Source of the DNA: a bacterium
GTDB taxonomy: Bacteria; Patescibacteriota; CPR2; UBA1875; JAJYID01
NCBI GenBank assembly: GCA_021796415.1
Contig: JAJYJC010000002.1
Span: 7,983-71,982, forward strand
Direction of reading: 5' to 3'
DNA: 64,000 bases
Shown here in pieces: positions 1 through 64,000 of the stretch. How positions within the stretch are numbered: position 1 is the stretch's first letter; the number at the start of each line of letters is the position of its first letter. The notes below the pieces were generated by a model that was given only the letters and a program-made list of their open reading frames with translations, was not told the DNA's origin and ran no database searches. Made by a program: the position numbers and the translations under genes.

Positions 1-637
1 CCGTCATTTGTCTTTTGCACTCCGGAACCAAAGGATCAACCCAATTTTCCAAATCCTTGTCGTAGTAATCGATCTTCCAGAAGACTTTCTCATCTTCCCA
101 CTTCAAACTCCCGGAGTCATGCTCTCCGAATGGATCATTGTCTTCATTGAAGTCATTGAACATCTTGATCCTGCCCAACAACCCTTCCAGGTTTCGAAGA
201 GTCCGAGCTCCTTGAGACAAGACAGTCCCTAAGCCCGACTCACGGAAACAATCATTTTTTGCCGCTATGCTCGCAGCCTGAAGATCCAATGTGTCTAACA
301 TCTGTTCCTCCTTTCCATTTAATTTAACTCTCCGGCGGTCGACCTCCGCCTTTGAAAGAGGAAAAAGAACAGCATGCCGGACAAGTCAAGGTGGAGCCCC
401 TTTATGGAACGACCTTGACTTGTTTGGTCTGTTCTTACACTTAAAAGAAAGGAGGAGGTCGTTGCACCCCGCCTCAACCCAGTTCGATTTAGTTATTTAG
501 ACGATAAAAGGAGACAGTATAAAAAAGTCTCTATGCCTCAAAAAAAGACAAAGAAAAGAGACGCCATTTCTGACGTCTCGTACCATAGAATGAAGCAATG
601 CTTCAAACCGTAGGTATTGGGTGCAAGGAACCGAGGA

Positions 638-1009
638 TCACACCGACTCTTGGATCACCAGCTCTCGTATGACATGGCCAACGAGCTTGATTGCTTCCTG
701 CTTGTTGCCGGTGAGTCGGAAATCCAATGATTCTCCGAGGTGTCCGAAACACAAGATGAGAGGCTCCTCGGGAATGATCTGGACAGTAAACCAGTTGCCA
801 TCTGTCCTTTCCAGCCGAACCTCGGTCACAATGTGTTCCGGTTCCTGCAGTCCCGCCTGCATCGCTTCCACTTGCCCGGGGTCGACCTTGAACTCCTGAT
901 TGAACAGGTTGTTCTGTGGGCACTCAAGCTGTATATAAGGCGATCCATCAGGATAAATCCCCATGAACAGATGTAAGGGGGCATTGATCATATCTGTTTT
1001 CAGTTCCAC
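638..1009 (-). CDS. hypothetical protein (123 aa), GTG start after strong SD aaggaggtg
   Basis: ORF with canonical RBS on the minus strand. No recognisable motifs. Confidence 0.45.
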   Translation of the reverse strand: MELKTDMINAPLHLFMGIYPDGSPYIQLECPQNNLFNQEFKVDPGQVEAMQAGLQEPEHIVTEVRLERTDGNWFTVQIIPEEPLILCFGHLGESLDFRLTGNKQEAIKLVGHVIRELVIQESV

Positions 1010-1048
1010 TGATTACACCTCCTTCACTTCTCAATAGTCGTGCGTTTG

Positions 1049-1441
1049 TTAAACGCCGTTTTGCACGGAACAGGCAAGAGGGGGGTTGCTGTGCAAACAC
1101 CAGCTAGCCACCTGAGCCACCATTGCATCGTCTTCCCCTGTGATTTTCAGGTTGCCCTCGCTTGTTATCTCGAGGTATGTGTGATTATGCCACATCTTGA
1201 GAGCACTTGTACCACTCCCGCTGTTAAAGGAGACGTGATGGCGCTCTATTTGATGTTCAACCCAAAGCTGGTTCTTTATTCCCTCCTTGGTCTCGATCGA
1301 GAAACCCATAGCTTGGAGGATCCTGAACATCAGGGCATAATCTTCCCATTTCCTGAAAGCCATCTCCAGGACAACCCCGTTGCCGTTTGCCCCAATTTCG
1401 AAATCGAAAAAGCCTTGTAGTACATTATCGATCTTCATCAT
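1049..1441 (-). CDS. hypothetical protein (130 aa)
   Basis: ORF in a co-directional block of small genes. No recognisable motifs. Confidence 0.45.
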   Translation of the reverse strand: MMKIDNVLQGFFDFEIGANGNGVVLEMAFRKWEDYALMFRILQAMGFSIETKEGIKNQLWVEHQIERHHVSFNSGSGTSALKMWHNHTYLEITSEGNLKITGEDDAMVAQVASWCLHSNPPLACSVQNGV

Positions 1442-1715
1442 TGGATAACACCTCCTTCGACTGTTGGCGATGTTTTATCGCTTCTTCGTATCTTTTCTGG
1501 AAGCCTGGCTGTTCCACGATGTGACCGGCTACCAACTGTAATGCCGCAAACATGAATGCCACTACGGCCAATATAGCCATTACGAGGCGCTCTGTGCTGT
1601 CGTTCCAGTTGGTGAAAACGTCGGCAACCAACAAAACACCGATAATGACAGTAAGCCATCCGGTCACCTTAAGAGGCGCGCCCTCTCCCGACAAATATGC
1701 GAAGTCTCTGTTCAT
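1425..1715 (-). CDS. small membrane protein (96 aa, 2 predicted TM helices)
   Basis: Hydrophobic stretches (LTVIIGVLLVADVF, AILAVVAFMFAALQLVAG). SD gaggaggtg about 7 nt upstream of the ATG. Confidence 0.5.
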   Translation of the reverse strand: MNRDFAYLSGEGAPLKVTGWLTVIIGVLLVADVFTNWNDSTERLVMAILAVVAFMFAALQLVAGHIVEQPGFQKRYEEAIKHRQQSKEVLSNDEDR

Positions 1716-1718
1716 CTG

Positions 1719-2027
1719 TCACACCTCCTCGAGGATTTTTCGTACATCGGCAGGGATAACTTCTTTACCGACATTCCTTTCGACATTGCATACGATCGTG
1801 TACACCTGTTCCCTGATTGCAGGCTGCATTGTATTTGCGAGCAGATCGATGTGCCCAGCGCGCTGCTGAACGTCAATGTCGCATACTTTCTGAGGCGACT
1901 TGGCGTCTATCTCGCAAATATCCCTGACTGTTTCCAGACCAACGGATATTTGAAGACCGGTGGGGTTGAAGAGAACCTTGTGCATCTCTTCAATCACTTC
2001 TTGGAATGGATTATTCGGATCACACAT
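1719..2027 (-). CDS. hypothetical protein (~102 aa)
   Basis: Internal ATG (MCDPNN...) preceded by gaggagg. The upstream part of the tracked ORF is the RBS itself. Confidence 0.45.
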   Translation of the reverse strand: MCDPNNPFQEVIEEMHKVLFNPTGLQISVGLETVRDICEIDAKSPQKVCDIDVQQRAGHIDLLANTMQPAIREQVYTIVCNVERNVGKEVIPADVRKILEEV

Positions 2028-2047
2028 TGTCAAACCTCCTCGCATTG

Positions 2048-2494
2048 CTATTGTGGTTGAGGATTTGTAATCTGTGGGCCTCTGAGAGCCTCACTAAACT
2101 GTTCGTCTGTTATGTAGCCTCTCTTGATCACGTGCTTCAGCCACAGATTGAGGAAGTTGTTAAGCTGGTACTTAGCCACCTCGTCAACTTCACCCGTCAC
2201 TGGATAGACATCTGTGTGTCTCTGATCTCCCTCCCCAGAATAGGTGAGCGCTTCCGCCAACTCCATAGTGGGATAAGCCCTGATCCGCATTTCCGGATCC
2301 GGTAGCCAGAGACGACCCTCCCGTGAATAGTGCCCCAATTTCATGGTAATGGATCCCTCCCCGTCTGATAGACGATAAAGATAGAGATCCATATAATTTG
2401 GGGCCCTGAGGGTCAAATTGCTTGCCAAGTTGTAGATGTTTCCGAAGATTCGGTTGAGCTTCTTGTAAATTCTTCGGTTGATTCTGGATGCCAT
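2048..2494 (-). CDS. hypothetical protein (~148 aa), start MASRINRR
   Basis: ATG preceded by aggaggtggaac. The upstream part of the tracked ORF overlaps the neighbouring gene. Confidence 0.45.
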   Translation of the reverse strand: MASRINRRIYKKLNRIFGNIYNLASNLTLRAPNYMDLYLYRLSDGEGSITMKLGHYSREGRLWLPDPEMRIRAYPTMELAEALTYSGEGDQRHTDVYPVTGEVDEVAKYQLNNFLNLWLKHVIKRGYITDEQFSEALRGPQITNPQPQ

Positions 2495-2504
2495 GTTCCA
2501 CCTC

Positions 2505-2861
2505 CTAAACTTCATCGGGTGGCACTGGCCAATTTTCGTAGCCACTGCCGACCATGACCAATGTGATCTGCGGGAAAGCGTCGAATCTCTTCCAGAGAGA
2601 TTCGAACGCATCCTCTAGTTTTCCTTCAAGGTAGACGAGATCTGTATACATTTCAACCCAAGTTCCTGATACCCCTTCGTACCATTCGAAGTTCTCATCC
2701 AGATAAATATCTCCTGGACAATCCTTTTCCGACCAAGCGATAACAGACTCGAGAAACTTTATCTGTTCCTCGCGAGTTAACATCTTGGAGAGTTTCGCCC
2801 TGATGTTGAGTCCATCCGGGTCGAATCTCTCGTCAAGCTTTATCTCGAATGAGTGCGGCAT
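2505..2861 (-). CDS. hypothetical acidic protein (118 aa)
   Basis: ATG preceded by aaaggagcagac. Confidence 0.45.
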   Translation of the reverse strand: MPHSFEIKLDERFDPDGLNIRAKLSKMLTREEQIKFLESVIAWSEKDCPGDIYLDENFEWYEGVSGTWVEMYTDLVYLEGKLEDAFESLWKRFDAFPQITLVMVGSGYENWPVPPDEV

Positions 2862-3024
2862 GTCTGCTCCTTTGATATTTTTTCCAGAGTAAAATTTGAT
2901 CAGAGACCTTAAGGCCTATAACCAAATAAAACCCTGGAAGTTTTCAAGGTTCAAGATTTCTAATCATAACATAAAACTTGTCCTATGTAAAGCCCGAAAA
3001 GCCGAATTTTCTATTGGAATTCCT

Positions 3025-3543
3025 TTATATCTCCAGAACAGCTGTTTCTTTGATATCAATACTGCCTTTAAAAAGAATATGAGGTATTTTATAAAAAAGC
3101 AGAGGTCTTTCGTTGGTTAAATACTTTTCTCTGTAATACTTTTTTGTTTCATATCTGAGCTCAGAATATTTGTCTAGTTCATTTGGATTAAATCTGATAA
3201 TTTCTTTAGGGTTTAATCCCGGACCATCCGTGAAGTATAAATAAAGTACCGTTTTATCCGGATTAAGCAGTTTGGGATCAATCTCGAGAAACTTACCATG
3301 AAATTCATGATTGATTTCCTTGAAAACCCTTTGAATTTCTTTCGGATGGACTGGTGAGAAATGGAGAACATCATTCCATTTGCAATTTAAGATTGGTATT
3401 ACTTCATCAAGTAAATGCTCTCTGCCTTGATATTTCGTGACTTTCTTTTCATAAATTTTGGGATAAATCTCTTTTAGTTCATTTAAGGGATAGAGAATAT
3501 CTCCCTCCATATCTTTTGGCAGTTGATGATATAGATAATTCAT
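3025..3543 (-). CDS. hypothetical protein (172 aa) in an AT-rich (~33% GC) islet
   Basis: ORF only. Its composition differs from the flanking DNA. Confidence 0.4.
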   Translation of the reverse strand: MNYLYHQLPKDMEGDILYPLNELKEIYPKIYEKKVTKYQGREHLLDEVIPILNCKWNDVLHFSPVHPKEIQRVFKEINHEFHGKFLEIDPKLLNPDKTVLYLYFTDGPGLNPKEIIRFNPNELDKYSELRYETKKYYREKYLTNERPLLFYKIPHILFKGSIDIKETAVLEI

Positions 3544-3552
3544 AGCAACTTC

Positions 3553-4470
3553 CTAGTGTAGACTATCTATCTTTTTAATATTTTCTTCCAAGTAGCTTTC
3601 ATTCAATTTATTTGTAACAAAATTATATATCGGCCAGGAAGTGAAGACTAAGGCCGATTTAAGAACCCTGACCTCTGATTGTGATAATCTTCGAACAGTT
3701 TGATAGGCACTGAGATAAGTCTGCATCTCGTTTGCTGTAAAGACAGCCTTATTTACAAGGCAGAAATGCTTAATCGCCATCGACAAATCGATTGCAAAGA
3801 TGTTTCTATCAGAGAAGTCAAAATCAATGATTTTCAACTCTTTACTTTTCGTATTATATAGAATGTTTACTTTGCCAATATCATTATGACAGATACCATT
3901 CGGCAATTTGTCAAAATTCTCCCTTATATACGACAATTCAGTCACACCTCTATTAAGCAGATTTTTAAGAAATTGAGTTTGTGATTTCTTTTCTATTTTT
4001 CTAAAGTTCATTTCGTAATCAATAAATGTCAGCTTATGTCTCTTTAGGCGATTGAACTTTATTTCACTGGCAACATTGTGTAGTTTAGCTTGCGTTTTTG
4101 CCACTTCTCTGAGAACAATGATATCCCATGTTTGCTTCTCATGATGTTCAAAGTAGGGAATAACATAGGTAAACCGTTTGTCGGTAATCTTTGTAATATA
4201 TTCACCTTGCTTGTTTTTCGTAAAAGGAATGACAGGGAGATTCCTTTCATAACAAATTTTGAGGTACTTTGCTGTTGAATTTAGTGAGTAAAAACTTCGA
4301 GAATAATAGGCGCTCAAAGCATAAGGATAAGGACTCTTGAAAATATATTGTCTGTTCTGGGCTTTAATTATCGCTAGAAAGTGATGATCGGTAGTTTCCC
4401 ATTTTTTAATAACCTGCCAAGTATCAAAATATTGCGACAAAGTTCTGTTAACTAGTTTATCGTTAATCAT
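3553..4470 (-). CDS. protein-kinase-fold phosphotransferase (APH/choline-kinase-like)
   Basis: Catalytic-loop motif CHNDIGKVNILYN (HxDxxxxN) and IIDFDFS (DFG-equivalent). Start at MINDKL preceded by ggagag, with ATGA overlap to the upstream gene. Confidence 0.55.
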   Translation of the reverse strand: MINDKLVNRTLSQYFDTWQVIKKWETTDHHFLAIIKAQNRQYIFKSPYPYALSAYYSRSFYSLNSTAKYLKICYERNLPVIPFTKNKQGEYITKITDKRFTYVIPYFEHHEKQTWDIIVLREVAKTQAKLHNVASEIKFNRLKRHKLTFIDYEMNFRKIEKKSQTQFLKNLLNRGVTELSYIRENFDKLPNGICHNDIGKVNILYNTKSKELKIIDFDFSDRNIFAIDLSMAIKHFCLVNKAVFTANEMQTYLSAYQTVRRLSQSEVRVLKSALVFTSWPIYNFVTNKLNESYLEENIKKIDSLH

Positions 4471-4856
4471 CTTTTTCTCTCCAGTTCTTTTATAGCTTCT
4501 TTGATCGAGGCAACTATTATACCTGCTTTCTGCACGAAATCTAAAGACCAATCCTGCCTTTGTTTATCCCAAATAATAATTAAATTTTTACAGGTTTCGC
4601 CAGGATGCTCTGTATTCAAGGCTAAAAAATATCCCACTTCTATCCAGGTTCCTTCACAAGGGGTAGTCCCTGGATTTGCTATAAGAATATCAGCTTCTGT
4701 AATTGCTTTTAGATCATCGGGGAAGAATGTATCGGGAGAAGCTTGATCTGAGTCAAATTCCCAGTCATGAAATTCAAAACCAGAAACTTTTTTAATTCTT
4801 TCTTTCCAATCGCCTGCATATTCACTTGAAAGTCCTGCTAAATAAACTTTTTTCAT
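4467..4856 (-). CDS. nucleoside 2-deoxyribosyltransferase-like protein
   Basis: N-terminal MKKVYLAG...W and ILIANPG...EVGYFLAL resemble the NDT/Rcl fold. TATAAT lies immediately upstream of the ATG, so the mRNA may be leaderless. Confidence 0.45.
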   Translation of the reverse strand: MKKVYLAGLSSEYAGDWKERIKKVSGFEFHDWEFDSDQASPDTFFPDDLKAITEADILIANPGTTPCEGTWIEVGYFLALNTEHPGETCKNLIIIWDKQRQDWSLDFVQKAGIIVASIKEAIKELERKR

Positions 4857-4925
4857 AGGGAAATTATAACACAAAAATGATAGATCATCGTATAAATAAT
4901 GCTTAATTTGCGGTATAATCTAGTT

Positions 4926-5456
4926 ATGGATAAAAAAATAGACATCATTTCAATAGCTGATGATGTGGCATCTTTGTCAGTAAGATCGATTTTGGAATTC
5001 TGGGGCATTAAGGTTAATATTCATTATGTTGCCAAATCACAGGACCTGGTCGATATTTTTAAGAAAGACAGTTTATCTCAAAATCTTCTTTTAATGTGTC
5101 ATGGAGTGGAAGAAGGAATTCATCTGCCTGAACTCGATCCCGCAGTAGTCAAAACTCAACCTTATGATAAGATATTAACTTCTGATAATCTTGGTGAATT
5201 TCTAAAACTAAACGGTCAAATAGCGGTAAGTACCGGGTGTAAAACCGGCACCAAAGCCTTTGCTGATACTTTTCTGAGTAAAGGAGCGAAAGAGTATATA
5301 GCGCCTGGCAGTTATCCCGAGGGAACAGCTAGTTTGTTCTTCACAGTTAATTTCTACTACTTTCTGCTAGTAAAGAAATTGCCGATCAAAGAAGCATATA
5401 CCAAGTCAAAGCTTATTGATAATGAGACAGAGATGTTTGAACTTTTTAGGAGATAA
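4926..5456 (+). CDS. hypothetical protein (~176 aa)
   Basis: ORF. TATAAT lies 7 nt upstream of the ATG, so the mRNA may be leaderless. Contains MCHG and STGCKTG (a possible His/Cys pair), but no confident family assignment. Confidence 0.4.
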   Translation: MDKKIDIISIADDVASLSVRSILEFWGIKVNIHYVAKSQDLVDIFKKDSLSQNLLLMCHGVEEGIHLPELDPAVVKTQPYDKILTSDNLGEFLKLNGQIAVSTGCKTGTKAFADTFLSKGAKEYIAPGSYPEGTASLFFTVNFYYFLLVKKLPIKEAYTKSKLIDNETEMFELFRR

Positions 5457-5671
5457 AAATAGCAGCAATAGGCACAAGCTCAAGGGTATTGTTTCAGTAT
5501 TCTAGAAAAAGCTTATTTCATTAATTTCCCAAACCAGTTTTAATCTGTGGCTTCATTGAAATCAAGCTCCGAATTTGTTATACTTATGTTCACTATAGAG
5601 TAGCGCAACTTGTACAATGCTGTACCAAAAGGGTATGGCTAAAATATTTTCCGACACAAGGAGGTGACAAC

Positions 5672-7669
5672 ATGAGTCCTGTGGCTACTGAGGAAAAGGA
5701 TTTAATAGCTGCTTTACACGGCGAAAAGCACCAAACGGCAAGAAATGAACTGGTTGAGAAATATCAACCGTTAGTTCGTTATATTGCCAATAAACATGCT
5801 GTAAATGCTGAATACCTTGATGAGCTTATTCAAATCGGATCCATAGGGCTCATAAAGGCAATTGATCGATTCGATCCGTCAAAAGGTGTAAAAATCTCTA
5901 CCTATGCTACCTACAGAATTAAAGGTGAGATCAAGGATTACTTTCGTAATTCTGAACATCGGCTCTTGAGACCTTCCAGACAACTACATGAACTAGCTGT
6001 CAAGCTAGAAAATGCAAGGCAGACTCTCACGAGCACTCACCACAAACCTACGATCACTGAACTGGCTGAGTTTGTCGGTGTCTCTACGAAAAAGGCAGAA
6101 ACTGCTCTTAGCTTGCAAGTAAGTGCGCTTTCTCTTGATGATATAGGTCAAGATGAAAGTAGTGGTCAGACACTAACGGATATTCTCGGCAAAGAAGATG
6201 GAGCATTCTCGCAGCTAGAGTACTCCATGACACTTGACTTTCTGAACTGCTCTGCGCTGAGCCAACGGGAGTTAAGGGTCTTGCATCTGAGGTTCTACGA
6301 AGACCAGTCCCCGACAGAAATAGCAAAGTTGTTAGGCTGCTCTCAGTCTAACATCACCCTGATTATTAAGAAGGCCTTCATCAAACTTCTTGGCAGCACA
6401 AATAGGTCACTTAACTCTGTTTTGCCAGCTTTTAGCTTGGCGAGCTCCGATTTGAGTTTGACTGAAAGTGAAAAAGCTCTAGCACAAGAGGCAGTAAACG
6501 CCTTGGATTATCTAGGCAACGAATCCAAGACTGATGTATTAGTGCAAGAGCTTCATGCCAGAAGAATATCACTGGAAGCCCTGTTATTTGCCCTGAGAGC
6601 TAAATATGTCAAGTTCATAAGCAATGGGGGTAATGGGACTTGGCGAGTTTTACAACCAACACTAACGCCCTCGAGCTTTCATAAGATGTTTGCGGATGAT
6701 CTGGCTTTTATGGACAGGTTACTGCTGACTCTCTTAAAGCATGGTAACGGAGGGATGGAAAGGAGAATTCTCAGAGAAACCCTTAGAAACCAGCCTGGAT
6801 CTCTACGGCTACCCGAGTATGTTGTATTTGCACAATTGCTCGGAGATACTGCTAGGCGTGGTTTTGTCGAAGTGCAGGGAAGTGCAAACTCTGATCTTGT
6901 AATTCCGCTAATCACTTTAAGTGATATCTTCGAGAAGTACAGGAAAAGAGCACTCAATCAGGAAAGGCAAGCACAGCAAAAACGGTTACTAAAACCAAGC
7001 ATCAATGATCCGCGGTTTGAACAGTTACTTGCTCAGCCACTTTCCAGTATAGCAAGGTTCATGACGGTGTTACTGCAGTTCGGCTCGAATGGAACAACTC
7101 GTCGGAACCTTCGCAAGATTCTCTCTCAGAAAAGCAACGGATCGAGCTTCGATATGAGAGATTTCACACGAACAGTGTATAAGGCTCAAGATAAGGATAA
7201 CTGTTTCGAGAAATCTCTGATTGAAGTTATACCGGCAAAGAATCAAGCAGAGGAGGTATTTCGGCCCCTAATCAGATTGGATGACCTTATTGAGAAGCTG
7301 CCTAAAACTAAGGCAAACCACAACCAGCACAAAGCAACCTGCGATAATAACCCTCTTTTCGATGAGCTGGCTCAAATGCCACTCAGCCGGCCTGAAAAGG
7401 TGTTGGTGGTCTTATGGCAATTCGGACCTGAGGGGACTGATCGCAAGACCTTGAGGGAGACAATAAAAAACGAGGTCTCTAATCTACAAGTTAGCAGCCA
7501 CCATTTCTCCTATGCTCTTTATATGGCTGTCCACAATAACAATCGGTGGGGACAACTTGTTGAGATAAGAGACGCCTTAACGCCAGATGAACAAGTCATC
7601 TATCCCCTCGTAACCCTCGAGAATTTGTGTGTAAAATATCAACTCCCAAAAGGAGGTGTCGGCGAATAA
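5672..7669 (+). CDS. sigma-70 family sigma factor (SigB/F-like regions 2, 3 and 4) with a ~410-aa C-terminal extension
   Basis: Region 2 (YLDELIQIGSIGLIKAIDRFDPSKG...TYATYRIKGEI). Region 4 HTH (LSQRELRVLHLRFYEDQSPTEIAKLLGCSQSNIT). SD aaggaggtg upstream. The C-terminal part has about four copies of a ~55-aa repeat (LLQFGSNGTTRRNLRKIL / VLWQFGPEGTDRKTLRETI / LLKHGNGGMERRILRETL). Confidence 0.75.
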   Translation: MSPVATEEKDLIAALHGEKHQTARNELVEKYQPLVRYIANKHAVNAEYLDELIQIGSIGLIKAIDRFDPSKGVKISTYATYRIKGEIKDYFRNSEHRLLRPSRQLHELAVKLENARQTLTSTHHKPTITELAEFVGVSTKKAETALSLQVSALSLDDIGQDESSGQTLTDILGKEDGAFSQLEYSMTLDFLNCSALSQRELRVLHLRFYEDQSPTEIAKLLGCSQSNITLIIKKAFIKLLGSTNRSLNSVLPAFSLASSDLSLTESEKALAQEAVNALDYLGNESKTDVLVQELHARRISLEALLFALRAKYVKFISNGGNGTWRVLQPTLTPSSFHKMFADDLAFMDRLLLTLLKHGNGGMERRILRETLRNQPGSLRLPEYVVFAQLLGDTARRGFVEVQGSANSDLVIPLITLSDIFEKYRKRALNQERQAQQKRLLKPSINDPRFEQLLAQPLSSIARFMTVLLQFGSNGTTRRNLRKILSQKSNGSSFDMRDFTRTVYKAQDKDNCFEKSLIEVIPAKNQAEEVFRPLIRLDDLIEKLPKTKANHNQHKATCDNNPLFDELAQMPLSRPEKVLVVLWQFGPEGTDRKTLRETIKNEVSNLQVSSHHFSYALYMAVHNNNRWGQLVEIRDALTPDEQVIYPLVTLENLCVKYQLPKGGVGE

Positions 7670-7734
7670 ACGGCCAGTAGTATTTCTAGCTGGCCGTTTT
7701 ACTTGCGCTTGAAGAAAACATGGTACTAAAGATA

Positions 7735-8421
7735 CTAGCTCTCCAAGCTTTCCCAAGGGGGAATTTTACATTCATCATCCTTCGATTCTGATCGTACATC
7801 TTTGATATTTGCCACTCTTTTTGGAAATGCTATGCCCGAGGACTCTTTGTATTTATTTCGATATTCAAAAGCTTCCTGCCCCACATTAATCTGAATTTTT
7901 TGAAGATCAGGATTGAAGATAACAACTTCAGCAATGGTGTCCGGACTTGATTGGAACTCCCTTAATGACCATACGGGGAAATAAATATCTTGCTCTCTCA
8001 AGTATTTGTTAATAGCTTGATAATCAACCCCATCCTCTGTAAGTAAGTGCACTAAGAGGATATAAGTGGCAGGGAAATTTTGTTGTAGTTTTGTTCTTAT
8101 CAACTGGTCTAATAATAATTCTGGCGAAGATCTGTAAGTAGTTAATTCTACTTGAGTTATATCCATAGTTCCCGAATTAGGCTGCATGAGTAGAATATCA
8201 GGTGGTTCATCAAGTGGTAAACGAATATATGTAGGTAAATTACGAAAATTACTCAATACAAATGCTATCACTGCAGCTATTCTTGCTTCTCGAGCTTTTT
8301 GATATCTGGGATTTTTTTCTAGCTTATCTTGACCTATCGAAACAGCAAGTTCATCCAAATGCATAAAAACATTTGTAGGTGAATGCCATCTTTTATTAAA
8401 CTGCGAATTTTTCATATACAA
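7735..8421 (-). CDS. hypothetical protein (228 aa), AT-rich islet
   Basis: ORF only. Confidence 0.4.
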   Translation of the reverse strand: MYMKNSQFNKRWHSPTNVFMHLDELAVSIGQDKLEKNPRYQKAREARIAAVIAFVLSNFRNLPTYIRLPLDEPPDILLMQPNSGTMDITQVELTTYRSSPELLLDQLIRTKLQQNFPATYILLVHLLTEDGVDYQAINKYLREQDIYFPVWSLREFQSSPDTIAEVVIFNPDLQKIQINVGQEAFEYRNKYKESSGIAFPKRVANIKDVRSESKDDECKIPPWESLES

Positions 8422-8423
8422 AA

Positions 8424-9365
8424 TTATGTTACGTTTTTATCAATTATATCTACAAGAGAGTTAAAACCCTGCATGCTATCACGAAAATAATCCATCAGTT
8501 TATCTGCCATTTGATCTCCATGACTGTTATTGTGATTCTTCTCATCTGTGGCTCTCACTAAAGATATATTCATAAGCTGTAGTCTAATATTTTCACGATT
8601 GACGGGTAACTGTTTCTCAAATTCTTTAGCGTATTTCTCTTGCCAGTCAGGATGTGACCAATTTAATGCCCATGGATAAGTCAAAAGGGCTTCTAAGGGT
8701 TGTTGAATACCGTCCCAATCAATCAATACTAATCTCCCTGTGCTCAGCCTTATAACATTCCTGGGATTAAAATCACAATTACTCATTATCACTTTTTGCC
8801 GTCCCTCACATTCTCGCCATAAGTTATCTGCCTCTTTTCTAATATTCGTTTCCTCTGATGATTTAATTAAGTTCATCTCCAAAGCTCCAGTAAATCTTTC
8901 CCAAAATCTGACTTCTTCGGCTTTTGCTTGATAAAGAAAAACATCATCTTTTTGTAAAAGATCTTCTACATTAACTTTTATCAGGTCTTTAACAATTTTA
9001 ACCATATCTTCCGCAAGCAGCATATCAGATGTATTAAAGTCGAATCTATTACCTCCATAATATGGCAAAAGTATATAGCTACCATTTGCTTCATTAGTGG
9101 AGTAAACGTGGTCTGCTTTTGGCAAGTTTAAAACAGTAAACTCCTCTTTAACTTGAGGTAAAATATCTCTATAACACCTAGGTTCAAAGGAACCAAAAGG
9201 AACATATTTTAAAAGATGGGTAATTTCTGAGTCATTTGCACAATTAAATTTAAATATCCGGTTACTTACATTGTCAGTAATTTCTTCAACAAATTCCAAA
9301 CCAAAATCTTTTTCAATTTGATTTGCAATTTGGACGAAATCTTTTGGTTTTTTGATGGTTTCCAT
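8424..9365 (-). CDS. kinase-fold phosphotransferase-like protein
   Basis: CDFNPRNVIRL and LIDWDGI resemble APH/CotS catalytic and DFG-like motifs. Confidence 0.45.
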   Translation of the reverse strand: METIKKPKDFVQIANQIEKDFGLEFVEEITDNVSNRIFKFNCANDSEITHLLKYVPFGSFEPRCYRDILPQVKEEFTVLNLPKADHVYSTNEANGSYILLPYYGGNRFDFNTSDMLLAEDMVKIVKDLIKVNVEDLLQKDDVFLYQAKAEEVRFWERFTGALEMNLIKSSEETNIRKEADNLWRECEGRQKVIMSNCDFNPRNVIRLSTGRLVLIDWDGIQQPLEALLTYPWALNWSHPDWQEKYAKEFEKQLPVNRENIRLQLMNISLVRATDEKNHNNSHGDQMADKLMDYFRDSMQGFNSLVDIIDKNVT

Positions 9366-9450
9366 GCTCTTGATTATATTGTTATGTATACAAACTGTAA
9401 AATCTTACAAAAACTAGCCTTTTAAAAGCTCTTATTATGCCTTTATCTGC

Positions 9451-9479
9451 TTGACATGTGTATATTAGTGAGGTATTAT
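9451..9479 (+). promoter_or_regulatory. sigma-70-like promoter (TTGACA, 17-nt spacer, TATTAT)
   Basis: Near-consensus -35 and -10 hexamers with optimal spacing, read directly from the sequence. Confidence 0.5.
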
Positions 9480-9486
9480 TAGTTCG

Positions 9487-9613
9487 AGGTATGCAATAAT
9501 AGCTTTCGAAGCGCTGAGATGTTCCCTCGGAGCATCCGAGACTAAAGTCTCAGAACACCACTTCGGGAGACGCTGCCTCCCAAAAAACTTAAGCCGTTGG
9601 CTTGGGTTTTTTA
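9487..9613 (+). ncRNA. candidate small RNA (~125 nt) between a consensus promoter and an intrinsic terminator
   Basis: No ORF. Internal hairpins ctgaga...tctcag and gggag...ctccc. Terminal hairpin aagccgttggctt followed by a T6 run. Confidence 0.3.
9588..9613. terminator. bidirectional intrinsic terminator
   Basis: Hairpin ttaagcc-gtt-ggcttgg flanked by A6 upstream and T6 downstream. Confidence 0.5.
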
Positions 9614-9614
9614 T

Positions 9615-10262
9615 TTAGCTAAATAGTTCCTTACCATCGCCAATTATATTATTTTTAAGGATCTTGAAATATATTTTCCCATGCTTCTTGTCCTCTAGAT
9701 AATGTGCTATACAACCCGTTATCCAGTCAGCTATTTGAATATTTGCACTGGTAGTAGAATCAACCATCTCTATTTGAATAAGAGTATTTTTCGACATCTT
9801 AGGTAAGAGCTGAGCCTGTAACAATGAATTGAACTGACTTCTTTTGATGCCTTTTAAATGTCTCTGGTCGCAAAATGCTCTAAACTCCTTGTCCGCTATT
9901 GGCAAATACATTTCCAGTGTATCTCCTATAATCTGCGTATAGAGTTCCCCGGCCTTGATTTTGCCTTTATGAATAAACTCTTCGGGAATATTTTTCCTTT
10001 TAAGATAAGAATACCTAATTCTTACATCCAAGTCAGCGATGTATTGGACGGTTTTGATCCTCAGTTCATCTTGAATATTTACGTCAGAAAACTTAACCTC
10101 AGGTTGATTTCTCATCTTGCGAGGAAACTTTTCTTTGTGCCATGACCTAAACCTTTTCTCCGTGCGCCTTGGGTCACCAACGGTAAACGAACCAACTACA
10201 AAATATTCACCATCTTTTGATTTGTTAAATTGTCCGCTCTCATCAATATAAATATATGGCAC
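9615..10262 (-). CDS. DUF3800-like protein
   Basis: N-terminus MPYIYIDESGQF matches the DUF3800 hallmark (IYIDESG). Confidence 0.5.
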   Translation of the reverse strand: MPYIYIDESGQFNKSKDGEYFVVGSFTVGDPRRTEKRFRSWHKEKFPRKMRNQPEVKFSDVNIQDELRIKTVQYIADLDVRIRYSYLKRKNIPEEFIHKGKIKAGELYTQIIGDTLEMYLPIADKEFRAFCDQRHLKGIKRSQFNSLLQAQLLPKMSKNTLIQIEMVDSTTSANIQIADWITGCIAHYLEDKKHGKIYFKILKNNIIGDGKELFS

Positions 10263-10387
10263 TTATCCTCCTTGTGTAGATTTATTGACTGAATAAATCT
10301 CTCTTAGAGCTTATATTTTACTCCTTTTGAGCTTCAAAATAAAGGTAAAAAGTGCTTAGCAACTTGGTTTTTGCATTCCAATTTAAA

Positions 10388-10480
10388 TCAAAATCAGCTA
10401 TAATAAGTACTCAAATTAGCCGGATGAGTTTGGGGGTAACCCTAAGCTTTCAAAGCTTGCAACCTTGAAAAGGAGAAGAG
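10388..10480 (+). promoter_or_regulatory. conserved promoter/leader module (copy 1): caaaatcagcTATAATaagtactcaaattagc ... tttgaaaaggaga
   Basis: The 33-nt block is nearly identical to the one at 14381-14414. TATAAT is at 10399-10404. Confidence 0.5.
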
Positions 10481-10481
10481 A

Positions 10482-10730
10482 ATGAAGGCTCGTGTGCGCT
10501 TTAATGCAAATAACTTAAAAAGGCCGCTAAGTCCTTTCGATTGGAAATGCCTTTTGTGGGGCACAACACTGTCGTTGACAAGCGTAGTTGTTATGTTCTT
10601 TGCAGCATTCTTTCAATTGCAGACAACTCATCCGACAATGGTCCAATGGATTACTCCGATGCCGGTTTTGATCGGTATAGGGTTAATGATTTTTGTCTCA
10701 TCAAAGACGCATTGGAAAGGGAGTGAGTGA
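10482..10730 (+). CDS. small membrane protein paralog 1 (82 aa)
   Basis: SD aaaaggagaag. Two hydrophobic helices. Confidence 0.55.
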   Translation: MKARVRFNANNLKRPLSPFDWKCLLWGTTLSLTSVVVMFFAAFFQLQTTHPTMVQWITPMPVLIGIGLMIFVSSKTHWKGSE

Positions 10731-10984
10731 AGATGGAAAGCAGTATTGCAGTTGTTGCAGGCCGCTTGCAAAAGAAGAGGCGAAAGATTGACCCGCTTTG
10801 GTATTTGGCGGTGGCTGTCTTCTGCAACTTCATCATCATTGGGTGTCTCGCTTATGGAATACCCATGGCTGATACAGCGATCGGGAAAGCTATCATCACC
10901 GCAAGCGTAACGCCTTGCCTTATCGCAGCGGTCTGTGTATGGCTTGGTGTAGGAGGATTAATCTCAGAAAAACGACGGAGGTGA
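10727..10984 (+). CDS. small membrane protein paralog 2 (85 aa)
   Basis: Repeated start context gggagtgagtgaagatgg. Two TM helices. Confidence 0.55.
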   Translation: MKMESSIAVVAGRLQKKRRKIDPLWYLAVAVFCNFIIIGCLAYGIPMADTAIGKAIITASVTPCLIAAVCVWLGVGGLISEKRRR

Positions 10985-10991
10985 ATGAAAG

Positions 10992-11261
10992 ATGGTGTCA
11001 AAGGAAGAGCTCAAAAAGATCAAAAAGAGCTGGCGCAAAGCCTCTTATGGCGGTTTTCTTGTTGCTATGGTCGCAGGGGCAATTCAATATTTCTCTGTGT
11101 TGCATCTCGTCCTGGCGGATGAGAGAACTCTCGGGGGTTTCATAATACTGATTCTCCTCGTGGTATCCGTTGCCTTTATACCTTTCAGTCTGCTTTATGG
11201 CATTGTATGTGCCCTTGTCTCAATATATCCCGAGAAGGCTTTCGGGGAAAACGGGAGGTAA
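10992..11261 (+). CDS. small membrane protein paralog 3 (89 aa)
   Basis: Start context ggaggtgaatgaaagatgg. Two TM helices. Confidence 0.55.
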   Translation: MVSKEELKKIKKSWRKASYGGFLVAMVAGAIQYFSVLHLVLADERTLGGFIILILLVVSVAFIPFSLLYGIVCALVSIYPEKAFGENGR

Positions 11262-11268
11262 ATGAAAG

Positions 11269-11514
11269 ATGGTAACAAGGGGTGAATCTTTTAAGGCTCG
11301 TTATGGCATGAAGTTCAGCACTGTATATTGGTTAATAGTCGTTTTTTGTCAGACGCTCGTTCTGGTAATCGCGGTAGCCTTGATGTCATTTGATGTCAGT
11401 CGGGTGAACTTGACTGCATTGACGGGTATCATTCTGGTGCTGGTTGTGCTATCGGTTTGCTTTGCTATCGGCGCGCTTTATGCCGCCAAGGATGAGCGAA
11501 AACCAATCGAATAA
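11269..11514 (+). CDS. small membrane protein paralog 4 (81 aa)
   Basis: Start context gggaggtaaatgaaagatgg. Two TM helices. Confidence 0.55.
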   Translation: MVTRGESFKARYGMKFSTVYWLIVVFCQTLVLVIAVALMSFDVSRVNLTALTGIILVLVVLSVCFAIGALYAAKDERKPIE

Positions 11515-11525
11515 GAAAGGGGTGA

Positions 11526-11714
11526 ATGACGATGGGACCAGTCAAGGTTCTTACAGGAGACCGTTTGCTTTTTCTTGCGGCTGCCTTTGCGGCATTTGCC
11601 GTATTTGCAGTTGTTGCCGATAAGGTCTACAGTTCTCTTATGTGGGGGATCTTTTCAGTGATAGGTCTGATCGGTGAGGCTTTTTGCGTACTTGTGCTTT
11701 ACAGGCGAAGATAG
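11526..11714 (+). CDS. small membrane protein paralog 5 (62 aa)
   Basis: Start context aaggggtgaatgacgatgg. Two TM helices. Confidence 0.5.
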   Translation: MTMGPVKVLTGDRLLFLAAAFAAFAVFAVVADKVYSSLMWGIFSVIGLIGEAFCVLVLYRRR

Positions 11715-11891
11715 CCTCAAACGTTCAGTATGGGAGAGGATGTGGATTTTATATCCGCATGCAGTACCTCTCCTTTTTTCTTTGATATCATAAGTCTGCT
11801 ATCTCGCAATTTCCATTGTACACTTAAAAAACTGGAAGTTGGTAATGTGAGCACGACTTCTGTATAATATATTTATAAATTAGGTTCTTTT

Positions 11892-12557
11892 ATGACAAAT
11901 GAAGTGACAAAAAATGAAACAAAAACAGACCCAAAGGGCCAATTGAGGGAATTGACCAATGAGGAAATCACTGCGATTGGAGAAGAGAGAGAAAGTTTCT
12001 ACAAATTATATAGTGACACTGTTCGAGAATATGGCGATTCAGCAATAAATCTATTGTTAAGATTAATTGACTTTGGTTATAAAATTGCTCAAATCTCCGG
12101 AGTAATTGCTGGATTTGGTTTCGTAGCAATCAGCCAAGTAAAAAATGTGTGGCTATTCCTTTCAGGGGAATCTCTGTTAATTTTTGTTATTATTTACGGC
12201 ATATTCAAAGTAAAAAACATATATGAGAATAATTTAGATAATGTCAATAAATCAATGACTAAAGCAACTGCTGCATTTGAAAATAAAAGTAAAATACACA
12301 TCGAGATGTATCAGGAGCTGGCAGACAACTACACCTCAGACGGTAAAACCTCTTTGCATGGCGCTTACTTTGGAACAAAAATAATTGAAGCCAATGATAA
12401 GCTTTTAAAAACCTTTGATACGAAAGAAATTGACCCCAAAAAAGATAACTTCCTCACGAATATGTTAATCATCCTACCAGTAGGCGCTACCCTGCTTATT
12501 CTTTCGTTCTTTATTAGCTGGAGCATGGTTATTAATTTAGTACATCTTTTCTTATAA
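11892..12557 (+). CDS. hypothetical membrane protein (221 aa)
   Basis: ORF with internal and C-terminal hydrophobic segments. Confidence 0.4.
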   Translation: MTNEVTKNETKTDPKGQLRELTNEEITAIGEERESFYKLYSDTVREYGDSAINLLLRLIDFGYKIAQISGVIAGFGFVAISQVKNVWLFLSGESLLIFVIIYGIFKVKNIYENNLDNVNKSMTKATAAFENKSKIHIEMYQELADNYTSDGKTSLHGAYFGTKIIEANDKLLKTFDTKEIDPKKDNFLTNMLIILPVGATLLILSFFISWSMVINLVHLFL

Positions 12558-12642
12558 AACTTTAAAAGATAATGAGGCAAACTATATCGCACCGCCCCAC
12601 TATCAATATCTAAAGACGCCAAAATTTGTTATAATTTCCCTT

Positions 12643-13095
12643 ATGAATACTTTAATAGTCCTTACCGCAAAATATCTATACCTAATCATTGTCTTGATTG
12701 CCATAATTGTTTTCTTGAAAGCAGATAAGCAGGATAAGGTTAGACTCATTAAACTGGCAGTTATAGCGGGTCCCTTAGCTTTAATCATGGTTTTTATATC
12801 CAGTCATCTTTTCTACGACACTAGACCTTTTGTAGTTCAAAACATCCAACCCTTGATTCCTCATTCCCCAGACAATGGTTTTCCATCAGATCATACTTTG
12901 ATTTCAATGCTGGTTGCTCTTAGTATCTATCGAGTTAAGAAGAATGCTGGTGTCTTGCTTGCTATTCTTGCACTAATAGTTGGCACTTCAAGAGTACTGG
13001 CACATATTCATTATCCGGTTGATATCTTAGGGAGTATTGTCATTGCAATGATTGCTGTGGGACTAGCTTCACTTCTTTTTAAAAAACGTAATTAA
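12643..13095 (+). CDS. PAP2-family phosphatase (undecaprenyl-/lipid-phosphate phosphatase-like)
   Basis: PAP2 motifs PSDHT (PSGH-like) and SRVLAHIHYPVD (SRxxxxxHxxxD). Confidence 0.65.
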   Translation: MNTLIVLTAKYLYLIIVLIAIIVFLKADKQDKVRLIKLAVIAGPLALIMVFISSHLFYDTRPFVVQNIQPLIPHSPDNGFPSDHTLISMLVALSIYRVKKNAGVLLAILALIVGTSRVLAHIHYPVDILGSIVIAMIAVGLASLLFKKRN

Positions 13096-13327
13096 AGATG
13101 TGTTCAAGTTCTGTCTCTGCCACCAAGGTTGATATCTTAGCTTAATATAGGTATAAAATTTATGTCGTAAAATAGACCCATTTTTATATTTGAACTTTTG
13201 TGCTTAAAGGTCCCTTTTCGAGGCTTTATTTGTTTTTTAAACTGATTGACTATAATTAGTTTAGTGTTAAATTGTTTATACGGCACTGACTGTTACCCAA
13301 GCAATAATTTGAAGGAGGTGCAGAAAC

Positions 13328-13708
13328 TTGAAACTCCAGGGTTCGGAAAATATTACCTATTTGGAAATTGTCAAGCTACTTGTGGGTCAGCATAAAGAAG
13401 TGATTTGTCAGATCACAGCCCCGCATATTATCCAAAGGATAATGGACCATCTTGAATATGAGGCTGAGGCTGCTCCTCTCCTCTTTGACCCCATCTCGCA
13501 TCGATATTTTCTCCGCTGGTTTGATGCCTACGACGAAAGCTCGGGTGCGGAAGTCCTCAGGGGTTTTATTAACTTTGGCGAGGGCTATCATTACATCCTC
13601 GATGAGGCCTTTTTCAATGTTCTTGAAGAAGCGCTGGAAGGTATTGAACCGGAAGAAATTAATCGACCTGTGGGACATTTTGTTTTCGACGATGGGTCAG
13701 AAATCTGA
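13328..13708 (+). CDS. hypothetical acidic protein (126 aa), TTG start after aaggaggtg
   Basis: ORF with RBS. Confidence 0.4.
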   Translation: MKLQGSENITYLEIVKLLVGQHKEVICQITAPHIIQRIMDHLEYEAEAAPLLFDPISHRYFLRWFDAYDESSGAEVLRGFINFGEGYHYILDEAFFNVLEEALEGIEPEEINRPVGHFVFDDGSEI

Positions 13709-13718
13709 AAGGACAGAA

Positions 13719-13919
13719 ATGAAATTATCCGAGGAACAGATTAAGCGGATTACTGCCAAGCCGCAAGGCACCTTCAGAAAGTCGAACATGGCAAAGGATG
13801 TCATCGACAGAATCCCTGCCGGGGCGATGGAGGAGATTCTCCTGAAGGAAGGTCGAGCCTGGGGCGAACTACGGAATAAACTCGTTTCTAATCCCTGCGG
13901 AGGGGAGGTCTACTCATGA
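13719..13919 (+). CDS. small hypothetical protein (~66 aa)
   Basis: ATG preceded by aaaggacagaa. Downstream part of tracked ORF 13452-13919. Confidence 0.35.
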   Translation: MKLSEEQIKRITAKPQGTFRKSNMAKDVIDRIPAGAMEEILLKEGRAWGELRNKLVSNPCGGEVYS

Positions 13920-14077
13920 CAAAACGGGAGAAAAGGACGATCGCTCGCCGGTGGAATCAAATGTATGCGAAGTTCCGGGATGGGCTCACTAAACAAGAAG
14001 AGGATGAATACAGGAGAGCTCTCTACGCGGAACGCAACCGCTCAACCCCGCCCATGACCCTCGGAGGACCTGGCTGA
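13916..14077 (+). CDS. small hypothetical protein (~53 aa) ending GGPG
   Basis: ATGA overlap with the upstream gene. RBS ggaggt. Confidence 0.3.
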   Translation: MTKREKRTIARRWNQMYAKFRDGLTKQEEDEYRRALYAERNRSTPPMTLGGPG

Positions 14078-14120
14078 ATTTGTTGGCCTCACTGAGTATC
14101 AGTGAAAGGAGGACTCGCAA

Positions 14121-14279
14121 TGAGCATGCAAACAGAAGGCAATGGAAAGCCGGTCTCTGTTCCTTCCGAACTGTTTGATCCGTCACCGGAACTCATCAGA
14201 CAACTCGATGAGTTGGCGGCCTGGAGGTTAAGGTCTGCAATTATGATGGCTGATCAAGTCTTCGGTCCCCCCGGATGAC
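14121..14279 (+). CDS. small hypothetical protein (~52 aa) ending GPPG
   Basis: RBS gaaaggagg. Below the ORF-track length cutoff. Confidence 0.3.
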
Positions 14280-14312
14280 CCTGTCAAAATCACTGATGTT
14301 GTCAGTGAATCA

Positions 14313-14347
14313 AAAGCCCCTGTACTACAGGGGCTTTTCTCTGTCTA
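14313..14347 (+). terminator. intrinsic terminator
   Basis: Hairpin aaagcccctgta-ctac-aggggcttt followed by a T-rich tract. Confidence 0.5.
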
Positions 14348-14380
14348 ACCGAAATCTTCTTTACGCCTCGTAAAAACGGG

Positions 14381-14483
14381 CAAAATCAGCTATAATAAGG
14401 TACTCAAATTAGCTAGATAAGGTTGGAGGATAGGACTCTAACCTTTTTGAAAAGCTCGAACTTTGAAAAGGAGATGTATTCTC
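14381..14483 (+). promoter_or_regulatory. conserved promoter/leader module (copy 2)
   Basis: caaaatcagcTATAATaaggtactcaaattagc plus tttgaaaaggaga, matching copy 1 at 10388. Confidence 0.5.
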
Positions 14484-14759
14484 ATGATCACTATTACTGA
14501 TAAGGATGGTGAGGTTTGCGCGAAGTTGGACGACCTGGGAGCGGTCTTGGTCTGGATGCAAAACAAAACCATAGCCCTCATTAACGAAGGGGCGAAAAGT
14601 TTTGAATTTGAGGCGCGAGATGCAAATAATCAGCCTCAGATTTCCGTTACTGGTTATCCCACTTTGGGAGAAAATGATACCCTCATGTTTCCTTCTGTGA
14701 GGTGGGATTTTCATTGGCTTGAAAACGCTCAAAGCGAATTCAGCAATGGAGGTGAGTAA
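14484..14759 (+). CDS. hypothetical protein (~91 aa)
   Basis: ATG preceded by aaaaggaga. Confidence 0.4.
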   Translation: MITITDKDGEVCAKLDDLGAVLVWMQNKTIALINEGAKSFEFEARDANNQPQISVTGYPTLGENDTLMFPSVRWDFHWLENAQSEFSNGGE

Positions 14760-14761
14760 AG

Positions 14762-15034
14762 ATGAATGCTGGACAGAAGACCGGAAAAAGGTATGCAAGG
14801 TTCAACACCTGGGTCCTTCCCGAGGAGTTAACTGTTTTACGCGATATCTCAGGGTTGGAACTTGTTGGTAGTCATCCAGATAACGACAACCCCGCTCGAA
14901 CCATTGCCTACTGCAGTATAGAATCTGGGAAGTTTGATGCTGCTCTCTCAAGGCTCAACCAACACTTTTGGGGAGTAAAGGAGGTATCAGAGAAGGAAGC
15001 GGGAAGTTACCGTAACAGTTTACTGAAACTCTAA
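14762..15034 (+). CDS. hypothetical protein (90 aa)
   Basis: ORF tightly coupled to the upstream gene. Two tandem terminator hairpins follow at 15064-15135. Confidence 0.4.
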   Translation: MNAGQKTGKRYARFNTWVLPEELTVLRDISGLELVGSHPDNDNPARTIAYCSIESGKFDAALSRLNQHFWGVKEVSEKEAGSYRNSLLKL

Positions 15035-15396
15035 TGTCATATATTCCGCTTGTAATTGGAGAAAGGCGGGGACAAGAAAAATGTCTTGTCCCCGCCACAG
15101 GGGACTTTTTGAAAAAAAGAGTCCTTTTTTCTTTGGGTAAAAAGTGCTCAGCAAAGATCGTTTCTGCGATACATCTCCGATTATTGTGTATACGATAGAT
15201 ATTCCTTGCGATTTTGTTTAGTTCGGCTTGATGAAGAGGCTGCCAAGAAATAATCTTGAGATTCGGTCCCATCTGCTCAAAGCTGGCAGGTAGTCCCGCA
15301 TTACCGGTTGCAGTAAACGTTAAAATATAGTATAATCTTTTTAGTGTATAGAGGGTCCACAAGAGTGTGGACTTATTTATTGAACATTGAAAAGAG

Positions 15397-16923
15397 GTGA
15401 GACTAATGGGTAGAAGGGGTAGGCAAAGGATATGGACTGAGGAAGTTGTCATCAACACGCTTAAATCTCTGAAAAAGAATGGCGAACCGGTTAACACGCA
15501 GTACCTGATTAACAACCACCGATCATTGCGTTCGGCTATGGTGAAGAGATTCGGTTCCTGGGAAAAAGCTGTTGTTGCAGCCGGGCTAGATCCCAAAAAG
15601 GAACGAGCTAAAAACCAACCTACTAAGAGCAATAATGCCCGGAAAGAAGCAGTGGTCAAGACTACGCCTCAGTCTAAACGGAAATCTTCCAGGAAATGGC
15701 GTGGTACTTACAAGCAATGGAGTAAGGATAAGATCATTGCCCAGTTGCATGAAATCAAGCTCAACGGAGAAGCCATCAGTTATAATTCATTGAGACAAAA
15801 TGGCTACAGTGGCCTTGCGGCTGCAGCTTGCCGTTACTTCGGTTCATGGGAAAAAGCAATCATAGCGTCTGGTTTTGATCCCGACCAAGAAAGCTTGGTT
15901 AAGAGATCTGGAAAGCCTTCTGAAAGTTGGGATAAAGACAAGGTCATTTCTAGATTCAAAGAGATCAAAGCCAAAGGCGGCAGTATCAACTATAAGGCCA
16001 TACAAGAAAATCATTATGGTCTTTGGAGTGCGGCTTGTTACTACTTTGGTTCCTGGGAAAAGGCGGTCACTGTTGCTGGCTTTAACCCCGATGAGGAGAA
16101 GCTGTTTCAGAAATTTGCGCTGAAGAGGAAGATAGGAAGACATCCCTTGGCCCCTTCAGAGGAATATGAGCGATCCTTAGTAAAGCAAGGCAAGCTCAAT
16201 GTTCTCTTTCCAGCCATGAGACAGCTTAGAGAACAATTAGGACGAGCTGCGACAGACGTCGAAATTGCACATTTCCTCAAAAAGTCGGTGGAGGAGATTG
16301 CTAATTGGCAATCAAGCAGAGAGAGGCTAATCCTCTCTTACCTGCCACTAGCAGAGAGCTATGCAAGGCATTTTTATGAGCATCAAGTCAAGGTAAGGCA
16401 TCTGACTTCTGACAATAAGTACAACAGAGAAGAATTCAGGGCTTTTGGCAGTCTATGGCTAGTTGAAGTTATGGAGGAATTCGATTGGGGCGACGAATTC
16501 GGTGGTTTTTCTGGCTATTTCAAGGTAGCATTTGAAAGGAGGATATATTACCGATATCTGATCAAGGAGATCGAAAATCCTATCATATCATTTGACTATG
16601 AAATAGAGTCTGGGCGAGATGGTAGCAGAATGATCCTCGCGGATATAATTGCTGACCCTCGGTCTCTACCAGAACCAGAATACGACCCAAAACAGTTATC
16701 CTTCATAAAAAGCGCCCTTAATCAACTGCCGGGAAGTCTCAAGCATGCACTTATGTGGGATCTTGGCATGGAATTTCATGACAAGACGCCCGCGGAGTTT
16801 GCAACTTTTCTGGGGGTTGCCATTGGAGACATAGACGAGCTCATCAAAACTGCTATTAGGAAGTTCTCAAGTATAGTTTTTCAACCCGGACTTCCTGACG
16901 GCGATCAGGCTTTAGCCTCATGA
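15397..16923 (+). CDS. sigma-70-like protein with three N-terminal ~55-aa repeats
   Basis: C-terminal HTH LKHALMWDLGMEFHDKTPAEFATFLGVAIGDIDELIKTAIRKF (region 4-like). Central segment LILSYLPLAESYARHF...FSGYFKVAFERRIYYRYL (region 2-like). The N-terminal repeats share W..EKVI...KEIK..G..I.Y..L..N...L..A...YFGSWEKA...AGF[DN]P. Confidence 0.5.
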   Translation: MRLMGRRGRQRIWTEEVVINTLKSLKKNGEPVNTQYLINNHRSLRSAMVKRFGSWEKAVVAAGLDPKKERAKNQPTKSNNARKEAVVKTTPQSKRKSSRKWRGTYKQWSKDKIIAQLHEIKLNGEAISYNSLRQNGYSGLAAAACRYFGSWEKAIIASGFDPDQESLVKRSGKPSESWDKDKVISRFKEIKAKGGSINYKAIQENHYGLWSAACYYFGSWEKAVTVAGFNPDEEKLFQKFALKRKIGRHPLAPSEEYERSLVKQGKLNVLFPAMRQLREQLGRAATDVEIAHFLKKSVEEIANWQSSRERLILSYLPLAESYARHFYEHQVKVRHLTSDNKYNREEFRAFGSLWLVEVMEEFDWGDEFGGFSGYFKVAFERRIYYRYLIKEIENPIISFDYEIESGRDGSRMILADIIADPRSLPEPEYDPKQLSFIKSALNQLPGSLKHALMWDLGMEFHDKTPAEFATFLGVAIGDIDELIKTAIRKFSSIVFQPGLPDGDQALAS

Positions 16924-17017
16924 ACTTTGAAACTTTCCCTATTGACTAGTGAAAGGAGTCGTATCGAACGAGTTAAATAGGAAGAAACGAATATATCTGT
17001 CAAAATCCGTTTTGACG

Positions 17018-17050
17018 GGGCTGACACTCAGCGACTCATTGGCCCCCAAC
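17018..17050 (+). terminator. intrinsic terminator-like hairpin
   Basis: 11-bp perfect stem ggcccccaacc...ggttgggggcc, then atttaaatt. Confidence 0.4.
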
Positions 17051-17224
17051 CTTAAAAAGGTTGGGGGCCATTTAAATTCCGTAAACCATTGGGGTTCAGA
17101 ACGGTACCATATGAAACAAGACAAAAAAACAAGACAAAAAAAGTTCTTGACTTGATAAACCTCTTATGTTAAAGTCTTGCCATTAAAATCAAATAGGAGG
17201 GGCAGGAGGGAAGAAAGGATCCCT

Positions 17225-17551
17225 ATGCGACGTTTTCATTCTCTCCTGACAGTTCTATCATTAACGCTTCTATCGGCTACACCGGCCTTTGCGGCCCCTG
17301 CCGATCTCTCTAAGGTACAAAGTTTTGCCCAGAGCATTATACAAGTGCTCGTAACACTGGCCGGCCTGCTTGCAGCCGGTTTTTTTGTTATGGGCGGTAT
17401 CGGCTACATCACAAGCTCAGGTAACCCAGAACATCTCGACAAGTCTAAAAGAACTATTATCTTTTCAGCTCTAGGACTGGCGGTTTCGATCGGCGCCTTT
17501 GTTATCTCAAATATAATAGCCGAACTCGCGACAACGGCATTCGGCAGATAG
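17225..17551 (+). CDS. T4SS pilin-like protein (signal peptide plus two TM helices; VirB2/TrbC-like topology)
   Basis: Signal peptide ending AFAAP. Motif GFFVMGGIGYITSSGNPEHLDKSKRTI is repeated in the N-terminus of the next gene. RBS aggaggg. Confidence 0.5.
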   Translation: MRRFHSLLTVLSLTLLSATPAFAAPADLSKVQSFAQSIIQVLVTLAGLLAAGFFVMGGIGYITSSGNPEHLDKSKRTIIFSALGLAVSIGAFVISNIIAELATTAFGR

Positions 17552-17560
17552 GAAAAAACG

Positions 17561-18835
17561 ATGAAGAAATTAATCCCTGCCATATTTACCGCGGCGATTA
17601 CTTCACTCATTCCAACCATAACTTTTGCCGCTTCCAACGCTGATGTTGAGGGTTTTGCCCGCGACACTTTGACAACTCTTACTGTCTTAGCATCCATTGC
17701 CGTTGTCTTTTTCCTGATCGGCGGAGGGTATCTATATATAACCTCCACGGGGAAACCAGAGGCGCTTGATAAGGCCAAAAGAACTATCAGAAAAGCTCTG
17801 ATCGGGCTCGTAATCGTTATCGGTGCCAGTGTCATTTCCTCGATCCTAAACGGAGCGCTCACTCCGTCAAGTTCCGGCGGTATCGGGACGGCTCTAAACT
17901 TAGCTCCCATTCAGCCGGCTGCCCAAAACGGATCGCTGGCCCAAATACTTCTTGACGCTATTTCCGGTTTCCTGCAAAACATTGTTCAGTCGGCGACAAA
18001 GCCGATTATAGACGGCATTACCTGGTTTCTTACAAACACTCCGGCCTTATCAACCAACTCAGTTGTTTTTAAGTTTTGGCTCTTAATGGTCGGCATTACC
18101 GATTCACTTTTCGCCGTTGTTATCGCGCTCCTCGGCCTCCATGTCATGAGCGCCTCGACCTTCGGCTTTGAAGAGCTCAGCGTCAAACAGCTCATGCCGA
18201 GAATCGGTCTTGCTTTCCTTGTCGCCAACACCTCAATATTTTTGATTGACTGGATCATCCTCCTTTGCCAAACCTTAATCCATGCAGTTCTTAACGCCAC
18301 CGGAGGTCTGGGCCAAGCTTGGATCCTAAACGCCTTTGACCCGGCCGCCCTTGTCAGCGGTTCAACGGCTCTCATTACTCTGATATTTATGATTATCTTT
18401 GTGGTCCTAGCCATAGTTCTGCTTCTTTTCTATATCAGCCGTTTAATGATCCTTGCCTTCGGCGCCGTTATCTCACCGCTGGTCTGCCTGCTCTGGCTTC
18501 TGCCTAAGGCGTCCAACTTCGCCGAAAACGCAGTCAGAATGTATTTTGTGACGCTCTTTTCCATTTTTATCCATGTCGTTATCATTCAACTGGCCTCGGC
18601 TTTTCTTACCATACCCGGCCAGCAGGGGACAAATCCGATCATCTCCGTTCTAATCGGTATCGCTCTTCTTTCTATACTACTTAAAAGCACGGCAACCACG
18701 ACTCAACTCGCCCTATCCGCACAGACAGCGGGAACGTTCAAGAAATACGGCGGCCAGCTACTAAATGTAATGAGCTCGTCTGCCAGCGGGACATCATCGT
18801 CCAGAGCGGCGGCTCAGAAAGCGAGTACAAAATGA
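17561..18835 (+). CDS. VirB6/TrbL-like polytopic membrane protein with an N-terminal pilin-like domain
   Basis: N-terminal ~100 aa paralogous to the 17225 gene (VFFLIGGGYLYITSTGKPEALDKAKRTI). At least six further TM helices follow. Confidence 0.5.
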   Translation: MKKLIPAIFTAAITSLIPTITFAASNADVEGFARDTLTTLTVLASIAVVFFLIGGGYLYITSTGKPEALDKAKRTIRKALIGLVIVIGASVISSILNGALTPSSSGGIGTALNLAPIQPAAQNGSLAQILLDAISGFLQNIVQSATKPIIDGITWFLTNTPALSTNSVVFKFWLLMVGITDSLFAVVIALLGLHVMSASTFGFEELSVKQLMPRIGLAFLVANTSIFLIDWIILLCQTLIHAVLNATGGLGQAWILNAFDPAALVSGSTALITLIFMIIFVVLAIVLLLFYISRLMILAFGAVISPLVCLLWLLPKASNFAENAVRMYFVTLFSIFIHVVIIQLASAFLTIPGQQGTNPIISVLIGIALLSILLKSTATTTQLALSAQTAGTFKKYGGQLLNVMSSSASGTSSSRAAAQKASTK

Positions 18836-19341
18836 AAACAAGCGTAGTGCCAGCTCAAATCACAACGATCGAGGACAAAATTGCCGGCAATATGACCTTC
18901 CCTCAGATCCTGCTCCTCGTCATTTCCCTGGTTCTCGGCACCATAATCTATGTTATCGTTCCCCCAAGCTCCCGCTTGAGCGTTATAAAAATCATTGCTA
19001 TCGTCGTTCAGTTTCTCATCCTCGGCCTCCTGGCTCTCCGCGTCAAAGGGCAGACTATGGCCGACCGGCTCATGATACTGCTTCGGTACGCCCTAAGACC
19101 CCGCCTTTATCTTTTTACCAAGAACGATCTCGCAACAAGAGACGTCGCCGTCCTCGAGAAAGCAAAAAAGACGGCAAAGGTAAATAATGATTTGACCAAG
19201 AAAAAGCAGGCAGTCCCGGAAAAACCCAAACTCGACCAGTCCATGCTGGACCGGTTCTTAACAGATCCGTCATTAAATATTCGTTTAGAGCTTACCAAGA
19301 AAGGAGGAATTGATGTTTCCCTTAAAACAGATAAAAGCTAA
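18832..19341 (+). CDS. VirB3/PrgI-like small membrane protein
   Basis: Single hydrophobic hairpin near the N-terminus. Position immediately upstream of VirB4. Confidence 0.4.
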   Translation: MKTSVVPAQITTIEDKIAGNMTFPQILLLVISLVLGTIIYVIVPPSSRLSVIKIIAIVVQFLILGLLALRVKGQTMADRLMILLRYALRPRLYLFTKNDLATRDVAVLEKAKKTAKVNNDLTKKKQAVPEKPKLDQSMLDRFLTDPSLNIRLELTKKGGIDVSLKTDKS

Positions 19342-19930
19342 AGGTTCGGCGAGATCCCAAATCGGCATCAGGGAAGTCAGGGATGATATTCTCATCTTGC
19401 CCGGCAACCGCTACCGCGCGGTTCTTGCCGCCTCTTCGGTCAACTTTGAGCTCCAAAGCGAAGCCGAACAAGACGCCCTCATCGACAACTTTCAGGCATT
19501 TCTAAACTCTCTGACCACTCCGATCCAAATTCTGATCCGCGTAAGAGCCCTGGATATCGAGCAGTATTTGGAGAATCTGACTTCGGAAAGGGCCAAGGAG
19601 GAGCAAAAGATTTATAGAGACCAGCTAAAACATTATTCAAACTTTATCCGCAAGCTCGTTTCGGGCAATAAGATACTCTCGCGCCGCTTCTACATTGTCA
19701 TCCCTTATGAGAACAAGGCGGCAAGCGACTTCAACATTGCCAAAGAACAGCTCACGCTGGAACAGGAAATTATCATTAAAGGACTGGAAAAACTGGGAAT
19801 GAAAGTAAGCCCGCTTAAAAGCCTGGAAATCCTTGACCTCTTCTACAGTTTCTATAACCCGGCGCTTGCCAAATCCCAACCGCTGTCTGAAGTAATAATA
19901 GGAAAAACAAATGAACTTAACATCATTTAA
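19310..19930 (+). CDS. VirB4-family ATPase, N-terminal domain (split ORF)
   Basis: Resembles the N-terminal region of Gram-positive VirB4/TraE-type ATPases (REVRDDILILPGNRYRAVLAASSVNFELQSEAEQ). Overlaps the next ORF by 20 nt in another frame. Confidence 0.5.
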   Translation: MMFPLKQIKAKGSARSQIGIREVRDDILILPGNRYRAVLAASSVNFELQSEAEQDALIDNFQAFLNSLTTPIQILIRVRALDIEQYLENLTSERAKEEQKIYRDQLKHYSNFIRKLVSGNKILSRRFYIVIPYENKAASDFNIAKEQLTLEQEIIIKGLEKLGMKVSPLKSLEILDLFYSFYNPALAKSQPLSEVIIGKTNELNII

Positions 19931-21695
19931 GCCAAAAAGGCTTCATCGCCCGAGCAGTAAAGAACGCGCGCGCCAGGAACAGGCTTTTGCCTTCCATGTC
20001 GGAGAACAGGATCAGCTCGACCTCATCACTTACGCAGGGCTGGAAGAGAGCGCAAACCACATTGAAATAGACGGCCAGTTTATGAAGACAATCTTTGTTT
20101 CCGGTTATCCCTACACTTCTTCAAGCGGATGGCTGAACCACCTTATTAACTTCAACCATAACGTCGATATCTCATATCACATTGAGCCGGTTGACGCCAC
20201 TATGGCTCTGCCTAAACTAAACCGCAAAATCACCGAGCTTACATCTACCAAAAGAGCGATGGAGCGAGACGGACGGATTATCGGGGCCGAGCTGCTCGAC
20301 CCTCTGGAATCGGCCATGGAGCTAAGAGACAGGATTCAAAGAGGACAGGAAAATCTCTTTCAAGTCTCTTTGTATATAACACTTTTTGCCGATTCTCTCG
20401 TAGAACTCGATAAGGTAACAAAGCTCTTGGAGACTGTTCTCGCCGCAAGGCTTTTCTATACTAAGCACGCGTCTTACAGGCAAATAGAGGGCCTCCAGTC
20501 GGTGCTGCCAAGGGGCGACAACCAGTTGGCCCAAAAAAGAAACTTAGACAGCTCGTCGGCCGCCATGACATTTCCCTTTATATCATCCGAGTATGTCCAT
20601 GATTCGGGGGTTCTATACGGCATAAACAGATCGAATAATTCTCTCGTGATTGTCGACCGCTTTAAACTCCCGAACGCGAACAGCATCCTTTTTGCCCAGT
20701 CAGGAGCCGGTAAGAGCTACACTGCCAAAGTAGAGATCTTAAGGCACCTGATGCAAGGGACAAAAGTAATTGTGATAGATCCCGAACGGGAATACCGCCA
20801 GCTGGCCGACTCGGTCAAGGGAACGTATATAAAGCTCTCTGTCCATTCAAAAGAAAAGATTAATCCCTTTGATCTCTCGGTTAATACATATAATGAAGCC
20901 GACGGCTTTGCAGACCACGTCCAGTCGCTGACCGAGATAATTTCTCTGATGGCCGAGGGGCTTTCAGCGGAAGAAAAGTCAGTCGTAGACCAGGCAATCA
21001 TCAAAACTTACAGGGAAGCCGGCTTTTCACGGAGAAAAACTAAAAAGAAGAACGACAAACCTTATCCAAAACTGCGTGACTTTGCCCGAATGCTTACAAC
21101 TCTAAAGCAAGACGGACTAAGGAGAAGGCTGGAAAAATATACCGACGGGTCACTATCTGAGGTGTTTAACTCCCAGACAAATATAGAGCTCGAGAATAGG
21201 CTGGTAGTCTTTGACACCAAAGACCTGCCGGAATCTCTCCGCCAGATCATGCACTTAATTATCGCCCAGTTCGTCCAAAATCAGGTCAAAAACAAAACCT
21301 GCAAGAGAACCCTTGTCATTGATGAGGCCTGGCTGATGCTTGAACATGAAGAGAGCGCCAGATTTATTGCCGGACTTGTCAGGCGGGCGAGAAAGTATTA
21401 TCTCGGAGTCAGTATTATTTCTCAGCAGGCCAATGACTTTCTCTCAAATAACTACGGACGGGCCATTGCTTCGCAAAGCGCCCTTAGAATCCTAATGAGG
21501 CAAGACACGACTACTATTAAAAATGTCGGTATCGAGTTTGGACTGAGCGAATATGAGCAGAAGTTTCTTTTGACCTGCGAGCGCGGCGAGGCTCTCATTA
21601 TCGCCGATCAGCACCATGTGGCGGTTAAGGTTACGGCTTCGGAAGAAGAGCATCCTTTAATTACTACCGATCCGGCCGAACTAAGAAAGGCTTGA
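19911..21695 (+). CDS. VirB4-family conjugative/T4SS ATPase, ATPase domain
   Basis: Walker A FAQSGAGKSYT. Walker B RTLVIDEAWLML. ISQQAND motif. Confidence 0.75.
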   Translation: MNLTSFKPKRLHRPSSKERARQEQAFAFHVGEQDQLDLITYAGLEESANHIEIDGQFMKTIFVSGYPYTSSSGWLNHLINFNHNVDISYHIEPVDATMALPKLNRKITELTSTKRAMERDGRIIGAELLDPLESAMELRDRIQRGQENLFQVSLYITLFADSLVELDKVTKLLETVLAARLFYTKHASYRQIEGLQSVLPRGDNQLAQKRNLDSSSAAMTFPFISSEYVHDSGVLYGINRSNNSLVIVDRFKLPNANSILFAQSGAGKSYTAKVEILRHLMQGTKVIVIDPEREYRQLADSVKGTYIKLSVHSKEKINPFDLSVNTYNEADGFADHVQSLTEIISLMAEGLSAEEKSVVDQAIIKTYREAGFSRRKTKKKNDKPYPKLRDFARMLTTLKQDGLRRRLEKYTDGSLSEVFNSQTNIELENRLVVFDTKDLPESLRQIMHLIIAQFVQNQVKNKTCKRTLVIDEAWLMLEHEESARFIAGLVRRARKYYLGVSIISQQANDFLSNNYGRAIASQSALRILMRQDTTTIKNVGIEFGLSEYEQKFLLTCERGEALIIADQHHVAVKVTASEEEHPLITTDPAELRKA

Positions 21696-21699
21696 AAAA

Positions 21700-22323
21700 A
21701 TGAACCCGGCCGCTATTAAGATAATCGCAAGCGCCTACTCAATGAAAAAGGAAATTAGGCTCGCGTTCATAACTCTCGTGGCTGTTTGCTTGATTCCGGT
21801 GGTTGCCGTTTTAATGATTACCCAAGTCGGGATTGACGCGGTTTCCGGAGCTCTTGCCAGCCAGAACCCTCAGACTCTTCAAGTTGATATTCACGATCCG
21901 AAGACCGGAGCGGTCATTGATCATATTGCAGGGCCGGCTATCTGGCCGGTTTCGGGCCCAGTGAGTCTGGAGTTTGGCCAGCCTTCTCCGTTTCAGCGGT
22001 TTCATACGGGAATTGATATAGCCGACCCGAACCACAGCGTCGGCACGCCGGTTGAAGCTTTTATGAAAGGCAAGGTTATTTATGCCGACAGCGATCCTTG
22101 GGGTTTCGGCCGTCATGTCATTATTGATCACGGCCACTTTGTCACCTCGCTATACGGCCACTTGAATACTATAAACGTTATTAAGGGGCAAGAAGTTGAC
22201 ATGGGAACAGTCATCGGTACCAGGGGCAATACCGGCTGGTCAACCGGTCCGCATCTCCATTTTCAGATCGAAGTTATGCATATCCCCGTGAACCCAAGGA
22301 TATTTTTGAGTGGGAATCCATAA
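21700..22323 (+). CDS. M23-family metallopeptidase (LytM-like) with an N-terminal TM anchor
   Basis: HTGIDIA...GHFVTSLYGHL...GPHLHFQIEV (HxxxD and HxH motifs of M23). Confidence 0.75.
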   Translation: MNPAAIKIIASAYSMKKEIRLAFITLVAVCLIPVVAVLMITQVGIDAVSGALASQNPQTLQVDIHDPKTGAVIDHIAGPAIWPVSGPVSLEFGQPSPFQRFHTGIDIADPNHSVGTPVEAFMKGKVIYADSDPWGFGRHVIIDHGHFVTSLYGHLNTINVIKGQEVDMGTVIGTRGNTGWSTGPHLHFQIEVMHIPVNPRIFLSGNP

Positions 22324-22384
22324 GTGTTAGAGCGATTTTTACGAAGTTTCTTAGGATTGTAATTTATACCCTTTTTAGATAAGC

Positions 22385-24496
22385 TTGAATCAAATGGAAA
22401 CAAGAGAAAGTCAACAATTTAACAATCAAACAGCTTTTCCAGAAAATCAGCACACTTACAACGATCTGAATTCTGGTGATATTGAAAACCAAGAAATTCA
22501 TTTTTCTGAGGAGCAAAAGACGGCAATCGAACAAAAAAGAAGAGTTCTTTCTTCTCTTGCCTACTTTATTGGTAAGGATTTTCAGATCCCTGTAGAGCTG
22601 AATGAACCGGGTATGGGTTGGCACTGGGATTTTAAGAAAAATGAAATCAAAGTCGATCCTAAAGATCTTATTGAAAAACCCATGGACTACTTAAGATTCG
22701 TTATTTCTCACGAGGGAGGACATCGCCGTATCTCTCGGACAGAATCGATTCCTCTCGAGACTTGGAAGCAGCCCGGTTTTTCTTTCATGATGAATGCGAT
22801 TGAAGATCCCAGAGATAACAACTTTGTGGCTGAAAACTACCCAAGATTTAGAAGTCAAATGGATGTGGCGTATAAAGACAGTATGGAACTTAAGCAAGAA
22901 TCTGCGCAGAAAGCAAGTGATGAGCTCGGTTATCAGCCTCGTTTTATGCAAGCTGGCTTTGAGTATATTAAGCAGTGGCACAAAGAACAAAAAGGTGAAA
23001 AATTTTCTGTAAGCGAAGATTTACCAAAAGAAGTTCGAGAGGTTGTTGAAAAGACTTTGAATGCGGCAAGCGACTCATGGTGGCGCTATCCGTCAAGAGA
23101 AGAAGCTGACTCAAGTGAAGAGACAATCAAAAAATATGCTGAGGCCTCTTATCGAATAAACCTAGAAAGAATTTGGCCTGAGTTTCAAAAACTTGTTGAG
23201 AAGGATATGGAAGATCAAAATATGCAAGAACTCCTAGGCCAGATGCAAACAAGTGAGGAAGAGGGTGGCTCGGGGTTACCTCAAGAACTCGAAGATAATC
23301 TATCGCCAGAAGAACAAAAGGTATTAGAAGAAGCAATCGAACAAGCCATGCAGAGTGGTGCTGAGGTACAGGAACAAACAGAAGCTGGCACACGAGGCAA
23401 ACCAATTGATTTAAGCTCTTTACCCGACGAGTTGAAACAAAAAATCCAAGATTATATTAATTCTTTGCCGGAAGATCAAAAGCGAGAACTTGCAGAAAAA
23501 GCAAGGGCGGCATTGTCTGATTTTGAAAAAGAACTAGATGAGGAATTGGGAGGGAAACTCTCAGATAGCCCGGAGAAAAAAGCCGAACGAGGCGAAGAAT
23601 CTGAGATACCGTTAGAAAGTAAGGCAACTACGACCGAACCAATTACCCCGGAAGAGTCCGATGAAGTGAGAAAATACAGAGAATTTATAGAACAAGAGCT
23701 ATCAAAAGACGCTAATGCCTATGAAAGACATCGCCGAGAGGTTTTACCCATTATTGACCAGCTTGAACAAGATTTAAGAGAAATTTTTGTTATGAGAAGA
23801 TCTGGCCAATGGGAAAGCGGATTTAGGTCAGGAAAAAGAATTGATATCAAAAGAAGAATACAAGAAAAAGCCAAGGGCGTATCTGCAATGGAGAGTAAGG
23901 CGTGGGAAAAGAGAGAATTGCCCCAAGAAAAGGATTATGCTGTCAGTCTGCTTGCTGATTTATCAGGATCAATGCGAGGAGAAAAGATAAAGGAAACTTT
24001 TAAGGCAGTCATTGTGTTATCTGAAGTGCTAAACAGATTATCAATCCAAACAGAGATTCTGGGCTTTAACAACAGGATTTATGATTATCAAAACTTTGGT
24101 GAGGACATATCAAACCAAAAACGAGAAAACATGGGCGGTATGCTTCAAGAAGTTGCGGGTAGCGGACACAGGTGGAACGATGACGGTTGGGCTGTTGAGC
24201 AGGCATCGGAGCGACTGGCAAAACAAAGAGCGAAAGAAAAGTTTCTTATTGTCCTTTCAGATGGCTTGCCGGAGGAATCTTCTGCCCATCCAAGAGCAAA
24301 GTATGAGCTTGGATCTGTGGTGCAAAAAATTATTGGCTCAACGGATCAAAAGTTAATTGGATTGGGCATCGGTCCAGATACAAATCATGTTGAAAATTAC
24401 TACCCAAATAGTATTTCCAATGTAAATGTAAAGGAAATGGCTGGAAAGCTGGCCGACCTCATCCGTGAAGCTATTGCTAATTTTGATAAATTTTAA
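22385..24496 (+). CDS. VWA-domain protein with an N-terminal HExxH metallopeptidase-like motif
   Basis: ISHEGGHRRI (HExxH). Acidic coiled-coil linker. C-terminal VWA domain with MIDAS DLSGSM and LIVLSDGLPEE. The architecture resembles DUF2201-type partners of MoxR-like ATPases. Confidence 0.65.
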   Translation: MNQMETRESQQFNNQTAFPENQHTYNDLNSGDIENQEIHFSEEQKTAIEQKRRVLSSLAYFIGKDFQIPVELNEPGMGWHWDFKKNEIKVDPKDLIEKPMDYLRFVISHEGGHRRISRTESIPLETWKQPGFSFMMNAIEDPRDNNFVAENYPRFRSQMDVAYKDSMELKQESAQKASDELGYQPRFMQAGFEYIKQWHKEQKGEKFSVSEDLPKEVREVVEKTLNAASDSWWRYPSREEADSSEETIKKYAEASYRINLERIWPEFQKLVEKDMEDQNMQELLGQMQTSEEEGGSGLPQELEDNLSPEEQKVLEEAIEQAMQSGAEVQEQTEAGTRGKPIDLSSLPDELKQKIQDYINSLPEDQKRELAEKARAALSDFEKELDEELGGKLSDSPEKKAERGEESEIPLESKATTTEPITPEESDEVRKYREFIEQELSKDANAYERHRREVLPIIDQLEQDLREIFVMRRSGQWESGFRSGKRIDIKRRIQEKAKGVSAMESKAWEKRELPQEKDYAVSLLADLSGSMRGEKIKETFKAVIVLSEVLNRLSIQTEILGFNNRIYDYQNFGEDISNQKRENMGGMLQEVAGSGHRWNDDGWAVEQASERLAKQRAKEKFLIVLSDGLPEESSAHPRAKYELGSVVQKIIGSTDQKLIGLGIGPDTNHVENYYPNSISNVNVKEMAGKLADLIREAIANFDKF

Positions 24497-24508
24497 TAAA
24501 ATTACGTT

Positions 24509-24934
24509 ATGATAAAGGAAAAATTTTCAACCTTTTTAGAATATTCTTTGTCTCAAAAAGAAGTTTCTCTAATCGTGGCCAAACATGAAAATGAGCTTTC
24601 TCATTTTGAGAGGTGGCTTGAAGACAAGGGGTTTAGAAGAGCTGCTCATGCTTTTGACTTGCTTGACAACCTTGAAGATCATAAGAAACTTTACGTGATT
24701 TTAAAAACAGAGAATGGCAAAGATTCCTATGATTTTGCGGCTCAGTTTCCAACGGGTCAGATTGAGCTTTTTGATAAAAAAACCATGAAAAAGATGCTAA
24801 AAAATATTGATTATAAAAACCGATCAATAGTCTTTTTAACCACAAAGCATCATCTCTTCGACCTTGAAAAGGAGGATTTTAATTTTCTCTCATCAGTTGG
24901 TATGGCTTTCAGAAATGGAGATGCCCATGTCTAG
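24509..24934 (+). CDS. hypothetical protein (141 aa)
   Basis: ORF between the VWA and ATPase genes. Confidence 0.4.
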   Translation: MIKEKFSTFLEYSLSQKEVSLIVAKHENELSHFERWLEDKGFRRAAHAFDLLDNLEDHKKLYVILKTENGKDSYDFAAQFPTGQIELFDKKTMKKMLKNIDYKNRSIVFLTTKHHLFDLEKEDFNFLSSVGMAFRNGDAHV

Positions 24935-27002
24935 TCCGGAATTTAGTTTACTTACCGATCCTGAGCAGGAAAAGCCTGTAGAGGATAAGCATCAGGAAGA
25001 AAAAAGCGAGACTCTCGCTCCGATTGCGGAGGATGAAACCTCGGTTTCATATCTAGGGGTAAGATTAGAAAAAGGGCATGTGCCAAGCCCCTTTATACCA
25101 GAGAGAGATAAATATACTGACTATATAAATGATCGATTTACCCTGGAGCTACAGCAGAAGATTGCCATCGGCTTTCAGTCGGGCGACCCTACTCTTATCG
25201 AAGGCGGGACTAGTATCGGTAAGACTACAGCAGCCAGAAAGATGTGTGCGGAACTTGGCTGGGAAGTTCATTATGCTAACTTGAATAAGGCCACGGATGT
25301 TGAAGATTTAATGGGCCGATATATTCCAAATCCTCATCGAACCAAACCTGATGATCCCGAGTTCGTTTTTGCCGATGGAAGAGTTACGGCCGGCCTAAGA
25401 CAGGAAGAAGGAAAAATAAAAGTTATCATCCTTGATGAATATAATGCGGCAGCGCCAAACATTGTAATCCGCCTGCATGAGGTACTAGATGCCCTTGAGC
25501 GTGATGGAGATGTTGTGCTATCGGAAGATGCCTCAGAAACCGTTCCTGTATCGAAAGATAAGACGAAATTAATTGCCCTCACTAATCCGCCCGGAAAAGG
25601 TTACTTTGGTCGTGAACCGCTAGATCCGGCTCAGTTAAGAAGATGGGTCTACCAGAAAGAAGCGAGCAATTTACCCGAAAATACTTTCTCTTTTTCAACC
25701 AAAAGTCTCTTTGGCTTGGTCTCGGAAAATGGCGATGTTATTCCCGAAGAAGTTTACCTAGAATCTCATGAAGACACTCTTTCTTCTCAGCAAATTGCTG
25801 AAATTCCCGGTATTAGCGAAGTGGAGGCAAAGTATGAAGAGTTTCATAGGGCAGCGAAAGAGCTTTTGAAAAATAGAACCATTGCTGCCGATCAACCGCA
25901 ACAGTTTACTTTTGATGATAGAATGGAGCCAAGACGGGTACGAGACTTTGTAATGAGGTTTTACAGCGGAGATATCAATGAAACTTTTCAGCAAGCTCTA
26001 AGATATTATTATTCGAATAAACTAGAGTCAGACGAAGACAGGCAGAAGATTGAAGAGCTAATCTCTCATGTAGGATACACTCCTCAGCCCGACTCAAGAA
26101 GGTTGGGTCTTGAGGATGAATCACGCCCAGAGGGAGTTGGCCTAAGAGATCAAGTCGAGATCGGCATAGAAGATATTTTGCAGGACCCGGCCATTCCGGA
26201 TTCAGTCAAAGAGGTTCTAAGAGTTGAGGGGGTAAAGTTTTCTGAGGCAAAGGAAATAATGAACCAAGATTTTATCGGTCCAGACGAGATTAAAAAAGCT
26301 TTTGGTTTAGAGGTGGATAGAGTACCAGATATTCCCTTTTCAAGAAGCGAACTGGAAAGAGCTAAGGAACTCGATCAAATGCTTATATATAGAACGGGTA
26401 CTGCTGCCCGAGGCGAGCCGATGACTATGGAAAAGATAAATGGCCTTCTTTCCGGCAAGACTAAAGATGGCGGAAAGATATTTTTTGATACTGATTGGTA
26501 TAAAGATGAGGCATTTTTTAAGTCTGAAGCAATCAAGGAAGGATGGTCTCTTGTGTCTAAGGAAGTTATATCTGAGTCGACCAGCAAGAACTATCTGGAG
26601 CAAACCGAGACAATGGTAGATTATCTTAGGAGTAAAGTTTTTGCAGGAGGCGATGTGCCAGAGGAATATCAGGAAGCAATTGGCCAATTTGAAAGCCAAA
26701 AAGATGAAATTTCAAAATTGATAGAAAGTAACTGGAAGAAAGCGGCTGAAAAACTAGAGGGTCTTTCCATTACTCACATGACCAGACAAAGACCGGTTGA
26801 AGCTATCTATGACTTAGTTGCTGTTTATGAGAATACTGATGACCATCTACTTTCTAACAGATATACTTGGACTTCCGCGCGTGACTCTGGCGGCAAGCTG
26901 GTCCGTGTGGGCTACTTCGATGCCAGGGGCGTGCGTGTCCACGGGGGCAGTCCCGACGATCGGTATGACAATCTGGGCGTTTCTTTCTCCCGCAGTCAGT
27001 GA
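24930..27002 (+). CDS. AAA_5/MoxR-like ATPase fused to a C-terminal DGR variable (target) domain
   Basis: Walker A GGTSIGKTTAARKM. Walker B VIILDEYN. Sensor 1 LIALTNPPG. Arginine motif LDPAQLRRW. The last 113 bp before the stop is VR1. The start is uncertain (24864-24930). Confidence 0.7.
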   Translation, partial: SSPEFSLLTDPEQEKPVEDKHQEEKSETLAPIAEDETSVSYLGVRLEKGHVPSPFIPERDKYTDYINDRFTLELQQKIAIGFQSGDPTLIEGGTSIGKTTAARKMCAELGWEVHYANLNKATDVEDLMGRYIPNPHRTKPDDPEFVFADGRVTAGLRQEEGKIKVIILDEYNAAAPNIVIRLHEVLDALERDGDVVLSEDASETVPVSKDKTKLIALTNPPGKGYFGREPLDPAQLRRWVYQKEASNLPENTFSFSTKSLFGLVSENGDVIPEEVYLESHEDTLSSQQIAEIPGISEVEAKYEEFHRAAKELLKNRTIAADQPQQFTFDDRMEPRRVRDFVMRFYSGDINETFQQALRYYYSNKLESDEDRQKIEELISHVGYTPQPDSRRLGLEDESRPEGVGLRDQVEIGIEDILQDPAIPDSVKEVLRVEGVKFSEAKEIMNQDFIGPDEIKKAFGLEVDRVPDIPFSRSELERAKELDQMLIYRTGTAARGEPMTMEKINGLLSGKTKDGGKIFFDTDWYKDEAFFKSEAIKEGWSLVSKEVISESTSKNYLEQTETMVDYLRSKVFAGGDVPEEYQEAIGQFESQKDEISKLIESNWKKAAEKLEGLSITHMTRQRPVEAIYDLVAVYENTDDHLLSNRYTWTSARDSGGKLVRVGYFDARGVRVHGGSPDDRYDNLGVSFSRSQ
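26878..26990 (+). repeat. DGR variable repeat VR1 (113 bp)
   Basis: Matches the TR at 29518-29630 with 13 substitutions, all at TR adenine positions. Confidence 0.85.
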
Positions 27003-27085
27003 TACTTTGAAAATTGATTTTTGAAACTTTGATACGCCGAAGGCGTCGGACACAAAATTTTAACAGAAGGTAATAAGGATAAAAA

Positions 27086-28066
27086 ATGAGCGAAATCGGA
27101 TCACCACAACCTGAAATACCGGAGGAAGCGGTAGAAAAAGAAGCTGAGGGTATTAGAATTGCCACAGAAATATCTGAGCTTAGGGCAAGTGCCCGTAATG
27201 AAGCTGATTATGAGAATATTTTGCAAAAAACTCGAGAGCTAAAGGAGCTTTTTGGGATAGTTGTAGAAGGTAAGCTTTCTGGCGAAGTTGCGGAACAGAT
27301 GAGTATGGCCAAAGAAATCATGGAGGAGGATTTTTTCGGTCCGGATGAGATTAAAAAAGCCCTTGGCATTGAAGTGACTGAAATGCCGGACATCCCATTC
27401 AAAAAAGAGGAACTAGAAAGAGCAAAGGAGCTAGAACAGATATTGATTTTGCGGACAGACAAAGCTTCCGATGGCAGTCCTCTAACAATGGAAAAGGTTC
27501 GCGACATGATGGGTAACGAAGACAAAGATGGCGGAAAAATCTTTTGGGAGAGCGCTGACTGGTATAAAGATGAAGCTTTTTATACCAAAGAGACTGCTAA
27601 AGTTGGTTGGGCGTTGGTCTCTAAAGAGGAAATTCCTGATGCAACCAATAAAAATTATTTAGAACAAACAGAAAGTCTTGTTACTTACCTCAAAAACCAA
27701 GTTTTTGCCGGAAAACCGATGCCAAAAGAATATCAGGATGCCGTAGGCGAATTTGAATCACAGAAGTCAACAATAGAGAGTTTGGTCGAAGATGACTGGA
27801 AAGCTGCAGCAGAGAAGTTATCCAAGCTTTCCATTACCAAGCTCACCCGCCAATCACCGGTTGAGGCCATTTATGATATAGTAGTGCATTATCAGAACAC
27901 GGATGAGAGATTGCTAGAAGAAATGTATACTTGGACTTCCGCGCGTGACTCTGGCGGCAGGCTGGTCCATGTGGGCGGCTTCGGTGCCGAGGGCGTGAAT
28001 GTCAACGGGAGCAGTCCCGACTCTCGGTATGACTTTCTGGGCGTTTCTTTCTCCCGCAGTCAGTGA
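27086..28066 (+). CDS. DGR target protein paralog (326 aa)
   Basis: About 65% identical to the C-terminal 270 aa of the 24930-27002 product. VR2 sits at its 3' end. Confidence 0.7.
   Translation: MSEIGSPQPEIPEEAVEKEAEGIRIATEISELRASARNEADYENILQKTRELKELFGIVVEGKLSGEVAEQMSMAKEIMEEDFFGPDEIKKALGIEVTEMPDIPFKKEELERAKELEQILILRTDKASDGSPLTMEKVRDMMGNEDKDGGKIFWESADWYKDEAFYTKETAKVGWALVSKEEIPDATNKNYLEQTESLVTYLKNQVFAGKPMPKEYQDAVGEFESQKSTIESLVEDDWKAAAEKLSKLSITKLTRQSPVEAIYDIVVHYQNTDERLLEEMYTWTSARDSGGRLVHVGGFGAEGVNVNGSSPDSRYDFLGVSFSRSQ
27942..28054 (+). repeat. DGR variable repeat VR2 (113 bp)
   Basis: Matches the TR with 14 substitutions, all at TR adenine positions. Confidence 0.85.
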
Positions 28067-28123
28067 TACTTTGAAAATTGATATTTGAAACTTTGATACG
28101 CCGAAGGCGTCGGACACAAATTT

Positions 28124-29194
28124 TTAACTATCGATGATTTTATCGATTTCTTTTTTAATCTCTGCTCCTCTGCAGTGACTTAAAATCCCTAAATATGATT
28201 GAACCATTTGCTTGAAAGATTGCTGGTCTTCTTCACTCCCGGAAAGCAAATACTTTTTTGCTCTAATCTTCCTCAGCATTCTTTTCTTGGTCTTTGTTCT
28301 AAGGATTATATGGTATGGAAAAACAACATAACCCAAAAAGTCAATTCCTTGGCTAAACTTTCTGAGAACAATTTTGTCCGAATGAAGTTGTAGGCGAAGT
28401 TCTTTTTTTAAGAAATGAGCTAATGTTGGTATCAGTTTTTCTAGATGTTTGACATCTGTGCTCAAGATCACAAAGTCGTCTGCATAACGGATGTAATATT
28501 TCTCCTTGAGATTTCTTTTGACAAATTGATCAAGGGCATTCAAATAGACATTAGAGAAAAGCTGGCTGGTGAGATTTCCCAAAGGTATACCTCGCCTTGG
28601 TTCATTCTTTAGCTGATTTGTATTGAAACTCTCTATAATCTCTTCTAGTAAAGCTATCAGGTCTTTTTCTTGAATCACCTTTTCAATTAGGTTTAAAAGT
28701 ATGTCGTGATCAACTGAATCAAAAAATTTCCTTATATCGCACTTCAAAACCCAGACAGTTCTTGTATTATTTTTAGATAGTTTCCACGCAAAATATCGAA
28801 GGCGGTGAACTGCCTTATGCGTCCCTTTTTCTTTTCGGCTGGAGTACGAGTCAAAAATAAATTTCTTTTCAAAAACAGCTTCAATGACGCGGAAAATAGC
28901 GTGATGTAAAACCCGATCAAGAACCAGAGCCTTATTGATGGTTCTAAGTTTTGGGTCAGTGACATAAAATGTTGTATAATCAGAATGTCGATAACAATTA
29001 TTTTTCAGCTCATTGTGAAGTTTGTAAATTTGATTTTCAGGATTTAGGGCAAATGCCTGAACATCTAGCTTGCTTTCTTTACCCTTTTTAAATTCTCTCC
29101 AGGCGGAGAAGAGATTTTCCAATGATATTATTTGATCAAACAAACTATGACAACCACTCCTGACAACAGATTTTCCGATATTTCGATTATTCAT
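28124..29194 (-). CDS. DGR-type reverse transcriptase
   Basis: RT motifs: DGR-characteristic GIPLGNLTSQLFSNVYLNALDQFV (LGNxxSQ in place of the group II intron QGxxxSP), YIRYADDFVIL (YADD), GIDFLGY. The start codon may be the downstream TTG (about 29140). Confidence 0.8.
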   Translation of the reverse strand: MNNRNIGKSVVRSGCHSLFDQIISLENLFSAWREFKKGKESKLDVQAFALNPENQIYKLHNELKNNCYRHSDYTTFYVTDPKLRTINKALVLDRVLHHAIFRVIEAVFEKKFIFDSYSSRKEKGTHKAVHRLRYFAWKLSKNNTRTVWVLKCDIRKFFDSVDHDILLNLIEKVIQEKDLIALLEEIIESFNTNQLKNEPRRGIPLGNLTSQLFSNVYLNALDQFVKRNLKEKYYIRYADDFVILSTDVKHLEKLIPTLAHFLKKELRLQLHSDKIVLRKFSQGIDFLGYVVFPYHIILRTKTKKRMLRKIRAKKYLLSGSEEDQQSFKQMVQSYLGILSHCRGAEIKKEIDKIIDS

Positions 29195-29512
29195 AAAACC
29201 TACAAGTTTTATCTTGCTTTATATTCCACAAATCAGTTTTTACCAAAGAGAGATCGATATACTCTTGGGGTGAAAGCCGAAAATATTAGTTTGGAGATTC
29301 TTGAAACGTTATATTTAGCCAATTCTAAAGCTGGCAATATCCGCCTAGAACTGCTAGAAAAAGCCGATGTGAAGTTAAAAGTTCTCCAAGCAGTCATACG
29401 CCTTTGCCACGATACAAAAGCGCTTGATCAAAACAAATATCTTGCTTTGCAGTCTGCATTGCAAGAAATAGGGAAAATGCTTGGAGGTTGGATAAAAACT
29501 ACAAAAAGTTAG
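29132..29512 (+). CDS. Avd-like four-helix-bundle accessory protein
   Basis: Similar to the Avd / 23S-rRNA-intervening-sequence four-helix-bundle family (…LPKRDRYTLGVKAENISLEILETL…, C-terminal EIGKMLGGWIK). Lies between the RT and TR on the opposite strand. The start may be the internal Met at 29147. Confidence 0.55.
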   Translation: MIKQTMTTTPDNRFSDISIIHKTYKFYLALYSTNQFLPKRDRYTLGVKAENISLEILETLYLANSKAGNIRLELLEKADVKLKVLQAVIRLCHDTKALDQNKYLALQSALQEIGKMLGGWIKTTKS

Positions 29513-29517
29513 ACTTC

Positions 29518-29630
29518 GGAGAAAGAAACGCCCAGATTGTCATTCCGATTGTCGGGACTGTTCCTGTTGACATTCACGCCCTTGGCATCGAAGTTGCCCA
29601 CATTGACCAGCTTGCCGTCAGAGTCACGCG
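29518..29630 (-). repeat. DGR template repeat (TR, 113 bp, sense on the minus strand)
   Basis: The reverse complement aligns base for base with VR1 and VR2. Every mismatch is at a TR adenine (17 of 27 adenines vary across the two VRs). Variable codons are mostly AAY. Confidence 0.85.
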
Positions 29631-30073
29631 TTTCTTTACACTTTTCCATCTAAGCAAGGGTAATGTGATGAGGATTCTCAAAAAATTGTTTCAAAACATT
29701 ACCTGTTTGAAAATGCGGTGACCAATCACGCCAGAAAAGTGTAAGCAGTCTATACTATCTTTGCGAGATATATCCGTAAACATATCTTCATTGCTTAAAC
29801 ATTTTATCACAATTTGGCTTTTATAAACAGAAAGCTACCAAAAGATAACTTTTTTGTATACTTGTCTTCTGATTTCATAAGGGTAAAATGGGCATATGAA
29901 AAAGGCAGAATTTTTAAAAGAATTTGATAAATATTCCGAGAAGTTTCTTGATGCTATACCAAGACAAGCACTAGGGTATAGCCAATGGCTGATGATGGCC
30001 GATGATTTCAGAATGTTCGTGGAGACCGGTAAACTGCCAAATCAGCTTAATGAAGAAAATACCAAATAATACT

Positions 30074-30445
30074 CTACTTATGGCCTTCAGTTAATATTTT
30101 TAGCTCATTTGTAATTTTAATCAACTCAAGTGTGATATGGGTGATGAGACCTTTCTCTGTCTCGATATAAGCCATTTCGAGGGAGATTTTCTTACCATCT
30201 TTCTTAAAATATTTTTGGACCATTTTTGCATGTTTCTTATCAATTTTTCCGCCTTCTTCAATGTCCTGATAAATTTCTTCCCATATTTTCAGGGCTTTAC
30301 TCAGGGTAATAAATCTCGAGGCGTCTTCATATGTGAACGCACGGTGAAATCTCTCTGAAAGCTTCTCTATGGCGACTTCAACCTCAAGCTTCGTAGGCTC
30401 CGGGAGATCAGAGTAGTCCATTGATAGTAAATGATCATTATTCAT
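30074..30445 (-). CDS. hypothetical protein (123 aa)
   Basis: ORF immediately downstream of the PLD-family gene. Confidence 0.4.
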   Translation of the reverse strand: MNNDHLLSMDYSDLPEPTKLEVEVAIEKLSERFHRAFTYEDASRFITLSKALKIWEEIYQDIEEGGKIDKKHAKMVQKYFKKDGKKISLEMAYIETEKGLITHITLELIKITNELKILTEGHK

Positions 30446-30451
30446 GATTAA

Positions 30452-31045
30452 TTATCCTAAAATAATGCTTATTATATTAAATACAGCTACGATACTTTTA
30501 ACCAATATTACCATAACTTGGCGCATAACCGCGAATAATCCGGAAAACATGCCCTTTAAAATAAACTCTAATATAGACGCTCTAGTGCCGGCCATTAGTT
30601 TTAAATTGCCGTCTAAATCCAGGTGCGATATAATCTGAGCAGTCAACGCCTCATCTTCTGTTCTTGTCATTAACTCTCTGCTTGATCTTTGGGAGAGAAT
30701 ATTCATACTTCCTGTCCAAAGAATCTTTTTGTCAATCACGGCTACTTTTTCATGTATAGAACCTTCGAGAAAAACCACTTTCGCCCCTAAATTCTCATAG
30801 ATTTGGGCAGCGGCTCTAGCTTCTTCTTGAACATATTCTTCATGTTCTCCAATAGGTCGGGTAAATATAAAAAGTTTAATGTTTTTAATCCTCAGTCTAA
30901 CAAAGGTCTTCCTGAAGAAATCAGCCCGATGCTTCGTAATAAAAGGACTATAAATAATAACCTCTTTCTCGGCTTTCAGTATATCTTTTGTAAAAGCCGG
31001 GTAAAAAGTGCGTTCGTTATAGATTGTTGTTGTTTGGTTTATCAA
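30452..31045 (-). CDS. PLD-family (HKD) nuclease-like protein with a C-terminal hydrophobic tail
   Basis: Single HKD motif HEKVAVIDKKILWTGSMN (HxKxxxxDxxxxxxGSxN), as in Nuc-type endonucleases. Confidence 0.6.
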   Translation of the reverse strand: MINQTTTIYNERTFYPAFTKDILKAEKEVIIYSPFITKHRADFFRKTFVRLRIKNIKLFIFTRPIGEHEEYVQEEARAAAQIYENLGAKVVFLEGSIHEKVAVIDKKILWTGSMNILSQRSSRELMTRTEDEALTAQIISHLDLDGNLKLMAGTRASILEFILKGMFSGLFAVMRQVMVILVKSIVAVFNIISIILG

Positions 31046-31108
31046 TTTTTCTCCTTTGGTTTGTTTTTATATAGAAATTATCACTATAGTTTGTTAAAAT
31101 ACGTTTAT

Positions 31109-31315
31109 ATGAAGAATAAAGAAGCCGTAAAAATCGGGAAAGAGCTTAGGAAGGCTCGCGAGGCGACCGGTCTAACTCAAGCCGAAGTGGCCGGAAAAGC
31201 GGGAATTACCACGAATTATTACGCTATGGTCGAGCGCGGGGAAAAGAATATTACTTACAAGAAGATGCAGCGTATTTTAAAGGTGCTCAACGTAAAATCA
31301 CTGGACAACGGCTAA
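31109..31315 (+). CDS. XRE-family HTH transcriptional regulator (69 aa)
   Basis: LRKAREATGLTQAEVAGKAGITTNYYAMVERGEKNITYKKMQRILKVL is a typical Cro/C1 HTH. The upstream part of the tracked ORF lacks coding character. Confidence 0.6.
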   Translation: MKNKEAVKIGKELRKAREATGLTQAEVAGKAGITTNYYAMVERGEKNITYKKMQRILKVLNVKSLDNG

Positions 31316-31521
31316 ATCCCGTCCAGTTTCATTATCTTGTTCTTCGTAAATAACCTTTAGGAAAGGCTCCCACTCAAGAGCAATCTCAATGAGGTGTTCC
31401 AAGTTCTGTGAGTACGCTCCACCAGCAAGAATCCATCTAAGCGGATGGGTTTTTGTTTTTATGGATATTGTCAGTGTTAAGCGTGTGGATTAAGATATAG
31501 AAAATAAAAAGGAGAATTGTT

Positions 31522-31986
31522 ATGGCATACAAAGTTGATTTTAACAATGTATCTACGGCTGGGCTTGAGTCTTCGCCGGTTGCCGAGGCGCTTGCGGGCT
31601 TGAGGGCAAACGAAGCACGTTATTTCAAGAATAAGTATAATTATGATTTTACCGTTGTGCCGGCTAGTGAAAGCCAGGACGTGATAGATTACGTAAACCG
31701 TATTTTGAAAGAGGAGCGCAATATTGAGTTTGCAACCAAACCCCTGGAGACGTCGCAAACTCAGGTAGAAAATATCAAGTGGACTCATGTATTTTACGAA
31801 GATGGTCTTGGGGTAAATGTCTTGTACACTATTAACGACCCGAAGAAGCGGGCGGTCGGCTTCAAACTTTCTGAAGGCATGGAAGTGCCAAAGGAGCTGG
31901 AGGGAAAGTTCAAATTTGCTAGGCAGAGATCCAAACTGGCCGGAACCATCCGCGGCTCGTTCTTTGTCATTAAGGGAGAATATTAA
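31522..31986 (+). CDS. hypothetical protein (154 aa)
   Basis: ORF with plausible composition and an RBS-like aaaaggagaa. Preferred over the overlapping minus-strand ORF. Confidence 0.45.
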   Translation: MAYKVDFNNVSTAGLESSPVAEALAGLRANEARYFKNKYNYDFTVVPASESQDVIDYVNRILKEERNIEFATKPLETSQTQVENIKWTHVFYEDGLGVNVLYTINDPKKRAVGFKLSEGMEVPKELEGKFKFARQRSKLAGTIRGSFFVIKGEY

Positions 31987-32304
31987 ATAATGGAATCTCT
32001 TTCTTCCTGTCTTGCCGTCTTTGATATGAAGCGCCACGGCCGCGAGTAGGAAAATCGACAGAATTTGGAGAAATAATCTGCCAAACTCCGCAATAATTGT
32101 TTTGGGTGTGATATTTATTATTTTGACTGTCATTGGCGCGCTTCTTCCATTTGTGCCTGGATTTATATTCCTTATTATTGGTATAATGCTTCTTGGTGAA
32201 GAGTTCTGCCTAAGCCGATGGATTATGGAAAAATCGCCGCAGAAATTGAGAAAAAAATCGAAAAAATGCCTTTCGTAATATGTGATGGCAATGGAAAACA
32301 ATAA

Positions 32305-32877
32305 ATGATCACCCCTGAATTATTAGATTATATAAAGCAACAGTTCATAACGGGTGTTTCTGAGAGAAATGTCAGGAATACACTTTTCGAAAACTCTTGG
32401 ATGAAAGAGGATGTTGACGAAGCCATCAGTTATGTCAAAAAAATAACCGCCTCAAAAAGCAGTAAAAAGAAAAAATTATTAATACTTTCAGGAACTTTTT
32501 TTGTAATTTTCATCGCTTTCATTTTACTATGCATATTTTTTGCATTAAGCCAAACTAAGGTTACTGAAACGAAAAATGAAACAGGTTTTGCTGTTCAGAG
32601 GTCTGACGACGGACAAAGAATAGCCGATCTATTAAAAATTCAAAAAGAATTAGAAGACTATTATGCAAAAAATAATAAATATCCTGGTTCTCTGAACGAG
32701 TTAAGTGATGTTCCGAAAAATCCCTCCGGGGGGAATTATGCATATAATCCGATTGGGAATCCTTCAACCTCTTACACTTTAAATGCCCAGATAGAAGGCA
32801 CCGCAGATAGTCAGATTAGTATCAAGGGCGGATTTCTAACCCTGAAAAACCAACAGGGGAAAAATCAATGCTTGTAA
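32305..32877 (+). CDS. membrane-anchored protein with a type II secretion/type IV pseudopilin-like (GspG-like) globular domain
   Basis: RIADLLKIQKELEDYYAKNNKYPGSLNEL...PKNPSGGNYAYNP resembles the GspG/pilin C-domain. TM helix at residues ~60-85. No prepilin cleavage motif. Confidence 0.45.
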   Translation: MITPELLDYIKQQFITGVSERNVRNTLFENSWMKEDVDEAISYVKKITASKSSKKKKLLILSGTFFVIFIAFILLCIFFALSQTKVTETKNETGFAVQRSDDGQRIADLLKIQKELEDYYAKNNKYPGSLNELSDVPKNPSGGNYAYNPIGNPSTSYTLNAQIEGTADSQISIKGGFLTLKNQQGKNQCL

Positions 32878-33281
32878 CAACTCACACCGTCATAGCTGCG
32901 ACGGTTGCTATAAAAACCGGCAATCCTTACTTATACTTTCCGTTTGCTGCCGCCGATCATTTCGCCTTTGACACCATGCCTCACTTTGGCGGGGATTGGG
33001 TAAACAAAAATCTTAAACTGGTCACGGCTCTGGATGCCATCGTCGGCATCTCAATTTTTCTGGCCATTGCTTTTTTTACCCATTCAAAATTTTCTGTTTT
33101 AATTCTTTTTGCGGTTTGCCTACTTGCCGGCTGGCCGGATCTCATCTGGCTGACAAAGCGAAAACACTTTCCGAAGTTTAAAAAATGGCATGCCGGAATA
33201 CAAAAGTTTGAGACTTCTCCGGGGATTATTCTTGAGATTGCAGTAGTTTTGTTTTGTTTGTTGTTGATTTTTGTTTTCTAA
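32868..33281 (+). CDS. membrane protein (137 aa, ~4 TM helices)
   Basis: Hydrophobic ORF. Confidence 0.4.
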   Translation: MLVTTHTVIAATVAIKTGNPYLYFPFAAADHFAFDTMPHFGGDWVNKNLKLVTALDAIVGISIFLAIAFFTHSKFSVLILFAVCLLAGWPDLIWLTKRKHFPKFKKWHAGIQKFETSPGIILEIAVVLFCLLLIFVF

Positions 33282-33316
33282 ACCTTTATAATAATTGTCC
33301 AAAAAGAGGAGTGACT

Positions 33317-33742
33317 ATGCTTGAAGAATTTGATAAAGGCGTTTTTCTGGTTAATCTGCTTGGAATTATTTATGACCCAAAGAGTAGGAAAATTTTAATT
33401 GGGCGAAGAGAAAACGATCTTCACTTCAGGGGGCTTTCTTGGGTATTTCCGGGTGGAAGGCCGGGCTACGATAAAGATTTGGAACAACATTTAGAAAACG
33501 AAATAGAGGAAAAGACTGGGCTTGAAGTTAGAGTTAAAAATGTTGTTTTCGCAAAAACCTATCCGGAAAAGAGAGAATTTCTTTCTGTTTACTACTATTG
33601 CGAATATGGAGTGATTAGTGGCGAGGAGAAACCGGGAGGTGGGTTGGTCGAACTGAAATGGGTTAAGCCAAGCGAGGTTAAAAATTATTTCACAACTTCT
33701 TTGCACCCTAAACTTTTGAAATATCTTAAAAGTCTATATTAG
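33317..33742 (+). CDS. NUDIX hydrolase
   Basis: Nudix box GGRPGYDKDLEQHLENEIEEKTGLEV. Strong SD aagaggag upstream of ATG 33317. Confidence 0.65.
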   Translation: MLEEFDKGVFLVNLLGIIYDPKSRKILIGRRENDLHFRGLSWVFPGGRPGYDKDLEQHLENEIEEKTGLEVRVKNVVFAKTYPEKREFLSVYYYCEYGVISGEEKPGGGLVELKWVKPSEVKNYFTTSLHPKLLKYLKSLY

Positions 33743-34992
33743 GCAGCCTCTTCTTCGTCTTTCGCCTCCTTAACTCTTGTCAATCTGTCTGGCGCACTTT
33801 CAAGTTGCCAAACCTGCATAGAAAGTCTCTTCGCAAGAGAGTTGAAAAGTTTGGGATTATTAGATTCTTTTACCTTTTTAATAATATGATCCAAGTCTTT
33901 TTCTATTAATTCATCTCCAATGGCTTCCACCCAACCATCATCTCTCTTGTTTTTCGGTTTGGCTGCCTCGGTCTGAAAAATCTTATCCACGACTTGCTTA
34001 TCATTTTTCATTTGTTCAGCAAGTCTAAGAACATCAGGTTCCAGCTCAATTGCTTTTTTGAGGATGTCTTCATCAATCGGTCTATCTTTGGGCCAGTTAG
34101 CGATTATGGTATAGGCTTCATCGGGCCACTCGTCTAACATAGAAGAAACAAACTCGGGGTCCGATCTCAGTTCGGCACTTGCTTCCTTGAAGGGCGTTAG
34201 CGGCAATAAATGTGGATGAGCGGTTTTTCTGCAAGCTTCCTTTATGAAGTCTCTGTCCGATCTTAGTCCCTCGCTTGCTCTTTCGGTAATACCCCTGATA
34301 TAACCGCCAGCGCCACGAGCGCCTCTATAATATTCTTGAGTGTGTTCCATAAAGTTTAGTATAAATTGTTTGTCTCCTTTGAGATCATCTGATGCGAATT
34401 CAAACAAGTCCTTTGCTCTCATTCCTTGCATTCTATCAATAGCCTTGCCGAAGAATCCTTCATTGGATCGTAAGGGGTTTTCGTATATTTTTTCCTTATC
34501 TAATCCGCCCCTGGCATAGGTTTCCACAACATGTGGCGTTAAAAGCTCAGTCATTCTCCCCCTAGCCCCTGCTCCTATTGTTGGGTTTTTCTCCAGAGCG
34601 CTTAGGACAAAATTTTCGTTTGTGAGAGACACAGATGATGCAAACTCTAGCACTCTTTCCACTCCGTTAGGGCCGGGGTCTTCTAGGCGCTCCATATCTA
34701 TACCTAGGCTCATGTTATCAAGCTCTGCTTGTGCTTGCAGAAGTTCCTGAGGAGATGCCTCTTCTTCCCCGGTACGTGCGTATTGTTTGTGTAAAATGGC
34801 TGCTATCTCTGCTAATTTTTGGTAATTGCTAGCTTCTTTAGTTATAAAACCGCCTTCTGCATCTGCGTATTTTCCTTGTTGATCTTCTGGTAGATCGGCT
34901 ACAGTTTTATATTCTTCTGCGCTCGGATCAAATCCGCATTCCCTGTTTTCTGCTCCAAACATAATATTCCCCTCATTATTGTTATGCATCAA
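33739..34992 (-). CDS. repeat protein with DUF4116-like repeats
   Basis: Tandem LRSDRDFIKEA.../ELRSDPEFVSSM... repeats (L[RK]xDxxF...A pattern). Confidence 0.45.
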   Translation of the reverse strand: MMHNNNEGNIMFGAENRECGFDPSAEEYKTVADLPEDQQGKYADAEGGFITKEASNYQKLAEIAAILHKQYARTGEEEASPQELLQAQAELDNMSLGIDMERLEDPGPNGVERVLEFASSVSLTNENFVLSALEKNPTIGAGARGRMTELLTPHVVETYARGGLDKEKIYENPLRSNEGFFGKAIDRMQGMRAKDLFEFASDDLKGDKQFILNFMEHTQEYYRGARGAGGYIRGITERASEGLRSDRDFIKEACRKTAHPHLLPLTPFKEASAELRSDPEFVSSMLDEWPDEAYTIIANWPKDRPIDEDILKKAIELEPDVLRLAEQMKNDKQVVDKIFQTEAAKPKNKRDDGWVEAIGDELIEKDLDHIIKKVKESNNPKLFNSLAKRLSMQVWQLESAPDRLTRVKEAKDEEEAA

Positions 34993-36417
34993 TAATAAAA
35001 TTATATATAGTTCTAGTAAAGGATTTTTTATATAAAAAAGACAATAAAAAGCTTGATTTATTTTTTTAAGTTTGCTAAACTTTATAAAGCTAATAAAAAC
35101 AGGTCATTTATGACAAACGAAACGACAACTAAATACAGAGTGGACGGAAGCGGCTGTTAGCCAAAAAATTAAGTTGCTTTAAGGAAGTCCGCTAAAGGCG
35201 GATTTTTAAATTGTTTTGGCAAATTGGCGTGAAAAGATTTCAAATCGATTCAGCCGAAACAATTCGCGCCTCGCGCGAAAGTATACAGTATCCCGTATTC
35301 AGTATTGAGGTTTTATACCGAATGCACAATACTCGATACCCAATACTGTCAAGCGAGCATTGCGAGTTAAGATCGGACTTTGACAACTGAATACAGATAC
35401 ATGCTAATCCTTAAGGATTCAAGGTCGGATGTTAAATTTTTAATTTTGCATTTTGAATTTTGAATTACAGTATGTATCTTAGGGTAAACGAAATATTACA
35501 ATTTCAAATCCAGTTGATGATTACTGGTTAAGTTCGTGTCTCACTTTCGTTCGACAACGAACAGTATGCGGTATTCTGTATTCAGTATTGAGGAATTAAT
35601 CCCAATACACAATACTCGATACGCAATACTGATTATTCGCGAGCGGTAGCGAGATACGAATAAATCATCATTAAGTCAAGAAAGAGCATATGGTGGATGC
35701 CTTGGGATTTCAGGCCGATGAAGGACGTAGTAAGCTGCGATAAGCTTCGGGGAAGTGCTAAACAACTTTTGATCCGGAGATTTCCGAATGGAGCAATCCG
35801 GCTCGGGTTATGCCGAGTCACACTTAGCTGAATACATAGGCTATTTGAGGGCACGCGGAGAACTGAAACATCTTAGTACCCGCAGGAAAAGATATCAACC
35901 GATATTCCGTCAGTAGTGGCGAGCGAAAGCGGAAAAGCCAAAACTTTTTTAATGTTAAAGCTTATGGGCGTTGTTAAAAAAGTGTTGTGAGGTAGATACA
36001 CTCCTTTTTGGAGGTTAGATTTGGGACACTGGCTTGTGCTTTGCACAAGGAAATTCAAAGTACTAAATCCGAAATCCGAAACAAAACTTCAAATTCAAAA
36101 TACTAAACTAGAAACGTGTTTAGAACATTTGAATTTAGATATTAGATATTGTTTCGTGCTTCGAGATTAGAATTTAGGATTTTCTCGCGTAAAGCGCGAG
36201 TTTAGCTCCAAAACTAATACCAGGATCCATAAATCTTGGGTAAGGTAAGAAAACGAGAGTTTTAATGGAATATTCTGGAAAGAATAACCATAGAGGGTGA
36301 TAGTCCCGTACGTAAAAAAACTTTTGTCCTTATGTATTTATTCTCTAGTACTACGGAGCCCGTGAAACTCTGTAGGAATCTGGGTGGACCACCATCCAAG
36401 GCTAAATACCTGAAATC

Positions 36418-36462
<45 letters not shown>

Positions 36463-38288
36463 TGTTAGGGGAGTGAAATAGAATCTGAAACCGTATGCTT
36501 ACAGACGGTCGGAGCCGATACTTTGTATCGGGAATGTCTAATTTCCAATTAGCAATTTCCAGTCAATGAATAAATGTCTAATTTCCAATTTTGGAATTTA
36601 AAGCATTAGGATTTGATTGGACATTAGAAATTGGTCATTGGTAATTCTGATACAGAGTGTCGGTGACGGCGTGCCTTTTGTAGAATGAGCCAACGAGTTA
36701 CCCCGCACTTTTTGTCTAAGCCGTTCCGCGGTGGAGGCGAAGGGAAACCGAGTGTTAATAGCGCGATTTTAAAAGTGCTGGGTAGACCCGAAACCGGGTG
36801 ACCTATCCATGGGCAGGCTGAAGCGGCGTTAAACCGTCGTGGAGGGCCGAACCCACTTACGTTGCAATGTGAGGGGATGACCTGTGGATAGCGGAGAAAT
36901 TCCAATCGAACCCGGAAATAGCTGGTTCTCTCCGAAATAGCTTTAGGGCTAGCGTCATAAATTCGCTTTTGGAGGTAGAGCACTGACTGGGCTAGGGGGC
37001 ATATAGCTTACCAAACCCAAATAAACTCCGAATTCCGAAAGTTTTATTATGGCAGTCAGAACGTGGGGGCTAAGCTCCACGCTCGAAAGGGAAACAGCCC
37101 AGATCGCCATCTAAGGTCCCTAAGTCTATGCTAAGTGGAAAAGGATGTGAGATCGCATAAACAACCAGGAGGTTGGCTTAGAAGCAGCCATGCCTTTAAA
37201 GAGTGCGTAACAGCTCACTGGTCTAATGCGATTTTGCGCCGAAGATATAACGGGGCTAAGCATAGCACCGAAGATGCGAGTTCGCCGTAGGCGAACACAG
37301 AGTAACTAAAGAACCAAGGAACGGAAGAACAAAAAGACAAATTCATTTGTTTTAAGTTTTTCAGTTCTTATGTTCATCTGTTATTTTGTGCTCGTCTATG
37401 GCGAGCGGTAGGAGAGCGTTCCATACTGCAGTGAAGCTGAACTGGAAAGTTTGGTGGAGTGTATGGAAGTGAGAATGTTGGCATGAGTAACCAAAATCCC
37501 TGTGAAAAACAGGGACACCGTAAACCCAAGGTTTCCTGGGCAACGATAATCGTCCCAGGGTTAGTCGGTCCTAAGCCGAGGCCGAAAGGCGTAGGCGATG
37601 GACAACAGGTTGATATTCCTGTACTGCTTATTTTGTTCCCACAAGTGACGCAGGATGGTAGCCGGAGCATTTTATGGCTATAGGTGTCTAAGTGTCTAGG
37701 TGCTTCGCTTTTGTTTCGCAAGTGAAAAGTTAAAAATGCAAAGTGAAAAGTTGTCGTATTCTTCGGATGATTTATAATCGTCGCGAAGCGACTCATAAAC
37801 TTTCAACTTTTAAATTTGAACTTTAAATTATTTGCGACGCGTAAGCGGAGCATTGAAGCACGAATGAAATCTCCGTAAAACGAGAAATTCCGGTAAGCCA
37901 AACTGACTAGAAAAGCTTGTGATTAATAGAGATAAGCAACCGTACCGAAAACCAACACAGGTGGGTGGGTAGAGAATACCAAGGTGCTCGGGAGAACCCT
38001 CGTTAAGGAACTCGGCAAAACAGCGGGCGTAACTTCGGGATAAGCCCTGCCTGGGTGTGCCGCTTTGTTCCTGAGAACGAAATGCATAAAAACAAAAAGT
38101 TGAGAAAAGAAGTGAAGACAAGAAACTCGGGAGCATAGCGGCACATCTAGGCCGCAGCGAATGAGTCCAGGCGACTGTTTATCAAAAACACAGGTCTCTG
38201 CTAAATCGTAAGATGAAGTATAGGGGCTGACGCCTGCCCAGTGCTGGAAGGTTAAGTGGATGGGTGCAAGCTCTGAAATGAAGCCCCA

Positions 38289-38344
<56 letters not shown>

Positions 38345-39143
38345 GAAAATCGGAACTGCCCGAAACGCGCGGTGACGCGCGGCAAGCAAACTGGCTAATA
38401 ACGGTGAAACCCTACTATCATTAATGTTATAATGATGTACGAGGGCAATACCGTGGCAACTGGTCGTTAAGCGACAGTATACAGTATTCTGTATCCAGTA
38501 TTGGGGGTTTTAAATCCTCAATACACAATACCCTATACTCAATACTATCGCGAGATGCGATTGGAGCCGTAACGACTGAACCGAAAGGTGAGGCTCTGCG
38601 AAAAACAGGGCAATACGCCAGCTCTCGCTAAAAGAAAGGCGACTATGGATTAGAATATTGAACTTCATAATTCTAAAAAAGATCCTAAGGTTGTTGGCGA
38701 GATGAAGATATAGTCTGATCAATACGGTAACGTATTGCGAACATATGAAGTTCCGACCCGCACGAATGGCGGAACGGTCTGGACACTGTCTCAACGAGGG
38801 ACCCGGTGAAATTGCAATAGCGGTAAAGATGCCGTTTACCCGCGACAAGACGGAAAGACCCCGTGGAGCTTTACTACAGCTTGGCATTGGATTAGGGTCT
38901 TGCATGTGTAGGATAGGTGGGAGACTTTGAAGCCGGAACGCTAGTTTCGATGGAGTCGCTGGTGAAATACCACCCTTGTAAGGTTTTGATTCTAACCCGG
39001 ACCGAAAATTGGAAACAATTTTCTTCCAAGATTTAAAAGTTGTCAGAGAAGCTGCTACAATTAATTTTCCAAAATAGCTTTAGCAACTTTTAAACTACTG
39101 GAGCAGATTGCTTTCAGTTTCCGGTTCGGAGACAGTGTCTGGT

Positions 39144-39176
<33 letters not shown>

Positions 39177-39396
39177 GGTAACGGAGGCGTTCAAAGGTGG
39201 GCTAGGTCTGGATGGAAATCAGACTGATAGTGCAAACGCATAAGCCCGCTTGACTGCAAGGCCTACAAGCCGCGCAGAGACGAAAGTCGGAGTTAGTGAT
39301 CTTTTGAGTGCACGTGGGTGCCTCATTGCTTAACGGACAAAAGCTACCCCGGGGATAACAGGCTTATAGGATCCAAGAGTCCACATCGACGATCCT

Positions 39397-39433
<37 letters not shown>

Positions 39434-39467
39434 GTGAAGCAGCTCCCAAGGGTTTGGCTGTTCGCCA

Positions 39468-39523
<56 letters not shown>

Positions 39524-39570
39524 TGTCGTGGGCGTTGAAACTTGAGGAGATCTGTCCCTAGTAAGAAATT

Positions 39571-40333
39571 GCTACTTTACGGAGAAATCCGTAATGACAA
39601 ATCGGCTAATAACGGTGGAGCCTTCATAAATATATCTGGCAGCGGAGAAACAGCTGGCCTCGGTCAGCTAGCTGTGATATATTCTTGAGGACCAGTTAAG
39701 TTTTTAAGGTAATACCGTGGGAAGTCGTCTTGAAACTAATGTAGCTTATATCGCAGGTTTTTTGGATGGTGATGGGAGCCTGATGCTTCAGATTAAAAGG
39801 AGGAGCGACAACGGTCGCCCGAGATTTATGGCAACAATCTGTTTCTATCAGGATACTCGCCATGACAAATCCTTGCTTTGGATAAAAGATATTCTGGATA
39901 TCGGTTATATATCAAAAAGAAATGATGGTATGACCGAGCTTAGAATTAATGGGTTTAAGCAAATAGAGAGAATACTCAAAATTCTTTTACCCCATATCCG
40001 ATTCAAGGAAGTGCAGGCAAGTACACTCTTAAAAGCAGTAACATTGCTTCAGAAAGAGAAACTTGCTGCGAATGATTATAAAAAACTTGTTGATTATATG
40101 CTGACAATTCAAAATGAAAACTATCAGGCAAAGAAAAAAAGAACTAAAAATGAGTTGTTAAAGGTTTTAGGATTGACCCCGTAACGACTTATCTCATACG
40201 TGAGATAGACTTGCATAACACTGGAAAGCTTTAAAAAGCAGGTTTATGCGGGTAATACGCCGACCCCTCCTCCCGAGTTATCGGGAAAGGGTGAAGATAT
40301 AGTCTATGCTCCTAGAAATAGGGGAAGTACATG
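39571..40333 (+). mobile_element. intron-like insertion in 23S domain V/VI encoding a LAGLIDADG homing endonuclease (likely group I intron)
   Basis: The insertion interrupts the conserved sequence between CTAGTA and CGAGAGGACCGG, and an ORF is embedded in it. Confidence 0.6.
39717..40184 (+). CDS. LAGLIDADG homing endonuclease (single-motif, 155 aa)
   Basis: Motif YIAGFLDGDGS near the N-terminus. Located inside the 23S insertion. Confidence 0.8.
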   Translation: MGSRLETNVAYIAGFLDGDGSLMLQIKRRSDNGRPRFMATICFYQDTRHDKSLLWIKDILDIGYISKRNDGMTELRINGFKQIERILKILLPHIRFKEVQASTLLKAVTLLQKEKLAANDYKKLVDYMLTIQNENYQAKKKRTKNELLKVLGLTP

Positions 40334-40900
40334 ACGAGAGGACCGGGATGGACCGACCTATGGTGTGCCAGTTGTTCTGCCAAGAGCATCGCTGGGTAGC
40401 TATGTCGGGAATGGATAAGCGCTGAAAGCATATAAGCGCGAAGCCAACTTCAAGATTAGGTTTCATTATAGACCCCTTATAGACTATGAGGTTGATAGGC
40501 TCTAGGTGTAAGTGCAGTAATGCACTCAGCTGAGGAGTACTAATAGGTCAATGACTTAATGATTTTGTATTTCACTAGCGTTCAAACAAAATCAGTATAC
40601 TGTATTCAGTATCCAGTATTGTGGTTTCAAACCCTCAATACACAATACTCTATACTCAATACTGTTGTAACGAGCGGTAGCGAGATACAACTTGGCCAGT
40701 AATCAGTGATTGGATCCCAGCACATATCTTGTGCCCGCTTCGCGGATTGAAGTAGCACAAGATATGTGCTGGGTTGAATTGTAAATTTCGTTTTGTATTA
40801 GACAGACAGAATAATTATTTGAAAACTGTGTGTTGGTGGCTTTTGCGGAAGGGTTACACCCGTTCCCTTCTGCCTCACCCCGCACTTTTGAGTTTAAGAT

Positions 40901-41017
<117 letters not shown>

Positions 41018-41417
41018 TCTTACACTCAAAAATCTAAAAGTACGGGGCAGAACACGGAAGTTTCGGCCAGGGGCCGATCAGCCTATGGCTGAAAGCCAAA
41101 AGCCTCATCGCCGATGATACTTGGGAAACCTGCCCTGCCGAAGCTTTCTTGTCCTTCCGAAGTTTTAACGAAGGAGGAAGCGCAGGCGGGTCATGCCCTG
41201 GGAAAAGCTTGTCCTGTCATAGCTTTAGCGAAGACGGATAGGTCGCCGCCGGTACACCTGCTTGCCGGCAAGGCAGGTTGCCTAATACGCAAAAAGGCAC
41301 ATTAATTCGTTAGTGTGCCTTTTTGTATTGAAATAAAATAATAGAAAAGGTGAAGGCGCGGAGTAGGATAACTCCGCGCCATTGCAGGCACCTTGGTTGG
41401 CTAGCCGGTAGTGTCGG

Positions 41418-42443
41418 TTAAGATGGGATTTCGATGACCTCTGTCCTCGAGGTTAATCGCCGTGTCCTCTTTCCGCTGTTGATGTGGTTAACCAGCAGGG
41501 TGTAGAGGAGTTCTCGTGCTTTCCCTGTCGCTGAAGACAGGTTGACCACGCTGGGATCGGAGATCGGGAAGCTCTGGATCTTTCGGATCAGTTGAGCTTC
41601 GACGAAGAGCCGATTCTCCCTCCAGAAGTCAGTGTGGTTGGAGAATATGGTCGCGAGAACCAGCAGGAAGCCGGAGCGCAGATATATCGCCCCTTCCTTG
41701 TAGGCCACGCGCTGTATTCCCCAGCACTGATCGACAGTTTGGAAGAAAGTTTTCATGTTGTCGCGGAAAACATTCTTTCCGATTCGCACTACGATCTTGT
41801 CAACCCCGGGGGCCAGCTCCTTGATCCGGCTCGACTTTCCGGGGCCAATGTGGCTGTGGAGTGCGCCAGCGACTTTCAGCAGTGTTACTGCTGAGATGAG
41901 CTCGTGCCTCTTCTGGCGCTGCTCCCAGTTGATGCGATCATACATTGCAAAGGCCTTGTCGTCGCAAAGCCGATAGAGGAGGTTGATCGCATCGATCTCG
42001 TGGCGCATATTGCGGAGCAGGATGTTGGAGGAGAGCTTGGTCATATCGGCGTTTAAGATCTTGAACCGATTACGCTCCCACTCTTCATCCGTACTGAAGT
42101 GTACGGTTGCACCGATCCTCGGTACGCTTCCATCCTGCAACATCATGTTTGCTGCTGTGACGCGCTGGAGTCCATCGATGATGAAGACGGGATCCTTAAG
42201 ATAGAAGTTGCCACCCCTATCCAGGAATCTTTCACCTCTCATTCCTAGGTCGATATCGGGGACGGATCCAGTTTTGAACGCTTCCATCAGTCCATTGATT
42301 GTGGACAGAGGAAGTACCTCGCGCTGGTAATCAGCGACCTGCAGAAACCGCAAAGAATCTGGGTGGATCCTGCCACGCAGAATTACTTCCTTCTCTGGGG
42401 TTTCGTCAAGGGCCGCATGACTCATTTTGATGCTCTCGGTCAT
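41418..42443 (-). CDS. DGQHR/ParB-like nuclease domain protein (DndB/DUF262-like), GC-rich (~56%)
   Basis: Motif FIIDGLQRVTAA (DGQ[HQ]R-type). Composition unlike the surrounding DNA. Confidence 0.45.
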   Translation of the reverse strand: MTESIKMSHAALDETPEKEVILRGRIHPDSLRFLQVADYQREVLPLSTINGLMEAFKTGSVPDIDLGMRGERFLDRGGNFYLKDPVFIIDGLQRVTAANMMLQDGSVPRIGATVHFSTDEEWERNRFKILNADMTKLSSNILLRNMRHEIDAINLLYRLCDDKAFAMYDRINWEQRQKRHELISAVTLLKVAGALHSHIGPGKSSRIKELAPGVDKIVVRIGKNVFRDNMKTFFQTVDQCWGIQRVAYKEGAIYLRSGFLLVLATIFSNHTDFWRENRLFVEAQLIRKIQSFPISDPSVVNLSSATGKARELLYTLLVNHINSGKRTRRLTSRTEVIEIPS

Positions 42444-42716
42444 TTCGGAGCACTCTCCTTATCATGTGGCTGTTAGTATTTCCAAAGTGCCTGCAAGTGG
42501 GATTATACCACTTTTATAGATTTTTAGCAATATTTTTCTTATGCTTTATATTTTAATTCCAAGCGTTTTCTCAGCCTTGGCCGTTATTATTCTAAAAAAG
42601 CTACAAAATTCTTCGCTTAAATTCTTGATTTTAACCAATGTTTATACGCTTCACATACAATAATATTGGTCCAGATAAAGCGAGGGTTTTATAAAAAAGA
42701 AGGGAGATGATATATT

Positions 42717-42914
42717 ATGGCAGGCACAAAAAAGGGCGGCATTCAAGCCGCAAAAACCAACAAAGCCAGATACGGCAGAGACTTCTATGAGAAAATTGGC
42801 CGCATCGGAGGCAGGCGCGGAACTACCGGCGGGTTTGCAGCAAACCCGGAACTAGCGAAAGAAGCCGGCAGAAAAGGCGGCAAGGCAAGCGCAGCAAAAA
42901 GAAAGAAGCAATAA
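42717..42914 (+). CDS. KGG-repeat general stress protein (YciG-like)
   Basis: GG...RKGG repeats (GRIGGRRGTTGG, GRKGGKASAAKRKK). Confidence 0.55.
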   Translation: MAGTKKGGIQAAKTNKARYGRDFYEKIGRIGGRRGTTGGFAANPELAKEAGRKGGKASAAKRKKQ

Positions 42915-43115
42915 AAAAATATCCGGCAGACAAGAGGTATCTTGGGCCGGATATTTTATGGAGCAGGTAAATGGGTAAAACCATAAGGTACGGAGAAAGG
43001 AAAAAGATCGATAAACAAACAAAAAAATCTCGGAAATCCATTTCTCCCAGAACTTTTTACAATAAGTTAGACGGTAAAAATTTAAAGATACAAAAACTAT
43101 CCCAAAAACGCAGAA

Positions 43116-43679
43116 CTACCTATAAGTGAGAAAGCTGCCGATGGAAGAAACAAAGAACAAGAAGCAGGAGACAGCTGACTTCGACTTTGGCGATTTTACA
43201 AATTCCTGAGTTTTGCCGGAAGTGCTTTTTATTGCTGAAATGATTTTTTTCTTTACTTGTCTGTCCTTGCGGTCATTGACCTCCCAGTAGCAGTCGCAGA
43301 CAAAGCAGCCGAAAACATTGTCGCTTCGCTGAAGTGAGTACGCGCCGCAGGTCGGACAGCTCGCCCTCTTGGTTACCCAGTTGTCATAGCTTAGCAAACA
43401 TTCCTTTATGTGATCTTCGTCGATCTCGATACCATTTTCCTGGGCCAGACTTCTTGTCTCATCCCAGGCTTCCTGCTCCAAATCCAAAAGTTCTACATCG
43501 TATTTATATGTGAAGTGGCCCAGCTTCATATGAGCTATCTCATGCAGCAGTGCCAATCGCCCGTCCTTGTTTTTCAGCTCTTCCGGCACATATGTTATTG
43601 TTTGCGTTCTGGCATTAAACGAAAAAACCCTGCCTGGCTGGCAGTTGTGCTTATCCAAGAGTTTCTGAAGTTTTCTCAT
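43116..43679 (-). CDS. putative Zn-metallopeptidase (ImmA/IrrE-like HExxH) with a C-terminal zinc-ribbon
   Basis: LLHEIAHMKLGH (HExxH). CPTCG...CFVCDC cysteine pairs. Confidence 0.45.
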   Translation of the reverse strand: MRKLQKLLDKHNCQPGRVFSFNARTQTITYVPEELKNKDGRLALLHEIAHMKLGHFTYKYDVELLDLEQEAWDETRSLAQENGIEIDEDHIKECLLSYDNWVTKRASCPTCGAYSLQRSDNVFGCFVCDCYWEVNDRKDRQVKKKIISAIKSTSGKTQEFVKSPKSKSAVSCFLFFVSSIGSFLTYR

Positions 43680-43753
43680 GAATCTTATTTTATATCCCGA
43701 CTTATCCCCATATCAAGCATAAGGGAAAATAAAAATTATGATAAAATCTTATT

Positions 43754-44446
43754 ATGAATTATCGTTATACATATTTACTCATGGGGCTGCTTTTTCTTCT
43801 GATATGGCTGTGTCTATTTATTTGGAGAAGAGATACTAGAAAGGAGATGTTCGCAATGTCCTTAATCTTTGGGTTTATCGGTCCTTTTTCCGACGTTCTT
43901 TATACCAGAGACTGGTGGCACCCCTTGACAGTCACAAATACCAAAATTGGCCCAGAGGCTATAATTGTTGGGTTTGCTATTGGCGGTATAGCTTCTGTAA
44001 TATATGAAGATATTTTCAAGAAAAAAATAAGGACCCGAAGGGTTTCGCGATCCAGGAAAAGGCGAGATGACCTTAATTTTTCCATTGTCTTAATTATTTC
44101 TGGCGGTACATTGTTGGGAGCCTTTTTCTTCCTCGGGCTGGGCAGTCTTTTGTCAACAGTTCTCGCTTTTGGAATTCCCGCCGTAATCATTTGGATTCGA
44201 AGACATGATTTGATACTAGACTCACTAGCCTCCGGGATTTTTCTGCTGGCGGTTGCATGCTTCGTATATTCGGTACTTCAGATTTTAACTCCGGGGTGGA
44301 TCCAGGCTTTTTGGACTTTCAGGTATGTGCCTGATATAACGATATTAAGCCTGCCTATAAATGATGTTCTTTGGTACTTCTTGGCGGGACTCTTCATAGG
44401 TCCGCTTTATGAATATTGGAAAGAAGGGAAGCTGGTAAAGGCTTAA
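43754..44446 (+). CDS. polytopic membrane protein (230 aa)
   Basis: Six or more hydrophobic segments. Confidence 0.45.
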   Translation: MNYRYTYLLMGLLFLLIWLCLFIWRRDTRKEMFAMSLIFGFIGPFSDVLYTRDWWHPLTVTNTKIGPEAIIVGFAIGGIASVIYEDIFKKKIRTRRVSRSRKRRDDLNFSIVLIISGGTLLGAFFFLGLGSLLSTVLAFGIPAVIIWIRRHDLILDSLASGIFLLAVACFVYSVLQILTPGWIQAFWTFRYVPDITILSLPINDVLWYFLAGLFIGPLYEYWKEGKLVKA

Positions 44447-44448
44447 GT

Positions 44449-44865
44449 ATGAAGAATAAAGAAAAAACGGTAGTAATTGGGTTCGTGAGAAATAATCTTG
44501 GGGATTTGCTGGTTTGCCAAAGATATGAACCGGAACTTCCGGAAGTGCATCTGAAGTGGGATTTACCCGGCGGGACAAATGAAGACGGCGAATCTCTGGA
44601 AGAAACTTTATTGCGTGAAATTTCGGAAGAGACAGGCTTGAATGTGCTTATTTGCGGTCAAGTAGGTGACCCGGTTGAAAAGATTTGGAGCTATCCAGAC
44701 CATGATCAGCACACTTGCATATATTGTTTTGAATGTGAATTTATAGATGGAGAAATCGACTCCAGCGACCAAAAGATAAACGACATCAAGTGGGTTTCGG
44801 GGAAAAATCTAAATAGTTATAACTTCCTGGAAACAACAAATATTTTTATAAACAGACTAAGATAA
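44449..44865 (+). CDS. NUDIX hydrolase
   Basis: Nudix box GGTNEDGESLEETLLREISEETGLNV. Confidence 0.65.
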   Translation: MKNKEKTVVIGFVRNNLGDLLVCQRYEPELPEVHLKWDLPGGTNEDGESLEETLLREISEETGLNVLICGQVGDPVEKIWSYPDHDQHTCIYCFECEFIDGEIDSSDQKINDIKWVSGKNLNSYNFLETTNIFINRLR

Positions 44866-45029
44866 ATCCTTTTGCCTAAAGGATAATTTTGTTGTATAAT
44901 GGTTGGGCTGGAGGGAACGATCATGCTCGTTGCTGAGAGTTCCTTTTCATTTTCCCTCTGAGCTTATTTCCTTTTTGATCACCCACACTAGGGGTGTATT
45001 TCTGTTGTTTCTCAATCAAGGAGGCTGTT

Positions 45030-45407
45030 ATGAACAAGAAGTTGTTGTGGCTAGCTATAATCGCGTTGTCGGTGATGGTAATGGGTCCGTTCGTGACCCA
45101 TGCTCTCGCCGGCGGCGGCCCCGGACCTGGCGGTGCCGGACCGGATGGATGTTTCGCCTACCTCGTCAACTGGACGGATACGGGCTACGGCTCGACTGTT
45201 CAGCTGTATCCTGGTGATTCGATCCAGTTCGACGTCTGGGCAAACTGCCCGGTCACGATATCGAACACCTGGGATGACGAGAGCGCGGCGGTGACGCAGT
45301 ACGACATTGCCACCGGTGGTCAGCCTATCAATATGTCTGATCTGCCCGTTACGTTCACGGTACCGCCGGGCACAGCCTCGGGCGACTACTACATCAAAGC
45401 AAACTAG
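45030..45407 (+). CDS. secreted hypothetical protein, GC-rich (~60%)
   Basis: SD aaggagg. Signal peptide MNKKLLWLAIIALSVMVMGPFVTHALA. Confidence 0.5.
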   Translation: MNKKLLWLAIIALSVMVMGPFVTHALAGGGPGPGGAGPDGCFAYLVNWTDTGYGSTVQLYPGDSIQFDVWANCPVTISNTWDDESAAVTQYDIATGGQPINMSDLPVTFTVPPGTASGDYYIKAN

Positions 45408-45614
45408 GTCTAATGCTACTTTTTGTGTGGCTATTATGTGCACTTTTAACTGCTATAAAAGCATAAACGACACATTTTTTATCTTAAAAGTTAAAAATAT
45501 AACCTTTTATGGCTTTAGAAGGGAATTAAATACCGATTTCAGCCACCCAAAATCAAGCATTAAGCCGCAAACTACGATGTAGACCCGAGCCAGACGTACT
45601 CCTACATCCATGCG

Positions 45615-46007
45615 ATGATCGGAGATCTGCCGGCCTACCCCATATCTCTCTCCCTGTCAACCGGGGGAGCGGAGTGGGCCAGTTACGCCGATTATCAGGC
45701 CCGCAATCTATCCGTCTCCCTTCGAGTGACGAACACGGGAGAGAACGACGCCTACGGTATAAAGTTCGTTGCAGCAACGGCGACCAATGGCGTTCAGCCG
45801 GTGTCGTGCGCGCTGGCAGGAAGCAGCCTTGGCTGCTTCGGTAGTTACGTTGTGTCCTACTTGCCACCGGGGGCGGCCTCGGACATTTTGTGGGCGCAAT
45901 TCACTGTGCCATCGGGGGTAGCTTTCTTTAGGACGACAGTCTACGCCCAGGCGCAGGACTATCATAACAAGACGCACTACTTTCCGGGACCTCCGCCCGG
46001 CACGTAG
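45615..46007 (+). CDS. hypothetical protein, GC-rich
   Basis: ORF only. No RBS. A GC-rich terminator hairpin follows at 46034-46070. Confidence 0.3.
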   Translation: MIGDLPAYPISLSLSTGGAEWASYADYQARNLSVSLRVTNTGENDAYGIKFVAATATNGVQPVSCALAGSSLGCFGSYVVSYLPPGAASDILWAQFTVPSGVAFFRTTVYAQAQDYHNKTHYFPGPPPGT

Positions 46008-46119
46008 ACGGCCACAAAGGAAATAAGCGAATCGGGGCGGCCCAGACGGGCCGCCCCTTCACATTTATAAAATAAATTTAAAACCGGCACATATTTTAGC
46101 GGTAGCAAAATTATGCTTC

Positions 46120-46599
46120 TTAAGCTTCTCCTGCTTTCATCTTCGCAAGCAGTTCGATGAGACGTTCGTTGCCTTCACGTACGCCCTTCTCCATACCCGA
46201 CTCTATCATCCCGTCCCGGTCTTCTTTGGAGGCATATTTCGACAAACTCCAGACGCGCGTCTTGTCACCCATTTCTTCAAAGTTTACTGTCTGGGTTGAT
46301 ACGTGTCCCGGCATGCCCTCCCACTCAAAAGTCCAGGTCATTTTCTCCGGTTTTTTAATCTCTAGAAACTCGCCGTGAAATCCGTACTCATTGTCTCCGG
46401 AATCCTTCTGCACAAATCTCCATGCGCCGCCCTGCGTAAAGCCCAGCTTATCGATGTCGGTGGTGTAGCCCTTCGGTCCCCACCACTCAGGGATTAGCTT
46501 TGGGTCGGTGTAAGCCCGCCACACCAGCTCTCTTGGCGCATCAAAAACCGAGTCTATCATAATCTCCGTGTCAGAAGGGGTTGTAATTTTGGTTTCCAT
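46120..46599 (-). CDS. SRPBCC-superfamily protein (Activator of Hsp90 ATPase homolog 1-like)
   Basis: Fold-typical sequence ELVWRAYTDPKLIPEWWGPKG...TWTFEWEG. Confidence 0.55.
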   Translation of the reverse strand: METKITTPSDTEIMIDSVFDAPRELVWRAYTDPKLIPEWWGPKGYTTDIDKLGFTQGGAWRFVQKDSGDNEYGFHGEFLEIKKPEKMTWTFEWEGMPGHVSTQTVNFEEMGDKTRVWSLSKYASKEDRDGMIESGMEKGVREGNERLIELLAKMKAGEA

Positions 46600-46702
46600 A
46601 AGCCCCCTTTCTTAATTAACTATTTTAAGCATTGTATAAAAGCCGTCGAGGCATTACATTGTTACTTAATGAAAAAATATAACGACACAGAAAGTTATCT
46701 GG

Positions 46703-47032
46703 ATGAAGACGGCGGAAAATCGGGAACTGCTTGAGAAAATCAGAGAAATAATTCGCGAAGCGGCGCCAGAGGCGGAGGAGAAATTTTCCTACGGCATGCC
46801 GGGTTATTATTTTATGGGAAGTCCGCTAGTTTTCTATGCCGCTTTCAAAGATCACTGTAGTTTCTTTGGCGCAAGCGGAACGGTGCTCGAGAGTTTCAAG
46901 GACGAGCTAAAAGATTTCAAAACCGCAAAAGGCACGATTCATTTCACAAAAGACCACAAAATCCCCAAGGATTTAATCGAAAGAATAGTCCAAGCGAAAA
47001 TGCAAGAAGTGGAGAAGAAAAAGGTAAAATAA
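46703..47032 (+). CDS. DUF1801 (YdhG-like) domain protein
   Basis: KFSYGMPGYYFMGSPLVFYAAFKDHCSFF pattern. Confidence 0.45.
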   Translation: MKTAENRELLEKIREIIREAAPEAEEKFSYGMPGYYFMGSPLVFYAAFKDHCSFFGASGTVLESFKDELKDFKTAKGTIHFTKDHKIPKDLIERIVQAKMQEVEKKKVK

Positions 47033-47147
47033 AAAGCTTGGCCACAGAAAAAAGCCTTTAAATTGGAACTCTTTTGGACTATAATTAAGTTTCAATAAAA
47101 ACAAAAAAGACCTGTGTCCTGGTCGACTATTTGAAGTTAGGAAACGA

Positions 47148-47879
47148 ATGATAAAATTTGATCCAACTAAGAAAGCAATATTTGAACCAACTGATCTTAA
47201 CTTACCGACCACAAAAGCCATTATGGTTTTTGATGATGAGATATGGGAAGATTTTATTGTTAAAGACAAAAAAATTGTCATTTTTCCAGTCAAGAATACT
47301 CGCGGACGGGTTTTTGATGCTTTTCGTATGTATAAATATAACGGCGAAGATATTTTACTAGTATACCCAGATACGGGAGCGTCAGCCTCGGCTATTGAAA
47401 TGGAGCTTTTGATCGCCAGTGGCGTTAACAAAATTGTTGCGTTTGGAACGTGTGGCGCATTAGACAAAAATATTGCAAAAAATACCATCATTATACCAAC
47501 AGCTGCCGTTAGGGAAGAAGGCACAAGTTATCATTACTTGCCGCCAAGCGATGAGGTTTCTCAAAGCGAGAAATCTCTCAAAACCATGAATCGTATTCTT
47601 GATAGGGAAGGTTTTAAGATATTAAATGGCAAAATATGGACAACGGATGCTGTCTATCGGGAGACACTGGGCAAATTCCAAACAATGAAACAGAATGGTT
47701 GTGTGGCTGTTGACATGGAATTATCCGCGCTTCTAGCTGTTGCTGAGTTTCGTGGTACTAGCTTTGCTGAATTTTTGATCACCGATGACAATATCGATGG
47801 GAAACCTGAGCGCGAAAATGTCCGAGACTGCGCAAAAATATTTGACGCTGCATTACAAGTTGTGACAGCCCTATATTAA
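47148..47879 (+). CDS. nucleoside phosphorylase (PNP/UDP family 1)
   Basis: GTCGAL, VAVDMELSAL and AEF..TSFAE motifs of phosphorylase family 1. Confidence 0.6.
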   Translation: MIKFDPTKKAIFEPTDLNLPTTKAIMVFDDEIWEDFIVKDKKIVIFPVKNTRGRVFDAFRMYKYNGEDILLVYPDTGASASAIEMELLIASGVNKIVAFGTCGALDKNIAKNTIIIPTAAVREEGTSYHYLPPSDEVSQSEKSLKTMNRILDREGFKILNGKIWTTDAVYRETLGKFQTMKQNGCVAVDMELSALLAVAEFRGTSFAEFLITDDNIDGKPERENVRDCAKIFDAALQVVTALY

Positions 47880-48015
47880 TTAGTACCAGAGTATAATGTT
47901 CGAGTATTCGACATAAAACGGTTTAATTTATACCTTCTTCCTCATCAAACTCACCTCCGGGTAGATTTCTAGTGTTCTTAACTTACGGAAAATCTCAACG
48001 ATTACAACTCTAATC

Positions 48016-48041
48016 GTTACACTAATACATATTAGTGTAAC
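48016..48041. repeat. perfect 26-bp palindrome GTTACACTAATACATATTAGTGTAAC (copy A)
   Basis: Identical to copy B at 48475-48500. The two flank the TrpR-like gene. Confidence 0.8.
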
Positions 48042-48092
48042 GATGATCGCGGTGCTTTGGTTCTCTTGTAAATATACCTAGAGATAGGGTTG

Positions 48093-48443
48093 CTAACCAA
48101 TTACCCGCACGCCTTTGTATCTTATCGTTCTTCCTTTGGCTGGCGTCTTCGATCTTTTTGGTTTGGGTAGGCCGGAACTTTTTTGAAACCCAAAACCGCA
48201 CTTAGTGGCCAACCGATTTAAGGTTGTCGGACTCATACCCGTTTTCAAGCGAATGTCGGCGTATGACTTGCCTTCATCTATCATAATAAGTGCTTGATAT
48301 CGTCTCCCGATATCATTAATTTCCCTGGGCGTCAAAACACGGTCGAAAATTTTCCTCACCTCGTTTATGTTTTGACAATCCACAAGCAAGGCCATGACAT
48401 CCAGCACTTCTTTGTCGTGCCAAACCAATCGTTTGCTACTCAT
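48093..48443 (-). CDS. TrpR-like HTH protein (YerC/YecD family)
   Basis: DRVLTPREINDIGRRYQALIMIDEGKSYADIRLKTGMSPTTLNRLATK matches the TrpR-related YerC pattern. Confidence 0.55.
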   Translation of the reverse strand: MSSKRLVWHDKEVLDVMALLVDCQNINEVRKIFDRVLTPREINDIGRRYQALIMIDEGKSYADIRLKTGMSPTTLNRLATKCGFGFQKSSGLPKPKRSKTPAKGRTIRYKGVRVIG

Positions 48444-48474
48444 TTTCCCTCCACAATTAAAATAACTATCTACT

Positions 48475-48500
48475 GTTACACTAATACATATTAGTGTAAC
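48475..48500. promoter_or_regulatory. 26-bp palindrome (copy B), likely operator in the promoter region of the TrpR-like gene
   Basis: Lies 32 bp upstream of the start codon at 48443. Confidence 0.5.
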
Positions 48501-48648
48501 GAAACAAGTATACAGATTTTTCCCGAGCCCTTTAGATTATTAGATGGTGGGAATGGTTTTAATTGTCGACCTTTTTCCTCATCAAACTCATTTCAAAATG
48601 TGGGGTTTTTTGTGATATTATTAATTCATTAATGAACGGGGAATTAGC

Positions 48649-49167
48649 ATGGATGTTAATGAAGCGATAAGTAGAAGAAAAAGCATTAGGAAATGGCAGG
48701 ACAAGGAAGTAGCAGGTGAGATAATTACTGAGCTTTTGGATGCCGCACGCAGGGCGCCGTCGGCGAAGAATGTCCAGTCGCACAGATATTTCGTTGTGAA
48801 GGGGAAAACTAAAGACAAACTAGTTGCGGCAGGAGCTTTCAAGCAGCCATTTTTGAAAGATGCGCCGGCTATCATAGTTTGCATAGCCGATCCGACGCAG
48901 TATCCGCAAAGCGTGGATGTCGATGAAACTCCCGAGCACTACGCCTATATAGACCTGTCGATCGCCGCTTCATTTCTGGTGTTGCGGGCGACCGAGCTTG
49001 GCCTCGGCACAGTATTTGTCGCATGGATATATCGGGATAAGATAAGGGAAGCGCTGGATATTCCCGAAAACTACATTATTCCGTTTGTCTTGCCAATCGG
49101 TTATCCGGATGAGGACCCGCCGGCAAAACCAAGAAAAAGTCTAGAGGAGATAGTTATTCAATCATGA
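48649..49167 (+). CDS. nitroreductase-family protein
   Basis: RRKSIRKW... and SAKNVQSHRYFVV motifs typical of NAD(P)H nitroreductases. Confidence 0.65.
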   Translation: MDVNEAISRRKSIRKWQDKEVAGEIITELLDAARRAPSAKNVQSHRYFVVKGKTKDKLVAAGAFKQPFLKDAPAIIVCIADPTQYPQSVDVDETPEHYAYIDLSIAASFLVLRATELGLGTVFVAWIYRDKIREALDIPENYIIPFVLPIGYPDEDPPAKPRKSLEEIVIQS

Positions 49168-49769
49168 ATAAAGATAAAAAAATTGCTATCGATATCGCCC
49201 TGATTCCTCCTAGTGATGTCATCGAACTGTTCATTAGGATAAATCAAGAGGCCGGGGAAAAAGTCTGGGGGCCGCTTGGCAAAGACGATTATATCCCACA
49301 TATATCTTTGGCGATGGGGTGTATCAAGGAAGATGATTTGACCGCGGTCAAAGAAATTGTCGAGAAGGTGGCGGCAAGTTTTAGTCCCATTGACATTGTG
49401 CTCGACAAGCTTTATTTTGCCCAAAAGCCGGGTGACGATAGGAATTATGCTATTGGCGCAAAGAGATCTTCGCTGCTTCAAGAACTCCACGAAAATATAA
49501 TGAACAAACTCCGAGATTATCTGACATATGACTGCACAAAAGAAATGATATTTAGAGAATCGGGCCAGGAAGTGACGGAGCCAAACTACATCAATAAGTT
49601 CCTCCTGGAGCATAGCTTCGAAAACTACGAAGCTCACATTACTACGCGGGCGAAAGTTGGGGTGGGAGAAAAAGATTTGCCGATTGAGTTTATTGCCAGC
49701 CGAATTGCTATCTGTCACATTGGTACCATGACTACCTGCCGGAGAGTGTTATGGGAGAAAAATTTATGA
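49164..49769 (+). CDS. 2H phosphoesterase (LigT/2'-5' RNA ligase-like)
   Basis: Two HxT/Sx motifs (PHISLA and AHITTRA). Confidence 0.55.
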   Translation: MNKDKKIAIDIALIPPSDVIELFIRINQEAGEKVWGPLGKDDYIPHISLAMGCIKEDDLTAVKEIVEKVAASFSPIDIVLDKLYFAQKPGDDRNYAIGAKRSSLLQELHENIMNKLRDYLTYDCTKEMIFRESGQEVTEPNYINKFLLEHSFENYEAHITTRAKVGVGEKDLPIEFIASRIAICHIGTMTTCRRVLWEKNL

Positions 49770-50158
49770 ACGAGCTAACCCTACATCATTGCTCGAAAAG
49801 AATAGCTCCCGGGAGCTTGGATTTCGTAATGGATTTGTTCGGGCAGCTGGGATGCAAAGAGTCGTATCGGGAAGACGGCGCGGCTTGGGCGATGGTCGAG
49901 CAAGACGACAGGTTTATCATCCAGCTGATAGAAACAGACCAAAAGCCGGAAGCAACAGAGAAGAAAAGCAACTCTCATATAGCCTTCCTTTCAGACGACC
50001 CAAAAGCTGACATTGATGAAATTGGTGAGTGGGTTGAAGACAGGGGGTTTGCATTTATCGATGGCCAATGGTCTGGGAGAGAGCGATACTTTGATTGCCC
50101 TGAGGTATTTGTCGACTTTGTAGTTGAGATAATGGACAGAAGCGTCATTGAAAATTGA
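49766..50158 (+). CDS. glyoxalase/VOC-family-like protein
   Basis: ATGA overlap with the upstream gene. Weak VOC-like pattern (SHIAFLSDDP). Confidence 0.35.
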   Translation: MNELTLHHCSKRIAPGSLDFVMDLFGQLGCKESYREDGAAWAMVEQDDRFIIQLIETDQKPEATEKKSNSHIAFLSDDPKADIDEIGEWVEDRGFAFIDGQWSGRERYFDCPEVFVDFVVEIMDRSVIEN

Positions 50159-50208
50159 TGTAAACTCGACCTTAATCTTTTCTTGAGTTAAAAAATCTGC
50201 TAAAGTTA

Positions 50209-50841
50209 TTGAGCCAATTAATGGAGAGGAGCATGGATAGCAGGGAGAAGAAAATAGCCGACTTTCTTTTTGAAATCGGGACGATGCGAAAGTTGCCGAG
50301 AATGCATCAGCAAATGATACTGACGCAGGATTTATCCGACAATATTGCAACCCATTCTTATCGTGTGGCGATAATTGCTTGGTTCTTGGCTAAAATGGAA
50401 AAGGCGGATCCATACAAGGCTGTTGTGATGGCGCTCTTTCATGATACTAAAGAGATAAGAAGCGGCGACCATAACTATGTCCATAAAAAATATGTAAAAA
50501 TATACGAGGATGAGATAGCGGAAGAGCAGCTTGGCAATCTGCCATTTGATGATATATTCGAACTGAATAAGGAATACGAGGTCAGGGGGAGCAAGGAAGC
50601 CGTCGTGGCGAAGGACGCTGACATGCTTGATCAAATCCTATTGCTAAAAGAATATGTCCATCAAGGAAATGAGGAAGCAAATATCTGGCTTGGCGGAAAA
50701 GGCAGGAAGGGTGCGGTAGGCAAGGAGAATATCCAATACAAAAGGTTGAAAACCGATTCGGCGAAAAAGCTTGGGAAAGAGATTCTGGACGGCAACGTTT
50801 CCGAGTGGTGGGAAAATCTCTGGACCGCAAAAAACAGATGA
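50209..50841 (+). CDS. HD-domain phosphohydrolase (YfbR-like)
   Basis: HSYRVA...LFHDTKEIRSGD (H...HD...D). Confidence 0.65.
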   Translation: MSQLMERSMDSREKKIADFLFEIGTMRKLPRMHQQMILTQDLSDNIATHSYRVAIIAWFLAKMEKADPYKAVVMALFHDTKEIRSGDHNYVHKKYVKIYEDEIAEEQLGNLPFDDIFELNKEYEVRGSKEAVVAKDADMLDQILLLKEYVHQGNEEANIWLGGKGRKGAVGKENIQYKRLKTDSAKKLGKEILDGNVSEWWENLWTAKNR

Positions 50842-51053
50842 TAGTTTATTGTAAAAAAGCATAAAGATAATTGGGGTATTTTGTTTTTTAATTTGGTTAA
50901 ATGAATTTGTGGTGACACAAGCTTAGCATGGTTAACGTGTCATTCTCGCGGAGGCGGGAATCTATATTAATAAAGAGCCGGGTTCCCGCCTCCGCGGGAA
51001 TGACAAAGAGAGCGGATGACAGAGAAAGAATAACAAAGGAAGGAGTTTATGTG

Positions 51054-51557
51054 ATGGCTGAGGAATCACAAACAGAAAGAGATATGAAGTTTGCGCTTGC
51101 GGGGGAGTCCCAAGCCAGGCGAAAATACAAGGCGTTTGGCGAAAAGGCCAAGGAGGAAGGCTACACTCAAGTCGCCAAGCTTTTTAAAGCGGCGGAAATG
51201 GGCGAAACTATCCACTCGGGATATTTTTTAAACAAACTCGGTCAGGTCAAGAAAACCAAGGAAAACTTGCAGGCGGCAGTCGATGGAGAAACATACGAGG
51301 CGAATAAGGTTTATCCGGCTATGATGGATGACGCGGAGGCAGAGGGCAGAGAAGATGTGAAGACTTATGTGGGATTTGTCCGTGATGTCGAGGCATTGCA
51401 TGCCAGGCTTTTCAAAGAAGCGCTGGATAATCTGGGCAAGAACAAGGAAGTTGACTACTATATCTGCGGAGGCTGCGGGGCGGTGACCGAGGGCAAGCCG
51501 GACAAATGTCCTGTTTGCGGCGCGCCGGGCGCGAAGTTTGTGAAGGTGGAGATTTAG
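51054..51557 (+). CDS. rubrerythrin
   Basis: Ferritin-like E...ExxH pairs plus a C-terminal rubredoxin-like CGGCG...CPVCG. SD aaggaaggag. Confidence 0.75.
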   Translation: MAEESQTERDMKFALAGESQARRKYKAFGEKAKEEGYTQVAKLFKAAEMGETIHSGYFLNKLGQVKKTKENLQAAVDGETYEANKVYPAMMDDAEAEGREDVKTYVGFVRDVEALHARLFKEALDNLGKNKEVDYYICGGCGAVTEGKPDKCPVCGAPGAKFVKVEI

Positions 51558-51783
51558 TTTTTAAGGTGCCGGAACTTTAATCTGCTATAAAGATCTTATG
51601 GCCGCACCGATGTCATTCCGGACTATTCCTTTAAAGTGTAGTCAGTTGACCTGCCTGCCGGCGAGGCAGGTCCGGAATCCAGGTATTTTTATAGATTCTA
51701 AAGTTAAATTTAGAATGACAAGAGAGAGATCCTTCGACTTCGCTCAGGATGACGCGGGGCGGCAAAAAAACACTTGACAAGGT

Positions 51784-51812
51784 AGCGTAAGTGTGATACT
51801 ATGTTGCATCAC
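51784..51812 (+). promoter_or_regulatory. consensus sigma-70 promoter (TTGACA, 17-nt spacer, TACTAT)
   Basis: Read directly from the sequence. About 270 nt of non-coding leader precede the next ORF. Confidence 0.5.
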
Positions 51813-52081
51813 GGTAGAAAAAGACAGTTTTGGTTGAGATTAGACACACATTGAAAACTTGATTGTAACCGGAGCAACTGGGGATGCGCCACATATCCTT
51901 TGGAAGGGACGCGTACCGCGTCGAAGCGGGATGTATCATTAACTTGATCCCAAAGCTTTTCTGGAGGAAGATGACCTTCTTTGGTTGCTCTTTTAGTAAA
52001 TATAAACAGTTTATTTATTGTTGGAGCTGCTAGAATTGATCTACAATTCTGACGATTCTAACAATTAAAGCAGGATTTAAG

Positions 52082-52657
52082 ATGAATGAAATAAATTGGA
52101 AAATGCTCGTGGTGCCGGTAGTGATTCTTTTTGTGTTTATCGGCGGCATCATCGGTATAGTAAATTGGCAAAAATCTCAGCAGTCAAATAGCGCCATCTC
52201 GGTCAATATTCCCGAGGGGGCTGTTCAGACTACTGAAAAGCAAACTATCGTGAGCGGCAATGTTCCGGCCGGCAGTAAAGTTACCGTAAATGGCCAAGAA
52301 GCAAAGGTTGGTGATGACGGTGCATATAGCGCAACCGTTAACCTCAAGGAAGGCGAAAACAAGATTGAAATCAAATCCGTAAAGGATGGCAAAACAAGCA
52401 CCGTAACAAGGACTATTAAACTTGTTGCGGCATCTGCCGGAACGAGCGCACCTCCCACAACCACACCGCCTACAACCGTTGCGCCTCAGAGCGGTGCCGT
52501 TTCAACCCCCGCTGCGCCAGCTCCGCAAGCTTCTAACTTAAGCACATCAGGACCAGAGGACATGATCCTGCCGGTTGCCGGATTTGCGGGAATAGTTATC
52601 GTGGCAGGCTATTACCTAAAAAGCAAAAAGAAACTCGGCAAGTCACTTCGAAAATAA
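52082..52657 (+). CDS. surface protein with an N-terminal signal anchor and a C-terminal sortase-like sorting signal
   Basis: Thr/Pro-rich linker, then LPVAG, a hydrophobic stretch and a KSKKKLGKSLRK tail. Confidence 0.45.
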   Translation: MNEINWKMLVVPVVILFVFIGGIIGIVNWQKSQQSNSAISVNIPEGAVQTTEKQTIVSGNVPAGSKVTVNGQEAKVGDDGAYSATVNLKEGENKIEIKSVKDGKTSTVTRTIKLVAASAGTSAPPTTTPPTTVAPQSGAVSTPAAPAPQASNLSTSGPEDMILPVAGFAGIVIVAGYYLKSKKKLGKSLRK

Positions 52658-52689
52658 ACTTTAAATTAATTTCATAGAAATAACGGCTC

Positions 52690-52763
52690 ACGGGCCGTTA
52701 TTTCTATTTTGCTCACTACTCTAATACAGTTTAGAGTAGTGGTTTTTTGTCTTGTTATTCAAA
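52690..52763 (+). terminator. tandem intrinsic terminators
   Basis: aaataacggc-tcacgg-gccgttattt, then cactactctaa-tacagtt-tagagtagtg plus a T6 run. Confidence 0.55.
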
Positions 52764-52860
52764 ATTAAATAATCGCAATAAAGAGTTGCAAAAAAAAACG
52801 ATTATTTATAATTATGTTTATAGGAGAGTAATATCTTATAAGCATAAAAAAGGAGTAATT

Positions 52861-53409
52861 ATGGCAGAGCAAGAACGCCCGCATTGCGATGAGTATATTG
52901 AGGAAATTGAAAATTCAAGAAGAGATGTATCGAAAGGAGATAATGAAGAGCATGATAGAGCTCGGGCAATGGCCGAAGCAGAGGATCCTTATCAGGAAGG
53001 AATGATAATCGCCAAAAAACTAGGAGTGAATTACAGTGAAATGATAGGTGGTATAGGGAGTGGCAATTTAAAAAAGCAAGCAGATAAAGCGGCAGAGTTG
53101 GCGGCGGAAAAATATGATCGTGAAAGCAATGAAACTACGAAAGAGCAAGATGCTTACCAGCGGCTGGCGGATCAGATGATACTCCATGCATTGAAGAATG
53201 GAGTATGCGGTGTAAAGGAAACTACAAAAATCAATGTCGGCGGGGATCAAAGAATGATAAATTTTTCAAAACTTGAAGAGATATTAAATGACAGGCTATA
53301 TGAACAGACTGATGAGGAAGTAGAGCAAAAAGTGCCAGGTTTCGGCCTCATTAAAGAAGGAGACTATCTAGGGGTGGAGTACGATAAACCCATAGAAAAA
53401 TCAGAGTAA
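52861..53409 (+). CDS. hypothetical acidic protein (~183 aa)
   Basis: ATG preceded by aaaaggagtaatt. Confidence 0.45.
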   Translation: MAEQERPHCDEYIEEIENSRRDVSKGDNEEHDRARAMAEAEDPYQEGMIIAKKLGVNYSEMIGGIGSGNLKKQADKAAELAAEKYDRESNETTKEQDAYQRLADQMILHALKNGVCGVKETTKINVGGDQRMINFSKLEEILNDRLYEQTDEEVEQKVPGFGLIKEGDYLGVEYDKPIEKSE

Positions 53410-53556
53410 TGTTCTTTAAGAAAATAGCTCTTCCGAGTCGTTATTTTGCGTAATCCGTTACTATTATAATACAGTTTAGGGTAGTGGTTTTGTTACACTA
53501 ACATAGTATTAGTATAATGGCAGATGAAAAATTTTGATAAATTCTAAAAGGCTTCT

Positions 53557-53757
53557 TTATTTAGATTCTTTTCTCTTCGAAAATATGAAGATATAGATGA
53601 TCTCAAGGATTGCCAAGGTGTTAACGATTAACAAGATTACAAACCAAGCCTGATCGTTGTTACGAGCTGATTTCCATAGCGCGACGCCTTTCCAGGGAAT
53701 CGTCCATATGGCTAGCAGTGCAATAATCCACAAGTTGTGCTGTACAAACTCTCTCAT
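53557..53757 (-). CDS. small membrane protein (66 aa)
   Basis: Two hydrophobic helices. Confidence 0.4.
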   Translation of the reverse strand: MREFVQHNLWIIALLAIWTIPWKGVALWKSARNNDQAWFVILLIVNTLAILEIIYIFIFSKRKESK

Positions 53758-54210
53758 TTTTTTCTCCTTTTTTATAGTCCTTATTATAGCATAACTATCG
53801 ATTTAGCCATTATTTTATTTAGTAACCCTTCACACCTGTCATCCCGAGTCCGTTCGACAAGCTCAGGGTAAACCTCGCGATAGCAGAGCCGAGAGATCTT
53901 TAACTCAGAATGACCAATAACCAATAAAACCTCGAATTTGAAAATTGATAAATTGGAACATTCATTGAAAATTGAAAATTGTGAATTAAAAATTAAGTCA
54001 AGGGATTCTCCGCTCGTCCCCGGCATAGCCGGGTCGGTCGAAATGGCAGAAATATTTTTAAGGTAATCATGTTTACCCTTTACACAAAGGTGATTTTTTG
54101 GTATCATTTATTGGTGATTGGGTTAATAGGTAAATTGGTGGATGGTAAAATTCACAACTAACTAACTAACCAACTAACCTATTTACCGATTTATCAACTA
54201 ACCAATACTT

Positions 54211-55428
54211 ATGGCAAAAGCAAAAGAAATGACAATGGAGGACCTTCTATCCTCATACGGAGACATTAGCGTTCCTCAAGACGGGGATGTAATAGAAGGC
54301 AAGATTATAAATATCACCAAAAACGGCGTGTGGCTTGACCTTGGCACATACGGCACCGGACTTGTTGTCGGGCCGGAAGTTTATGACTTGGAAGGCGAGG
54401 CTAAGGTTGGCGATACCATGAATGCGTCGGTTATCGCACAAGAGACGGACGAAGGTTATGTCCTCCTGTCTCTTCGAAAGGCAACCCGCGAAAAGGTCTG
54501 GGAGAAGCTGACGCGCATGATGAATGAAGGCGAGGTATTTAAAGTAAAGCCATTTGACGCAAACAAGGGCGGATTGCTCATCGAATATGAAACGGTCAGA
54601 GGATTTCTGCCTGTTTCCCAGCTTTCAACGGAACACTATCCGCGAGTGGCTGATAAAGATGAGATTTTGATACGGCTCAACGACCTTATCGGCAAGGCGC
54701 TCGATGTGGTCGTGCTCGATACGGATAAAGGCGAGGGCAAACTGATATTCTCGGAGAAGGCGGCGAACAAGGATAAAACCGAGGAGCTCTTGTCTAAGTT
54801 TAAAATCAATGACAAGGTAAAGGGCAAGGTCACCGGCGTAGTAGATTTTGGCATATTCTTGAATGTCCAAGGAGTTGAGGGATTGGTTCATATCTCTGAA
54901 ATTTCATGGGACAGAGTGGAAAATCCATCGGATTTTGTCAAAATCGGCGATGAGATAGAGGTTCAAATCATAGGGATTGAAGATGAAAAGATTTCTCTTT
55001 CCATGAAGAGATTGCAAGATGACCCGTGGCTTAAAAAGGTCAAAGATTTGAAAGTTGGAGAAAAAGTTAAGGGCGAAGTTTCAAGAATTACGCCATTTGG
55101 CGCCTTTGTAAAGCTTCCGCAGGGTATAGAAGCATTGGTGCACATATCTGAGCTTTCTGAAAAGCACATTGCCTCCCCTGATGAAGTTGTCCAAGAAGGA
55201 AAAGGCTATGATTTCAAGATAATTTCGCTTGATAACGAAAATCACAAGTTGGCGCTAAGTTTGAAGAATGTGAAGGCAGCGTCCAAAAAGGAAACCGAAA
55301 AAGCACCGAAAGACGCAAAGAAAGACGCCGCAAAAGCGCCGAAAACCACGCCGAACGCGGCTAAGGCAGCGTCAAACGCTGCTGGGGCAAAAAAAGCAGC
55401 ATCTAGCGATGCCAAGGCTGAAAAATAG
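54211..55428 (+). CDS. rpsA: 30S ribosomal protein S1
   Basis: Four S1 domains (e.g. VKGKVTGVVDFGIFLNVQGVEGLVHISEIS, VKGEVSRITPFGAFVKLPQGIEALVHISELS). Confidence 0.85.
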   Translation: MAKAKEMTMEDLLSSYGDISVPQDGDVIEGKIINITKNGVWLDLGTYGTGLVVGPEVYDLEGEAKVGDTMNASVIAQETDEGYVLLSLRKATREKVWEKLTRMMNEGEVFKVKPFDANKGGLLIEYETVRGFLPVSQLSTEHYPRVADKDEILIRLNDLIGKALDVVVLDTDKGEGKLIFSEKAANKDKTEELLSKFKINDKVKGKVTGVVDFGIFLNVQGVEGLVHISEISWDRVENPSDFVKIGDEIEVQIIGIEDEKISLSMKRLQDDPWLKKVKDLKVGEKVKGEVSRITPFGAFVKLPQGIEALVHISELSEKHIASPDEVVQEGKGYDFKIISLDNENHKLALSLKNVKAASKKETEKAPKDAKKDAAKAPKTTPNAAKAASNAAGAKKAASSDAKAEK

Positions 55429-55469
55429 TAAGATGATGTAGACTTCTTGTTAAAAAATTTTGATTTTCA

Positions 55470-55500
55470 AGAAATCTCCGTCTAAGCGTGAGATTTTTTG
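55470..55500 (+). terminator. intrinsic terminator after rpsA
   Basis: aaatctc-cgtctaagcgt-gagattt followed by a T-run. Confidence 0.5.
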
Positions 55501-55623
55501 ATACCCCTCATTCGTCATTCTGGCTTGACCAGAATCCGTATATAGGGGATTAAGATTCTGGACCCTCCCAAGGCGGACAAGCAAGCCAGAATGACACAAA
55601 AAGTAAATTAATTTCAACGAACA

Positions 55624-57396
55624 ATGACAGAAAAAACAGAGAAAAAACAAATACCAGAGGTAGTCACAGTAGGTGGATTTGCTGATGCGCTGGGCGTTCC
55701 TGTGGCGAAAGTCGTTGCCGAACTTATGAAAAATGGCGTGATGGCGACCATAAATGAGTACATTGATTTCGAAACCGCTGCTATTATCGCCGAGTATATG
55801 GGTTTTGAGGTTGAAAGGGCAACAGAAGAACAGAAAAACAGAAAAACAGAAAAACAAACAAAATCGCCTGAGGACTCGGCTAATCTTGTTTCGCGACCGC
55901 CCATCGTGGCTGTTTTAGGCCACGTCGATCATGGTAAGACATCGCTTCTTGATGCCATTCGCGAAACAAATGTTGTGGGCGGCGAGTCGGGCGGCATAAC
56001 CCAGCATATTGGCGCTTACCAGGTTGAGAAGGATGGCCGGAAAATTACATTTTTGGATACCCCGGGACACGCCGCGTTTGAAAAAATGAGAGAGCACGGC
56101 GCGCAGTTTACGGATATCTCTCTGATATTAATCGCGGCAGATGATGGCGTCAAACCTCAGACGGTGGAAGCCATAAATCACTCTAAAAAAGCAGAAACGC
56201 CGATGATTGTTGTGGTTACGAAAATTGACAAGCCAGACTCGGATATAAACAGGATAAAGCAACAAATGGCAGAGCTTGGCCTGACTCCGGAGGATTGGGG
56301 CGGCGACATCCCGGTGGCAGAAGTGTCGGCAAAAACACGGCAGGGGTTGGATGACCTTTTGGACTTGATCCTTGTGATGTCTGATATTAAAGAATTTAAA
56401 GCCGATCCCAAGATGCCCGCTTCCGGTATAGTTATCGAAACTCACATCGATTACGGAAAAGGTCCGGTTGCCACCATTTTAATAAAAAACGGCACACTTC
56501 ATGTCGGTGACTTTGTCGCTGTGGGAGAAACTTATGGCAAGATAAGGAGCATGGAGAGCTATAACAAAAAAAGAATTAAAGAGGCAGAGCCTTCAGCGCC
56601 GGTAAAAATATCCGGCTTAAGAGGCGTACCCAAGGTATCCGATCTGCTCCAAGTATTTAGTGACGAGAAGGAAGCAAGGGCCGAGGTAGAAAATATTAAG
56701 AAAAGAAAGACTATCAGCAGCCTTTCAAAAGTAAAGAAAATAGGAGTAGAGGAGCTATCTGCCTCGATGAGAGACAGCGAGAAAAAAGAACTTAGCATAG
56801 TTTTGAAGGCTGATGTTCGCGGATCTCTGGATGCAATTAAAGAGGCCTTCAACAAAATTTCAAATGACGAGGTATCTGTAAAGGTGGTCTCCGGCAAAGT
56901 CGGCGCCGTCAATGAAAGCGACATTGCAATGGCGAAGTCATCGGACAACATAATCATCGGATTTAACGTGTCTGTTTCCTCAAATATCGATCAGCTGGCA
57001 AAGAAGGAAAAGGTTAAAATCTATTCATACAAAGTGATATATGAACTTTTGGATGATGTAAAAGAGCTTCTTTCCGACCTGTTGCCGCCGGAAATGAAGG
57101 AACTGACACTCGGCAAGCTGAAAGTATTGGCAATTTTTAAATCGAAAAAAGGGCAAATGATCGTCGGAGGAGAGGTTAGGGAAGGCAAAATCGAAAAAAA
57201 CACTGAGGCGAAAGTGATTAGGGGCAAAGAAGAAATCGGCAGAGCGAACATCACTCTGGTAAAGAGAGAGAAAGAGGAAGTTCGCGAAGTCCAGGTTGGA
57301 AGCCAGTGTGGCATAAGCCTTGACAAAGAATTGCCGGTTGAGGAAGGGGACACAGTTGAATCCTTCAGAACCGAACGGGTGAAAAGGACCCTCTAA
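55624..57396 (+). CDS. infB: translation initiation factor IF-2
   Basis: G domain VAVLGHVDHGKTSLLDAIR...DTPGHAAF...NKID, and C-terminal domains. Confidence 0.9.
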   Translation: MTEKTEKKQIPEVVTVGGFADALGVPVAKVVAELMKNGVMATINEYIDFETAAIIAEYMGFEVERATEEQKNRKTEKQTKSPEDSANLVSRPPIVAVLGHVDHGKTSLLDAIRETNVVGGESGGITQHIGAYQVEKDGRKITFLDTPGHAAFEKMREHGAQFTDISLILIAADDGVKPQTVEAINHSKKAETPMIVVVTKIDKPDSDINRIKQQMAELGLTPEDWGGDIPVAEVSAKTRQGLDDLLDLILVMSDIKEFKADPKMPASGIVIETHIDYGKGPVATILIKNGTLHVGDFVAVGETYGKIRSMESYNKKRIKEAEPSAPVKISGLRGVPKVSDLLQVFSDEKEARAEVENIKKRKTISSLSKVKKIGVEELSASMRDSEKKELSIVLKADVRGSLDAIKEAFNKISNDEVSVKVVSGKVGAVNESDIAMAKSSDNIIIGFNVSVSSNIDQLAKKEKVKIYSYKVIYELLDDVKELLSDLLPPEMKELTLGKLKVLAIFKSKKGQMIVGGEVREGKIEKNTEAKVIRGKEEIGRANITLVKREKEEVREVQVGSQCGISLDKELPVEEGDTVESFRTERVKRTL

Positions 57397-57473
57397 ATTA
57401 CAAATTTCAAATTCAAAATAACAAATAAAATTCCAAATGTATTAATTACAATAATTTGATATTGGATGCTCAA

Positions 57474-57794
57474 ATGGCAGACAGAATAAGAAAAGTAAAT
57501 GAATTCCTACGGCATGAAATAGCAGAATGCTTAAAAGCGCAGGATTTTGACGGGCTCGTAACGGTGAAAGCGATCGAGACCGGCCGAGACATGAAATCGG
57601 CGTGTGTGTGGATAAGTGTTTTGGGCAATGAAGAAGAAGTTTTGGATGAAATCGAGAGCAATAAGAAACAGATACAAAGATTTATAAACACAAAGATGCA
57701 GACAAAAAATGTCCCCCGCCTTTCGTTTAAAATTGACCGTTCGGGAGAGCACGCCCAAAGAATCGAGGAACTCATAAGAAATGAAGAGAGTTAA
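57474..57794 (+). CDS. rbfA: ribosome-binding factor A
   Basis: MADRIRKVNEFLRHEIAECL N-terminus typical of RbfA. Located downstream of infB. Confidence 0.75.
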   Translation: MADRIRKVNEFLRHEIAECLKAQDFDGLVTVKAIETGRDMKSACVWISVLGNEEEVLDEIESNKKQIQRFINTKMQTKNVPRLSFKIDRSGEHAQRIEELIRNEES

Positions 57795-58758
57795 TTCCAG
57801 CGAAATTGCCGAGCAGCTGAAAAGAGCGCAAAAAGTCGCTATTTTCGGCCACGTCTCACCGGATACGGATTGTTATGGCAGCGCCATAGGGCTAAAAATG
57901 GGCCTTGAGAGCGAAGACAAAGAAGCTTACGTCTACCTGCCTGAGGAGATGCCCTACAATCTGGTATTCCTAAATAACTATGGTTCGTTTCAGGAAGAAA
58001 AAGCTGCAAAGGACGCGGATCTGGCAGTGGTCCTCGATTGTTCGAGTGTGAGCCGAGCGCATTCCGCCGACATGCTTAAATACTATAAAAATACCGGCGT
58101 AAGGGTAGTTTTGATAGATCATCATCTGCCGGGCGATTTATTAACTTTTGCCGATATGGGCTGGCAGGATGAGAAGATAAGTTCGGTGAGCGAGATGATT
58201 CTTGCGGTACTAAAGGAAATGCGGGTCAATATCCAGAAAGGCATTGCTACCTATCTGCTTGCCGGGATAGAGGGCGACACTTCCAGTTTTCAGAACCAAA
58301 ACACGACTCAATCTTCATTTGAGGCAGCCGCATATTTAATGTCAAAAGGGGCGAGATTTGGGTCGATTATCAGTAATACTATTAATTCAAAAAGAAACCT
58401 AAATCTCATCAAACTTTACGGACTGGCTCTTGAAAGGGTTATTTACAACAAGAAGTATAAGACGGCGACTACATACATAACGCTTGAGGATTTGAAAAAA
58501 TACGAGCTGGACGAGGACGGGTCATACAGCGAGATGATTAACTACTTGAATACAGTTAACGGTATCAAGATGATTGTTCTTATAACGGAAAAATCAGACA
58601 ATGAACTGAAGGTCAGCCTGCGGACAAGGGATGATGGTGTGAATGTGCAAGTCTTGGCTAAGGCTCTTGGCGGTGGCGGGCATGCGAAGGCCAGCGGTTT
58701 TTCCCTAAAGGGCCGGATTGCCAATGAGAATGGAAAAATAAAAATTTGTTGCCTTTAA
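57781..58758 (+). CDS. DHH-family phosphoesterase (NrnA-like oligoribonuclease/pAp phosphatase)
   Basis: DHH motifs VAIFGHVSPDTD, DHH and GGGGHAKASG (DHHA1). Confidence 0.75.
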   Translation: MKRVNSSEIAEQLKRAQKVAIFGHVSPDTDCYGSAIGLKMGLESEDKEAYVYLPEEMPYNLVFLNNYGSFQEEKAAKDADLAVVLDCSSVSRAHSADMLKYYKNTGVRVVLIDHHLPGDLLTFADMGWQDEKISSVSEMILAVLKEMRVNIQKGIATYLLAGIEGDTSSFQNQNTTQSSFEAAAYLMSKGARFGSIISNTINSKRNLNLIKLYGLALERVIYNKKYKTATTYITLEDLKKYELDEDGSYSEMINYLNTVNGIKMIVLITEKSDNELKVSLRTRDDGVNVQVLAKALGGGGHAKASGFSLKGRIANENGKIKICCL

Positions 58759-58801
58759 AATTATATTTATGCTAATATGTAAGTTGTACAAGAGGTAAGA
58801 A

Positions 58802-59185
58802 ATGGACGAAAGTAAAAAAACAAAAATTTTAATCATTGAAGACGATAGATTTATCGCCAAGATGTATCAGACAAAATTGAGCCTGGAAGGTTATGATGTT
58901 GATGTTGCTGAAAATGGCCAGATAGGGGTTGAGAAAATAAAAAGCTTCCAGCCCGACCTGGTTCTTTTAGATATTATTATGCCTGAAATGGACGGATTTG
59001 GCGTTTTGGAAGTCATACGGGATGATGCGGCCATAAACTCTACGCCTGTGATTATAATGAGCAACCTTGCCCAAGAAGACCACCTAAAGAGAGCAAAAGC
59101 TCTTGGCGCCAAAGACTATATAGTCAAGAGCCAATATACACCGCTGGATGTGGTAAAAAAGATACAGGAGGTCTTGGCGCGCTAG
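58802..59185 (+). CDS. stand-alone response-regulator receiver domain (CheY-like)
   Basis: ILIIEDD...DLVLLDIIMPEMDG...TPVIIMS...K. Confidence 0.75.
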   Translation: MDESKKTKILIIEDDRFIAKMYQTKLSLEGYDVDVAENGQIGVEKIKSFQPDLVLLDIIMPEMDGFGVLEVIRDDAAINSTPVIIMSNLAQEDHLKRAKALGAKDYIVKSQYTPLDVVKKIQEVLAR

Positions 59186-59246
59186 CTAGGCCATGTATTT
59201 GAACGCTTTCAGCGAATAGGACCCCTCAAAAATATATGCTGGATTT

Positions 59247-60191
59247 TCAAACCAATATGTTTCCGATAATTGAATTATTGCCGATAATGAAATCGCTTGT
59301 AACGAGCGGTTTTTTTCCTTCAAGCTGAACTTTTTTGAGGACAAGTACGCCGTTTCCGGTTTGCACACCGTATTCTTTATTTCCGAGGTCCACGAATGTG
59401 CCGGGTTTCTCGTCCGACTTCTCATTTGTGGCATTGGCCTCAATAACCTTCAACAATTTTTTATTCCAATAAGTATAAGTTCCCGGCCAGGGCGTGTATG
59501 CCCTGACTTTTCTTTCGATATTTTCAGCGGATTCGCTCCAGTCAATTGCACCATCTGTTTTTTGGATCATTTTTGTGAATGTGGCTTGCGAGTGATCCTG
59601 CCTTTGGGGAGTAATCGTGCCGGTGGTGTAGCTTTTGATAACATCGATTATTTTCTTTGCAGCTAGGCTTGAGAGTCCACTGCCAAGGCTCGCGGTAGTT
59701 TCTCTGCCGTCTAAATTGATTGCAAATTGCGAAACCACATCTCCCGCGTCCACTTCGGCTGCCATTTTTTGAATGGTGATACCGGCCTTTTTGTCGCCAG
59801 CAAGTATGGTGGCTTGGACGGGACATGACCCGCGATGTAGGGGGAGAAGAGAAAAGTGAACGTTTAGAAATCCGTATTTTGGCATGTCTAGAGTAACTTG
59901 TGTAATTATTATCCCAAGAGACGCGACAATAACGATATCGGGCTTGATTCTTGCGACTATTTCCTCCATTTCCAGCTTGTTTTTAGGTTCAAAGATGGGA
60001 ACATTATTTTTTTGAGCCATTTGCTTAATGGGTGAGATTGTGACTTTTCCGCCGCGTCCTTTTGGCTTGTCCCTCTTGGTGAGTAATGTTAAGTCGCTGT
60101 AGTTCTCGGTTAAGGCTTTAAAGATCGGCAAGGCGAAAGACCCGCCGCCGGCAAAGGCTACTTTAAGAGAATCTTGGGTTTTTGTCTTCAA
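59247..60191 (-). CDS. fmt: methionyl-tRNA formyltransferase
   Basis: HFSLLPLHRGSCPVQATILAGDKKAGITIQKMAAEVDAGDV plus a C-terminal domain. Downstream of def. Confidence 0.8.
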   Translation of the reverse strand: MKTKTQDSLKVAFAGGGSFALPIFKALTENYSDLTLLTKRDKPKGRGGKVTISPIKQMAQKNNVPIFEPKNKLEMEEIVARIKPDIVIVASLGIIITQVTLDMPKYGFLNVHFSLLPLHRGSCPVQATILAGDKKAGITIQKMAAEVDAGDVVSQFAINLDGRETTASLGSGLSSLAAKKIIDVIKSYTTGTITPQRQDHSQATFTKMIQKTDGAIDWSESAENIERKVRAYTPWPGTYTYWNKKLLKVIEANATNEKSDEKPGTFVDLGNKEYGVQTGNGVLVLKKVQLEGKKPLVTSDFIIGNNSIIGNILV

Positions 60192-60699
60192 TTTCTACCT
60201 TTCTGAGCTTATTTTTGTCAGTCAATCTATCTACAAAAAGTATTCCATCTAAGTGATCTACCTCATGCTGTATGATCCTTGCTAATAAACCCGAAGCATT
60301 TTTTTTCACTTCTTTTCCATTGATGTCCATGGCCTTAAATCTAACCTTTTTCGATCTCTCAACAGGACCATAATATCCGATATAACTCATACATCCTTCC
60401 TCGTCTATTTCCTTTTCCTTGGAAAATTTGGTTATAACCGGATTAATGTATGCGGCAAGGGGAATTGCCTTTTGGATTACCTTTCCTTCAGAATCTCTCT
60501 GCTCATTGACCCCGATCACTATCATTCTTACATTTTCGCCGATTTGGGGCGCCGCCAAAGCCAATCCAAGTTTATTCTCGGTCAATGTAAAAAGCATCCG
60601 TTCTGCCAGATTTAGGGTCTCTTCGTCCAAAACGGTTATTTCTTTGGATTCTTTTCTAAGAATCGGGTTTGGTATAGTCAAAATTTTATATGGTTTCAT
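60163..60699 (-). CDS. def: peptide deformylase
   Basis: GLAAPQIG, EGCMS and QHEVDHLDG motifs. Confidence 0.9.
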   Translation of the reverse strand: MKPYKILTIPNPILRKESKEITVLDEETLNLAERMLFTLTENKLGLALAAPQIGENVRMIVIGVNEQRDSEGKVIQKAIPLAAYINPVITKFSKEKEIDEEGCMSYIGYYGPVERSKKVRFKAMDINGKEVKKNASGLLARIIQHEVDHLDGILFVDRLTDKNKLRKVEIEDKNPRFS

Positions 60700-62663
60700 T
60701 AGGTTACGCCCATGGGGTTAATGTCTATTTTCCAGTCTTTTGGAATATATTGTACCACTTTTTCTACAATATCAGCAAGATTTTTGTCCGGCGATATTTT
60801 CAATAAAATCTGCCAACGATATAAATTGTTTATTTTTGGTAAGAAAGCAGGGGACGGACCGACCAAAATGATTCCTTTATTATCCTCTATAATTTTCTGG
60901 GTAATAATTTTGCTCAAAGACTTTGACTCGGACTCTGCGCGCGCATTATCTTTGTGCGCATAGGAAAGGTGTATCAAGCGAGAAAACGGCGGGTAGAAAA
61001 GCTCCTTTCTCCGTGGTATTTCATACTCGAAGAAGGCAGGATAATCGTGCCTGGAAGCCATTTTGAGCACCGGATTTTCGGGGTCGTAAGTTTGCAGAAT
61101 TATCTTGCCTCTGTTTGCGCCCCTGCCGGTCCTTCCCGACACTTGCGTTACCAAACTAAAGGCATGTTCGGAGGCGCGAAAATCAGGGAGATTTAGTATA
61201 TTGTCGGCGCTGATTATCCCGACCAGATCGACATCCGGGAGATCCCATCCTTTTGCTATCATTTGGGTGCCGACCAAAATGTCAAAATCTTTATTTTTAA
61301 ACTCCTCATAGATATTTTTGTGATCGCGCCTCACAGAATCGGCATCCATTCTCTTCACTCTTGCTTCCGGGAATAGCTCCTTTATTTCCTTTTCAATCTT
61401 TTGGGTTCCTTTGCCGAAGTATTTTATGGCGTGCGATGAACATTTTGGGCAGACTGTCGGGACGGTGGTTTTGTATTCGCAATGATGGCAAAACAAGCCA
61501 TTTTGCCCTCTTGTGTCATGATAGACCAAAGGAATATCGCAGTTTGGGCAGTTTACCACATACCCGCAATCGCGGCAGGAGACAAAGGTAGAAAAGCCTC
61601 GGCGGTTCATGAAAAGAACGGCCTGCCTTTTGTTCTCAAGCACCTTTTTTATCTCGGCTTGAAGCTTCCTCGAAAGAACAGACCTATTGCCGTAGTGAAA
61701 TTCTTCGGACATGTTGACGATTTCTGTCTCCGGCATTTTGTCCTGGACGTATCTCTCATCCAAGATATGGAGCTGGCATTTGTTGTTTTTTGCGCAAAAA
61801 AATGTTTCAACAGATGGTGTGGCGCTGCCCAAAATCAAAATGCTTTTCGTGAGCTTGGAAAATTCTTCGGCGACTTCACGGGTTAAATATCTTGGGTTTT
61901 TGTCCTGCTTGTAGCTTGTCTCATGTTCCTCGTCTATCACAATTAGCCCCAAATTATTAAACGGTAGAAAGAGAGCGCTTCTGGAACCGATAACTATGTT
62001 TTTCTGCCCTTCCAGTATGCTTTTCCAGACACCCGCCCTCTCCGTTTCTTTTAAATAGCTATGGTAAAGGGCAACTTGGCCCGGGAATCTCTCTTCAAAT
62101 CTGGTGACGGTTTGGGGTGTCAGGGCAACCTCGGGCACCAATATGACAGCTTGCTTTCCGGATGATGCAACTTCTTCCAAAACATCAAGATATACTTCGG
62201 TTTTGCCGGACCCGGTTACTCCGAAAATGAGATGCGGCTTATCCCGATTTTCCAGAATAGACTTAGCGATTTTTGCCTGATTTTTTGTGAGTTCAGGCCT
62301 TTTGCGTATCTGCCGATGGAGCTTCTGGGGGCTAGTCGCCCTTCTTTTTTTTAGCGCGCCTGTCGGCAGCAGGGTTTTTGCAATCTCGGAAACGGGTGAA
62401 GCGCAGCGGTCGCGCATCCACGGCACAATCTGCACCAAATGCCAAGGAAGCGGCGTATCCTCCAAAATGCCGGTAATCTCCCTAGTGTGAAACGGAGGTT
62501 TTTTCGTAAAATTCAAAACTATTCCTACGGCTTTTTTGCTTCTGAACGGCAAAGACACGATGTGGCCGACCCTAATCTGATTTTCAAGTGAATCAGACAC
62601 ATGATAAGTAAAAAAATCCTGCTTCCCGCCGCCGCTAGCAACCGCGCAAACAACATATTTCAT
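60699..62663 (-). CDS. priA: primosomal protein N' (PriA helicase)
   Basis: Walker A GVTGSGKTEVY. DEEH box. Zn-binding CRDCGYVVNCPNCD...CHHCEY...CPKC. Confidence 0.9.
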   Translation of the reverse strand: MKYVVCAVASGGGKQDFFTYHVSDSLENQIRVGHIVSLPFRSKKAVGIVLNFTKKPPFHTREITGILEDTPLPWHLVQIVPWMRDRCASPVSEIAKTLLPTGALKKRRATSPQKLHRQIRKRPELTKNQAKIAKSILENRDKPHLIFGVTGSGKTEVYLDVLEEVASSGKQAVILVPEVALTPQTVTRFEERFPGQVALYHSYLKETERAGVWKSILEGQKNIVIGSRSALFLPFNNLGLIVIDEEHETSYKQDKNPRYLTREVAEEFSKLTKSILILGSATPSVETFFCAKNNKCQLHILDERYVQDKMPETEIVNMSEEFHYGNRSVLSRKLQAEIKKVLENKRQAVLFMNRRGFSTFVSCRDCGYVVNCPNCDIPLVYHDTRGQNGLFCHHCEYKTTVPTVCPKCSSHAIKYFGKGTQKIEKEIKELFPEARVKRMDADSVRRDHKNIYEEFKNKDFDILVGTQMIAKGWDLPDVDLVGIISADNILNLPDFRASEHAFSLVTQVSGRTGRGANRGKIILQTYDPENPVLKMASRHDYPAFFEYEIPRRKELFYPPFSRLIHLSYAHKDNARAESESKSLSKIITQKIIEDNKGIILVGPSPAFLPKINNLYRWQILLKISPDKNLADIVEKVVQYIPKDWKIDINPMGVT

Positions 62664-62823
62664 ACGATTATTATAGGTTATTGCAAGATAAACATAAATA
62701 GCTTTAGCTTGTTTACATTTATGCTTAAAAGTGCTAAAATTGACCTAGATTGTGGGGAATAAGAGTAAGAGGCAAGCCTCTTATTTCCTTTTCTGCAAAG
62801 CACGTATCAATTGGGAGGATGGA

Positions 62824-63363
62824 ATGCCAGAAGAATGTTTGAAGTCCGGCCTTACTCATCACAAAGTTTTGGGTGAGGAGGTCGGAGCGTCATTCCGGGT
62901 GAACGTCAAGGTCGAAGGGGTACCATTGGCGAGCAAATCGCGGCTCATGGTCTGCTCAGGTTTTGGTCCGGGATATTACCTGTTCCACGGAGTAGGTATC
63001 TTCCTGGACAGAAGGGGCCTGTTCTTCGACTACCGAGAATACGGGCGGCATGAACTCTCGTGTCTGTGGCGCGAGGCAAGTGGCGATGGCGGTAAGACTC
63101 ATCATGGTCTCGAGCTGATCGAAGGCGGGTTCAAGAATGGTCGCCCTCGTTTCACCATGGACGACGGGATGGTGCGCGGGGCGCTCGAAGCGGAGAACAG
63201 GGACGACACAATCGTCCTGGTCTTCGACTTCATCGATGGTGCGCGGCGGCACGTTTTAATCGAAGGAACTGACAAGATTCTTCTCGGAAAGGCAATGGGC
63301 ATAGCAGATAAAGCCTACAATGCCTTCTCGTTTGAGGAAGCGGAAGCAAAGGAGCTCGCATGA
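62824..63363 (+). CDS. hypothetical protein (~179 aa), GC-rich (~58%)
   Basis: ATG preceded by gggagg. Composition unlike the flanking core genes. Confidence 0.45.
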   Translation: MPEECLKSGLTHHKVLGEEVGASFRVNVKVEGVPLASKSRLMVCSGFGPGYYLFHGVGIFLDRRGLFFDYREYGRHELSCLWREASGDGGKTHHGLELIEGGFKNGRPRFTMDDGMVRGALEAENRDDTIVLVFDFIDGARRHVLIEGTDKILLGKAMGIADKAYNAFSFEEAEAKELA

Positions 63364-63494
63364 GGAACTCATTAGTCTCTATTGCTGGCAAGGTTCTGTG
63401 GGGCATCTTTGCTGTCTTAATCCTCGTTGGGGCTGGTGCCGTGTTTTTTATTCTGCTTCATGCCCCTGCCGGCAGTCATCCGTACGGTCCATAG
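63360..63494 (+). CDS. small membrane protein (~44 aa), translationally coupled
   Basis: ATGA overlap with the upstream stop. Single TM helix. Confidence 0.25.
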   Translation: MRNSLVSIAGKVLWGIFAVLILVGAGAVFFILLHAPAGSHPYGP

Positions 63495-63796
63495 GACACC
63501 TCTTCACAGATTCCAAAGCTTCCCCGTTTGGCAAGGCGGGGAAGACGCCACCCGTGGCAGGGCGGGTTCCCTCGTTGAGGGAGCCCGCCCAAAAAAGTTT
63601 TCAAAGTTTCCCAATCGGCGCATTGGGAAAGAAACATTCAATCTCCCCTAGTCGCGCCAGGGCGGTCCCTTTCTTCGGGGCCGCCCAATTTCGTTAGAGG
63701 GCTACTCTATTACAATAAATTTATGATATAATGTACTTACGTTTTAAAAACTGCAGGAGAGGTTTAGAGTTTTTTTACGCGCAACTTAGGAGGTAA

Positions 63797-64000
63797 TGTG
63801 CCGGTATCTCTGATCGACATAGAAATGCCTTGTTCCACAGTTATTATGGTGAATTCCAGGGCTTTGGATCGGGAAAAAATCGACATTCTTGAACTGAACC
63901 TGAAAATCGCCGTTAAACGCCTGCCCGTTAGGGAATTTACGAGGCATGGCCAATGGATATGTATTGAGCTTTCTGAGCCAGACAGGAGCTTTTCTCTCAA
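63797..64000 (+). CDS. hypothetical protein, 5' part (runs off the window), GTG start after taggaggt
   Basis: Open frame to the window end with a strong SD. The competing minus-strand ORF 63764-64000 cannot be excluded. Confidence 0.3.

Follow-up and report, generated by a model that had tools for sequence, protein, structure and literature searches.

Tandem arrays of winged helices are found in the plasmid iteron-binding Rep proteins (WH1-WH2), in SelB (four winged helices) and in the eukaryotic TFIIEβ, RPC34 and Rpc82, and we know of none among them that is joined to a bacterial sigma factor. Sigma factors of the SigB/F type normally depend on an anti-sigma kinase and a STAS partner. We know of good documentation for sigma factors with fused extra domains in the ECF group only, and almost nothing is known, as far as we are aware, about the control of transcription in Patescibacteria. 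In the ECF41 and ECF42 types, a C-terminal domain fused after σ4 modulates activity in cis (PMC3426412, PMC7671368). The protein described here, P0001, is encoded in a 64,000-nucleotide stretch of a contig from an uncultivated, ultra-small patescibacterium (JAJYJC010000002.1, positions 7,983 to 71,982), referred to below as the window and numbered from its first letter. In the literature searched we found no complete group-3 sigma factor that carries a new winged-helix domain in tandem copies.

The sigma factor and its extension

Judged by its sequence, the first part of P0001 (residues 1-240) is a complete group-3 (SigB/SigF-type) sigma factor. The Pfam domains Sigma70_r2, r3 and r4 occur in canonical order, each above its gathering cut-off, and the best solved relative is σF (PDB 1L0O, E 7.5e-29), which bears out an earlier note on this DNA that had described a complete sigma factor of SigB/F size. 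This part is approximately 40% identical to actinobacterial SigB/F proteins, and the best NCBIfam match, TIGR02980, is sub-threshold (169.7 bits vs 234.35). The same note had remarked that ordinary alternative sigma factors end at region 4, and the 120 closest sigma-domain homologues are indeed all 247-289 aa long. One departure lies in the recognition helix of region 4.2: the sequence SQMHVSRLIR(K/R) is present in a second sigma fusion, P0005, and in all 120 homologues, whereas in P0001 the invariant Arg has become Leu, and the stretch ISQMHVSRL, 100% conserved in the homologues, has CSQSNITLI as its P0001 counterpart. The genes called within ±10 kb include neither a HATPase_c (anti-sigma kinase) gene nor a STAS gene.

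Table 1. Features of the P0001 gene and of the region upstream of it (window coordinates)
Feature	Position	Strand	Evidence or detail
Predicted housekeeping-type promoter	5556..5584	+	-35 TTGAAA (5556-5561), 17-nt spacer, extended -10 TGtTATACT (5576-5584)
Conserved 5' leader, ~80 nt	5591..5671	+	nhmmer, folding
Leader hairpin GCUGUACC-AAAAG-GGUAUGGC	5619-5639	+	MFE folding, 4 leaders
Invariant leader block GTATGGCTAAAATATTTTCC	5633-5652	+	alignment
Shine-Dalgarno AAGGAGGTGA	5658-5667	+	
CDS, sigma factor with C-terminal extension, 665 aa, complete	5672..7669	+	uninterrupted ORF
Sigma region 2, residues 27-94	5750..5953	+	PF04542, E 1.9e-18, 66 bits vs cut-off 24
Sigma region 3, residues 107-170	5990..6181	+	PF04539, 31 bits vs cut-off 25.3
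Sigma region 4, residues 195-239, atypical 4.2 recognition helix SQSNITLIIKK	6254..6388	+	PF04545, 35 bits vs 24.1
Ser/Leu-rich acidic linker, residues 241-265	6392..6466	+	composition, pI 4.7; no domain match
R0 module, residues 266-330	6467..6661	+	small α-α-α-β-β unit; BLASTP match to P0004
Winged-helix repeat 1, residues 331-438, basic C-terminal linker	6662..6985	+	pairwise BLASTP
Winged-helix repeat 2, residues 439-552	6986..7327	+	unit modelled: pLDDT 87.1, pTM 0.80
Winged-helix repeat 3, residues 553-665, sole acidic unit	7328..7666	+	pI 5.8

The tail past region 4, put at about 410 residues by the earlier note, comes to approximately 425. Such a protein could in principle stem from a chimeric assembly, from two genes fused by a frameshift or from a pseudogene, and two features point in that direction: the window spans regions that are found on separate NCBI MAG contigs, and the sigma domain is divergent (170 bits vs the TIGR02980 cut-off of 234), with an atypical σ4.2 helix. 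However, the contig junctions are more than 29 kb away from the gene, and the ORF has no internal stops and is preceded by a strong ribosome binding site, a promoter and a conserved leader. The 665-aa product is identical, and its gene neighbors are the same, in three assemblies derived from at least two sequencing runs (one NCBI MAG contig and the Logan assemblies of two SRA runs). Moreover, P0005 (605 aa) is a separate sigma factor, 36% identical to P0001, with the same sigma-plus-repeats architecture. The chance of an artefact or a decaying gene is negligible, and we regard that reading as effectively refuted; the extension is real.

A small family of winged-helix repeats

The extension had been thought to contain about four repeats of ~55 aa. 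That count has to be revised, because the motif spacing is approximately 113 residues and there are three homologous units of about that length. The strict motif [QH]FG[SP]xGT[TD]R is found at residues 469 and 583, with a looser form at 358, and pairwise BLASTP of residues 326-440, 439-555 and 553-665 gave E values of 8.6e-11, 4.1e-10 and 1.3e-16. Residues 241-335, including R0, were rejected as a fourth repeat, with BLASTP E≥0.5 once shared boundary residues were set aside and an hhalign probability of 0.2 for R0 against the repeat profile. R0 (residues 266-326) is instead common to the N terminus of another protein, P0004 (residues 26-86, BLASTP E 8.9e-13). A PDB sequence search with R0 returned no match, and the topology given for it in Table 1 comes from a low-confidence single-sequence model.

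The repeat is probably a previously undescribed winged-helix domain, to judge from profile searches and a structural model. A single-sequence AlphaFold prediction for the whole of P0001 was unusable (pLDDT 37); for repeat 2, modelled with an alignment of 15 units, AlphaFold predicted an α-β-α-α-β-β winged helix (pLDDT 87, pTM 0.80) with elements H21-30, β37-38, H39-48, H57-68, β79-82 and β91-94, the winged-helix core being accompanied by additional N- and C-terminal helices. Nearly all of the interpretable top Foldseek neighbors in the PDB are winged-helix proteins, and the majority of these bind DNA (ORC1/Cdc6 WHD, ArsR, Fur, MecI/BlaI, MepR and RTP), although the matches are weak (best E 0.09, TM 0.50-0.52). 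The neighbors in BFVD are likewise overwhelmingly winged-helix proteins, and sub-threshold BFVD matches include models of replication initiators and a replisome organiser. At the level of fold, therefore, the model and its neighbors in both databases agree with the suggestion of winged-helix units in the earlier note.

At the level of sequence, the repeat stands apart from described families. The repeat profile found nothing better than E 0.6 in the PDB, and none of the 15 units gave a significant profile match to specific winged-helix families (MarR, ArsR, Fur, BlaI, Cdc6/ORC WHD and others). Sub-threshold Pfam matches are scattered among MarR (the best, E 0.0028), MCM4_WHD, SarA/Rot, TFA2_Winged_2 and Fe_dep_repress, and the final unit of P0005 matches MarR with E 6.7e-5. 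Searches of the extension against Pfam, NCBIfam, PHROG and PADLOC gave no family match, and no match to a known fused anti-sigma domain was found.

The units are basic in general: 14 of 15 have a pI of 9.1-11.2 and the linkers are basic, P0001 repeat 3 being the acidic exception. Three basic residues, K24, R39 and R43, are near-invariant in the family, and α3 is moderately basic. The wing, however, is neutral to acidic, and most of the conserved residues occupy core or possible salt-bridge positions, so the pattern of conservation points to no particular surface for reading DNA.

Our statement of rarity is based on an exhaustive HMMER search, which covered 1.84 billion representatives drawn from about 15 billion predicted proteins. 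It found five proteins with the repeats, each with three to four copies and all from candidate-phyla-radiation metagenomes. P0001 and P0005 are the only two members with a sigma head. In P0002 and P0003 the repeats stand behind a different, non-sigma head, with neither a sigma domain nor an adjoining sigma gene, and in P0004 the repeats occur without sigma in a gene divergently oriented beside an ECF sigma gene. The link of the repeats to sigma factors thus consists of two fusions and the P0004 neighborhood. Chromosomal family members lie immediately downstream of dnaX-dnaB, and P0003 and the sigma fusion P0005 both fill a DnaB-[X]-GtrA slot; the copy in the window sits within a type IV secretion cluster. 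For the 185-aa protein encoded upstream, sequence searches gave no support to a caspase-like identity.

Other searches added nothing to the family. A 2306-aa LRR protein, P0006, was a false positive resting on a 30-residue stretch. A word-index homologue search recovered P0001 itself alone with the extension as the query and nothing with the 15-unit alignment; with the sigma domain as the query it listed neither P0001 nor P0005, so its negatives are weak and the exhaustive search remains the basis for rarity. A scan of genome, metagenome and viral contigs for the repeat pattern gave no confirmed relative, and tblastn with the extension as the query gave no match in plasmids or phages.

A conserved promoter and leader

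Four of the five family genes, the exception being that for P0004, share approximately 110 nt of promoter and leader with a hairpin. The putative promoter scores 10/12 in a consensus scan, with the TG present, and is overlapped by a conserved motif, TTTGTTATACTTATGTT (5574-5590). The promoter block is kept upstream of P0005 and P0002 and more weakly upstream of P0003. With nhmmer, the leader was found once per gene for the four genes (E 1e-23 to 1e-28); a half copy precedes a neighboring gene in one locus (L006), and there is none elsewhere in the loci examined. In each of the four leaders the hairpin is the central feature of the minimum free energy fold (-7.3 to -9.3 kcal/mol), and the opposite strand folds poorly. 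In a manual alignment two pairs are altered on both sides and there are also changes to G·U, whereas RNAalifold on an automatic alignment of the same leaders gave a weak consensus of -4.6 kcal/mol with zero double changes. The leader has no family match in Rfam.

Several other candidates in this region were set aside. Inspection of the four sequences by eye spoke against a conserved upstream ORF in the leader, since the reading frames differ among the loci. Forty-two metagenome-contig matches to a 20-nt leader motif, in a collection that did not hold the known JGI contig, were attributed to chance, none of them having the hairpin or a downstream family gene. A GGGTAT upstream of the P0001 gene was considered as a SigB-type autoregulatory -10 element and is not kept in the other leaders. 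Within the window, neither GGGTAT nor GTTT-N12-17-GGGTA is enriched, canonical SigB/F promoters number one against 2.4 expected, and a de novo 7-mer search of 33 upstream regions found nothing shared beyond what shuffled sequences gave.

Possible functions and comparison with known systems

Our preferred explanation, which we hold tentatively, is that P0001 is a working alternative sigma factor with a built-in, basic arm of tandem winged helices that binds nucleic acid upstream of the -35 element or targets the holoenzyme. In the holoenzyme, σ4 lies on the β-flap with its C terminus toward the DNA upstream of -35; a tethered array would therefore be placed where UP elements and class-I activators usually make their contacts. 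The -35-reading σ4 of this group-3 protein is followed by a flexible linker, then R0, then three predicted winged helices with basic linkers, and such a nucleic-acid-binding or targeting arm could make further contacts upstream or hold the holoenzyme at particular sites. In its favor are the predicted fold with its mostly DNA-binding neighbors, the basic units and linkers, and the recurring association of the repeats with sigma factors. It is possible that the array compensates for the degeneracy of the P0001 recognition helix in region 4.2, but P0005 has the canonical helix, and so compensation for a weak -35 reader would not be general. Transcription of the gene appears to start from the housekeeping-type promoter with its extended -10 and to run through the conserved structured leader, where post-transcriptional or feedback control is likely to act, and the sigma factor probably serves genes in the type IV secretion/island region around it. 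Against the arm stand a wing that is neutral to acidic, a pattern of conservation that marks no DNA-reading surface, the acidic repeat 3, the weak structural matches and a search that found no candidate target sites.

It is rather unlikely that the array is a built-in regulatory domain, which would fold onto σ2/σ4 or dock a signalling partner and so prevent the sigma from acting before it is freed by a signal or by proteolysis. Such a role is established for sigma extensions in the ECF groups (PMC3426412, PMC7671368), and it would agree with the lack of anti-sigma kinase and STAS genes among those called within about 10 kb, with the flexible acidic linker between σ4 and the array, and with the position of P0004, whose repeats adjoin an ECF sigma gene as trans-acting anti-sigma factors do. 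However, P0002 and P0003 carry the repeats without any sigma domain or adjoining sigma gene, known anti-sigma domains do not look like three tandem basic copies, and no similarity to known anti-sigma families was found in Pfam, NCBIfam or PADLOC. A small chance can be given to an RNA-binding autoregulator, in which the array would bind the hairpin leader of its own and its paralogues' mRNA and control translation or stability, the sigma head being incidental. Some winged helices (SelB, La) bind RNA. Conservation of the leader and promoter at the nucleotide level in four of five genes whose proteins are just 25-36% identical argues for it, as does a hairpin that survives G·U and double changes and folds on the sense strand only, in a leader that, save for the half copy in L006, is confined to these genes in the loci examined. 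The comparison nevertheless covers four sequences with a weak RNAalifold consensus, P0004 has no leader, the attached sigma head would be left unexplained, and the leader could just as well be promoter sequence retained by descent, or the binding site of some unrelated factor.

Winged helices may also serve purely as protein-interaction modules, and a scaffold or other non-initiation role, for instance tethering RNA polymerase or another head to the replisome, the nucleoid or the machinery of secretion, is just as improbable as the RNA autoregulator. It would agree with the chromosomal members directly 3' of dnaX-dnaB and the window copy inside a type IV secretion cluster, and it is consistent with a wing that is not basic, with replication winged helices (ORC1/Cdc6 WHD, RTP) as the best fold neighbors and with the sub-threshold matches to the replication initiator, replisome organiser and MCM4_WHD. 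These fold matches, however, are generic and weak, the link to replication is one of gene neighborhood alone, and the units are strongly basic overall.

The repeats behind non-sigma heads and the common slot of P0003 and P0005 suggest a function of the array that is independent of the head, such as target binding, and this counts toward the preferred arm. A bolder extension of this thought, decidedly unlikely in our estimation, is that the array is a portable "address module" of candidate-phyla-radiation bacteria, whose three to four winged helices would read a multi-part code in upstream DNA or leader RNA and deliver the fused head, sigma or other, to the same sites. In the sigma fusions it would then be mainly the array, not σ4, that determines which promoters are used, and each fusion would be sigma factor and activator in one protein, a bacterial analogue of the eukaryotic tandem winged-helix initiation factors. 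To return to the preferred arm, binding of the array to DNA upstream of -35 would mean that promoter specificity is built into the sigma factor itself. Such an arrangement would suit ultra-small genomes that have few transcription factors, and it could give synthetic biology a compact, programmable part. The family defines a new domain, and its interchangeable heads and dedicated conserved leader offer a small, tractable system for the study of regulation in Patescibacteria. The P0001 gene lies inside a region for type IV secretion, a machinery that is regarded as central to the way Patescibacteria live as epibionts (PMC12102498).

Among described sigma factors, P0001 shares the canonical σ2-σ3-σ4 of the group-3 SigB, SigF and SigG proteins (σF 1L0O, TIGR02980) in residues 1-240 but is 425 residues longer, falls below the TIGR02980 cut-off and lacks the invariant MHVSR of σ4.2. 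It resembles the ECF41 and ECF42 types in having an extra domain after σ4; those, however, belong to group 4 and are without σ3, which is present in the group-3 P0001, and they carry a single SnoaL-like, TPR or Cys-rich domain in place of a tandem winged-helix array. No Pfam match to any of these three domains was found in P0001 at E≤1. Another long sigma-70 protein with non-sigma domains is MzaA of the MZA anti-phage system (NF041931/PADLOC PDLC02203), which gives weak matches (E 5e-20 and 2e-12). The match covers P0001 residues 12-208 only, at 72 bits vs a cut-off of 800, and the extra domains of MzaA are N-terminal whereas those of P0001 are C-terminal; PADLOC found no other MZA components among 10 neighboring proteins. 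As for the arrays, those of Rep, SelB and the eukaryotic factors have no detectable sequence relationship to the P0001 repeats, the likeness being one of generic fold (TM about 0.5). With its predicted extra N- and C-terminal helices, the repeat is similar to the "extended" winged helices, and P0001 shares with Rep, SelB, TFIIEβ, RPC34 and Rpc82 the presence of multiple winged helices, predicted in its own case, in one polypeptide; in those proteins they bind nucleic acid or position the polymerase without dimerisation.

The sigma factor and its repeat extension

The first 240 residues of P0001, the 665-aa protein of the window, are on sequence evidence a complete group-3 sigma factor, as indicated by the Pfam matches of regions 2, 3 and 4, by the NCBIfam ranking, headed by the SigB/SigF/SigG model, and by the closest solved structure to the sigma part, σF in complex with SpoIIAB (1L0O, E 7.5e-29). 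The earlier note had described a complete SigB/F-sized sigma factor, and this description holds. The NCBIfam score of 170 bits lies below the curated cut-off of 234, and the σ4.2 recognition helix carries SNITL in place of the MHVSR motif that is invariant across 120 homologues. Because P0001 misses this cut-off and lacks the σ4.2 signature, it is placed in the σ70 family as group-3-like and not as a SigB/SigF/SigG equivalog. The 120 closest sigma-domain relatives (38-42% identity, mostly SigB/F of Actinobacteria/Thermoleophilia) are without exception 247-289 aa long, which agrees with the earlier statement that ordinary alternative sigma factors end after region 4.

The identical 665-aa product is encoded by an NCBI MAG contig (GCA_027334665.1) and by Logan assemblies from two separate SRA runs, with the same neighbours in every assembly, and the 17.7 kb overlap between the MAG contig and the window is identical. 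A frameshift or chimeric fusion, the misassembly against which the earlier note had warned, is thereby effectively excluded, and an artefact has only a negligible chance of explaining the architecture. Contig 1 of GCA_027334665.1 ends at about window position 36766 and contig 14 begins at about 46215; the window joins both, and the intervening ~9.4 kb was not found on either contig.

The extension had been described as about four repeats of ~55 aa; its motif recurs at about residues 358, 471 and 585, giving a period of ~113 residues and three mutually homologous units, 326-440, 439-555 and 553-665 (BLASTP E 8.6e-11, 4.1e-10 and 1.3e-16). The stretch preceding repeat 1 was rejected as a fourth copy (hhalign probability 0.2 against the repeat profile). 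Within it, R0 (residues 266-326) is a separate module, matching the family protein P0004 at its N-terminus (E 9e-13); the α-α-α-β-β pattern of R0 in a low-confidence, single-sequence AlphaFold model of the whole protein (pLDDT 37) hints at a small winged helix.

When 15 repeat units of the five family proteins were supplied as the alignment, AlphaFold confidently predicted unit 2 (mean pLDDT 87, pTM 0.80) to be a winged helix with one additional helix at either end. The Foldseek neighbours of this model in the PDB are nearly all winged-helix proteins, among them the ORC1/Cdc6 WHD, ArsR, Fur, MecI/BlaI, MepR, ScpB and RTP, with weak scores (best E 0.09, TM about 0.5), and a viral structure library gave the same outcome. 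Searched singly against Pfam, the 15 units yielded isolated sub-threshold matches, about half to winged-helix families (MarR, MCM4_WHD, HTH_29, SarA/Rot, TFA2_Winged_2, Fe_dep_repress), the last unit of P0005 falling just short of the MarR cut-off (E 6.7e-5). The earlier suggestion of winged-helix units is thus upheld at the level of the fold. Since these neighbours are all weak and the repeat profile matched neither PDB sequences nor PHROGs, the unit is predicted to represent a new family inside the winged-helix fold.

Coordinates of the sigma gene, the modelled repeat unit, the leader copies and other features
Feature	Position	Strand	Remark
P0001 coding sequence	window 5672..7669	+	single unbroken ORF, 665 aa
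Sigma70_r2	P0001 residues 27-94		Pfam, over gathering score
Sigma70_r3	P0001 residues 107-170		Pfam, over gathering score
Sigma70_r4	P0001 residues 195-239		Pfam, over gathering score
N-terminal helix	unit residues 9-15		AlphaFold, unit 2
α1	unit residues 21-30		AlphaFold, unit 2
β1	unit residues 37-38		AlphaFold, unit 2
α2	unit residues 39-48		AlphaFold, unit 2
α3	unit residues 57-68		AlphaFold, unit 2
β2	unit residues 79-82		AlphaFold, unit 2
β3	unit residues 91-94		AlphaFold, unit 2
C-terminal helix	unit residues 98-104		AlphaFold, unit 2
Family leader	window 5556-5671
Family leader	L004 6492-6606
Family leader	L006 9939-10054
Family leader	L005 93-209
Two unannotated genes (275, 388 aa)	L006 7710-9853		between dnaB and P0003
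Annotated start region of P0003	L006 10001-10054		inside conserved leader
Low-GC stretch	window 2500-13000
185-aa gene	window 4899-5456	+	directly upstream of P0001 gene
DUF3800 protein	window 9615-10262	-
Duplicated promoter-like region, ~95 nt	window 10344-10476 vs 14381-14474 and 15136-15154
Five small predicted membrane protein genes	window 10482-11500
508-aa sigma-like gene	window 15397-16923	+
Internal 54-nt duplication	window 15550-15603 and 15838-15891		in 508-aa gene
Candidate diversity-generating retroelement	window 26862-29600
203-nt repeat	window 26862-27064 and 27926-28128		92% identical
Reverse transcriptase	window 28124-29194	-	bAvd gene adjoins

Family members and their shared leader

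An HMMER search of 1.84 billion representative proteins with the three-repeat profile gave seven hits at E<=0.001, of which five are real, an LRR false positive and a 60-aa fragment being set aside. P0001 (sigma, R0 and three repeats) is joined by P0005 (605 aa; Logan SRA assembly, SRR33270670), a complete sigma with two to three repeats whose sigma domains are 36% identical to those of P0001. P0002 (629 aa; Logan SRA assembly, SRR28401835) and P0003 (560 aa; a 'candidate division WS5' MAG, annotated hypothetical) have a common non-sigma N-terminal domain, followed by four and three repeats, respectively, and P0004 (443 aa; JGI metagenome 3300028459) combines an R0-like module, two repeats and an unknown C-terminal domain. 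Pattern scans added no further members from the genomes of species representatives, from JGI metagenome contigs or from viral contigs, and tblastn added none from plasmid and phage records; together with the uniform length of the sigma relatives, this indicates that the extension is confined to one tiny lineage. The host of the window is a member of the Patescibacteria, its IF-2 being 97% identical to that of one MAG, 62% to that of a Saccharibacteria MAG and ~53% to those of other Patescibacteria.

Four of the five family genes are preceded by DNA conserved at the nucleotide level, nearly the same for P0001 and P0005 and also common to P0002 and P0003. A profile of this ~115-nt block detects a single copy for each gene (E 1e-23 to 1e-28) and none elsewhere in the window or the other family loci; its promoter-proximal half also precedes the neighbouring 388-aa gene at L006, the P0003 locus (E 0.008). 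The 5' part is a predicted housekeeping-type promoter, TTGAAA-17-TATACT preceded by TG (consensus score 10/12), and in the 3' part a hairpin, GCUAUGC-loop-GCAUGGC, is followed by invariant UAAAAUAUUUUCC and a strong Shine-Dalgarno sequence. In all four leaders the minimum-energy fold centres on this hairpin (-7.3 to -9.3 kcal/mol); the opposite strand folds poorly. RNAalifold recovered the stem from an automatic alignment and counted zero double changes, because the window copy was offset by one column; in a manual alignment pair 6 varies among G-C, G·U and A-U, the closing pair between A-U and C-G. A conserved peptide was rejected because the loci do not share a reading frame through the block, and Rfam gave no match to the leader. 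The four leader sequences are suggestive of family-specific post-transcriptional or feedback control.

For P0003 (RJO61463.1) the annotated start falls inside the leader. The true start is probably the second ATG at 10055, after GGGGGTGA, and the deposited protein would then carry 18 residues too many. The two unannotated genes at L006 look by eye like more winged-helix proteins, the half leader of the 388-aa gene reading TCGCAACTTGTACAA against GCGCAACTTGTACAA in the window, and the DnaB-GtrA slot may act as a hotspot of winged-helix genes.

Genomic setting

The P0001 gene sits inside a type IV secretion or conjugation-like cluster, with a coupling-protein-like ATPase and a Replic_Relax gene upstream, TrbC/pilin genes and a VirB4-like ATPase downstream, and clearly chromosomal genes (IF-2, PriA) from about 46 kb onward. 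Its immediate neighbours are two kinase-like genes, a deoxyribosyltransferase-like gene, DUF3800 and several genes whose proteins have no family match. Neither an anti-sigma kinase nor a STAS protein is found among the genes called within 10 kb of it. From about 2.5 to 13 kb the GC content is 33-38%, compared with 47-49% on either side; the sigma gene itself has 42-45%. This stretch, which carries a PAP2 phosphatase besides the sigma gene, the two kinase-like genes (APH/choline-kinase type) and the deoxyribosyltransferase-like gene, resembles a cargo insertion into the secretion cluster. The DUF3800 protein of this stretch matches two PADLOC models of candidate defence systems, PDC-M04A (E 2.5e-8) and DUF3800_VII. 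The 185-aa gene, on the same strand as the sigma gene, has no family match; by eye its MCHG and STGCKTG motifs are reminiscent of a caspase/CHAT-like His-Cys dyad, a reading to which sequence methods gave no support.

A 19-mer containing a TATAAT box (CAAAATCAGCTATAATAAG) is identical between copies of the duplicated promoter-like region, of which one lies before the membrane protein genes and another near 14.4 kb. The 508-aa gene is likewise sigma-like and atypical; in its product a homing-endonuclease-associated repeat at the N-terminus (HNH_repeat, E 6.5e-13) precedes a Sigma70_r3 match (residues 267-309) and a weak, below-cut-off ECF-like match (307-490, E 0.001). Further along lies a likely diversity-generating retroelement, where two neighbouring genes carry the 203-nt repeat at their 3' ends and 15 of the 17 mismatches between the repeats have an adenine on one side; its template repeat was not located.

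Proposed role and known systems

Region σ4 docks on the β-flap, contacts the -35 element and directs its C-terminus at upstream DNA. Tethered at that point, a flexible linker and four small helical modules would extend as far as the UP-element and class-I activator contacts, and upstream recognition may have shifted to the array; the loss of MHVSR in P0001 would fit such a shift, though P0005 keeps the motif. Our tentative reading, held at somewhat less than even odds, is that P0001 is a functional sigma factor whose array serves as a built-in arm for binding nucleic acid or for targeting. The pI is 9.1-11.2 in 14 of the 15 units, the linkers are basic, K24, R39 and R43 are near-invariant, and α3 is moderately basic, varying from unit to unit. 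Caution is called for because the wing is neutral to acidic, the conserved positions appear mostly structural, unit 3 of P0001 is acidic and no target motif or regulon was found for the sigma factor.

Sigma linkage, by fusion or by adjacency, extends to three of the five family members, the P0004 gene being divergent from an ECF sigma gene. That the array might be a cis-regulatory or anti-sigma-like domain, as such linkage would permit, we consider unlikely; from the family architectures the array clearly seems to work with non-sigma heads as well. The conserved hairpin leader would offer a target for an RNA-binding autoregulator, and the slot TGT…DnaX-DnaB-[X]-GtrA-PMT_2-GT2, occupied by P0005 with its sigma head and by P0003 with its other head, would suit a protein scaffold or replication-linked role; we regard each of these two as improbable. 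The reading as a nucleic-acid-binding or targeting arm remains the one we prefer.

Literature searches found neither group-3 sigma factors with winged-helix extensions nor unusual sigma architectures in Patescibacteria. The architecture of P0001 is real, rare and well defined, and includes a new domain family. Weak matches of MzaA to P0001 are restricted to the sigma part. Compared with a SigB/F sigma factor, P0001 would work like one plus something more, its missed cut-off and altered σ4.2 setting it apart. The nearest conceptual precedent is provided by ECF sigma factors that bear a regulatory domain fused at the C-terminus (PMC3426412, PMC7671368); σ3 is missing from these, and each has a single, unrelated domain, whereas P0001 has σ3 and tandem repeats.

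Follow-up and report, generated by a model that had tools for sequence, protein, structure and literature searches.

In the IncP KorA/KorB regulon and at the ImmR-controlled Pxis of ICEBs1, a repeated promoter-proximal sequence allows operons to be switched together. The operators in both cases are palindromic and are bound by identified repressors. Similarity of upstream regions has also been found without such regulators: putative mobile promoters are upstream sequences at least 80% similar over at least 50 nt that precede unrelated genes within one genome (Matus-Garcia, Nijveen and van Passel 2012; PMC3575422). No known insertion sequence or RNA family is tied to them, and their proposed effect is a rewiring of expression (PMC3575422). 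The survey window extended from -150 to -50 relative to the start codon and mostly did not contain the -10 element (PMC3575422). At the RNA level, 5' stem-loops are established stabilizers of mRNA, as in the E. coli ompA, B. subtilis aprE and ermC leaders (PMC7509114).

Here we analyze a sequence that occurs twice in a window of 64,000 nucleotides (the whole stretch of DNA that was analyzed), within the variable cargo of an integrative conjugative element from an ultrasmall bacterium of the Patescibacteria. On balance, we regard the two copies as probably a single portable expression cassette, ~90 bp long, which has been reused before unrelated cargo operons. As such, the cassette is a clear yet fairly ordinary case of promoter reuse.

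Results

Extent and setting of the repeated unit

The two copies and the operons behind them are:

10389-10476, + strand: cassette copy A, whole unit (88 nt), defined by blastn; covariance model score 99.4 bits; in front of the five-gene small-membrane-protein array
10482-11714, + strand: operon behind copy A, five tandem two-helix small membrane proteins of 82, 83, 89, 81 and 60 aa
14381-14474, + strand: cassette copy B, whole unit (94 nt), defined by blastn; covariance model score 102.5 bits; in front of the 91-aa/90-aa gene pair
14484-15034, + strand: operon behind copy B, a 91-aa and a 90-aa gene, followed by terminators at 15088-15127

The initial annotation had described a block repeated in front of two different operons. 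In a scan of the window, CAAAATCAGCTATAATAAG(G)TACTCAAATTAGC occurred solely at 10389-10420 and 14381-14413; the repeat is real and confined to these two sites, with its start at 10389 rather than at 10388 as first given. Exact matches to the 19-mer CAAAATCAGCTATAATAAG lie at 10389-10407 and 14381-14399, and to GTACTCAAATTAGC at 10407-10420 and 14400-14413; apart from an additional G in copy B, the core blocks of the two copies are alike. No further CAAAATCAGCTATAATAAG site was found in the window, even when 3 mismatches were allowed (0.04 expected). By blastn, copies A and B are identical in 77 of 95 columns (81%, E = 5e-18), with sharp edges at CAAAATC on the 5' side and at the Shine-Dalgarno sequence GGAGA on the 3' side. 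Thus, the similarity does run from the -10 element into the leader, as first described, but the extent given was too short: the true unit measures ~90 bp and includes the ribosome-binding site. Relative to the start codon, it spans -93 to -6 in copy A and -103 to -10 in copy B. Identity is highest in the core (32/33, versus 69% in the remainder of the cassette) and amounts to ~87% over the first 48 columns (block 32/33, linker 3/5, 5' arm 7/10).

Blastn detected no other similarity between the two intergenic regions or genes. The 60 nt 5' of copies A and B are 25% identical, as random sequences would be, and the proteins encoded downstream are unrelated (82-aa versus 91-aa protein, E = 1.5 by BLASTP), bearing out the view of a duplicated module before two different operons. 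A hairpin terminator at about 11735-11786 closes the operon behind copy A. The small-membrane-protein array of this operon matched no Pfam or PHROG family, and no homologue of the first protein was detected in 5.8 billion proteins. AlphaFold2 modeled the 91-aa and 90-aa proteins with confidence (pLDDT 86 and 85), and the matches that these models gave in the PDB were weak and generic (best E = 0.21 and 0.0085, respectively). A relaxase, a coupling protein and a large serine recombinase are encoded upstream of the cassette region and T4SS genes downstream; in relatives, the T4SS core alone is conserved and the cassette region is not. Cargo is visibly shuffled among related elements.

Copy number and exchange of the cassette

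A covariance model built from the copies matched the window at copies A and B, followed by a next-best match of 20 bits within a gene; overall, two cassettes are present in about 74 kb. A third, copy C, was located at positions 90-181 of another contig (L006), 5' of a 63%-identical homologue of the 91-aa gene; the region 5' of this cassette is unlike that of copy B. The exact pattern was absent from 185,579 species genomes and a metagenome collection, and relaxed-pattern matches were rejected as further cassettes, being at chance level. No Rfam 15 family matched the cassette at gathering thresholds, and permissive Rfam scans of both leaders gave chance-level matches alone, far below thresholds. 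A dispersed repeat or miniature mobile element, which would have spoken against the initial annotation, was rejected on the basis of the few copies and their fixed relation to genes, the lone outside copy standing at the same position before an orthologous gene.

Four closer homologues of the 91-aa gene (L197-L200; coding DNA 87-95% identical) carry an unrelated promoter and hairpin leader, here called type II, which joins the gene at the ribosome-binding site. L006, with the cassette, and L198, with the type II leader, share 95% identity in the gene and 20 of the 22 bases before the ATG but are unrelated farther upstream. The covariance model found no cassette in L197. Since the same gene stands under a different leader in near-identical homologues, the cassette is an exchangeable unit.

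Putative promoter part

The following features were assigned in and upstream of the core block:

10389-10420, + strand: core block of copy A, with AAAAT at 10390-10394, TATAAT at 10399-10404, AAG, and ACTCAAATTAGC at 10409-10420
14381-14413, + strand: core block of copy B, with AAAAT at 14382-14386, TATAAT at 14391-14396, and ACTCAAATTAGC at 14402-14413
14312-14340, + strand: terminator-like hairpin AAAAGCCCCTG...CAGGGGCTTTT at the end of the upstream operon, seen in the sequence

TATAAT is a 6/6 match in copies A and B as well as in L006. Neither copy was called by the consensus promoter scan, and the hexamers at 17-bp spacing match a -35 element at 3/6 positions and differ between copies, in keeping with the lack of a conserved -35 noted at the outset. 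A canonical sigma-70 promoter, which would have a -35 near TTGACA placed 16-18 bp upstream of the -10, was rejected, the -10 being present and the -35 lacking. An AAAAT box occupies about -21 to -17, 4 bases 5' of TATAAT; straight after the -10 comes a conserved AAG. The combination AAAAT-N4-TATAAT occurs 5 times in the window (0.17 expected), exclusively at spacing 4. All 5 sites are in the conjugative-element part, one of them 5' of the sigma-HNH gene; the sites outside the cassette have nothing else in common with the core block. No enrichment was observed in 828 kb of related Patescibacteria DNA. We consider the AAAAT box a promoter feature because the motif is enriched, and at spacing 4 alone.

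The core is conserved beyond the neutral level. Copy C matches copy A at 29/32 and copy B at 29/33 core positions, the latter compared with 57% identity between B and C at four-fold sites of the adjacent gene (P = 1.4e-4) and 25% in the 60 nt upstream of the cassette. The three copies vary at -15, -13 and about -3, between the boxes to which a role was assigned. The transcript probably begins near the invariant ACTCAAATTAGC.

Other promoters of the same element have a canonical -35 (9451-9479, 17147-17175 and 5556-5584), and the -35-less cassette may therefore need a helper. No alternative promoter candidates were found near copy A, in a divergent intergenic region, or near copy B. Copy B follows the 14312-14340 hairpin at a distance of about 40 nt, and with so little room the cassette TATAAT would have to drive the 91-aa gene. 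Note that this hairpin was missing from the simple terminator scan, perhaps because the scan stretched the stem into the T-run.

Predicted RNA leader

The predicted leader comprises the following features:

10411-10468, + strand: basal helices of leader A, P1 (UCAA 10411-10414/UUGA 10465-10468) and P2 (AGC 10418-10420/GCU 10455-10457), predicted by RNAalifold and single-sequence folds
10426-10449, + strand: hairpin P3 of copy A, 10-bp stem 10426-10435/10440-10449 with loop GUAA; -13.5 kcal/mol, z = -3.95
10472-10484, + strand: ribosome-binding site (GGAG 10472-10475) and start (ATG 10482) of the first small-membrane-protein gene, in agreement with public annotation
14404-14466, + strand: basal helices of leader B, P1 (14404-14407/14463-14466) and P2 (14411-14414/14453-14456), predicted by RNAalifold and folds
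14419-14445, + strand: hairpin P3 of copy B, stem 14419-14428/14436-14445 with a 7-nt loop; -13.0 kcal/mol, z = -4.13; independently predicted by RNAalifold
14470-14486, + strand: ribosome-binding site (GGAG 14470-14473) and start (ATG 14484) of the 91-aa gene, the start being kept in homologues

Hairpin P3 is alike in position and length in copies A, B and C, with z-scores of -3.4 to -4.1. All 30 stem positions are paired (10 pairs in 3 copies), with three pairs altered on both sides and three more by G-U wobble; the wobble changes imply that the structure is meaningful solely as + strand RNA. In 24 of 500 shuffles the covariation reached the observed value, and with 3 sequences (two paralogous, one orthologous) the compensatory changes lend moderate, suggestive support to P3. 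Folding both leaders, as the initial annotation had advised, thus yielded the same hairpin with compensatory changes, and RNAalifold predicted a three-helix rod. In this rod P1 and P2 surround P3 and leave the ribosome-binding site unpaired. All P1 and P2 pairs are invariant, so covariation speaks neither for nor against these predicted helices. If transcription begins 5-9 nt after TATAAT, P1 would start at about +1 to +3.

Exact matches to TTGAAAAGGAG lie at 10465 and 14463. Between the end of TATAAT and GGAG there are 67 nt in copy A and 73 nt in copy B, so that the ~60-70 nt first reported was roughly right. Copy A reads cCTTGAAAAGGAGA and not TTTGAAAAGGAGA. In copies B and C, five U's come after a stem of 8-10 bp (UUUUUG directly 3' of P3 in copy B); in copy A the stem is followed by UUUC. 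Judging from these U-runs, the hairpins of B and C could partly terminate transcription.

A similar layout (-10 and a hairpin of 9-10 bp separated by 15-22 nt, then about 20 nt to the ribosome-binding site) recurs in the type II leader, where L197-L200 show G-U/G-C changes and a hairpin of about -10 kcal/mol, and in the leader of the sigma-HNH gene (hairpin at 15353-15374, -12.1 kcal/mol). The hairpin role would be generic, because unrelated leaders repeat the layout.

Discussion

The exchange of leaders at a constant gene, the structural conservation of the hairpin, the sharp limits of homology, the conservation beyond neutral expectation and the position within a conjugative element are directly observed, and a cassette fits them as follows. 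A -35-less promoter (TATAAT, AAAAT box and AAG after the -10) would start transcription near ACTCAAATTAGC and give a leader of about 75-80 nt. This leader would fold as a rod in which two basal helices pin the 5' end, next to the 10-bp hairpin, with TTGAAAAGGAG single-stranded. Both operons would thereby receive an identical transcription signal and 5' stem-loop, the latter presumably shielding the mRNA against 5'-end-dependent decay. We propose that the two operons, given the same promoter signal and protective stem-loop, would therefore be co-expressed. Recombination would swap the cassette between genes, and the ribosome-binding site would mark one of the junctions. Promoter activity, the mRNA-stabilizing role and the position of the transcription start are read from the sequence and its predicted folds. 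A simple stabilizer would not account for a drifting hairpin beside an invariant ACTCAAATTAGC with equally invariant pairing partners, which suggests an additional sequence-specific contact, with RNA polymerase, a regulator or an RNA-binding protein.

A reading that is compatible with the cassette but that we consider unlikely is that the 33-bp block is read by a factor encoded by the element, which would switch both operons together with element functions. The factor could be a 665-aa protein with a SigB/F/G-like N-terminus (5672-7669), the HNH-repeat/sigma fusion (15397-16923), or a repressor or activator overlapping -22 to +12. The lack of a -35 next to canonical neighbors favors this reading, as does the invariance of the block well past the -10. 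AAAAT-N4-TATAAT is enriched in this window only, and the site before the sigma-HNH gene would fit autoregulation; for control by the nearby sigma-like proteins, as raised in the initial annotation, these sites are weak, indirect hints. However, the other AAAAT-N4-TATAAT sites show no further likeness to the block, and L007, the sole full-length sigma-HNH homologue, has no module in ~1 kb upstream and 260 bp downstream on its short contig. The -10 of the cassette is a perfect housekeeping TATAAT; known SigB/F/G-type promoters look different. A direct repeat in copy B (AAATCAGC...AAATTAGC, 22-23 bp apart) speaks for a specific factor, but it has decayed in copies A and C, no dyad is conserved across the three copies, and a one-base indel is tolerated within the block; the specific operator first suggested is not supported. 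An operator for a dimeric repressor was rejected: the only dyad, the 5-bp AGCTA/TAGCT of copy B, becomes CAGCTA/TAGCCG with 1 mismatch in A and is absent in C. No DNA-binding domains were detected in nearby small proteins.

An attenuator or antitermination leader, in which a short RNA, made all the time, would end at the hairpin unless a factor permits readthrough, appears improbable. The factor would recognize the invariant 5' sequence, or the DNA block as phage Q proteins do, and an invariant leader start beside a drifting hairpin would fit a protein-binding site next to a terminator. The stems of B and C, preceded by A's and followed by UUUUUG and UUUUUA, are indeed terminator-like. By inspection, CUCAAA can also pair alternatively with the 5' arm UU(U/G)G(G/A)G in 3/3 copies, but copies B and C have an A-G mismatch there, and the pairing is weak. 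The UUUC alone after the stem of copy A does not make a credible terminator, and the terminator scan of the window called neither copy A nor copy B. No Rfam leader or riboswitch matched, and no antiterminator-like protein was identified.

Improbable, finally, is that the 33-bp blocks are direct repeats of no regulatory meaning, left by insertion of the 4-kb segment 10421-14380 through site-specific recombination or homologous recombination inside an existing promoter region. The direct orientation of the copies around a compositionally mixed segment, the much greater likeness of the first 33 bp, as at a crossover, the dissimilar region upstream in L006 and the shuffling of cargo in related elements would agree with such a scar. 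Yet the homology continues ~60 nt beyond the core, through the compensated hairpin to the ribosome-binding site, as an att core would not, orthologue C likewise keeps the core beyond neutral expectation, and each copy is its operon's sole promoter candidate. No recombinase is encoded in or beside 10421-14380, the serine recombinase lying >15 kb away, upstream of the window; attachment-site direct repeats were rejected on the same grounds. A crossover could account for the perfect identity, not for the existence or conservation of the cassette.

We return to the portable cassette and its relation to known systems. It shares with lambdoid PR'-qut a conserved element just 5' of the -10, conservation of the initially transcribed region and a hairpin close to the promoter. 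A U-run follows the hairpin in 2/3 cassette copies, as in PR'-qut, copy A being without a terminator; no Q-like protein was found, and the likeness is one of layout alone. Like the IncP and ICEBs1 modules, the cassette sequence stands promoter-proximal at several operons of one mobile element. Unlike them, it has no conserved dyad, is present in two copies, and its conservation extends into a structured RNA leader. Like the stabilizer leaders, it has a predicted stable hairpin near the 5' end, then an accessible strong ribosome-binding site, and its main stem keeps structure rather than sequence. However, the first 12 nt of the predicted leader are invariant in sequence, whereas classical stabilizers need no such invariance. 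With 81% identity over 95 columns and non-paralogous downstream proteins, the cassette fits the putative mobile promoters, although it only partly overlaps the -150 to -50 region in which these were surveyed. In contrast to them, it takes in the -10, the full 5' UTR and the ribosome-binding site, and both its edges are defined. It further differs in that its replacement by a second cassette is seen among near-identical genes, and in belonging to the cargo of a conjugative element of Patescibacteria.

A probable promoter-leader cassette ahead of two unrelated operons

The 19-mer CAAAATCAGCTATAATAAG was found exactly at 10389 and 14381, and at no other site in the window even when 3 mismatches were allowed (0.04 expected). 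It is followed in both places by GTACTCAAATTAGC, with one extra G before it in the second copy. Local alignment of both intergenic regions, together with the first gene of each operon, returned a single homologous stretch (10389-10476 versus 14381-14474; 77/95 identical, E = 5e-18). Thus, the block that the initial annotation had seen duplicated in front of two different operons is real and longer than described, and the similarity past the -10 element into the leader reaches the ribosome-binding site GGAGA. This site forms the right edge of the homology; the left edge is abrupt, at CAAAATC. The 60 nt 5' of the copies are 25% identical, and the proteins encoded 3' of copies A and B show no relationship.

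Features of the two cassette loci
10389-10476, + strand: cassette copy A
10399-10404, + strand: TATAAT, a perfect -10 sequence, in copy A
10482-11714: operon A, five small membrane-protein genes
14381-14474, + strand: cassette copy B
14391-14396, + strand: TATAAT, a perfect -10 sequence, in copy B
14484-15034: operon B, a 91-aa and a 90-aa gene

An 800-bp ENA contig (L006) carries an orthologous cassette, copy C, ahead of the gene for a homologue (63% identical) of the 91-aa protein. Scored with a covariance model derived from the copies, the window gave only A and B (99 and 102 bits), and the 10 kb upstream of it gave no further cassette; a candidate third copy at 24802-24876 (20 bits, within a gene) was rejected. 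The exact pattern TATAATAAGN{1,2}ACTCAAATTAGC had zero matches in metagenome and genome collections. With two copies in the window and none in these collections, the motif does not behave as the dispersed repeat that the initial annotation had named as the alternative. A relaxed pattern, AAAATCNNNTATAATN{4,6}CTCAAAT, yielded 11 viral and at least 120 metagenome matches, all at or below 27 bits by covariance model and due to chance; one of them (L112) sits within a ribosomal-protein operon. Blastn against plasmid and phage collections gave no meaningful match, and the cassette was absent from 54 related Patescibacteria T4SS loci (VirB4 66-86% identical), where the top-scoring match (L024) falls within a PLD-like gene. 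The first membrane protein, used as a query for homologues, recovered itself alone. Among the sequences searched, the cassette is confined to one lineage.

Conjugative-element context and driven genes

The sequence of this region is also present on contig DAHWUJ010000001.1 of NCBI MAG GCA_027334665.1, and DNA of the strain occurs in samples SRR33270670 and SRR13170411. A monoderm-type T4SS is encoded 3' of the cassettes (VirB2-like pilin, VirB6-like, PrgI, TraC-like, VirB4, M23 peptidase), and just upstream of the window (locus L193, 10373-20372) are genes for DUF3768, a Replic_Relax relaxase, a VirD4-like coupling protein (873 aa) and a large serine recombinase. Together with the T4SS, the relaxase, coupling protein and recombinase point to an integrative conjugative element in the left part of the window. 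Among the 54 related loci, conservation is limited to the pilin-to-M23 core, and the genes lying from 5672 to 16923 were all missing there. A related element (L197) has backbone genes in common (44-86% identical) but different cargo, including the defence genes reverse transcriptase, GmrSD/HNH, EcoRI-type methylase and PycTM, and has the 91-aa gene placed elsewhere. Both cassette copies are located in the variable cargo region of the element.

The driven genes, for five two-helix membrane proteins and two small soluble proteins, are orphans and matched nothing from Pfam, PHROGs or NCBIfam. The soluble proteins gave confident AlphaFold2 models with no informative PDB neighbour. The membrane proteins are encoded in tandem at 10482-11714 (60-89 aa, two membrane helices, 11-24% identical to the first); the junctions of the array are near-identical (e.g. 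GGAGGTGAATGAAAGATGG), with overlapping stop codon, ribosome-binding site and start codon. No homologue of the first was found among 5.8 billion proteins.

Two atypical sigma-like proteins are encoded nearby. In that at 5672-7669, the first 240 aa make up a complete SigB/F/G-like sigma, and a further 425 aa extend beyond it. In the other, at 15397-16923 (sigma-HNH), three homing-endonuclease-associated repeats are fused with sigma-like regions; the database contained a single full-length homologue (42% identical).

The best-supported reading, which we judge to be probable, is that of a reused promoter with a stabilising leader that co-expresses the two cargo operons: with one cassette ahead of both, the same promoter and mRNA-stabilising leader would bring about their co-expression.

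Promoter part of the cassette

As the initial annotation had noted, a conserved -35 is missing: none was found at 16-18 bp in either copy, and a consensus promoter scan calls neither. The cassette has a conserved CAAAATC at about -22 to -16 instead; neighbouring promoters are canonical.

Canonical promoters near the cassettes
9451-9479: TTGACA-17-TATTAT, ending six bases before the start of the DUF3800-V RNA at 9485
before the pilin gene: TTGACT-17-TAAAGT
before the 665-aa sigma gene: TTGAAA-17-TATACT

The DUF3800-V RNA (Rfam RF02964, 71.5 bits) extends over 9485-9580 and is convergent with a DUF3800 gene at 9615-10262 (- strand).

The combination AAAAT-N4-TATAAT occurs five times in the window, always on the + strand, versus 0.17 expected; other spacings from 0 to 11 gave zero or one match each.

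AAAAT-N4-TATAAT sites in the window
10390, + strand: cassette copy A
12621, + strand: PAP2 gene promoter, ending 7 nt before the start codon at 12643
14382, + strand: cassette copy B
15322, + strand: sigma-HNH gene promoter
28966, + strand: antisense, inside the reverse-transcriptase gene

All five fall in the conjugative-element part of the window, and no enrichment was seen in 828 kb of related Patescibacteria DNA. On these counts, the AAAAT box resembles a promoter element of local occurrence more than an operator specific to copies A and B. The PAP2 mRNA may be leaderless, given the short distance from its site to the start codon. A terminator-like hairpin (14312-14340) closes the preceding operon ~40 nt before copy B, and copy A occupies a divergent intergenic region; the cassette TATAAT is the sole promoter candidate at both places and hence presumably the promoter.

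Within copy B, AAATCAGCTATAATAAGGTA (14383-14402) and AAATTAGCTAGATAAGGTT (14406-14424) form a direct repeat with a period of 22-23 nt. This repeat brings a degenerate sequence resembling a -10 to the hairpin base and is much weaker in A and C.

Compatible with promoter reuse would be control of the cassette by a dedicated factor, either a sigma-like protein or a repressor, which would also agree with the missing -35, the local enrichment of AAAAT-N4-TATAAT and the invariant core block. We consider this unlikely: the -10 matches the housekeeping hexamer perfectly, the copies have no conserved dyad, the direct repeat of copy B is weak in the others, and the sole full-length sigma-HNH homologue has no cassette module nearby on its short contig.

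A shared hairpin in the leader RNA

From the presumed start ACTCAAATTAGC, both leaders share one fold, with a 10-bp hairpin (P3) at the same position. Two predicted basal helices, P1 (UCAA/UUGA) and P2 (AGC/GCU), enclose it, and the ribosome-binding site is unpaired. Of the shared operator or 5'-UTR element proposed in the initial annotation, the 5'-UTR part is supported and the operator part, lacking a conserved dyad, is not. The hairpins alone have energies of -13.5 (A) and -13.0 (B) kcal/mol, with z-scores near -4. Across copies A-C, each of the 30 P3 stem positions (10 pairs per copy) is paired; both sides have changed in three pairs, and three others are swapped between G-U and G-C or A-U. 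The G-U pairs indicate a structure in + strand RNA, not a DNA palindrome. Covariation is modest, with three sequences and 24/500 shuffles reaching the observed value; P1 and P2 never vary and hence give no covariation signal. No change is seen in the first 12 transcribed bases, counted from the inferred start, or in the bases that pair with them, whereas the main hairpin drifts; this hints at an extra sequence-specific contact.

That the hairpin is an attenuator terminating transcription is very unlikely; U-runs follow it in copies B and C, but copy A does not fit. Several other leader functions were rejected. Small ORFs overlap both leaders without conservation, which speaks against a leader peptide; a CsrA-type GGA is present in the loop of B and C and missing from A; the unpaired ribosome-binding site argues against sequestration or an RNA thermometer; and the promoter is not within a long hairpin, as in a single-strand (Frpo-like) promoter. 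The leaders match no Rfam family.

Conservation and exchange of the cassette

Identity between copies B and C
Whole gene: 68.5%
Third positions of codons: 50%
Four-fold degenerate sites: 57%
Core block (33 nt): 29/33
60 nt preceding the block: 25%

Compared with the four-fold-site rate, conservation of the core block between B and C is significant (P = 1.4e-4). The three variable positions (-15, -13 and about -3) fall in the gaps that separate the AAAAT box from the -10 with its AAG, and the latter from the start of the leader, so that every conserved sub-block has a plausible job. A recombination scar, likewise very unlikely, could account by crossover for the identity of the first 33 bp but leaves unexplained both the extension through the compensated hairpin to the ribosome-binding site and the conservation in copy C.

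Proteins that cluster with that of L006 at 90% were located on four more contigs (L197-L200). In DNA, the genes there are 87-95% identical to the L006 gene, and 18-20 of the 22 bases before the ATG match. Further upstream, their leader (type II) is unrelated to the cassette: TTTACT-17-TATAAT, ~17 nt, a 9-bp hairpin (~-10 kcal/mol), ~20 nt and a ribosome-binding site. The type II hairpin shows G-U/G-C changes between L197 and L199. The covariance model did not find the cassette on the 18-kb L197; L006 and L200 are from one and the same sample (ERZ27237563). A single gene family thus uses either of two promoter/leader cassettes, with the ribosome-binding site as the junction, a clean example of promoter exchange. 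The cassette of the window (type I) also precedes the unrelated membrane-protein array. Some 100 nt upstream of the type II leader, an rve-type transposase gene has its 3' end (L199 1-144; L200 3-137), and an insertion sequence may be involved in moving this leader or the gene.

The sigma-HNH gene is likewise preceded by a -10, a hairpin (15353-15374, -12.1 kcal/mol) and a ribosome-binding site in this order, which argues for a generic role of the hairpin. Stem-loops at the 5' end are a known mRNA-stabilising feature (review PMC7509114).

Other features of the window

A 203-nt repeat pair (26862-27064 and 27926-28128, 92% identical) lies at the 3' ends of two ORFs and adjoins a reverse transcriptase gene (28124-29194, - strand), an arrangement resembling a diversity-generating retroelement. 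In neither copy are the 17 mismatches adenine-specific, so both might be variable regions whose template is located elsewhere. A 23S rRNA match (35669-39549) exceeds the model by ~950 nt, indicating insertions. Related 40-69-nt repeats (35275, 35558, 38471, 40589) flank and interrupt the rRNA region (35275-41128), and the 5S gene is accompanied by partial 5S-like duplicates (40834-40870 and 41093-41128).

Implications and comparison with known systems

To our knowledge, there is almost no experimental knowledge of promoters, leaders, gene regulation or the expression of conjugative-element cargo in Patescibacteria. At this locus, an AAAAT box, the -10 that follows it, a structured leader and a ribosome-binding site make up a compact, well-delimited expression cassette. 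Close relatives, in which a different cassette precedes the same gene, provide a natural 'swap' control, and the cassette of the window might be used as a genetic part in the few cultivable Patescibacteria. More speculatively, and in our view improbably, AAAAT-N4-TATAAT without a -35 could define an element-private promoter class read by the element's own sigma-like protein, with leader start and hairpin acting as a regulated attenuator. The sigma-HNH fusion, which combines homing-endonuclease-type DNA-binding repeats with sigma regions and whose own gene carries the motif, could be one candidate reader. If true, this would amount to a self-contained transcription programme for Patescibacteria conjugative-element cargo genes.

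Patescibacteria T4SS loci and adjoining variable small-gene arrays have been described (PMC12102498, PMC12857230) in papers whose coverage does not extend to promoters. The membrane-protein array is similar to the variable small-gene (pilin) arrays beside these systems, but without a pilin Pfam match. Lacking a -35, the cassette is not a canonical -35/-10 promoter. It does qualify as a putative mobile promoter under the working definition of PMC3575422, by which non-paralogous genes are preceded by sequences sharing at least 80% identity across 50 nt or more. Otherwise it is ordinary promoter reuse, notable for occurring in a lineage with unexplored regulation, for being well delimited, for including a structured leader and for an exchange caught in the act.

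What the first reader, a model, noticed from the sequence alone, without database searches (positions are those of the whole stretch)
10482..11714. Tandem array of five small paralogous two-TM proteins with a reiterated start context
Five consecutive 62-89-aa ORFs each encode two hydrophobic helices. Four of them are each preceded by the same 20-nt motif, g(g/a)ggtgaatgaaagATGg or a variant containing two in-frame ATGs. The proteins have diverged in sequence but keep the same architecture. This pattern suggests a diversifying family such as holin/antiholin-like proteins, small toxin or immunity proteins, or membrane microproteins.
Basis: seen in the sequence. Interest (0 to 1): 0.6.

Follow-up and report, generated by a model that had tools for sequence, protein, structure and literature searches.

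The report
Operon of five membrane-hairpin microproteins
This is a real, tightly packed five-gene operon for tiny two-helix membrane proteins in a probable ultra-small (Patescibacteria-like) bacterium; the repeated "motif" is just the strong ribosome-binding site overlapping each upstream stop codon, the five proteins are not demonstrably related, and their function is unknown.

Summary
The five ORFs are real: 10482-11714, + strand, 82/83/89/81/60-62 aa. They form one transcription unit with a promoter, a conserved ~70-nt leader, five abutting genes and an intrinsic terminator. Each product has a basic N-tail, two hydrophobic helices around a 7-11-aa loop, and a basic C-tail, which predicts an in-out-in hairpin.

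The "20-nt motif" is the genome's canonical extended Shine-Dalgarno, GGAGGTGA, 6-7 nt before the ATG. Its TGA or TAA is the stop codon of the upstream gene, so the genes are translationally coupled. Only the O3 and O4 junctions are near-identical (18/19).

Paralogy is not supported. Smith-Waterman scores fall within a segment-preserving null, and hhalign probabilities are ≤1.1%.

An exhaustive search of 1.84 billion representative proteins found homologues only for O2 and O4:
- O2 has a 78% identical orthologue in a related genome, with dN/dS 0.18.
- O4 has two homologues at 35-41%, both in other small two-helix arrays.
- O1, O3 and O5 are orphans.

In the related genome the promoter/leader and O2 are conserved, but the neighbouring genes are unrelated two-helix genes. 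The array is therefore a mosaic with whole-gene turnover. It lies in a plastic zone beside a Patescibacteria-type T4SS and defence genes.

It fails the tests for VirB2 pilins, VirB3/TcpE and holins. Function is inferred at low confidence: strain-variable membrane protection (immunity or exclusion) factors.

The parts
10340..10481 (+). Conserved promoter plus 5' leader module. It holds -35 TTCCAA at 10376-10381, a 17-nt spacer, -10 TATAAT at 10399-10404, then a ~70-nt leader ending in the SD AAGGAG at 10470-10475.
   Evidence: It is 83% identical to L007 9580-9714 even though the first gene there is unrelated. It is 81% identical to window 14381-14474, and the related copy at 14378-14483 is 78% identical to L013 195-274. 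There is no Rfam match.
10427..10448 (+). Possible leader hairpin: AGTTTGGGG pairs with CCCTAAGCT.
   Evidence: RNAalifold on four copies gives 12 pairs, two with changes on both sides. Covariation is not significant, with 47 of 500 shuffles scoring as high. The hairpin is plausible but unproven.
10482..10730 (+). O1, 82 aa, two-helix hairpin, orphan.
   Evidence: ORF and hydropathy. Only a self hit among 1.84e9 representative proteins. The in-frame codon score is the best of six frames but weak.
10733..10984 (+). O2, 83 aa, two-helix hairpin. SD GGGAG lies at 10719-10723, and the O1 stop at 10728-10730 is 2 nt before the ATG.
   Evidence: A 78% identical orthologue (P0004) occupies position 2 of the L007/L008 array. 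dN/dS is 0.18 at dS 0.68. DNA homology starts at the ATG and ends at 10988, inside the junction.
10977..10995 (+). O2/O3 junction GGAGGTGAATGAAAGATGG. It combines the extended SD, the O2 stop TGA (10982-10984), a 7-nt spacer and the O3 ATG.
10992..11261 (+). O3, 89 aa, two-helix hairpin, orphan.
   Evidence: Found only on near-identical contigs.
11254..11272 (+). O3/O4 junction GGAGGTAAATGAAAGATGG. It combines the SD, the O3 stop TAA (11259-11261), a 7-nt spacer and the O4 ATG.
   Evidence: one mismatch to the O2/O3 junction.
11269..11514 (+). O4, 81 aa. It has a conserved N-terminal amphipathic helix (T[RK]G[ED]xFxA[KR][YF]G) followed by a two-helix hairpin.
   Evidence: Homologues P0006 (35%) and P0007 (41%) sit in other small two-helix arrays, L012 and L013. 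The AF2 model has pLDDT 78 with helices at 4-12, 16-41 and 48-76.
11532..11714 (+). O5, 60 aa from ATG 11532, or 62 aa from ATG 11526. SD GGGGTGA lies at 11519-11525. Two-helix hairpin, orphan.
   Evidence: By analogy with O3 and O4 (SD plus 6-7 nt), 11532 is the likelier start. Public gene calls differ, giving 60 or 62 aa.
11732..11780 (+). Intrinsic terminator: a GGGAGAGG...CCUCUCC stem followed by UUUUUU.
   Evidence: RNA fold gives -27.4 kcal/mol, z -3.2 against shuffles. The next gene has its own promoter-like site at 11839-11868.

Best explanation
Shown:
- The region is one transcription unit. It runs from a promoter (-35 TTCCAA, -10 TATAAT) through a conserved leader, five abutting genes and an intrinsic terminator.
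- It encodes five different 60-89-aa inner-membrane hairpin proteins. By the positive-inside rule both basic tails are cytoplasmic and only a 7-11-residue loop is outside.
- Each downstream gene starts 6-7 nt (9 nt before O2) after a strong Shine-Dalgarno (GGAGGTGA, or a variant: GGGAG before O2, GGGGTGA before O5), the genome's canonical extended RBS (by textbook knowledge complementary to the 16S rRNA 3' end; the 16S gene is not in the window). At the O2/O3 and O3/O4 junctions its TGA or TAA is the stop codon of the gene before (O1 and O4 stop 2-4 nt outside the next SD). Ribosomes finishing one gene can therefore re-initiate on the next. The last residues of O1-O3 (GSE, RRR, ENGR) are partly or wholly encoded by the next gene's RBS.
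- The five proteins are not demonstrably paralogues. The array is a mosaic. In a related genome (neighbouring genes at dS about 0.4-1.3) the promoter/leader and O2 are kept under purifying selection, while the genes around O2 are unrelated two-helix genes of similar size.
- O4 relatives occur in other arrays behind the same kind of leader and terminator.

Inferred (low confidence):
- The products act individually inside the membrane as strain-variable accessory protection factors. They would work like immunity, entry-exclusion or superinfection-exclusion proteins, blocking membrane-acting toxins or incoming DNA or protein from phage or from sibling T4SS.
- They belong to the plastic, defence-gene-rich zone beside the T4SS of a probably Patescibacteria-type bacterium.

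Confidence in the anatomy is about 0.85. Confidence in the protective function is about 0.3.
For: - ORFs, hydropathy and charge distribution.
- Coding frame is the best of six for all five ORFs.
- RBS census: all four GGAGGTGA sites in the window precede an ATG.
- Terminator.
- The O2 orthologue has dN/dS 0.18, comparable to PAP2 (0.10), TrbC (0.12) and PrgI (0.18).
- Only O2 and O4 have any homologue among 1.84e9 representatives of about 15e9 proteins. This agrees.
- Mosaic arrays occur in L007/L008, L012 and L013.
- The promoter/leader is conserved (81-83%) across unrelated first genes, and the terminator at window 15065-15138 is 92% identical to the one after the O4 homologue in L013.
- Context supports a conflict-related role. 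In the window the array adjoins a DUF3800 gene (PADLOC candidate PDC-M04A) and the DUF3800-V RNA. In L007 it adjoins an EcoRI-type methylase, GmrSD/HNH, SIR2, a DUF87 ATPase and a PDDEXK nuclease. In L008 a Replic_Relax protein, a VirD4-like ATPase and a large serine recombinase lie nearby.
- The T4SS cluster lies 5.5 kb downstream.
Against: - No cognate toxin, phage or exclusion partner was identified.
- The five proteins have no hit in PADLOC, PHROGs, Pfam or NCBIfam.
- Guilt by association rests on only two independent genome contexts.
- The L013 array lies next to uvrA, with no defence gene visible on a 1.7-kb contig.
- Translational coupling and a fixed gene count could instead point to a stoichiometric complex.
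- O1, O3 and O5 have no comparative support that they are expressed or functional.
- The Patescibacteria assignment is inferred, not tested phylogenetically. It rests on a PrgI/VirB4 cluster that carries a VirB2-like pilin (stated to be unique to that group in PMC12857230) and a 23S rRNA with a ~950-nt insertion.
Confidence: 0.4

Rival explanations
1. The proteins are accessory inner-membrane subunits of the neighbouring T4SS. They would be VirB3/TcpD/TcpE/ConC-like small two-TM proteins that dock to VirB4 or VirB6.
For: - Same architecture as VirB3-type proteins: about 10-15 kDa, two TM helices, short cytoplasmic N- and C-tails (PMC12857230).
- The array is within 5.5-7.3 kb of the T4SS cluster in both the window and L007.
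- O3 gives a weak hit to NCBIfam TcpD_dom (E 0.077, 12.9 bits against a cut-off of 24).
Against: - There are no significant matches to PrgI, TcpE or TcpD models.
- A bona fide PrgI already sits beside virB4 at 18832-19341.
- The T4SS core is about 80% identical in DNA between the two genomes, while four of five array genes are replaced. That is unlikely for structural subunits.
- The array has its own promoter and terminator, and unrelated cargo separates it from the T4SS.
Confidence: 0.15
2. The array is a divergent VirB2-like pilin array of the kind known in Patescibacteria: 2-11 tandem pilin genes with about 25% identity.
For: - Such arrays are documented near virB4 in Saccharimonadia and Microgenomatia (PMC12102498; PMC10633639).
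- This array is tandem, divergent and within 20 CDS of virB4.
Against: - No hit to PF04956 or PF18895 even at E≤1, whereas the real pilin at 17177-17551 hits both.
- hhalign of the array profile against that pilin gives probability 0.35%.
- There are only two hydrophobic segments and no separate signal peptide. The pilin has three segments.
- The charge distribution predicts termini inside, the opposite of a mature pilin.
Confidence: 0.05
3. The proteins are holin-like or other pore-forming small toxins (class II holin, pinholin or a type-I-toxin-like protein), possibly with holin/antiholin dual starts.
For: - A two-TM N-in/C-in layout with a charged C-tail is the class II holin layout (from established knowledge).
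- O5 has two in-frame ATGs (M-T-M), and O2 has an in-frame GTG-AAG-ATG.
- The best PHROG hit for O2 is a holin family (E 0.013).
Against: - That hit is not significant.
- No endolysin or phage genes are adjacent.
- No DNA match to phage genomes, and no relatives of O2 or O4 in IMG/VR.
- The 'first start' lies inside or next to the SD and is out of frame in O3 and O4. The O2 orthologue lacks the Lys codon.
- A perfect -10 box and strong SDs suggest constitutive expression, which five lethal pore-formers would not tolerate.
Confidence: 0.08
4. Most of the array (O1, O3, O5) consists of evolutionarily young or neutral ORFs with no specific function. Hydrophobic hairpins that insert harmlessly into the membrane would be carried along in an expression cassette whose selected cargo is O2 and/or O4.
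For: - O1, O3 and O5 have no homologue anywhere, not even in the congeneric L007.
- Codon-usage support for O1 and O2 is weak.
- There is whole-gene turnover at fixed positions.
Against: - Every ORF has a well-spaced strong SD, abuts its neighbours with no non-coding gaps, and keeps the same tail-TM-loop-TM-tail layout.
- In L007, L012 and L013 the replacement genes have the same architecture. This argues for selection on the class of product.
Confidence: 0.12
5. The ORFs are fragments of one decayed multi-pass transporter gene, i.e. a pseudogene broken by frameshifts.
For: Ten hydrophobic helices lie in a row. There are weak sub-threshold hits to EamA and other membrane families.
Against: - Each ORF has its own SD and ATG and charged termini.
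- O2 and O4 keep exactly the same boundaries in their homologues, under purifying selection.
- No Pfam hit approaches its threshold.
Confidence: 0.02

Closest known systems
VirB2-like pilin gene arrays next to the T4SS of Patescibacteria (PMC12102498; PMC10633639; the 'Sec-secreted array' of TM7x, PMC7427843)
   Same: Tandem array of 4-6 small, hydrophobic proteins with very divergent sequences, close to a monoderm-type T4SS in a probably patescibacterial genome. Content varies between strains.
   Different: - No match to the TrbC or T4SS_pilin models.
- No signal peptide or third hydrophobic segment.
- Predicted termini inside rather than outside.
- Separate operon 5.5 kb from the cluster, which has its own pilin genes.
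VirB3-type small T4SS membrane proteins (PrgI PF12666; TcpE/ConC PF12648; TcpD)
   Same: Size of about 7-10 kDa here against 10-15 kDa for VirB3. Two TM helices and short cytoplasmic tails at both ends.
   Different: No significant sequence match. Not adjacent to virB4, where PrgI already sits. Five different copies that turn over between close relatives.
Class II holins / pinholins (e.g. phage 21 S21) and the lambda S dual-start motif (from established knowledge)
   Same: Two TM helices, N-in/C-in, charged C-terminus, size 60-90 aa. O5 and O2 have nearby in-frame alternative starts.
   Different: No lysis cassette or prophage. The alternative starts are explained by the SD spacer and are not conserved. 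No significant HMM hit. Five genes in one constitutive-looking operon.
Small membrane exclusion and immunity proteins, and arrays of orphan immunity genes (e.g. phage T4 Imm, which I recall as about 83 aa with two TM helices; colicin and bacteriocin membrane immunity proteins; tandem immunity arrays at T6SS, T7SS and CDI loci). From my own knowledge, not tested here.
   Same: - Tiny polytopic membrane proteins acting within the membrane.
- Tandem, strain-variable gene sets.
- Location among defence and mobile genes.
- 'Moron-like' units with their own promoter and terminator.
   Different: No homology to any of them. No cognate toxin or phage identified. Function not tested.

Membership tests
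VirB2/TrbC-like T4SS pilins (PF04956, PF18895), including patescibacterial pilin arrays | Significant match to the TrbC/VirB2 or T4SS_pilin HMM. PMC12102498 used i-E<0.001 and more than 50% coverage. | tested here: not met
   No hit for O1-O5 even at E≤1. The positive control at 17177-17551 hits PF04956 (6.4e-9) and PF18895 (6.7e-6). hhalign of A1 against that pilin gives probability 0.35%.
VirB2/TrbC-like T4SS pilins | A precursor with an N-terminal signal peptide followed by two hydrophobic helices, i.e. three hydrophobic segments, with the mature termini outside. | tested here: not met
   Each ORF has only two hydrophobic segments, whereas the window's pilin has three. K/R-rich N- and C-tails predict termini inside. 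No dedicated signal-peptide predictor was available.
VirB2/TrbC-like T4SS pilins | Tandem divergent copies encoded near virB4 (within about 20 CDS). | tested here: met
   The array is tandem and ends 8.2 kb (about 16 CDS) upstream of virB4 at 19911. It is, however, a separate operon.
VirB3-type proteins (PrgI PF12666, TcpE PF12648, TcpD NF040686) | Small protein with two TM helices and short cytoplasmic N- and C-tails. | tested here: met
   Hydropathy and charge distribution. AF2 hairpin model for O4.
VirB3-type proteins | Significant HMM match, and/or a gene immediately upstream of virB4. | tested here: not met
   The best match is O3 to TcpD_dom at E 0.077, 12.9 bits against a cut-off of 24. 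There is no PrgI or TcpE hit. The position next to virB4 is taken by PrgI at 18832-19341 and a TraC-like gene.
Class II holins / pinholins | Two TM helices, N-in/C-in, charged C-terminal tail. | tested here: met
Class II holins / pinholins | Part of a lysis cassette (adjacent endolysin or spanin) in a phage or prophage, or a significant holin-family match. | tested here: not met
   - Neighbours are a DUF3800 gene, a 221-aa membrane protein and PAP2.
- Best PHROG holin hit E 0.013; Pfam Phage_holin_3_7 E 0.23.
- No phage DNA match.
- No relatives in IMG/VR.
Class II holins / pinholins | A conserved dual-start (holin/antiholin) motif. | tested here: not met
   An in-frame second start exists only in O5 (ATG-ACG-ATG) and as a GTG inside the SD of O2. 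It is out of frame in O3 and O4. The O2 orthologue has GTG-ATA-AGC-ATG, without Lys.
   In the segment-preserving shuffle test the best pairs reach z 2.9 and 2.5, and the other eight are below 1. hhalign probabilities are ≤1.1%. No cross-hits appeared in the exhaustive search or by tblastn.
Immunity / exclusion membrane proteins | Genetic linkage to a cognate toxin or transfer system, and a protective phenotype. | not testable with these tools
   Only contextual evidence exists: defence and mobile genes flank the arrays. No toxin gene was recognised.

The most novel reading that the evidence does not exclude
The locus is one instance of a cassette-exchange system in ultra-small epibiotic bacteria. 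A conserved expression module (promoter, about 70-nt leader, strong SD, and hairpin terminators) would host interchangeable genes. Many of these encode in-out-in membrane hairpin microproteins. They would be swapped gene by gene at the shared 'stop-in-SD' junctions (GGAGGTGA...ATG). The result would be strain-specific repertoires of membrane protection or recognition factors that control who can inject what through the T4SS or phage entry routes.
Probability: 0.12. Interest if true: 0.7.

Novelty: new variant of a known kind. Interest (0 to 1): 0.4.

Why it matters
Patescibacteria depend on envelope machines such as the T4SS and type IV pili for their epibiotic life, and most of their small membrane proteins are unannotated.

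This array shows that these genomes carry another class of tandem membrane microproteins besides the known VirB2-like pilin arrays. The new class is strain-variable and has the opposite topology.

It also shows that whole genes are exchanged inside a conserved promoter/leader/terminator frame.

If the products prove to be immunity or exclusion factors, they would give a handle on kin discrimination and phage resistance in a group that is almost intractable experimentally.

If they are neutral young ORFs, the locus is a clean natural example of how membrane hairpins are gained and lost.

On present evidence this is a well-characterised operon of orphan genes, not a new mechanism.

Tried and rejected
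- Pfam, NCBIfam, PHROGs and PADLOC scans of all five proteins gave nothing at or near threshold.
- A word-indexed homologue search with O4 found only O4 itself.
- The same tool with a concatenation of O1+O2+O3+O5 saturated at 8000 candidates and returned nothing, not even self hits. That search was wasted.
- The same tool with the O4-family alignment found only the three known members.
- A genome-contig scan using the neighbouring 665-aa sigma-like protein as a synteny anchor found only three distant N-terminal matches (27-29%) in unrelated phyla. It did not find the source genome.
- A metagenome scan with the O4 family re-found only L013.
- blastn of 9400-12700 against plasmids and phages gave no match.
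- Viral-contig scans for the leader, the terminator and the O2 and O4 families found nothing.
- A PDB sequence search found nothing.
- Rfam at permissive thresholds found nothing in the leader or the operon.
- Literature and supplement searches for the assembly and sample accessions found nothing useful, so the taxon is inferred only.
- Covariation support for the leader hairpin was not significant with four sequences.
- The pseudogene (broken transporter) reading was rejected on the conserved ORF boundaries.
Full report
**Observation**

The region 10482-11714 contains five consecutive + strand ORFs, exactly as described:
- O1: 10482-10730, 82 aa.
- O2: 10733-10984, 83 aa.
- O3: 10992-11261, 89 aa.
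- O4: 11269-11514, 81 aa.
- O5: 11526 or 11532 to 11714, 62 or 60 aa.

No ORF on the opposite strand exceeds 62 aa.

A Kyte-Doolittle scan shows two hydrophobic stretches in each product. K+R counts per segment are N-tail 6/6/7/4/2, inter-helix loop 0/1/1/1/1 and C-tail 2/4/2/3/3. By the positive-inside rule this gives a cytoplasmic N-tail, TM1, a 7-11-residue outside loop, TM2 and a cytoplasmic C-tail.

A codon-usage log-likelihood trained on 17 long ORFs of the window is highest in the annotated frame for all five ORFs. O3-O5 score 0.12-0.22 bits per codon, within the range of long genes. O1 and O2 score about 0 but still beat the other five frames.

Within the 64-kb window the only other small two-helix ORFs with similar hydropathy that look like real genes are at 1425-1715 (-) and 53557-53757 (-); the remaining hits of the scan are mostly ORFs inside other genes. 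Five in a row is therefore not a chance pattern.

**The 'motif'**

The exact 19-mer GGAGGTGAATGAAAGATGG occurs at 10977 (before O3). It occurs with one mismatch at 11254 (before O4). By chance 0.03 copies are expected.

The versions before O2 (GGGAGTGAGTGAAGATGG) and O5 (GGGGTGAATGACGATGG) are one base shorter. They share only the SD core, a TGA and the ATG context.

GGAGGTGA corresponds, by textbook knowledge, to the full complement of the 16S rRNA 3' end; the 16S gene is not in the window. All four occurrences in the window are followed by ATG 5-7 nt later. These include unrelated genes at 5672, 14762 (GGAGGTGAGTAAAGATG) and about 47940 on the - strand.

Within the array, the TGA or TAA of this RBS is the stop codon of O2 and O3; the stops of O1 (TGA 10728-10730) and O4 (TAA 11512-11514) lie 2-4 nt outside the next SD. 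Stop-to-start gaps are 2, 7, 7 and 11 or 17 nt. The motif is therefore a 'stop-in-SD' junction that produces translational coupling. The C-terminal residues of O1-O3 (GSE, RRR, ENGR) are partly or wholly encoded by the next gene's RBS.

The same junctions occur in the related arrays L007, L012 and L013.

The second ATG in the O3 and O4 junctions is out of frame. Only O5 has two in-frame ATGs. O2 has an in-frame GTG that lies inside its SD region.

**Transcription unit**

Upstream of O1 lies a perfect -10 TATAAT (10399-10404). A TTCCAA sits 17 nt further upstream and is conserved in three promoter copies. The consensus scan did not call this promoter because the -35 is weak.

After O5 an RNA stem-loop, GGGAGAGG...CCUCUCC plus U6 (11732-11780), folds at -27.4 kcal/mol with z = -3.2. 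The next gene (11892-12557) has its own promoter-like site.

**Are the five paralogues?**

Against globally shuffled sequences only O2-O4 (z 3.7) and O3-O4 (z 4.1) stand out. That null destroys the TM layout.

With shuffles confined to each tail, TM or loop segment the values drop to 2.9 and 2.5 (5/500 and 12/500). This is not significant over ten comparisons. The other eight pairs have z<1.

Profile-profile comparison of the O4 family with the O2 family, O3, O5 and O1 gives probabilities of 0.35-1.1%. Common descent is therefore unsupported. Only the architecture is shared.

**Homologues elsewhere**

There are no significant Pfam, NCBIfam, PHROG or PADLOC matches.

An exhaustive phmmer search with the concatenated five proteins covered 1.84 billion representatives of about 15 billion proteins. 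Besides the self hits it returned only three proteins:
- P0004, 78% identical to O2.
- P0006, 35% identical to O4.
- P0007, 41% identical to O4.

O1, O3 and O5 are orphans. The window is identical to NCBI contig DAHWUJ010000001.1 (GCA_027334665.1), and only near-identical copies exist in a few other samples.

**Related loci**

P0004 lies in L007/L008, a related genome. Its T4SS genes are 80% and its PAP2 82% identical in DNA to the window's.

There the array reads as an 84-aa gene, the 83-aa O2 orthologue, a 67-aa gene and an 89-aa gene. All four are two-helix proteins, and three soluble ORFs follow.

blastn shows that the promoter/leader (window 10296-10475) and O2 (10733-10988) are conserved at about 81-82%. 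The first gene, and everything after the O2/O3 junction, has no similarity at DNA or protein level.

The O2 pair has dN/dS 0.18 at dS 0.68. This is the same regime as PAP2 (0.10 at 0.71), TrbC (0.12 at 0.41) and PrgI (0.18 at 1.30). O2 is thus an ordinary conserved gene, and its neighbours were replaced rather than mutated beyond recognition.

The O4 homologues sit last in other small arrays:
- L013: a 45-aa basic protein, then 82-, 79- and 82-aa two-helix proteins, next to uvrA.
- L012: a 68-aa Cys-rich ORF, then a 104-aa two-helix protein with a Cys-rich tail, a 60-aa two-helix protein and the 83-aa O4 homologue. A further junction follows at the contig end.

The O4 family shares an N-terminal motif, T[RK]G[ED]xFxA[KR][YF]G. 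AF2 models this as a short helix before the hairpin (pLDDT 78). Foldseek finds only non-significant hairpins.

**A conserved expression frame**

The leader of this operon recurs at three other places:
- Window 14378-14483 (81%), upstream of an operon for two soluble proteins of about 90 aa.
- L007 (83%).
- L013 (78% to the copy at 14378-14483).

The double-hairpin terminator at window 15065-15138 is 92% identical to the one after the O4 homologue in L013, although the proteins there are only 41% identical or unrelated.

No Rfam family matches. A leader hairpin is plausible, but its covariation is not significant with four sequences.

**Genomic context**

The window is cellular. It carries 23S and 5S rRNA, ribosomal protein S1, IF-2, PriA and NrnA.

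From 17177 it carries a T4SS cluster: a TrbC/VirB2-like pilin, a 424-aa protein with a T4SS_pilin domain, PrgI, a TraC-like gene, VirB4 and an M23 peptidase.

A monoderm-type (PrgI) T4SS with VirB2-like pilins is reported as peculiar to Patescibacteria (PMC12857230; PMC12102498). The 23S gene is about 950 nt longer than the model. I therefore infer, without a phylogeny, a Patescibacteria-type organism.

The array sits between a DUF3800 gene and a 221-aa membrane protein followed by PAP2. The DUF3800 gene hits PADLOC candidate PDC-M04A and has the known DUF3800-V RNA beside it. Both flanks have 33-37% GC. The array has about 46% GC, like the core genes.

In L007/L008 the array is flanked by an EcoRI-type methylase, GmrSD/HNH, an S24 peptidase, SIR2, a DUF87 ATPase and a PDDEXK nuclease. 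Further on lie a Replic_Relax protein, a VirD4-like ATPase and a large serine recombinase. The array is therefore part of a plastic zone, rich in defence and mobile genes, next to the T4SS.

**Comparison with known systems**

- *VirB2-like pilin arrays.* Patescibacterial arrays (2-11 tandem genes, about 25% identity) are the closest described phenomenon. O1-O5 nevertheless fail the HMM criterion, lack the signal-peptide segment and have the opposite predicted topology.
- *VirB3/TcpD/TcpE-type proteins.* They share the architecture but not the sequence or the position.
- *Class II holins.* They share the architecture, but there is no lysis context, no significant hit, no conserved dual start and no viral relative.
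- *Broken transporter gene.* Excluded by the conserved ORF boundaries.

**Interpretation**

The anatomy (operon, coupling, hairpin topology, mosaic turnover) is well supported. Function is inferred only.

Four observations make a strain-variable protective role the most likely single reading, at about 0.3:
- Whole genes are replaced while the class of product is retained.
- The unit is autonomous, with its own promoter and terminator.
- The expression signals look constitutive.
- The location is among defence and transfer genes.

By a protective role I mean immunity or entry/superinfection exclusion acting in the membrane.

The alternatives are T4SS accessory subunits (0.15), largely neutral young ORFs riding with O2 and O4 (0.12), pore-forming toxins or holins (0.08) and pilins (0.05).

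**Verdict**

This is a real and tidy operon of orphan membrane microproteins with interesting cassette-like turnover, but no demonstrated new mechanism. Interest 0.4.

Noticed in passing
window 14378-14483 and 15065-15138 (also L007 9580-9714 and 11569-11628; L013 195-274 and 1212-1284): There is a second copy of the promoter/leader module, 81% identical to 10389-10476. It drives an unrelated operon for two soluble proteins of about 90 aa (14484-15034). That operon ends in a double-hairpin terminator that is 92% identical to the terminator after the O4 homologue in another organism (L013). The non-coding 'frame' is far better conserved than its cargo. It has no Rfam match, and covariation in its hairpin is not significant with four copies.
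   Followed up: partly
window 9485-9580 (+) and 9615-10262 (-): A DUF3800-V RNA (Rfam RF02964, 71.5 bits) has its own TTGACA/TATTAT promoter and a terminator. It lies beside a DUF3800 gene that also matches the PADLOC candidate defence family PDC-M04A. This pair is the array's immediate upstream neighbour.
   Followed up: partly
window 35669-39549 and 40901-41017: The 23S rRNA gene spans 3881 nt against a 2925-nt model, an insertion of about 950 nt. The 5S gene lies 1.35 kb downstream. No 16S gene is adjacent and the 64-kb window has no tRNA. This rRNA organisation is unusual and typical of CPR/Patescibacteria.
   Followed up: no
window 17177-22323: The T4SS cluster contains a TrbC/VirB2-like pilin, a 424-aa protein with a T4SS_pilin domain, PrgI, a TraC-like gene, VirB4 and an M23 peptidase. 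This is a monoderm-type T4SS with pilins, as described for Patescibacteria. It is about 80% identical in DNA to the L007 cluster but lies on the other side of the array and in the opposite orientation there.
   Followed up: partly
window 5672-7669 and 15406-16923: Two unusually large sigma-70-like proteins. One is 665 aa with regions 2, 3 and 4. The other is 505 aa with an HNH_repeat domain plus region 3. The N-terminus of the first has only distant (27-29%) matches, in Pelagibacteraceae and Bacteroidota contigs.
   Followed up: no
window 28124-29194 (-): A stand-alone reverse transcriptase gene (RVT_1, E 2.9e-25), possibly a retron, DGR or group II intron. It lies downstream of large VWA (22385-24496) and AAA_5 (24864-27002) genes.
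   Followed up: no
window 4467-4856 (-), 7735-8415 (-), 8424-9365 (-), 12643-13095 (+), 60699-62663 (-): Several genes have a TATAAT box only 6-10 nt upstream of the ATG and no SD. This suggests leaderless or near-leaderless mRNAs alongside the genes with strong SDs.
   Followed up: no
window 3-478 vs L007 12880-13356; window 12604-13079 vs L007 12388-12863: The PAP2 (82%) and DUF3768-region (88%) segments are shared with the related genome but in inverted relative order. Between them the window carries about 10 kb not present there (kinases, the sigma-like gene, DUF3800). L007 carries restriction and defence genes instead. This marks a rearrangement hot spot around the array.
   Followed up: partly
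window 1425-1715 (-) and 53557-53757 (-): Two further isolated small two-helix membrane ORFs (96 aa and 66 aa). Neither shows significant similarity to the array members.
   Followed up: partly
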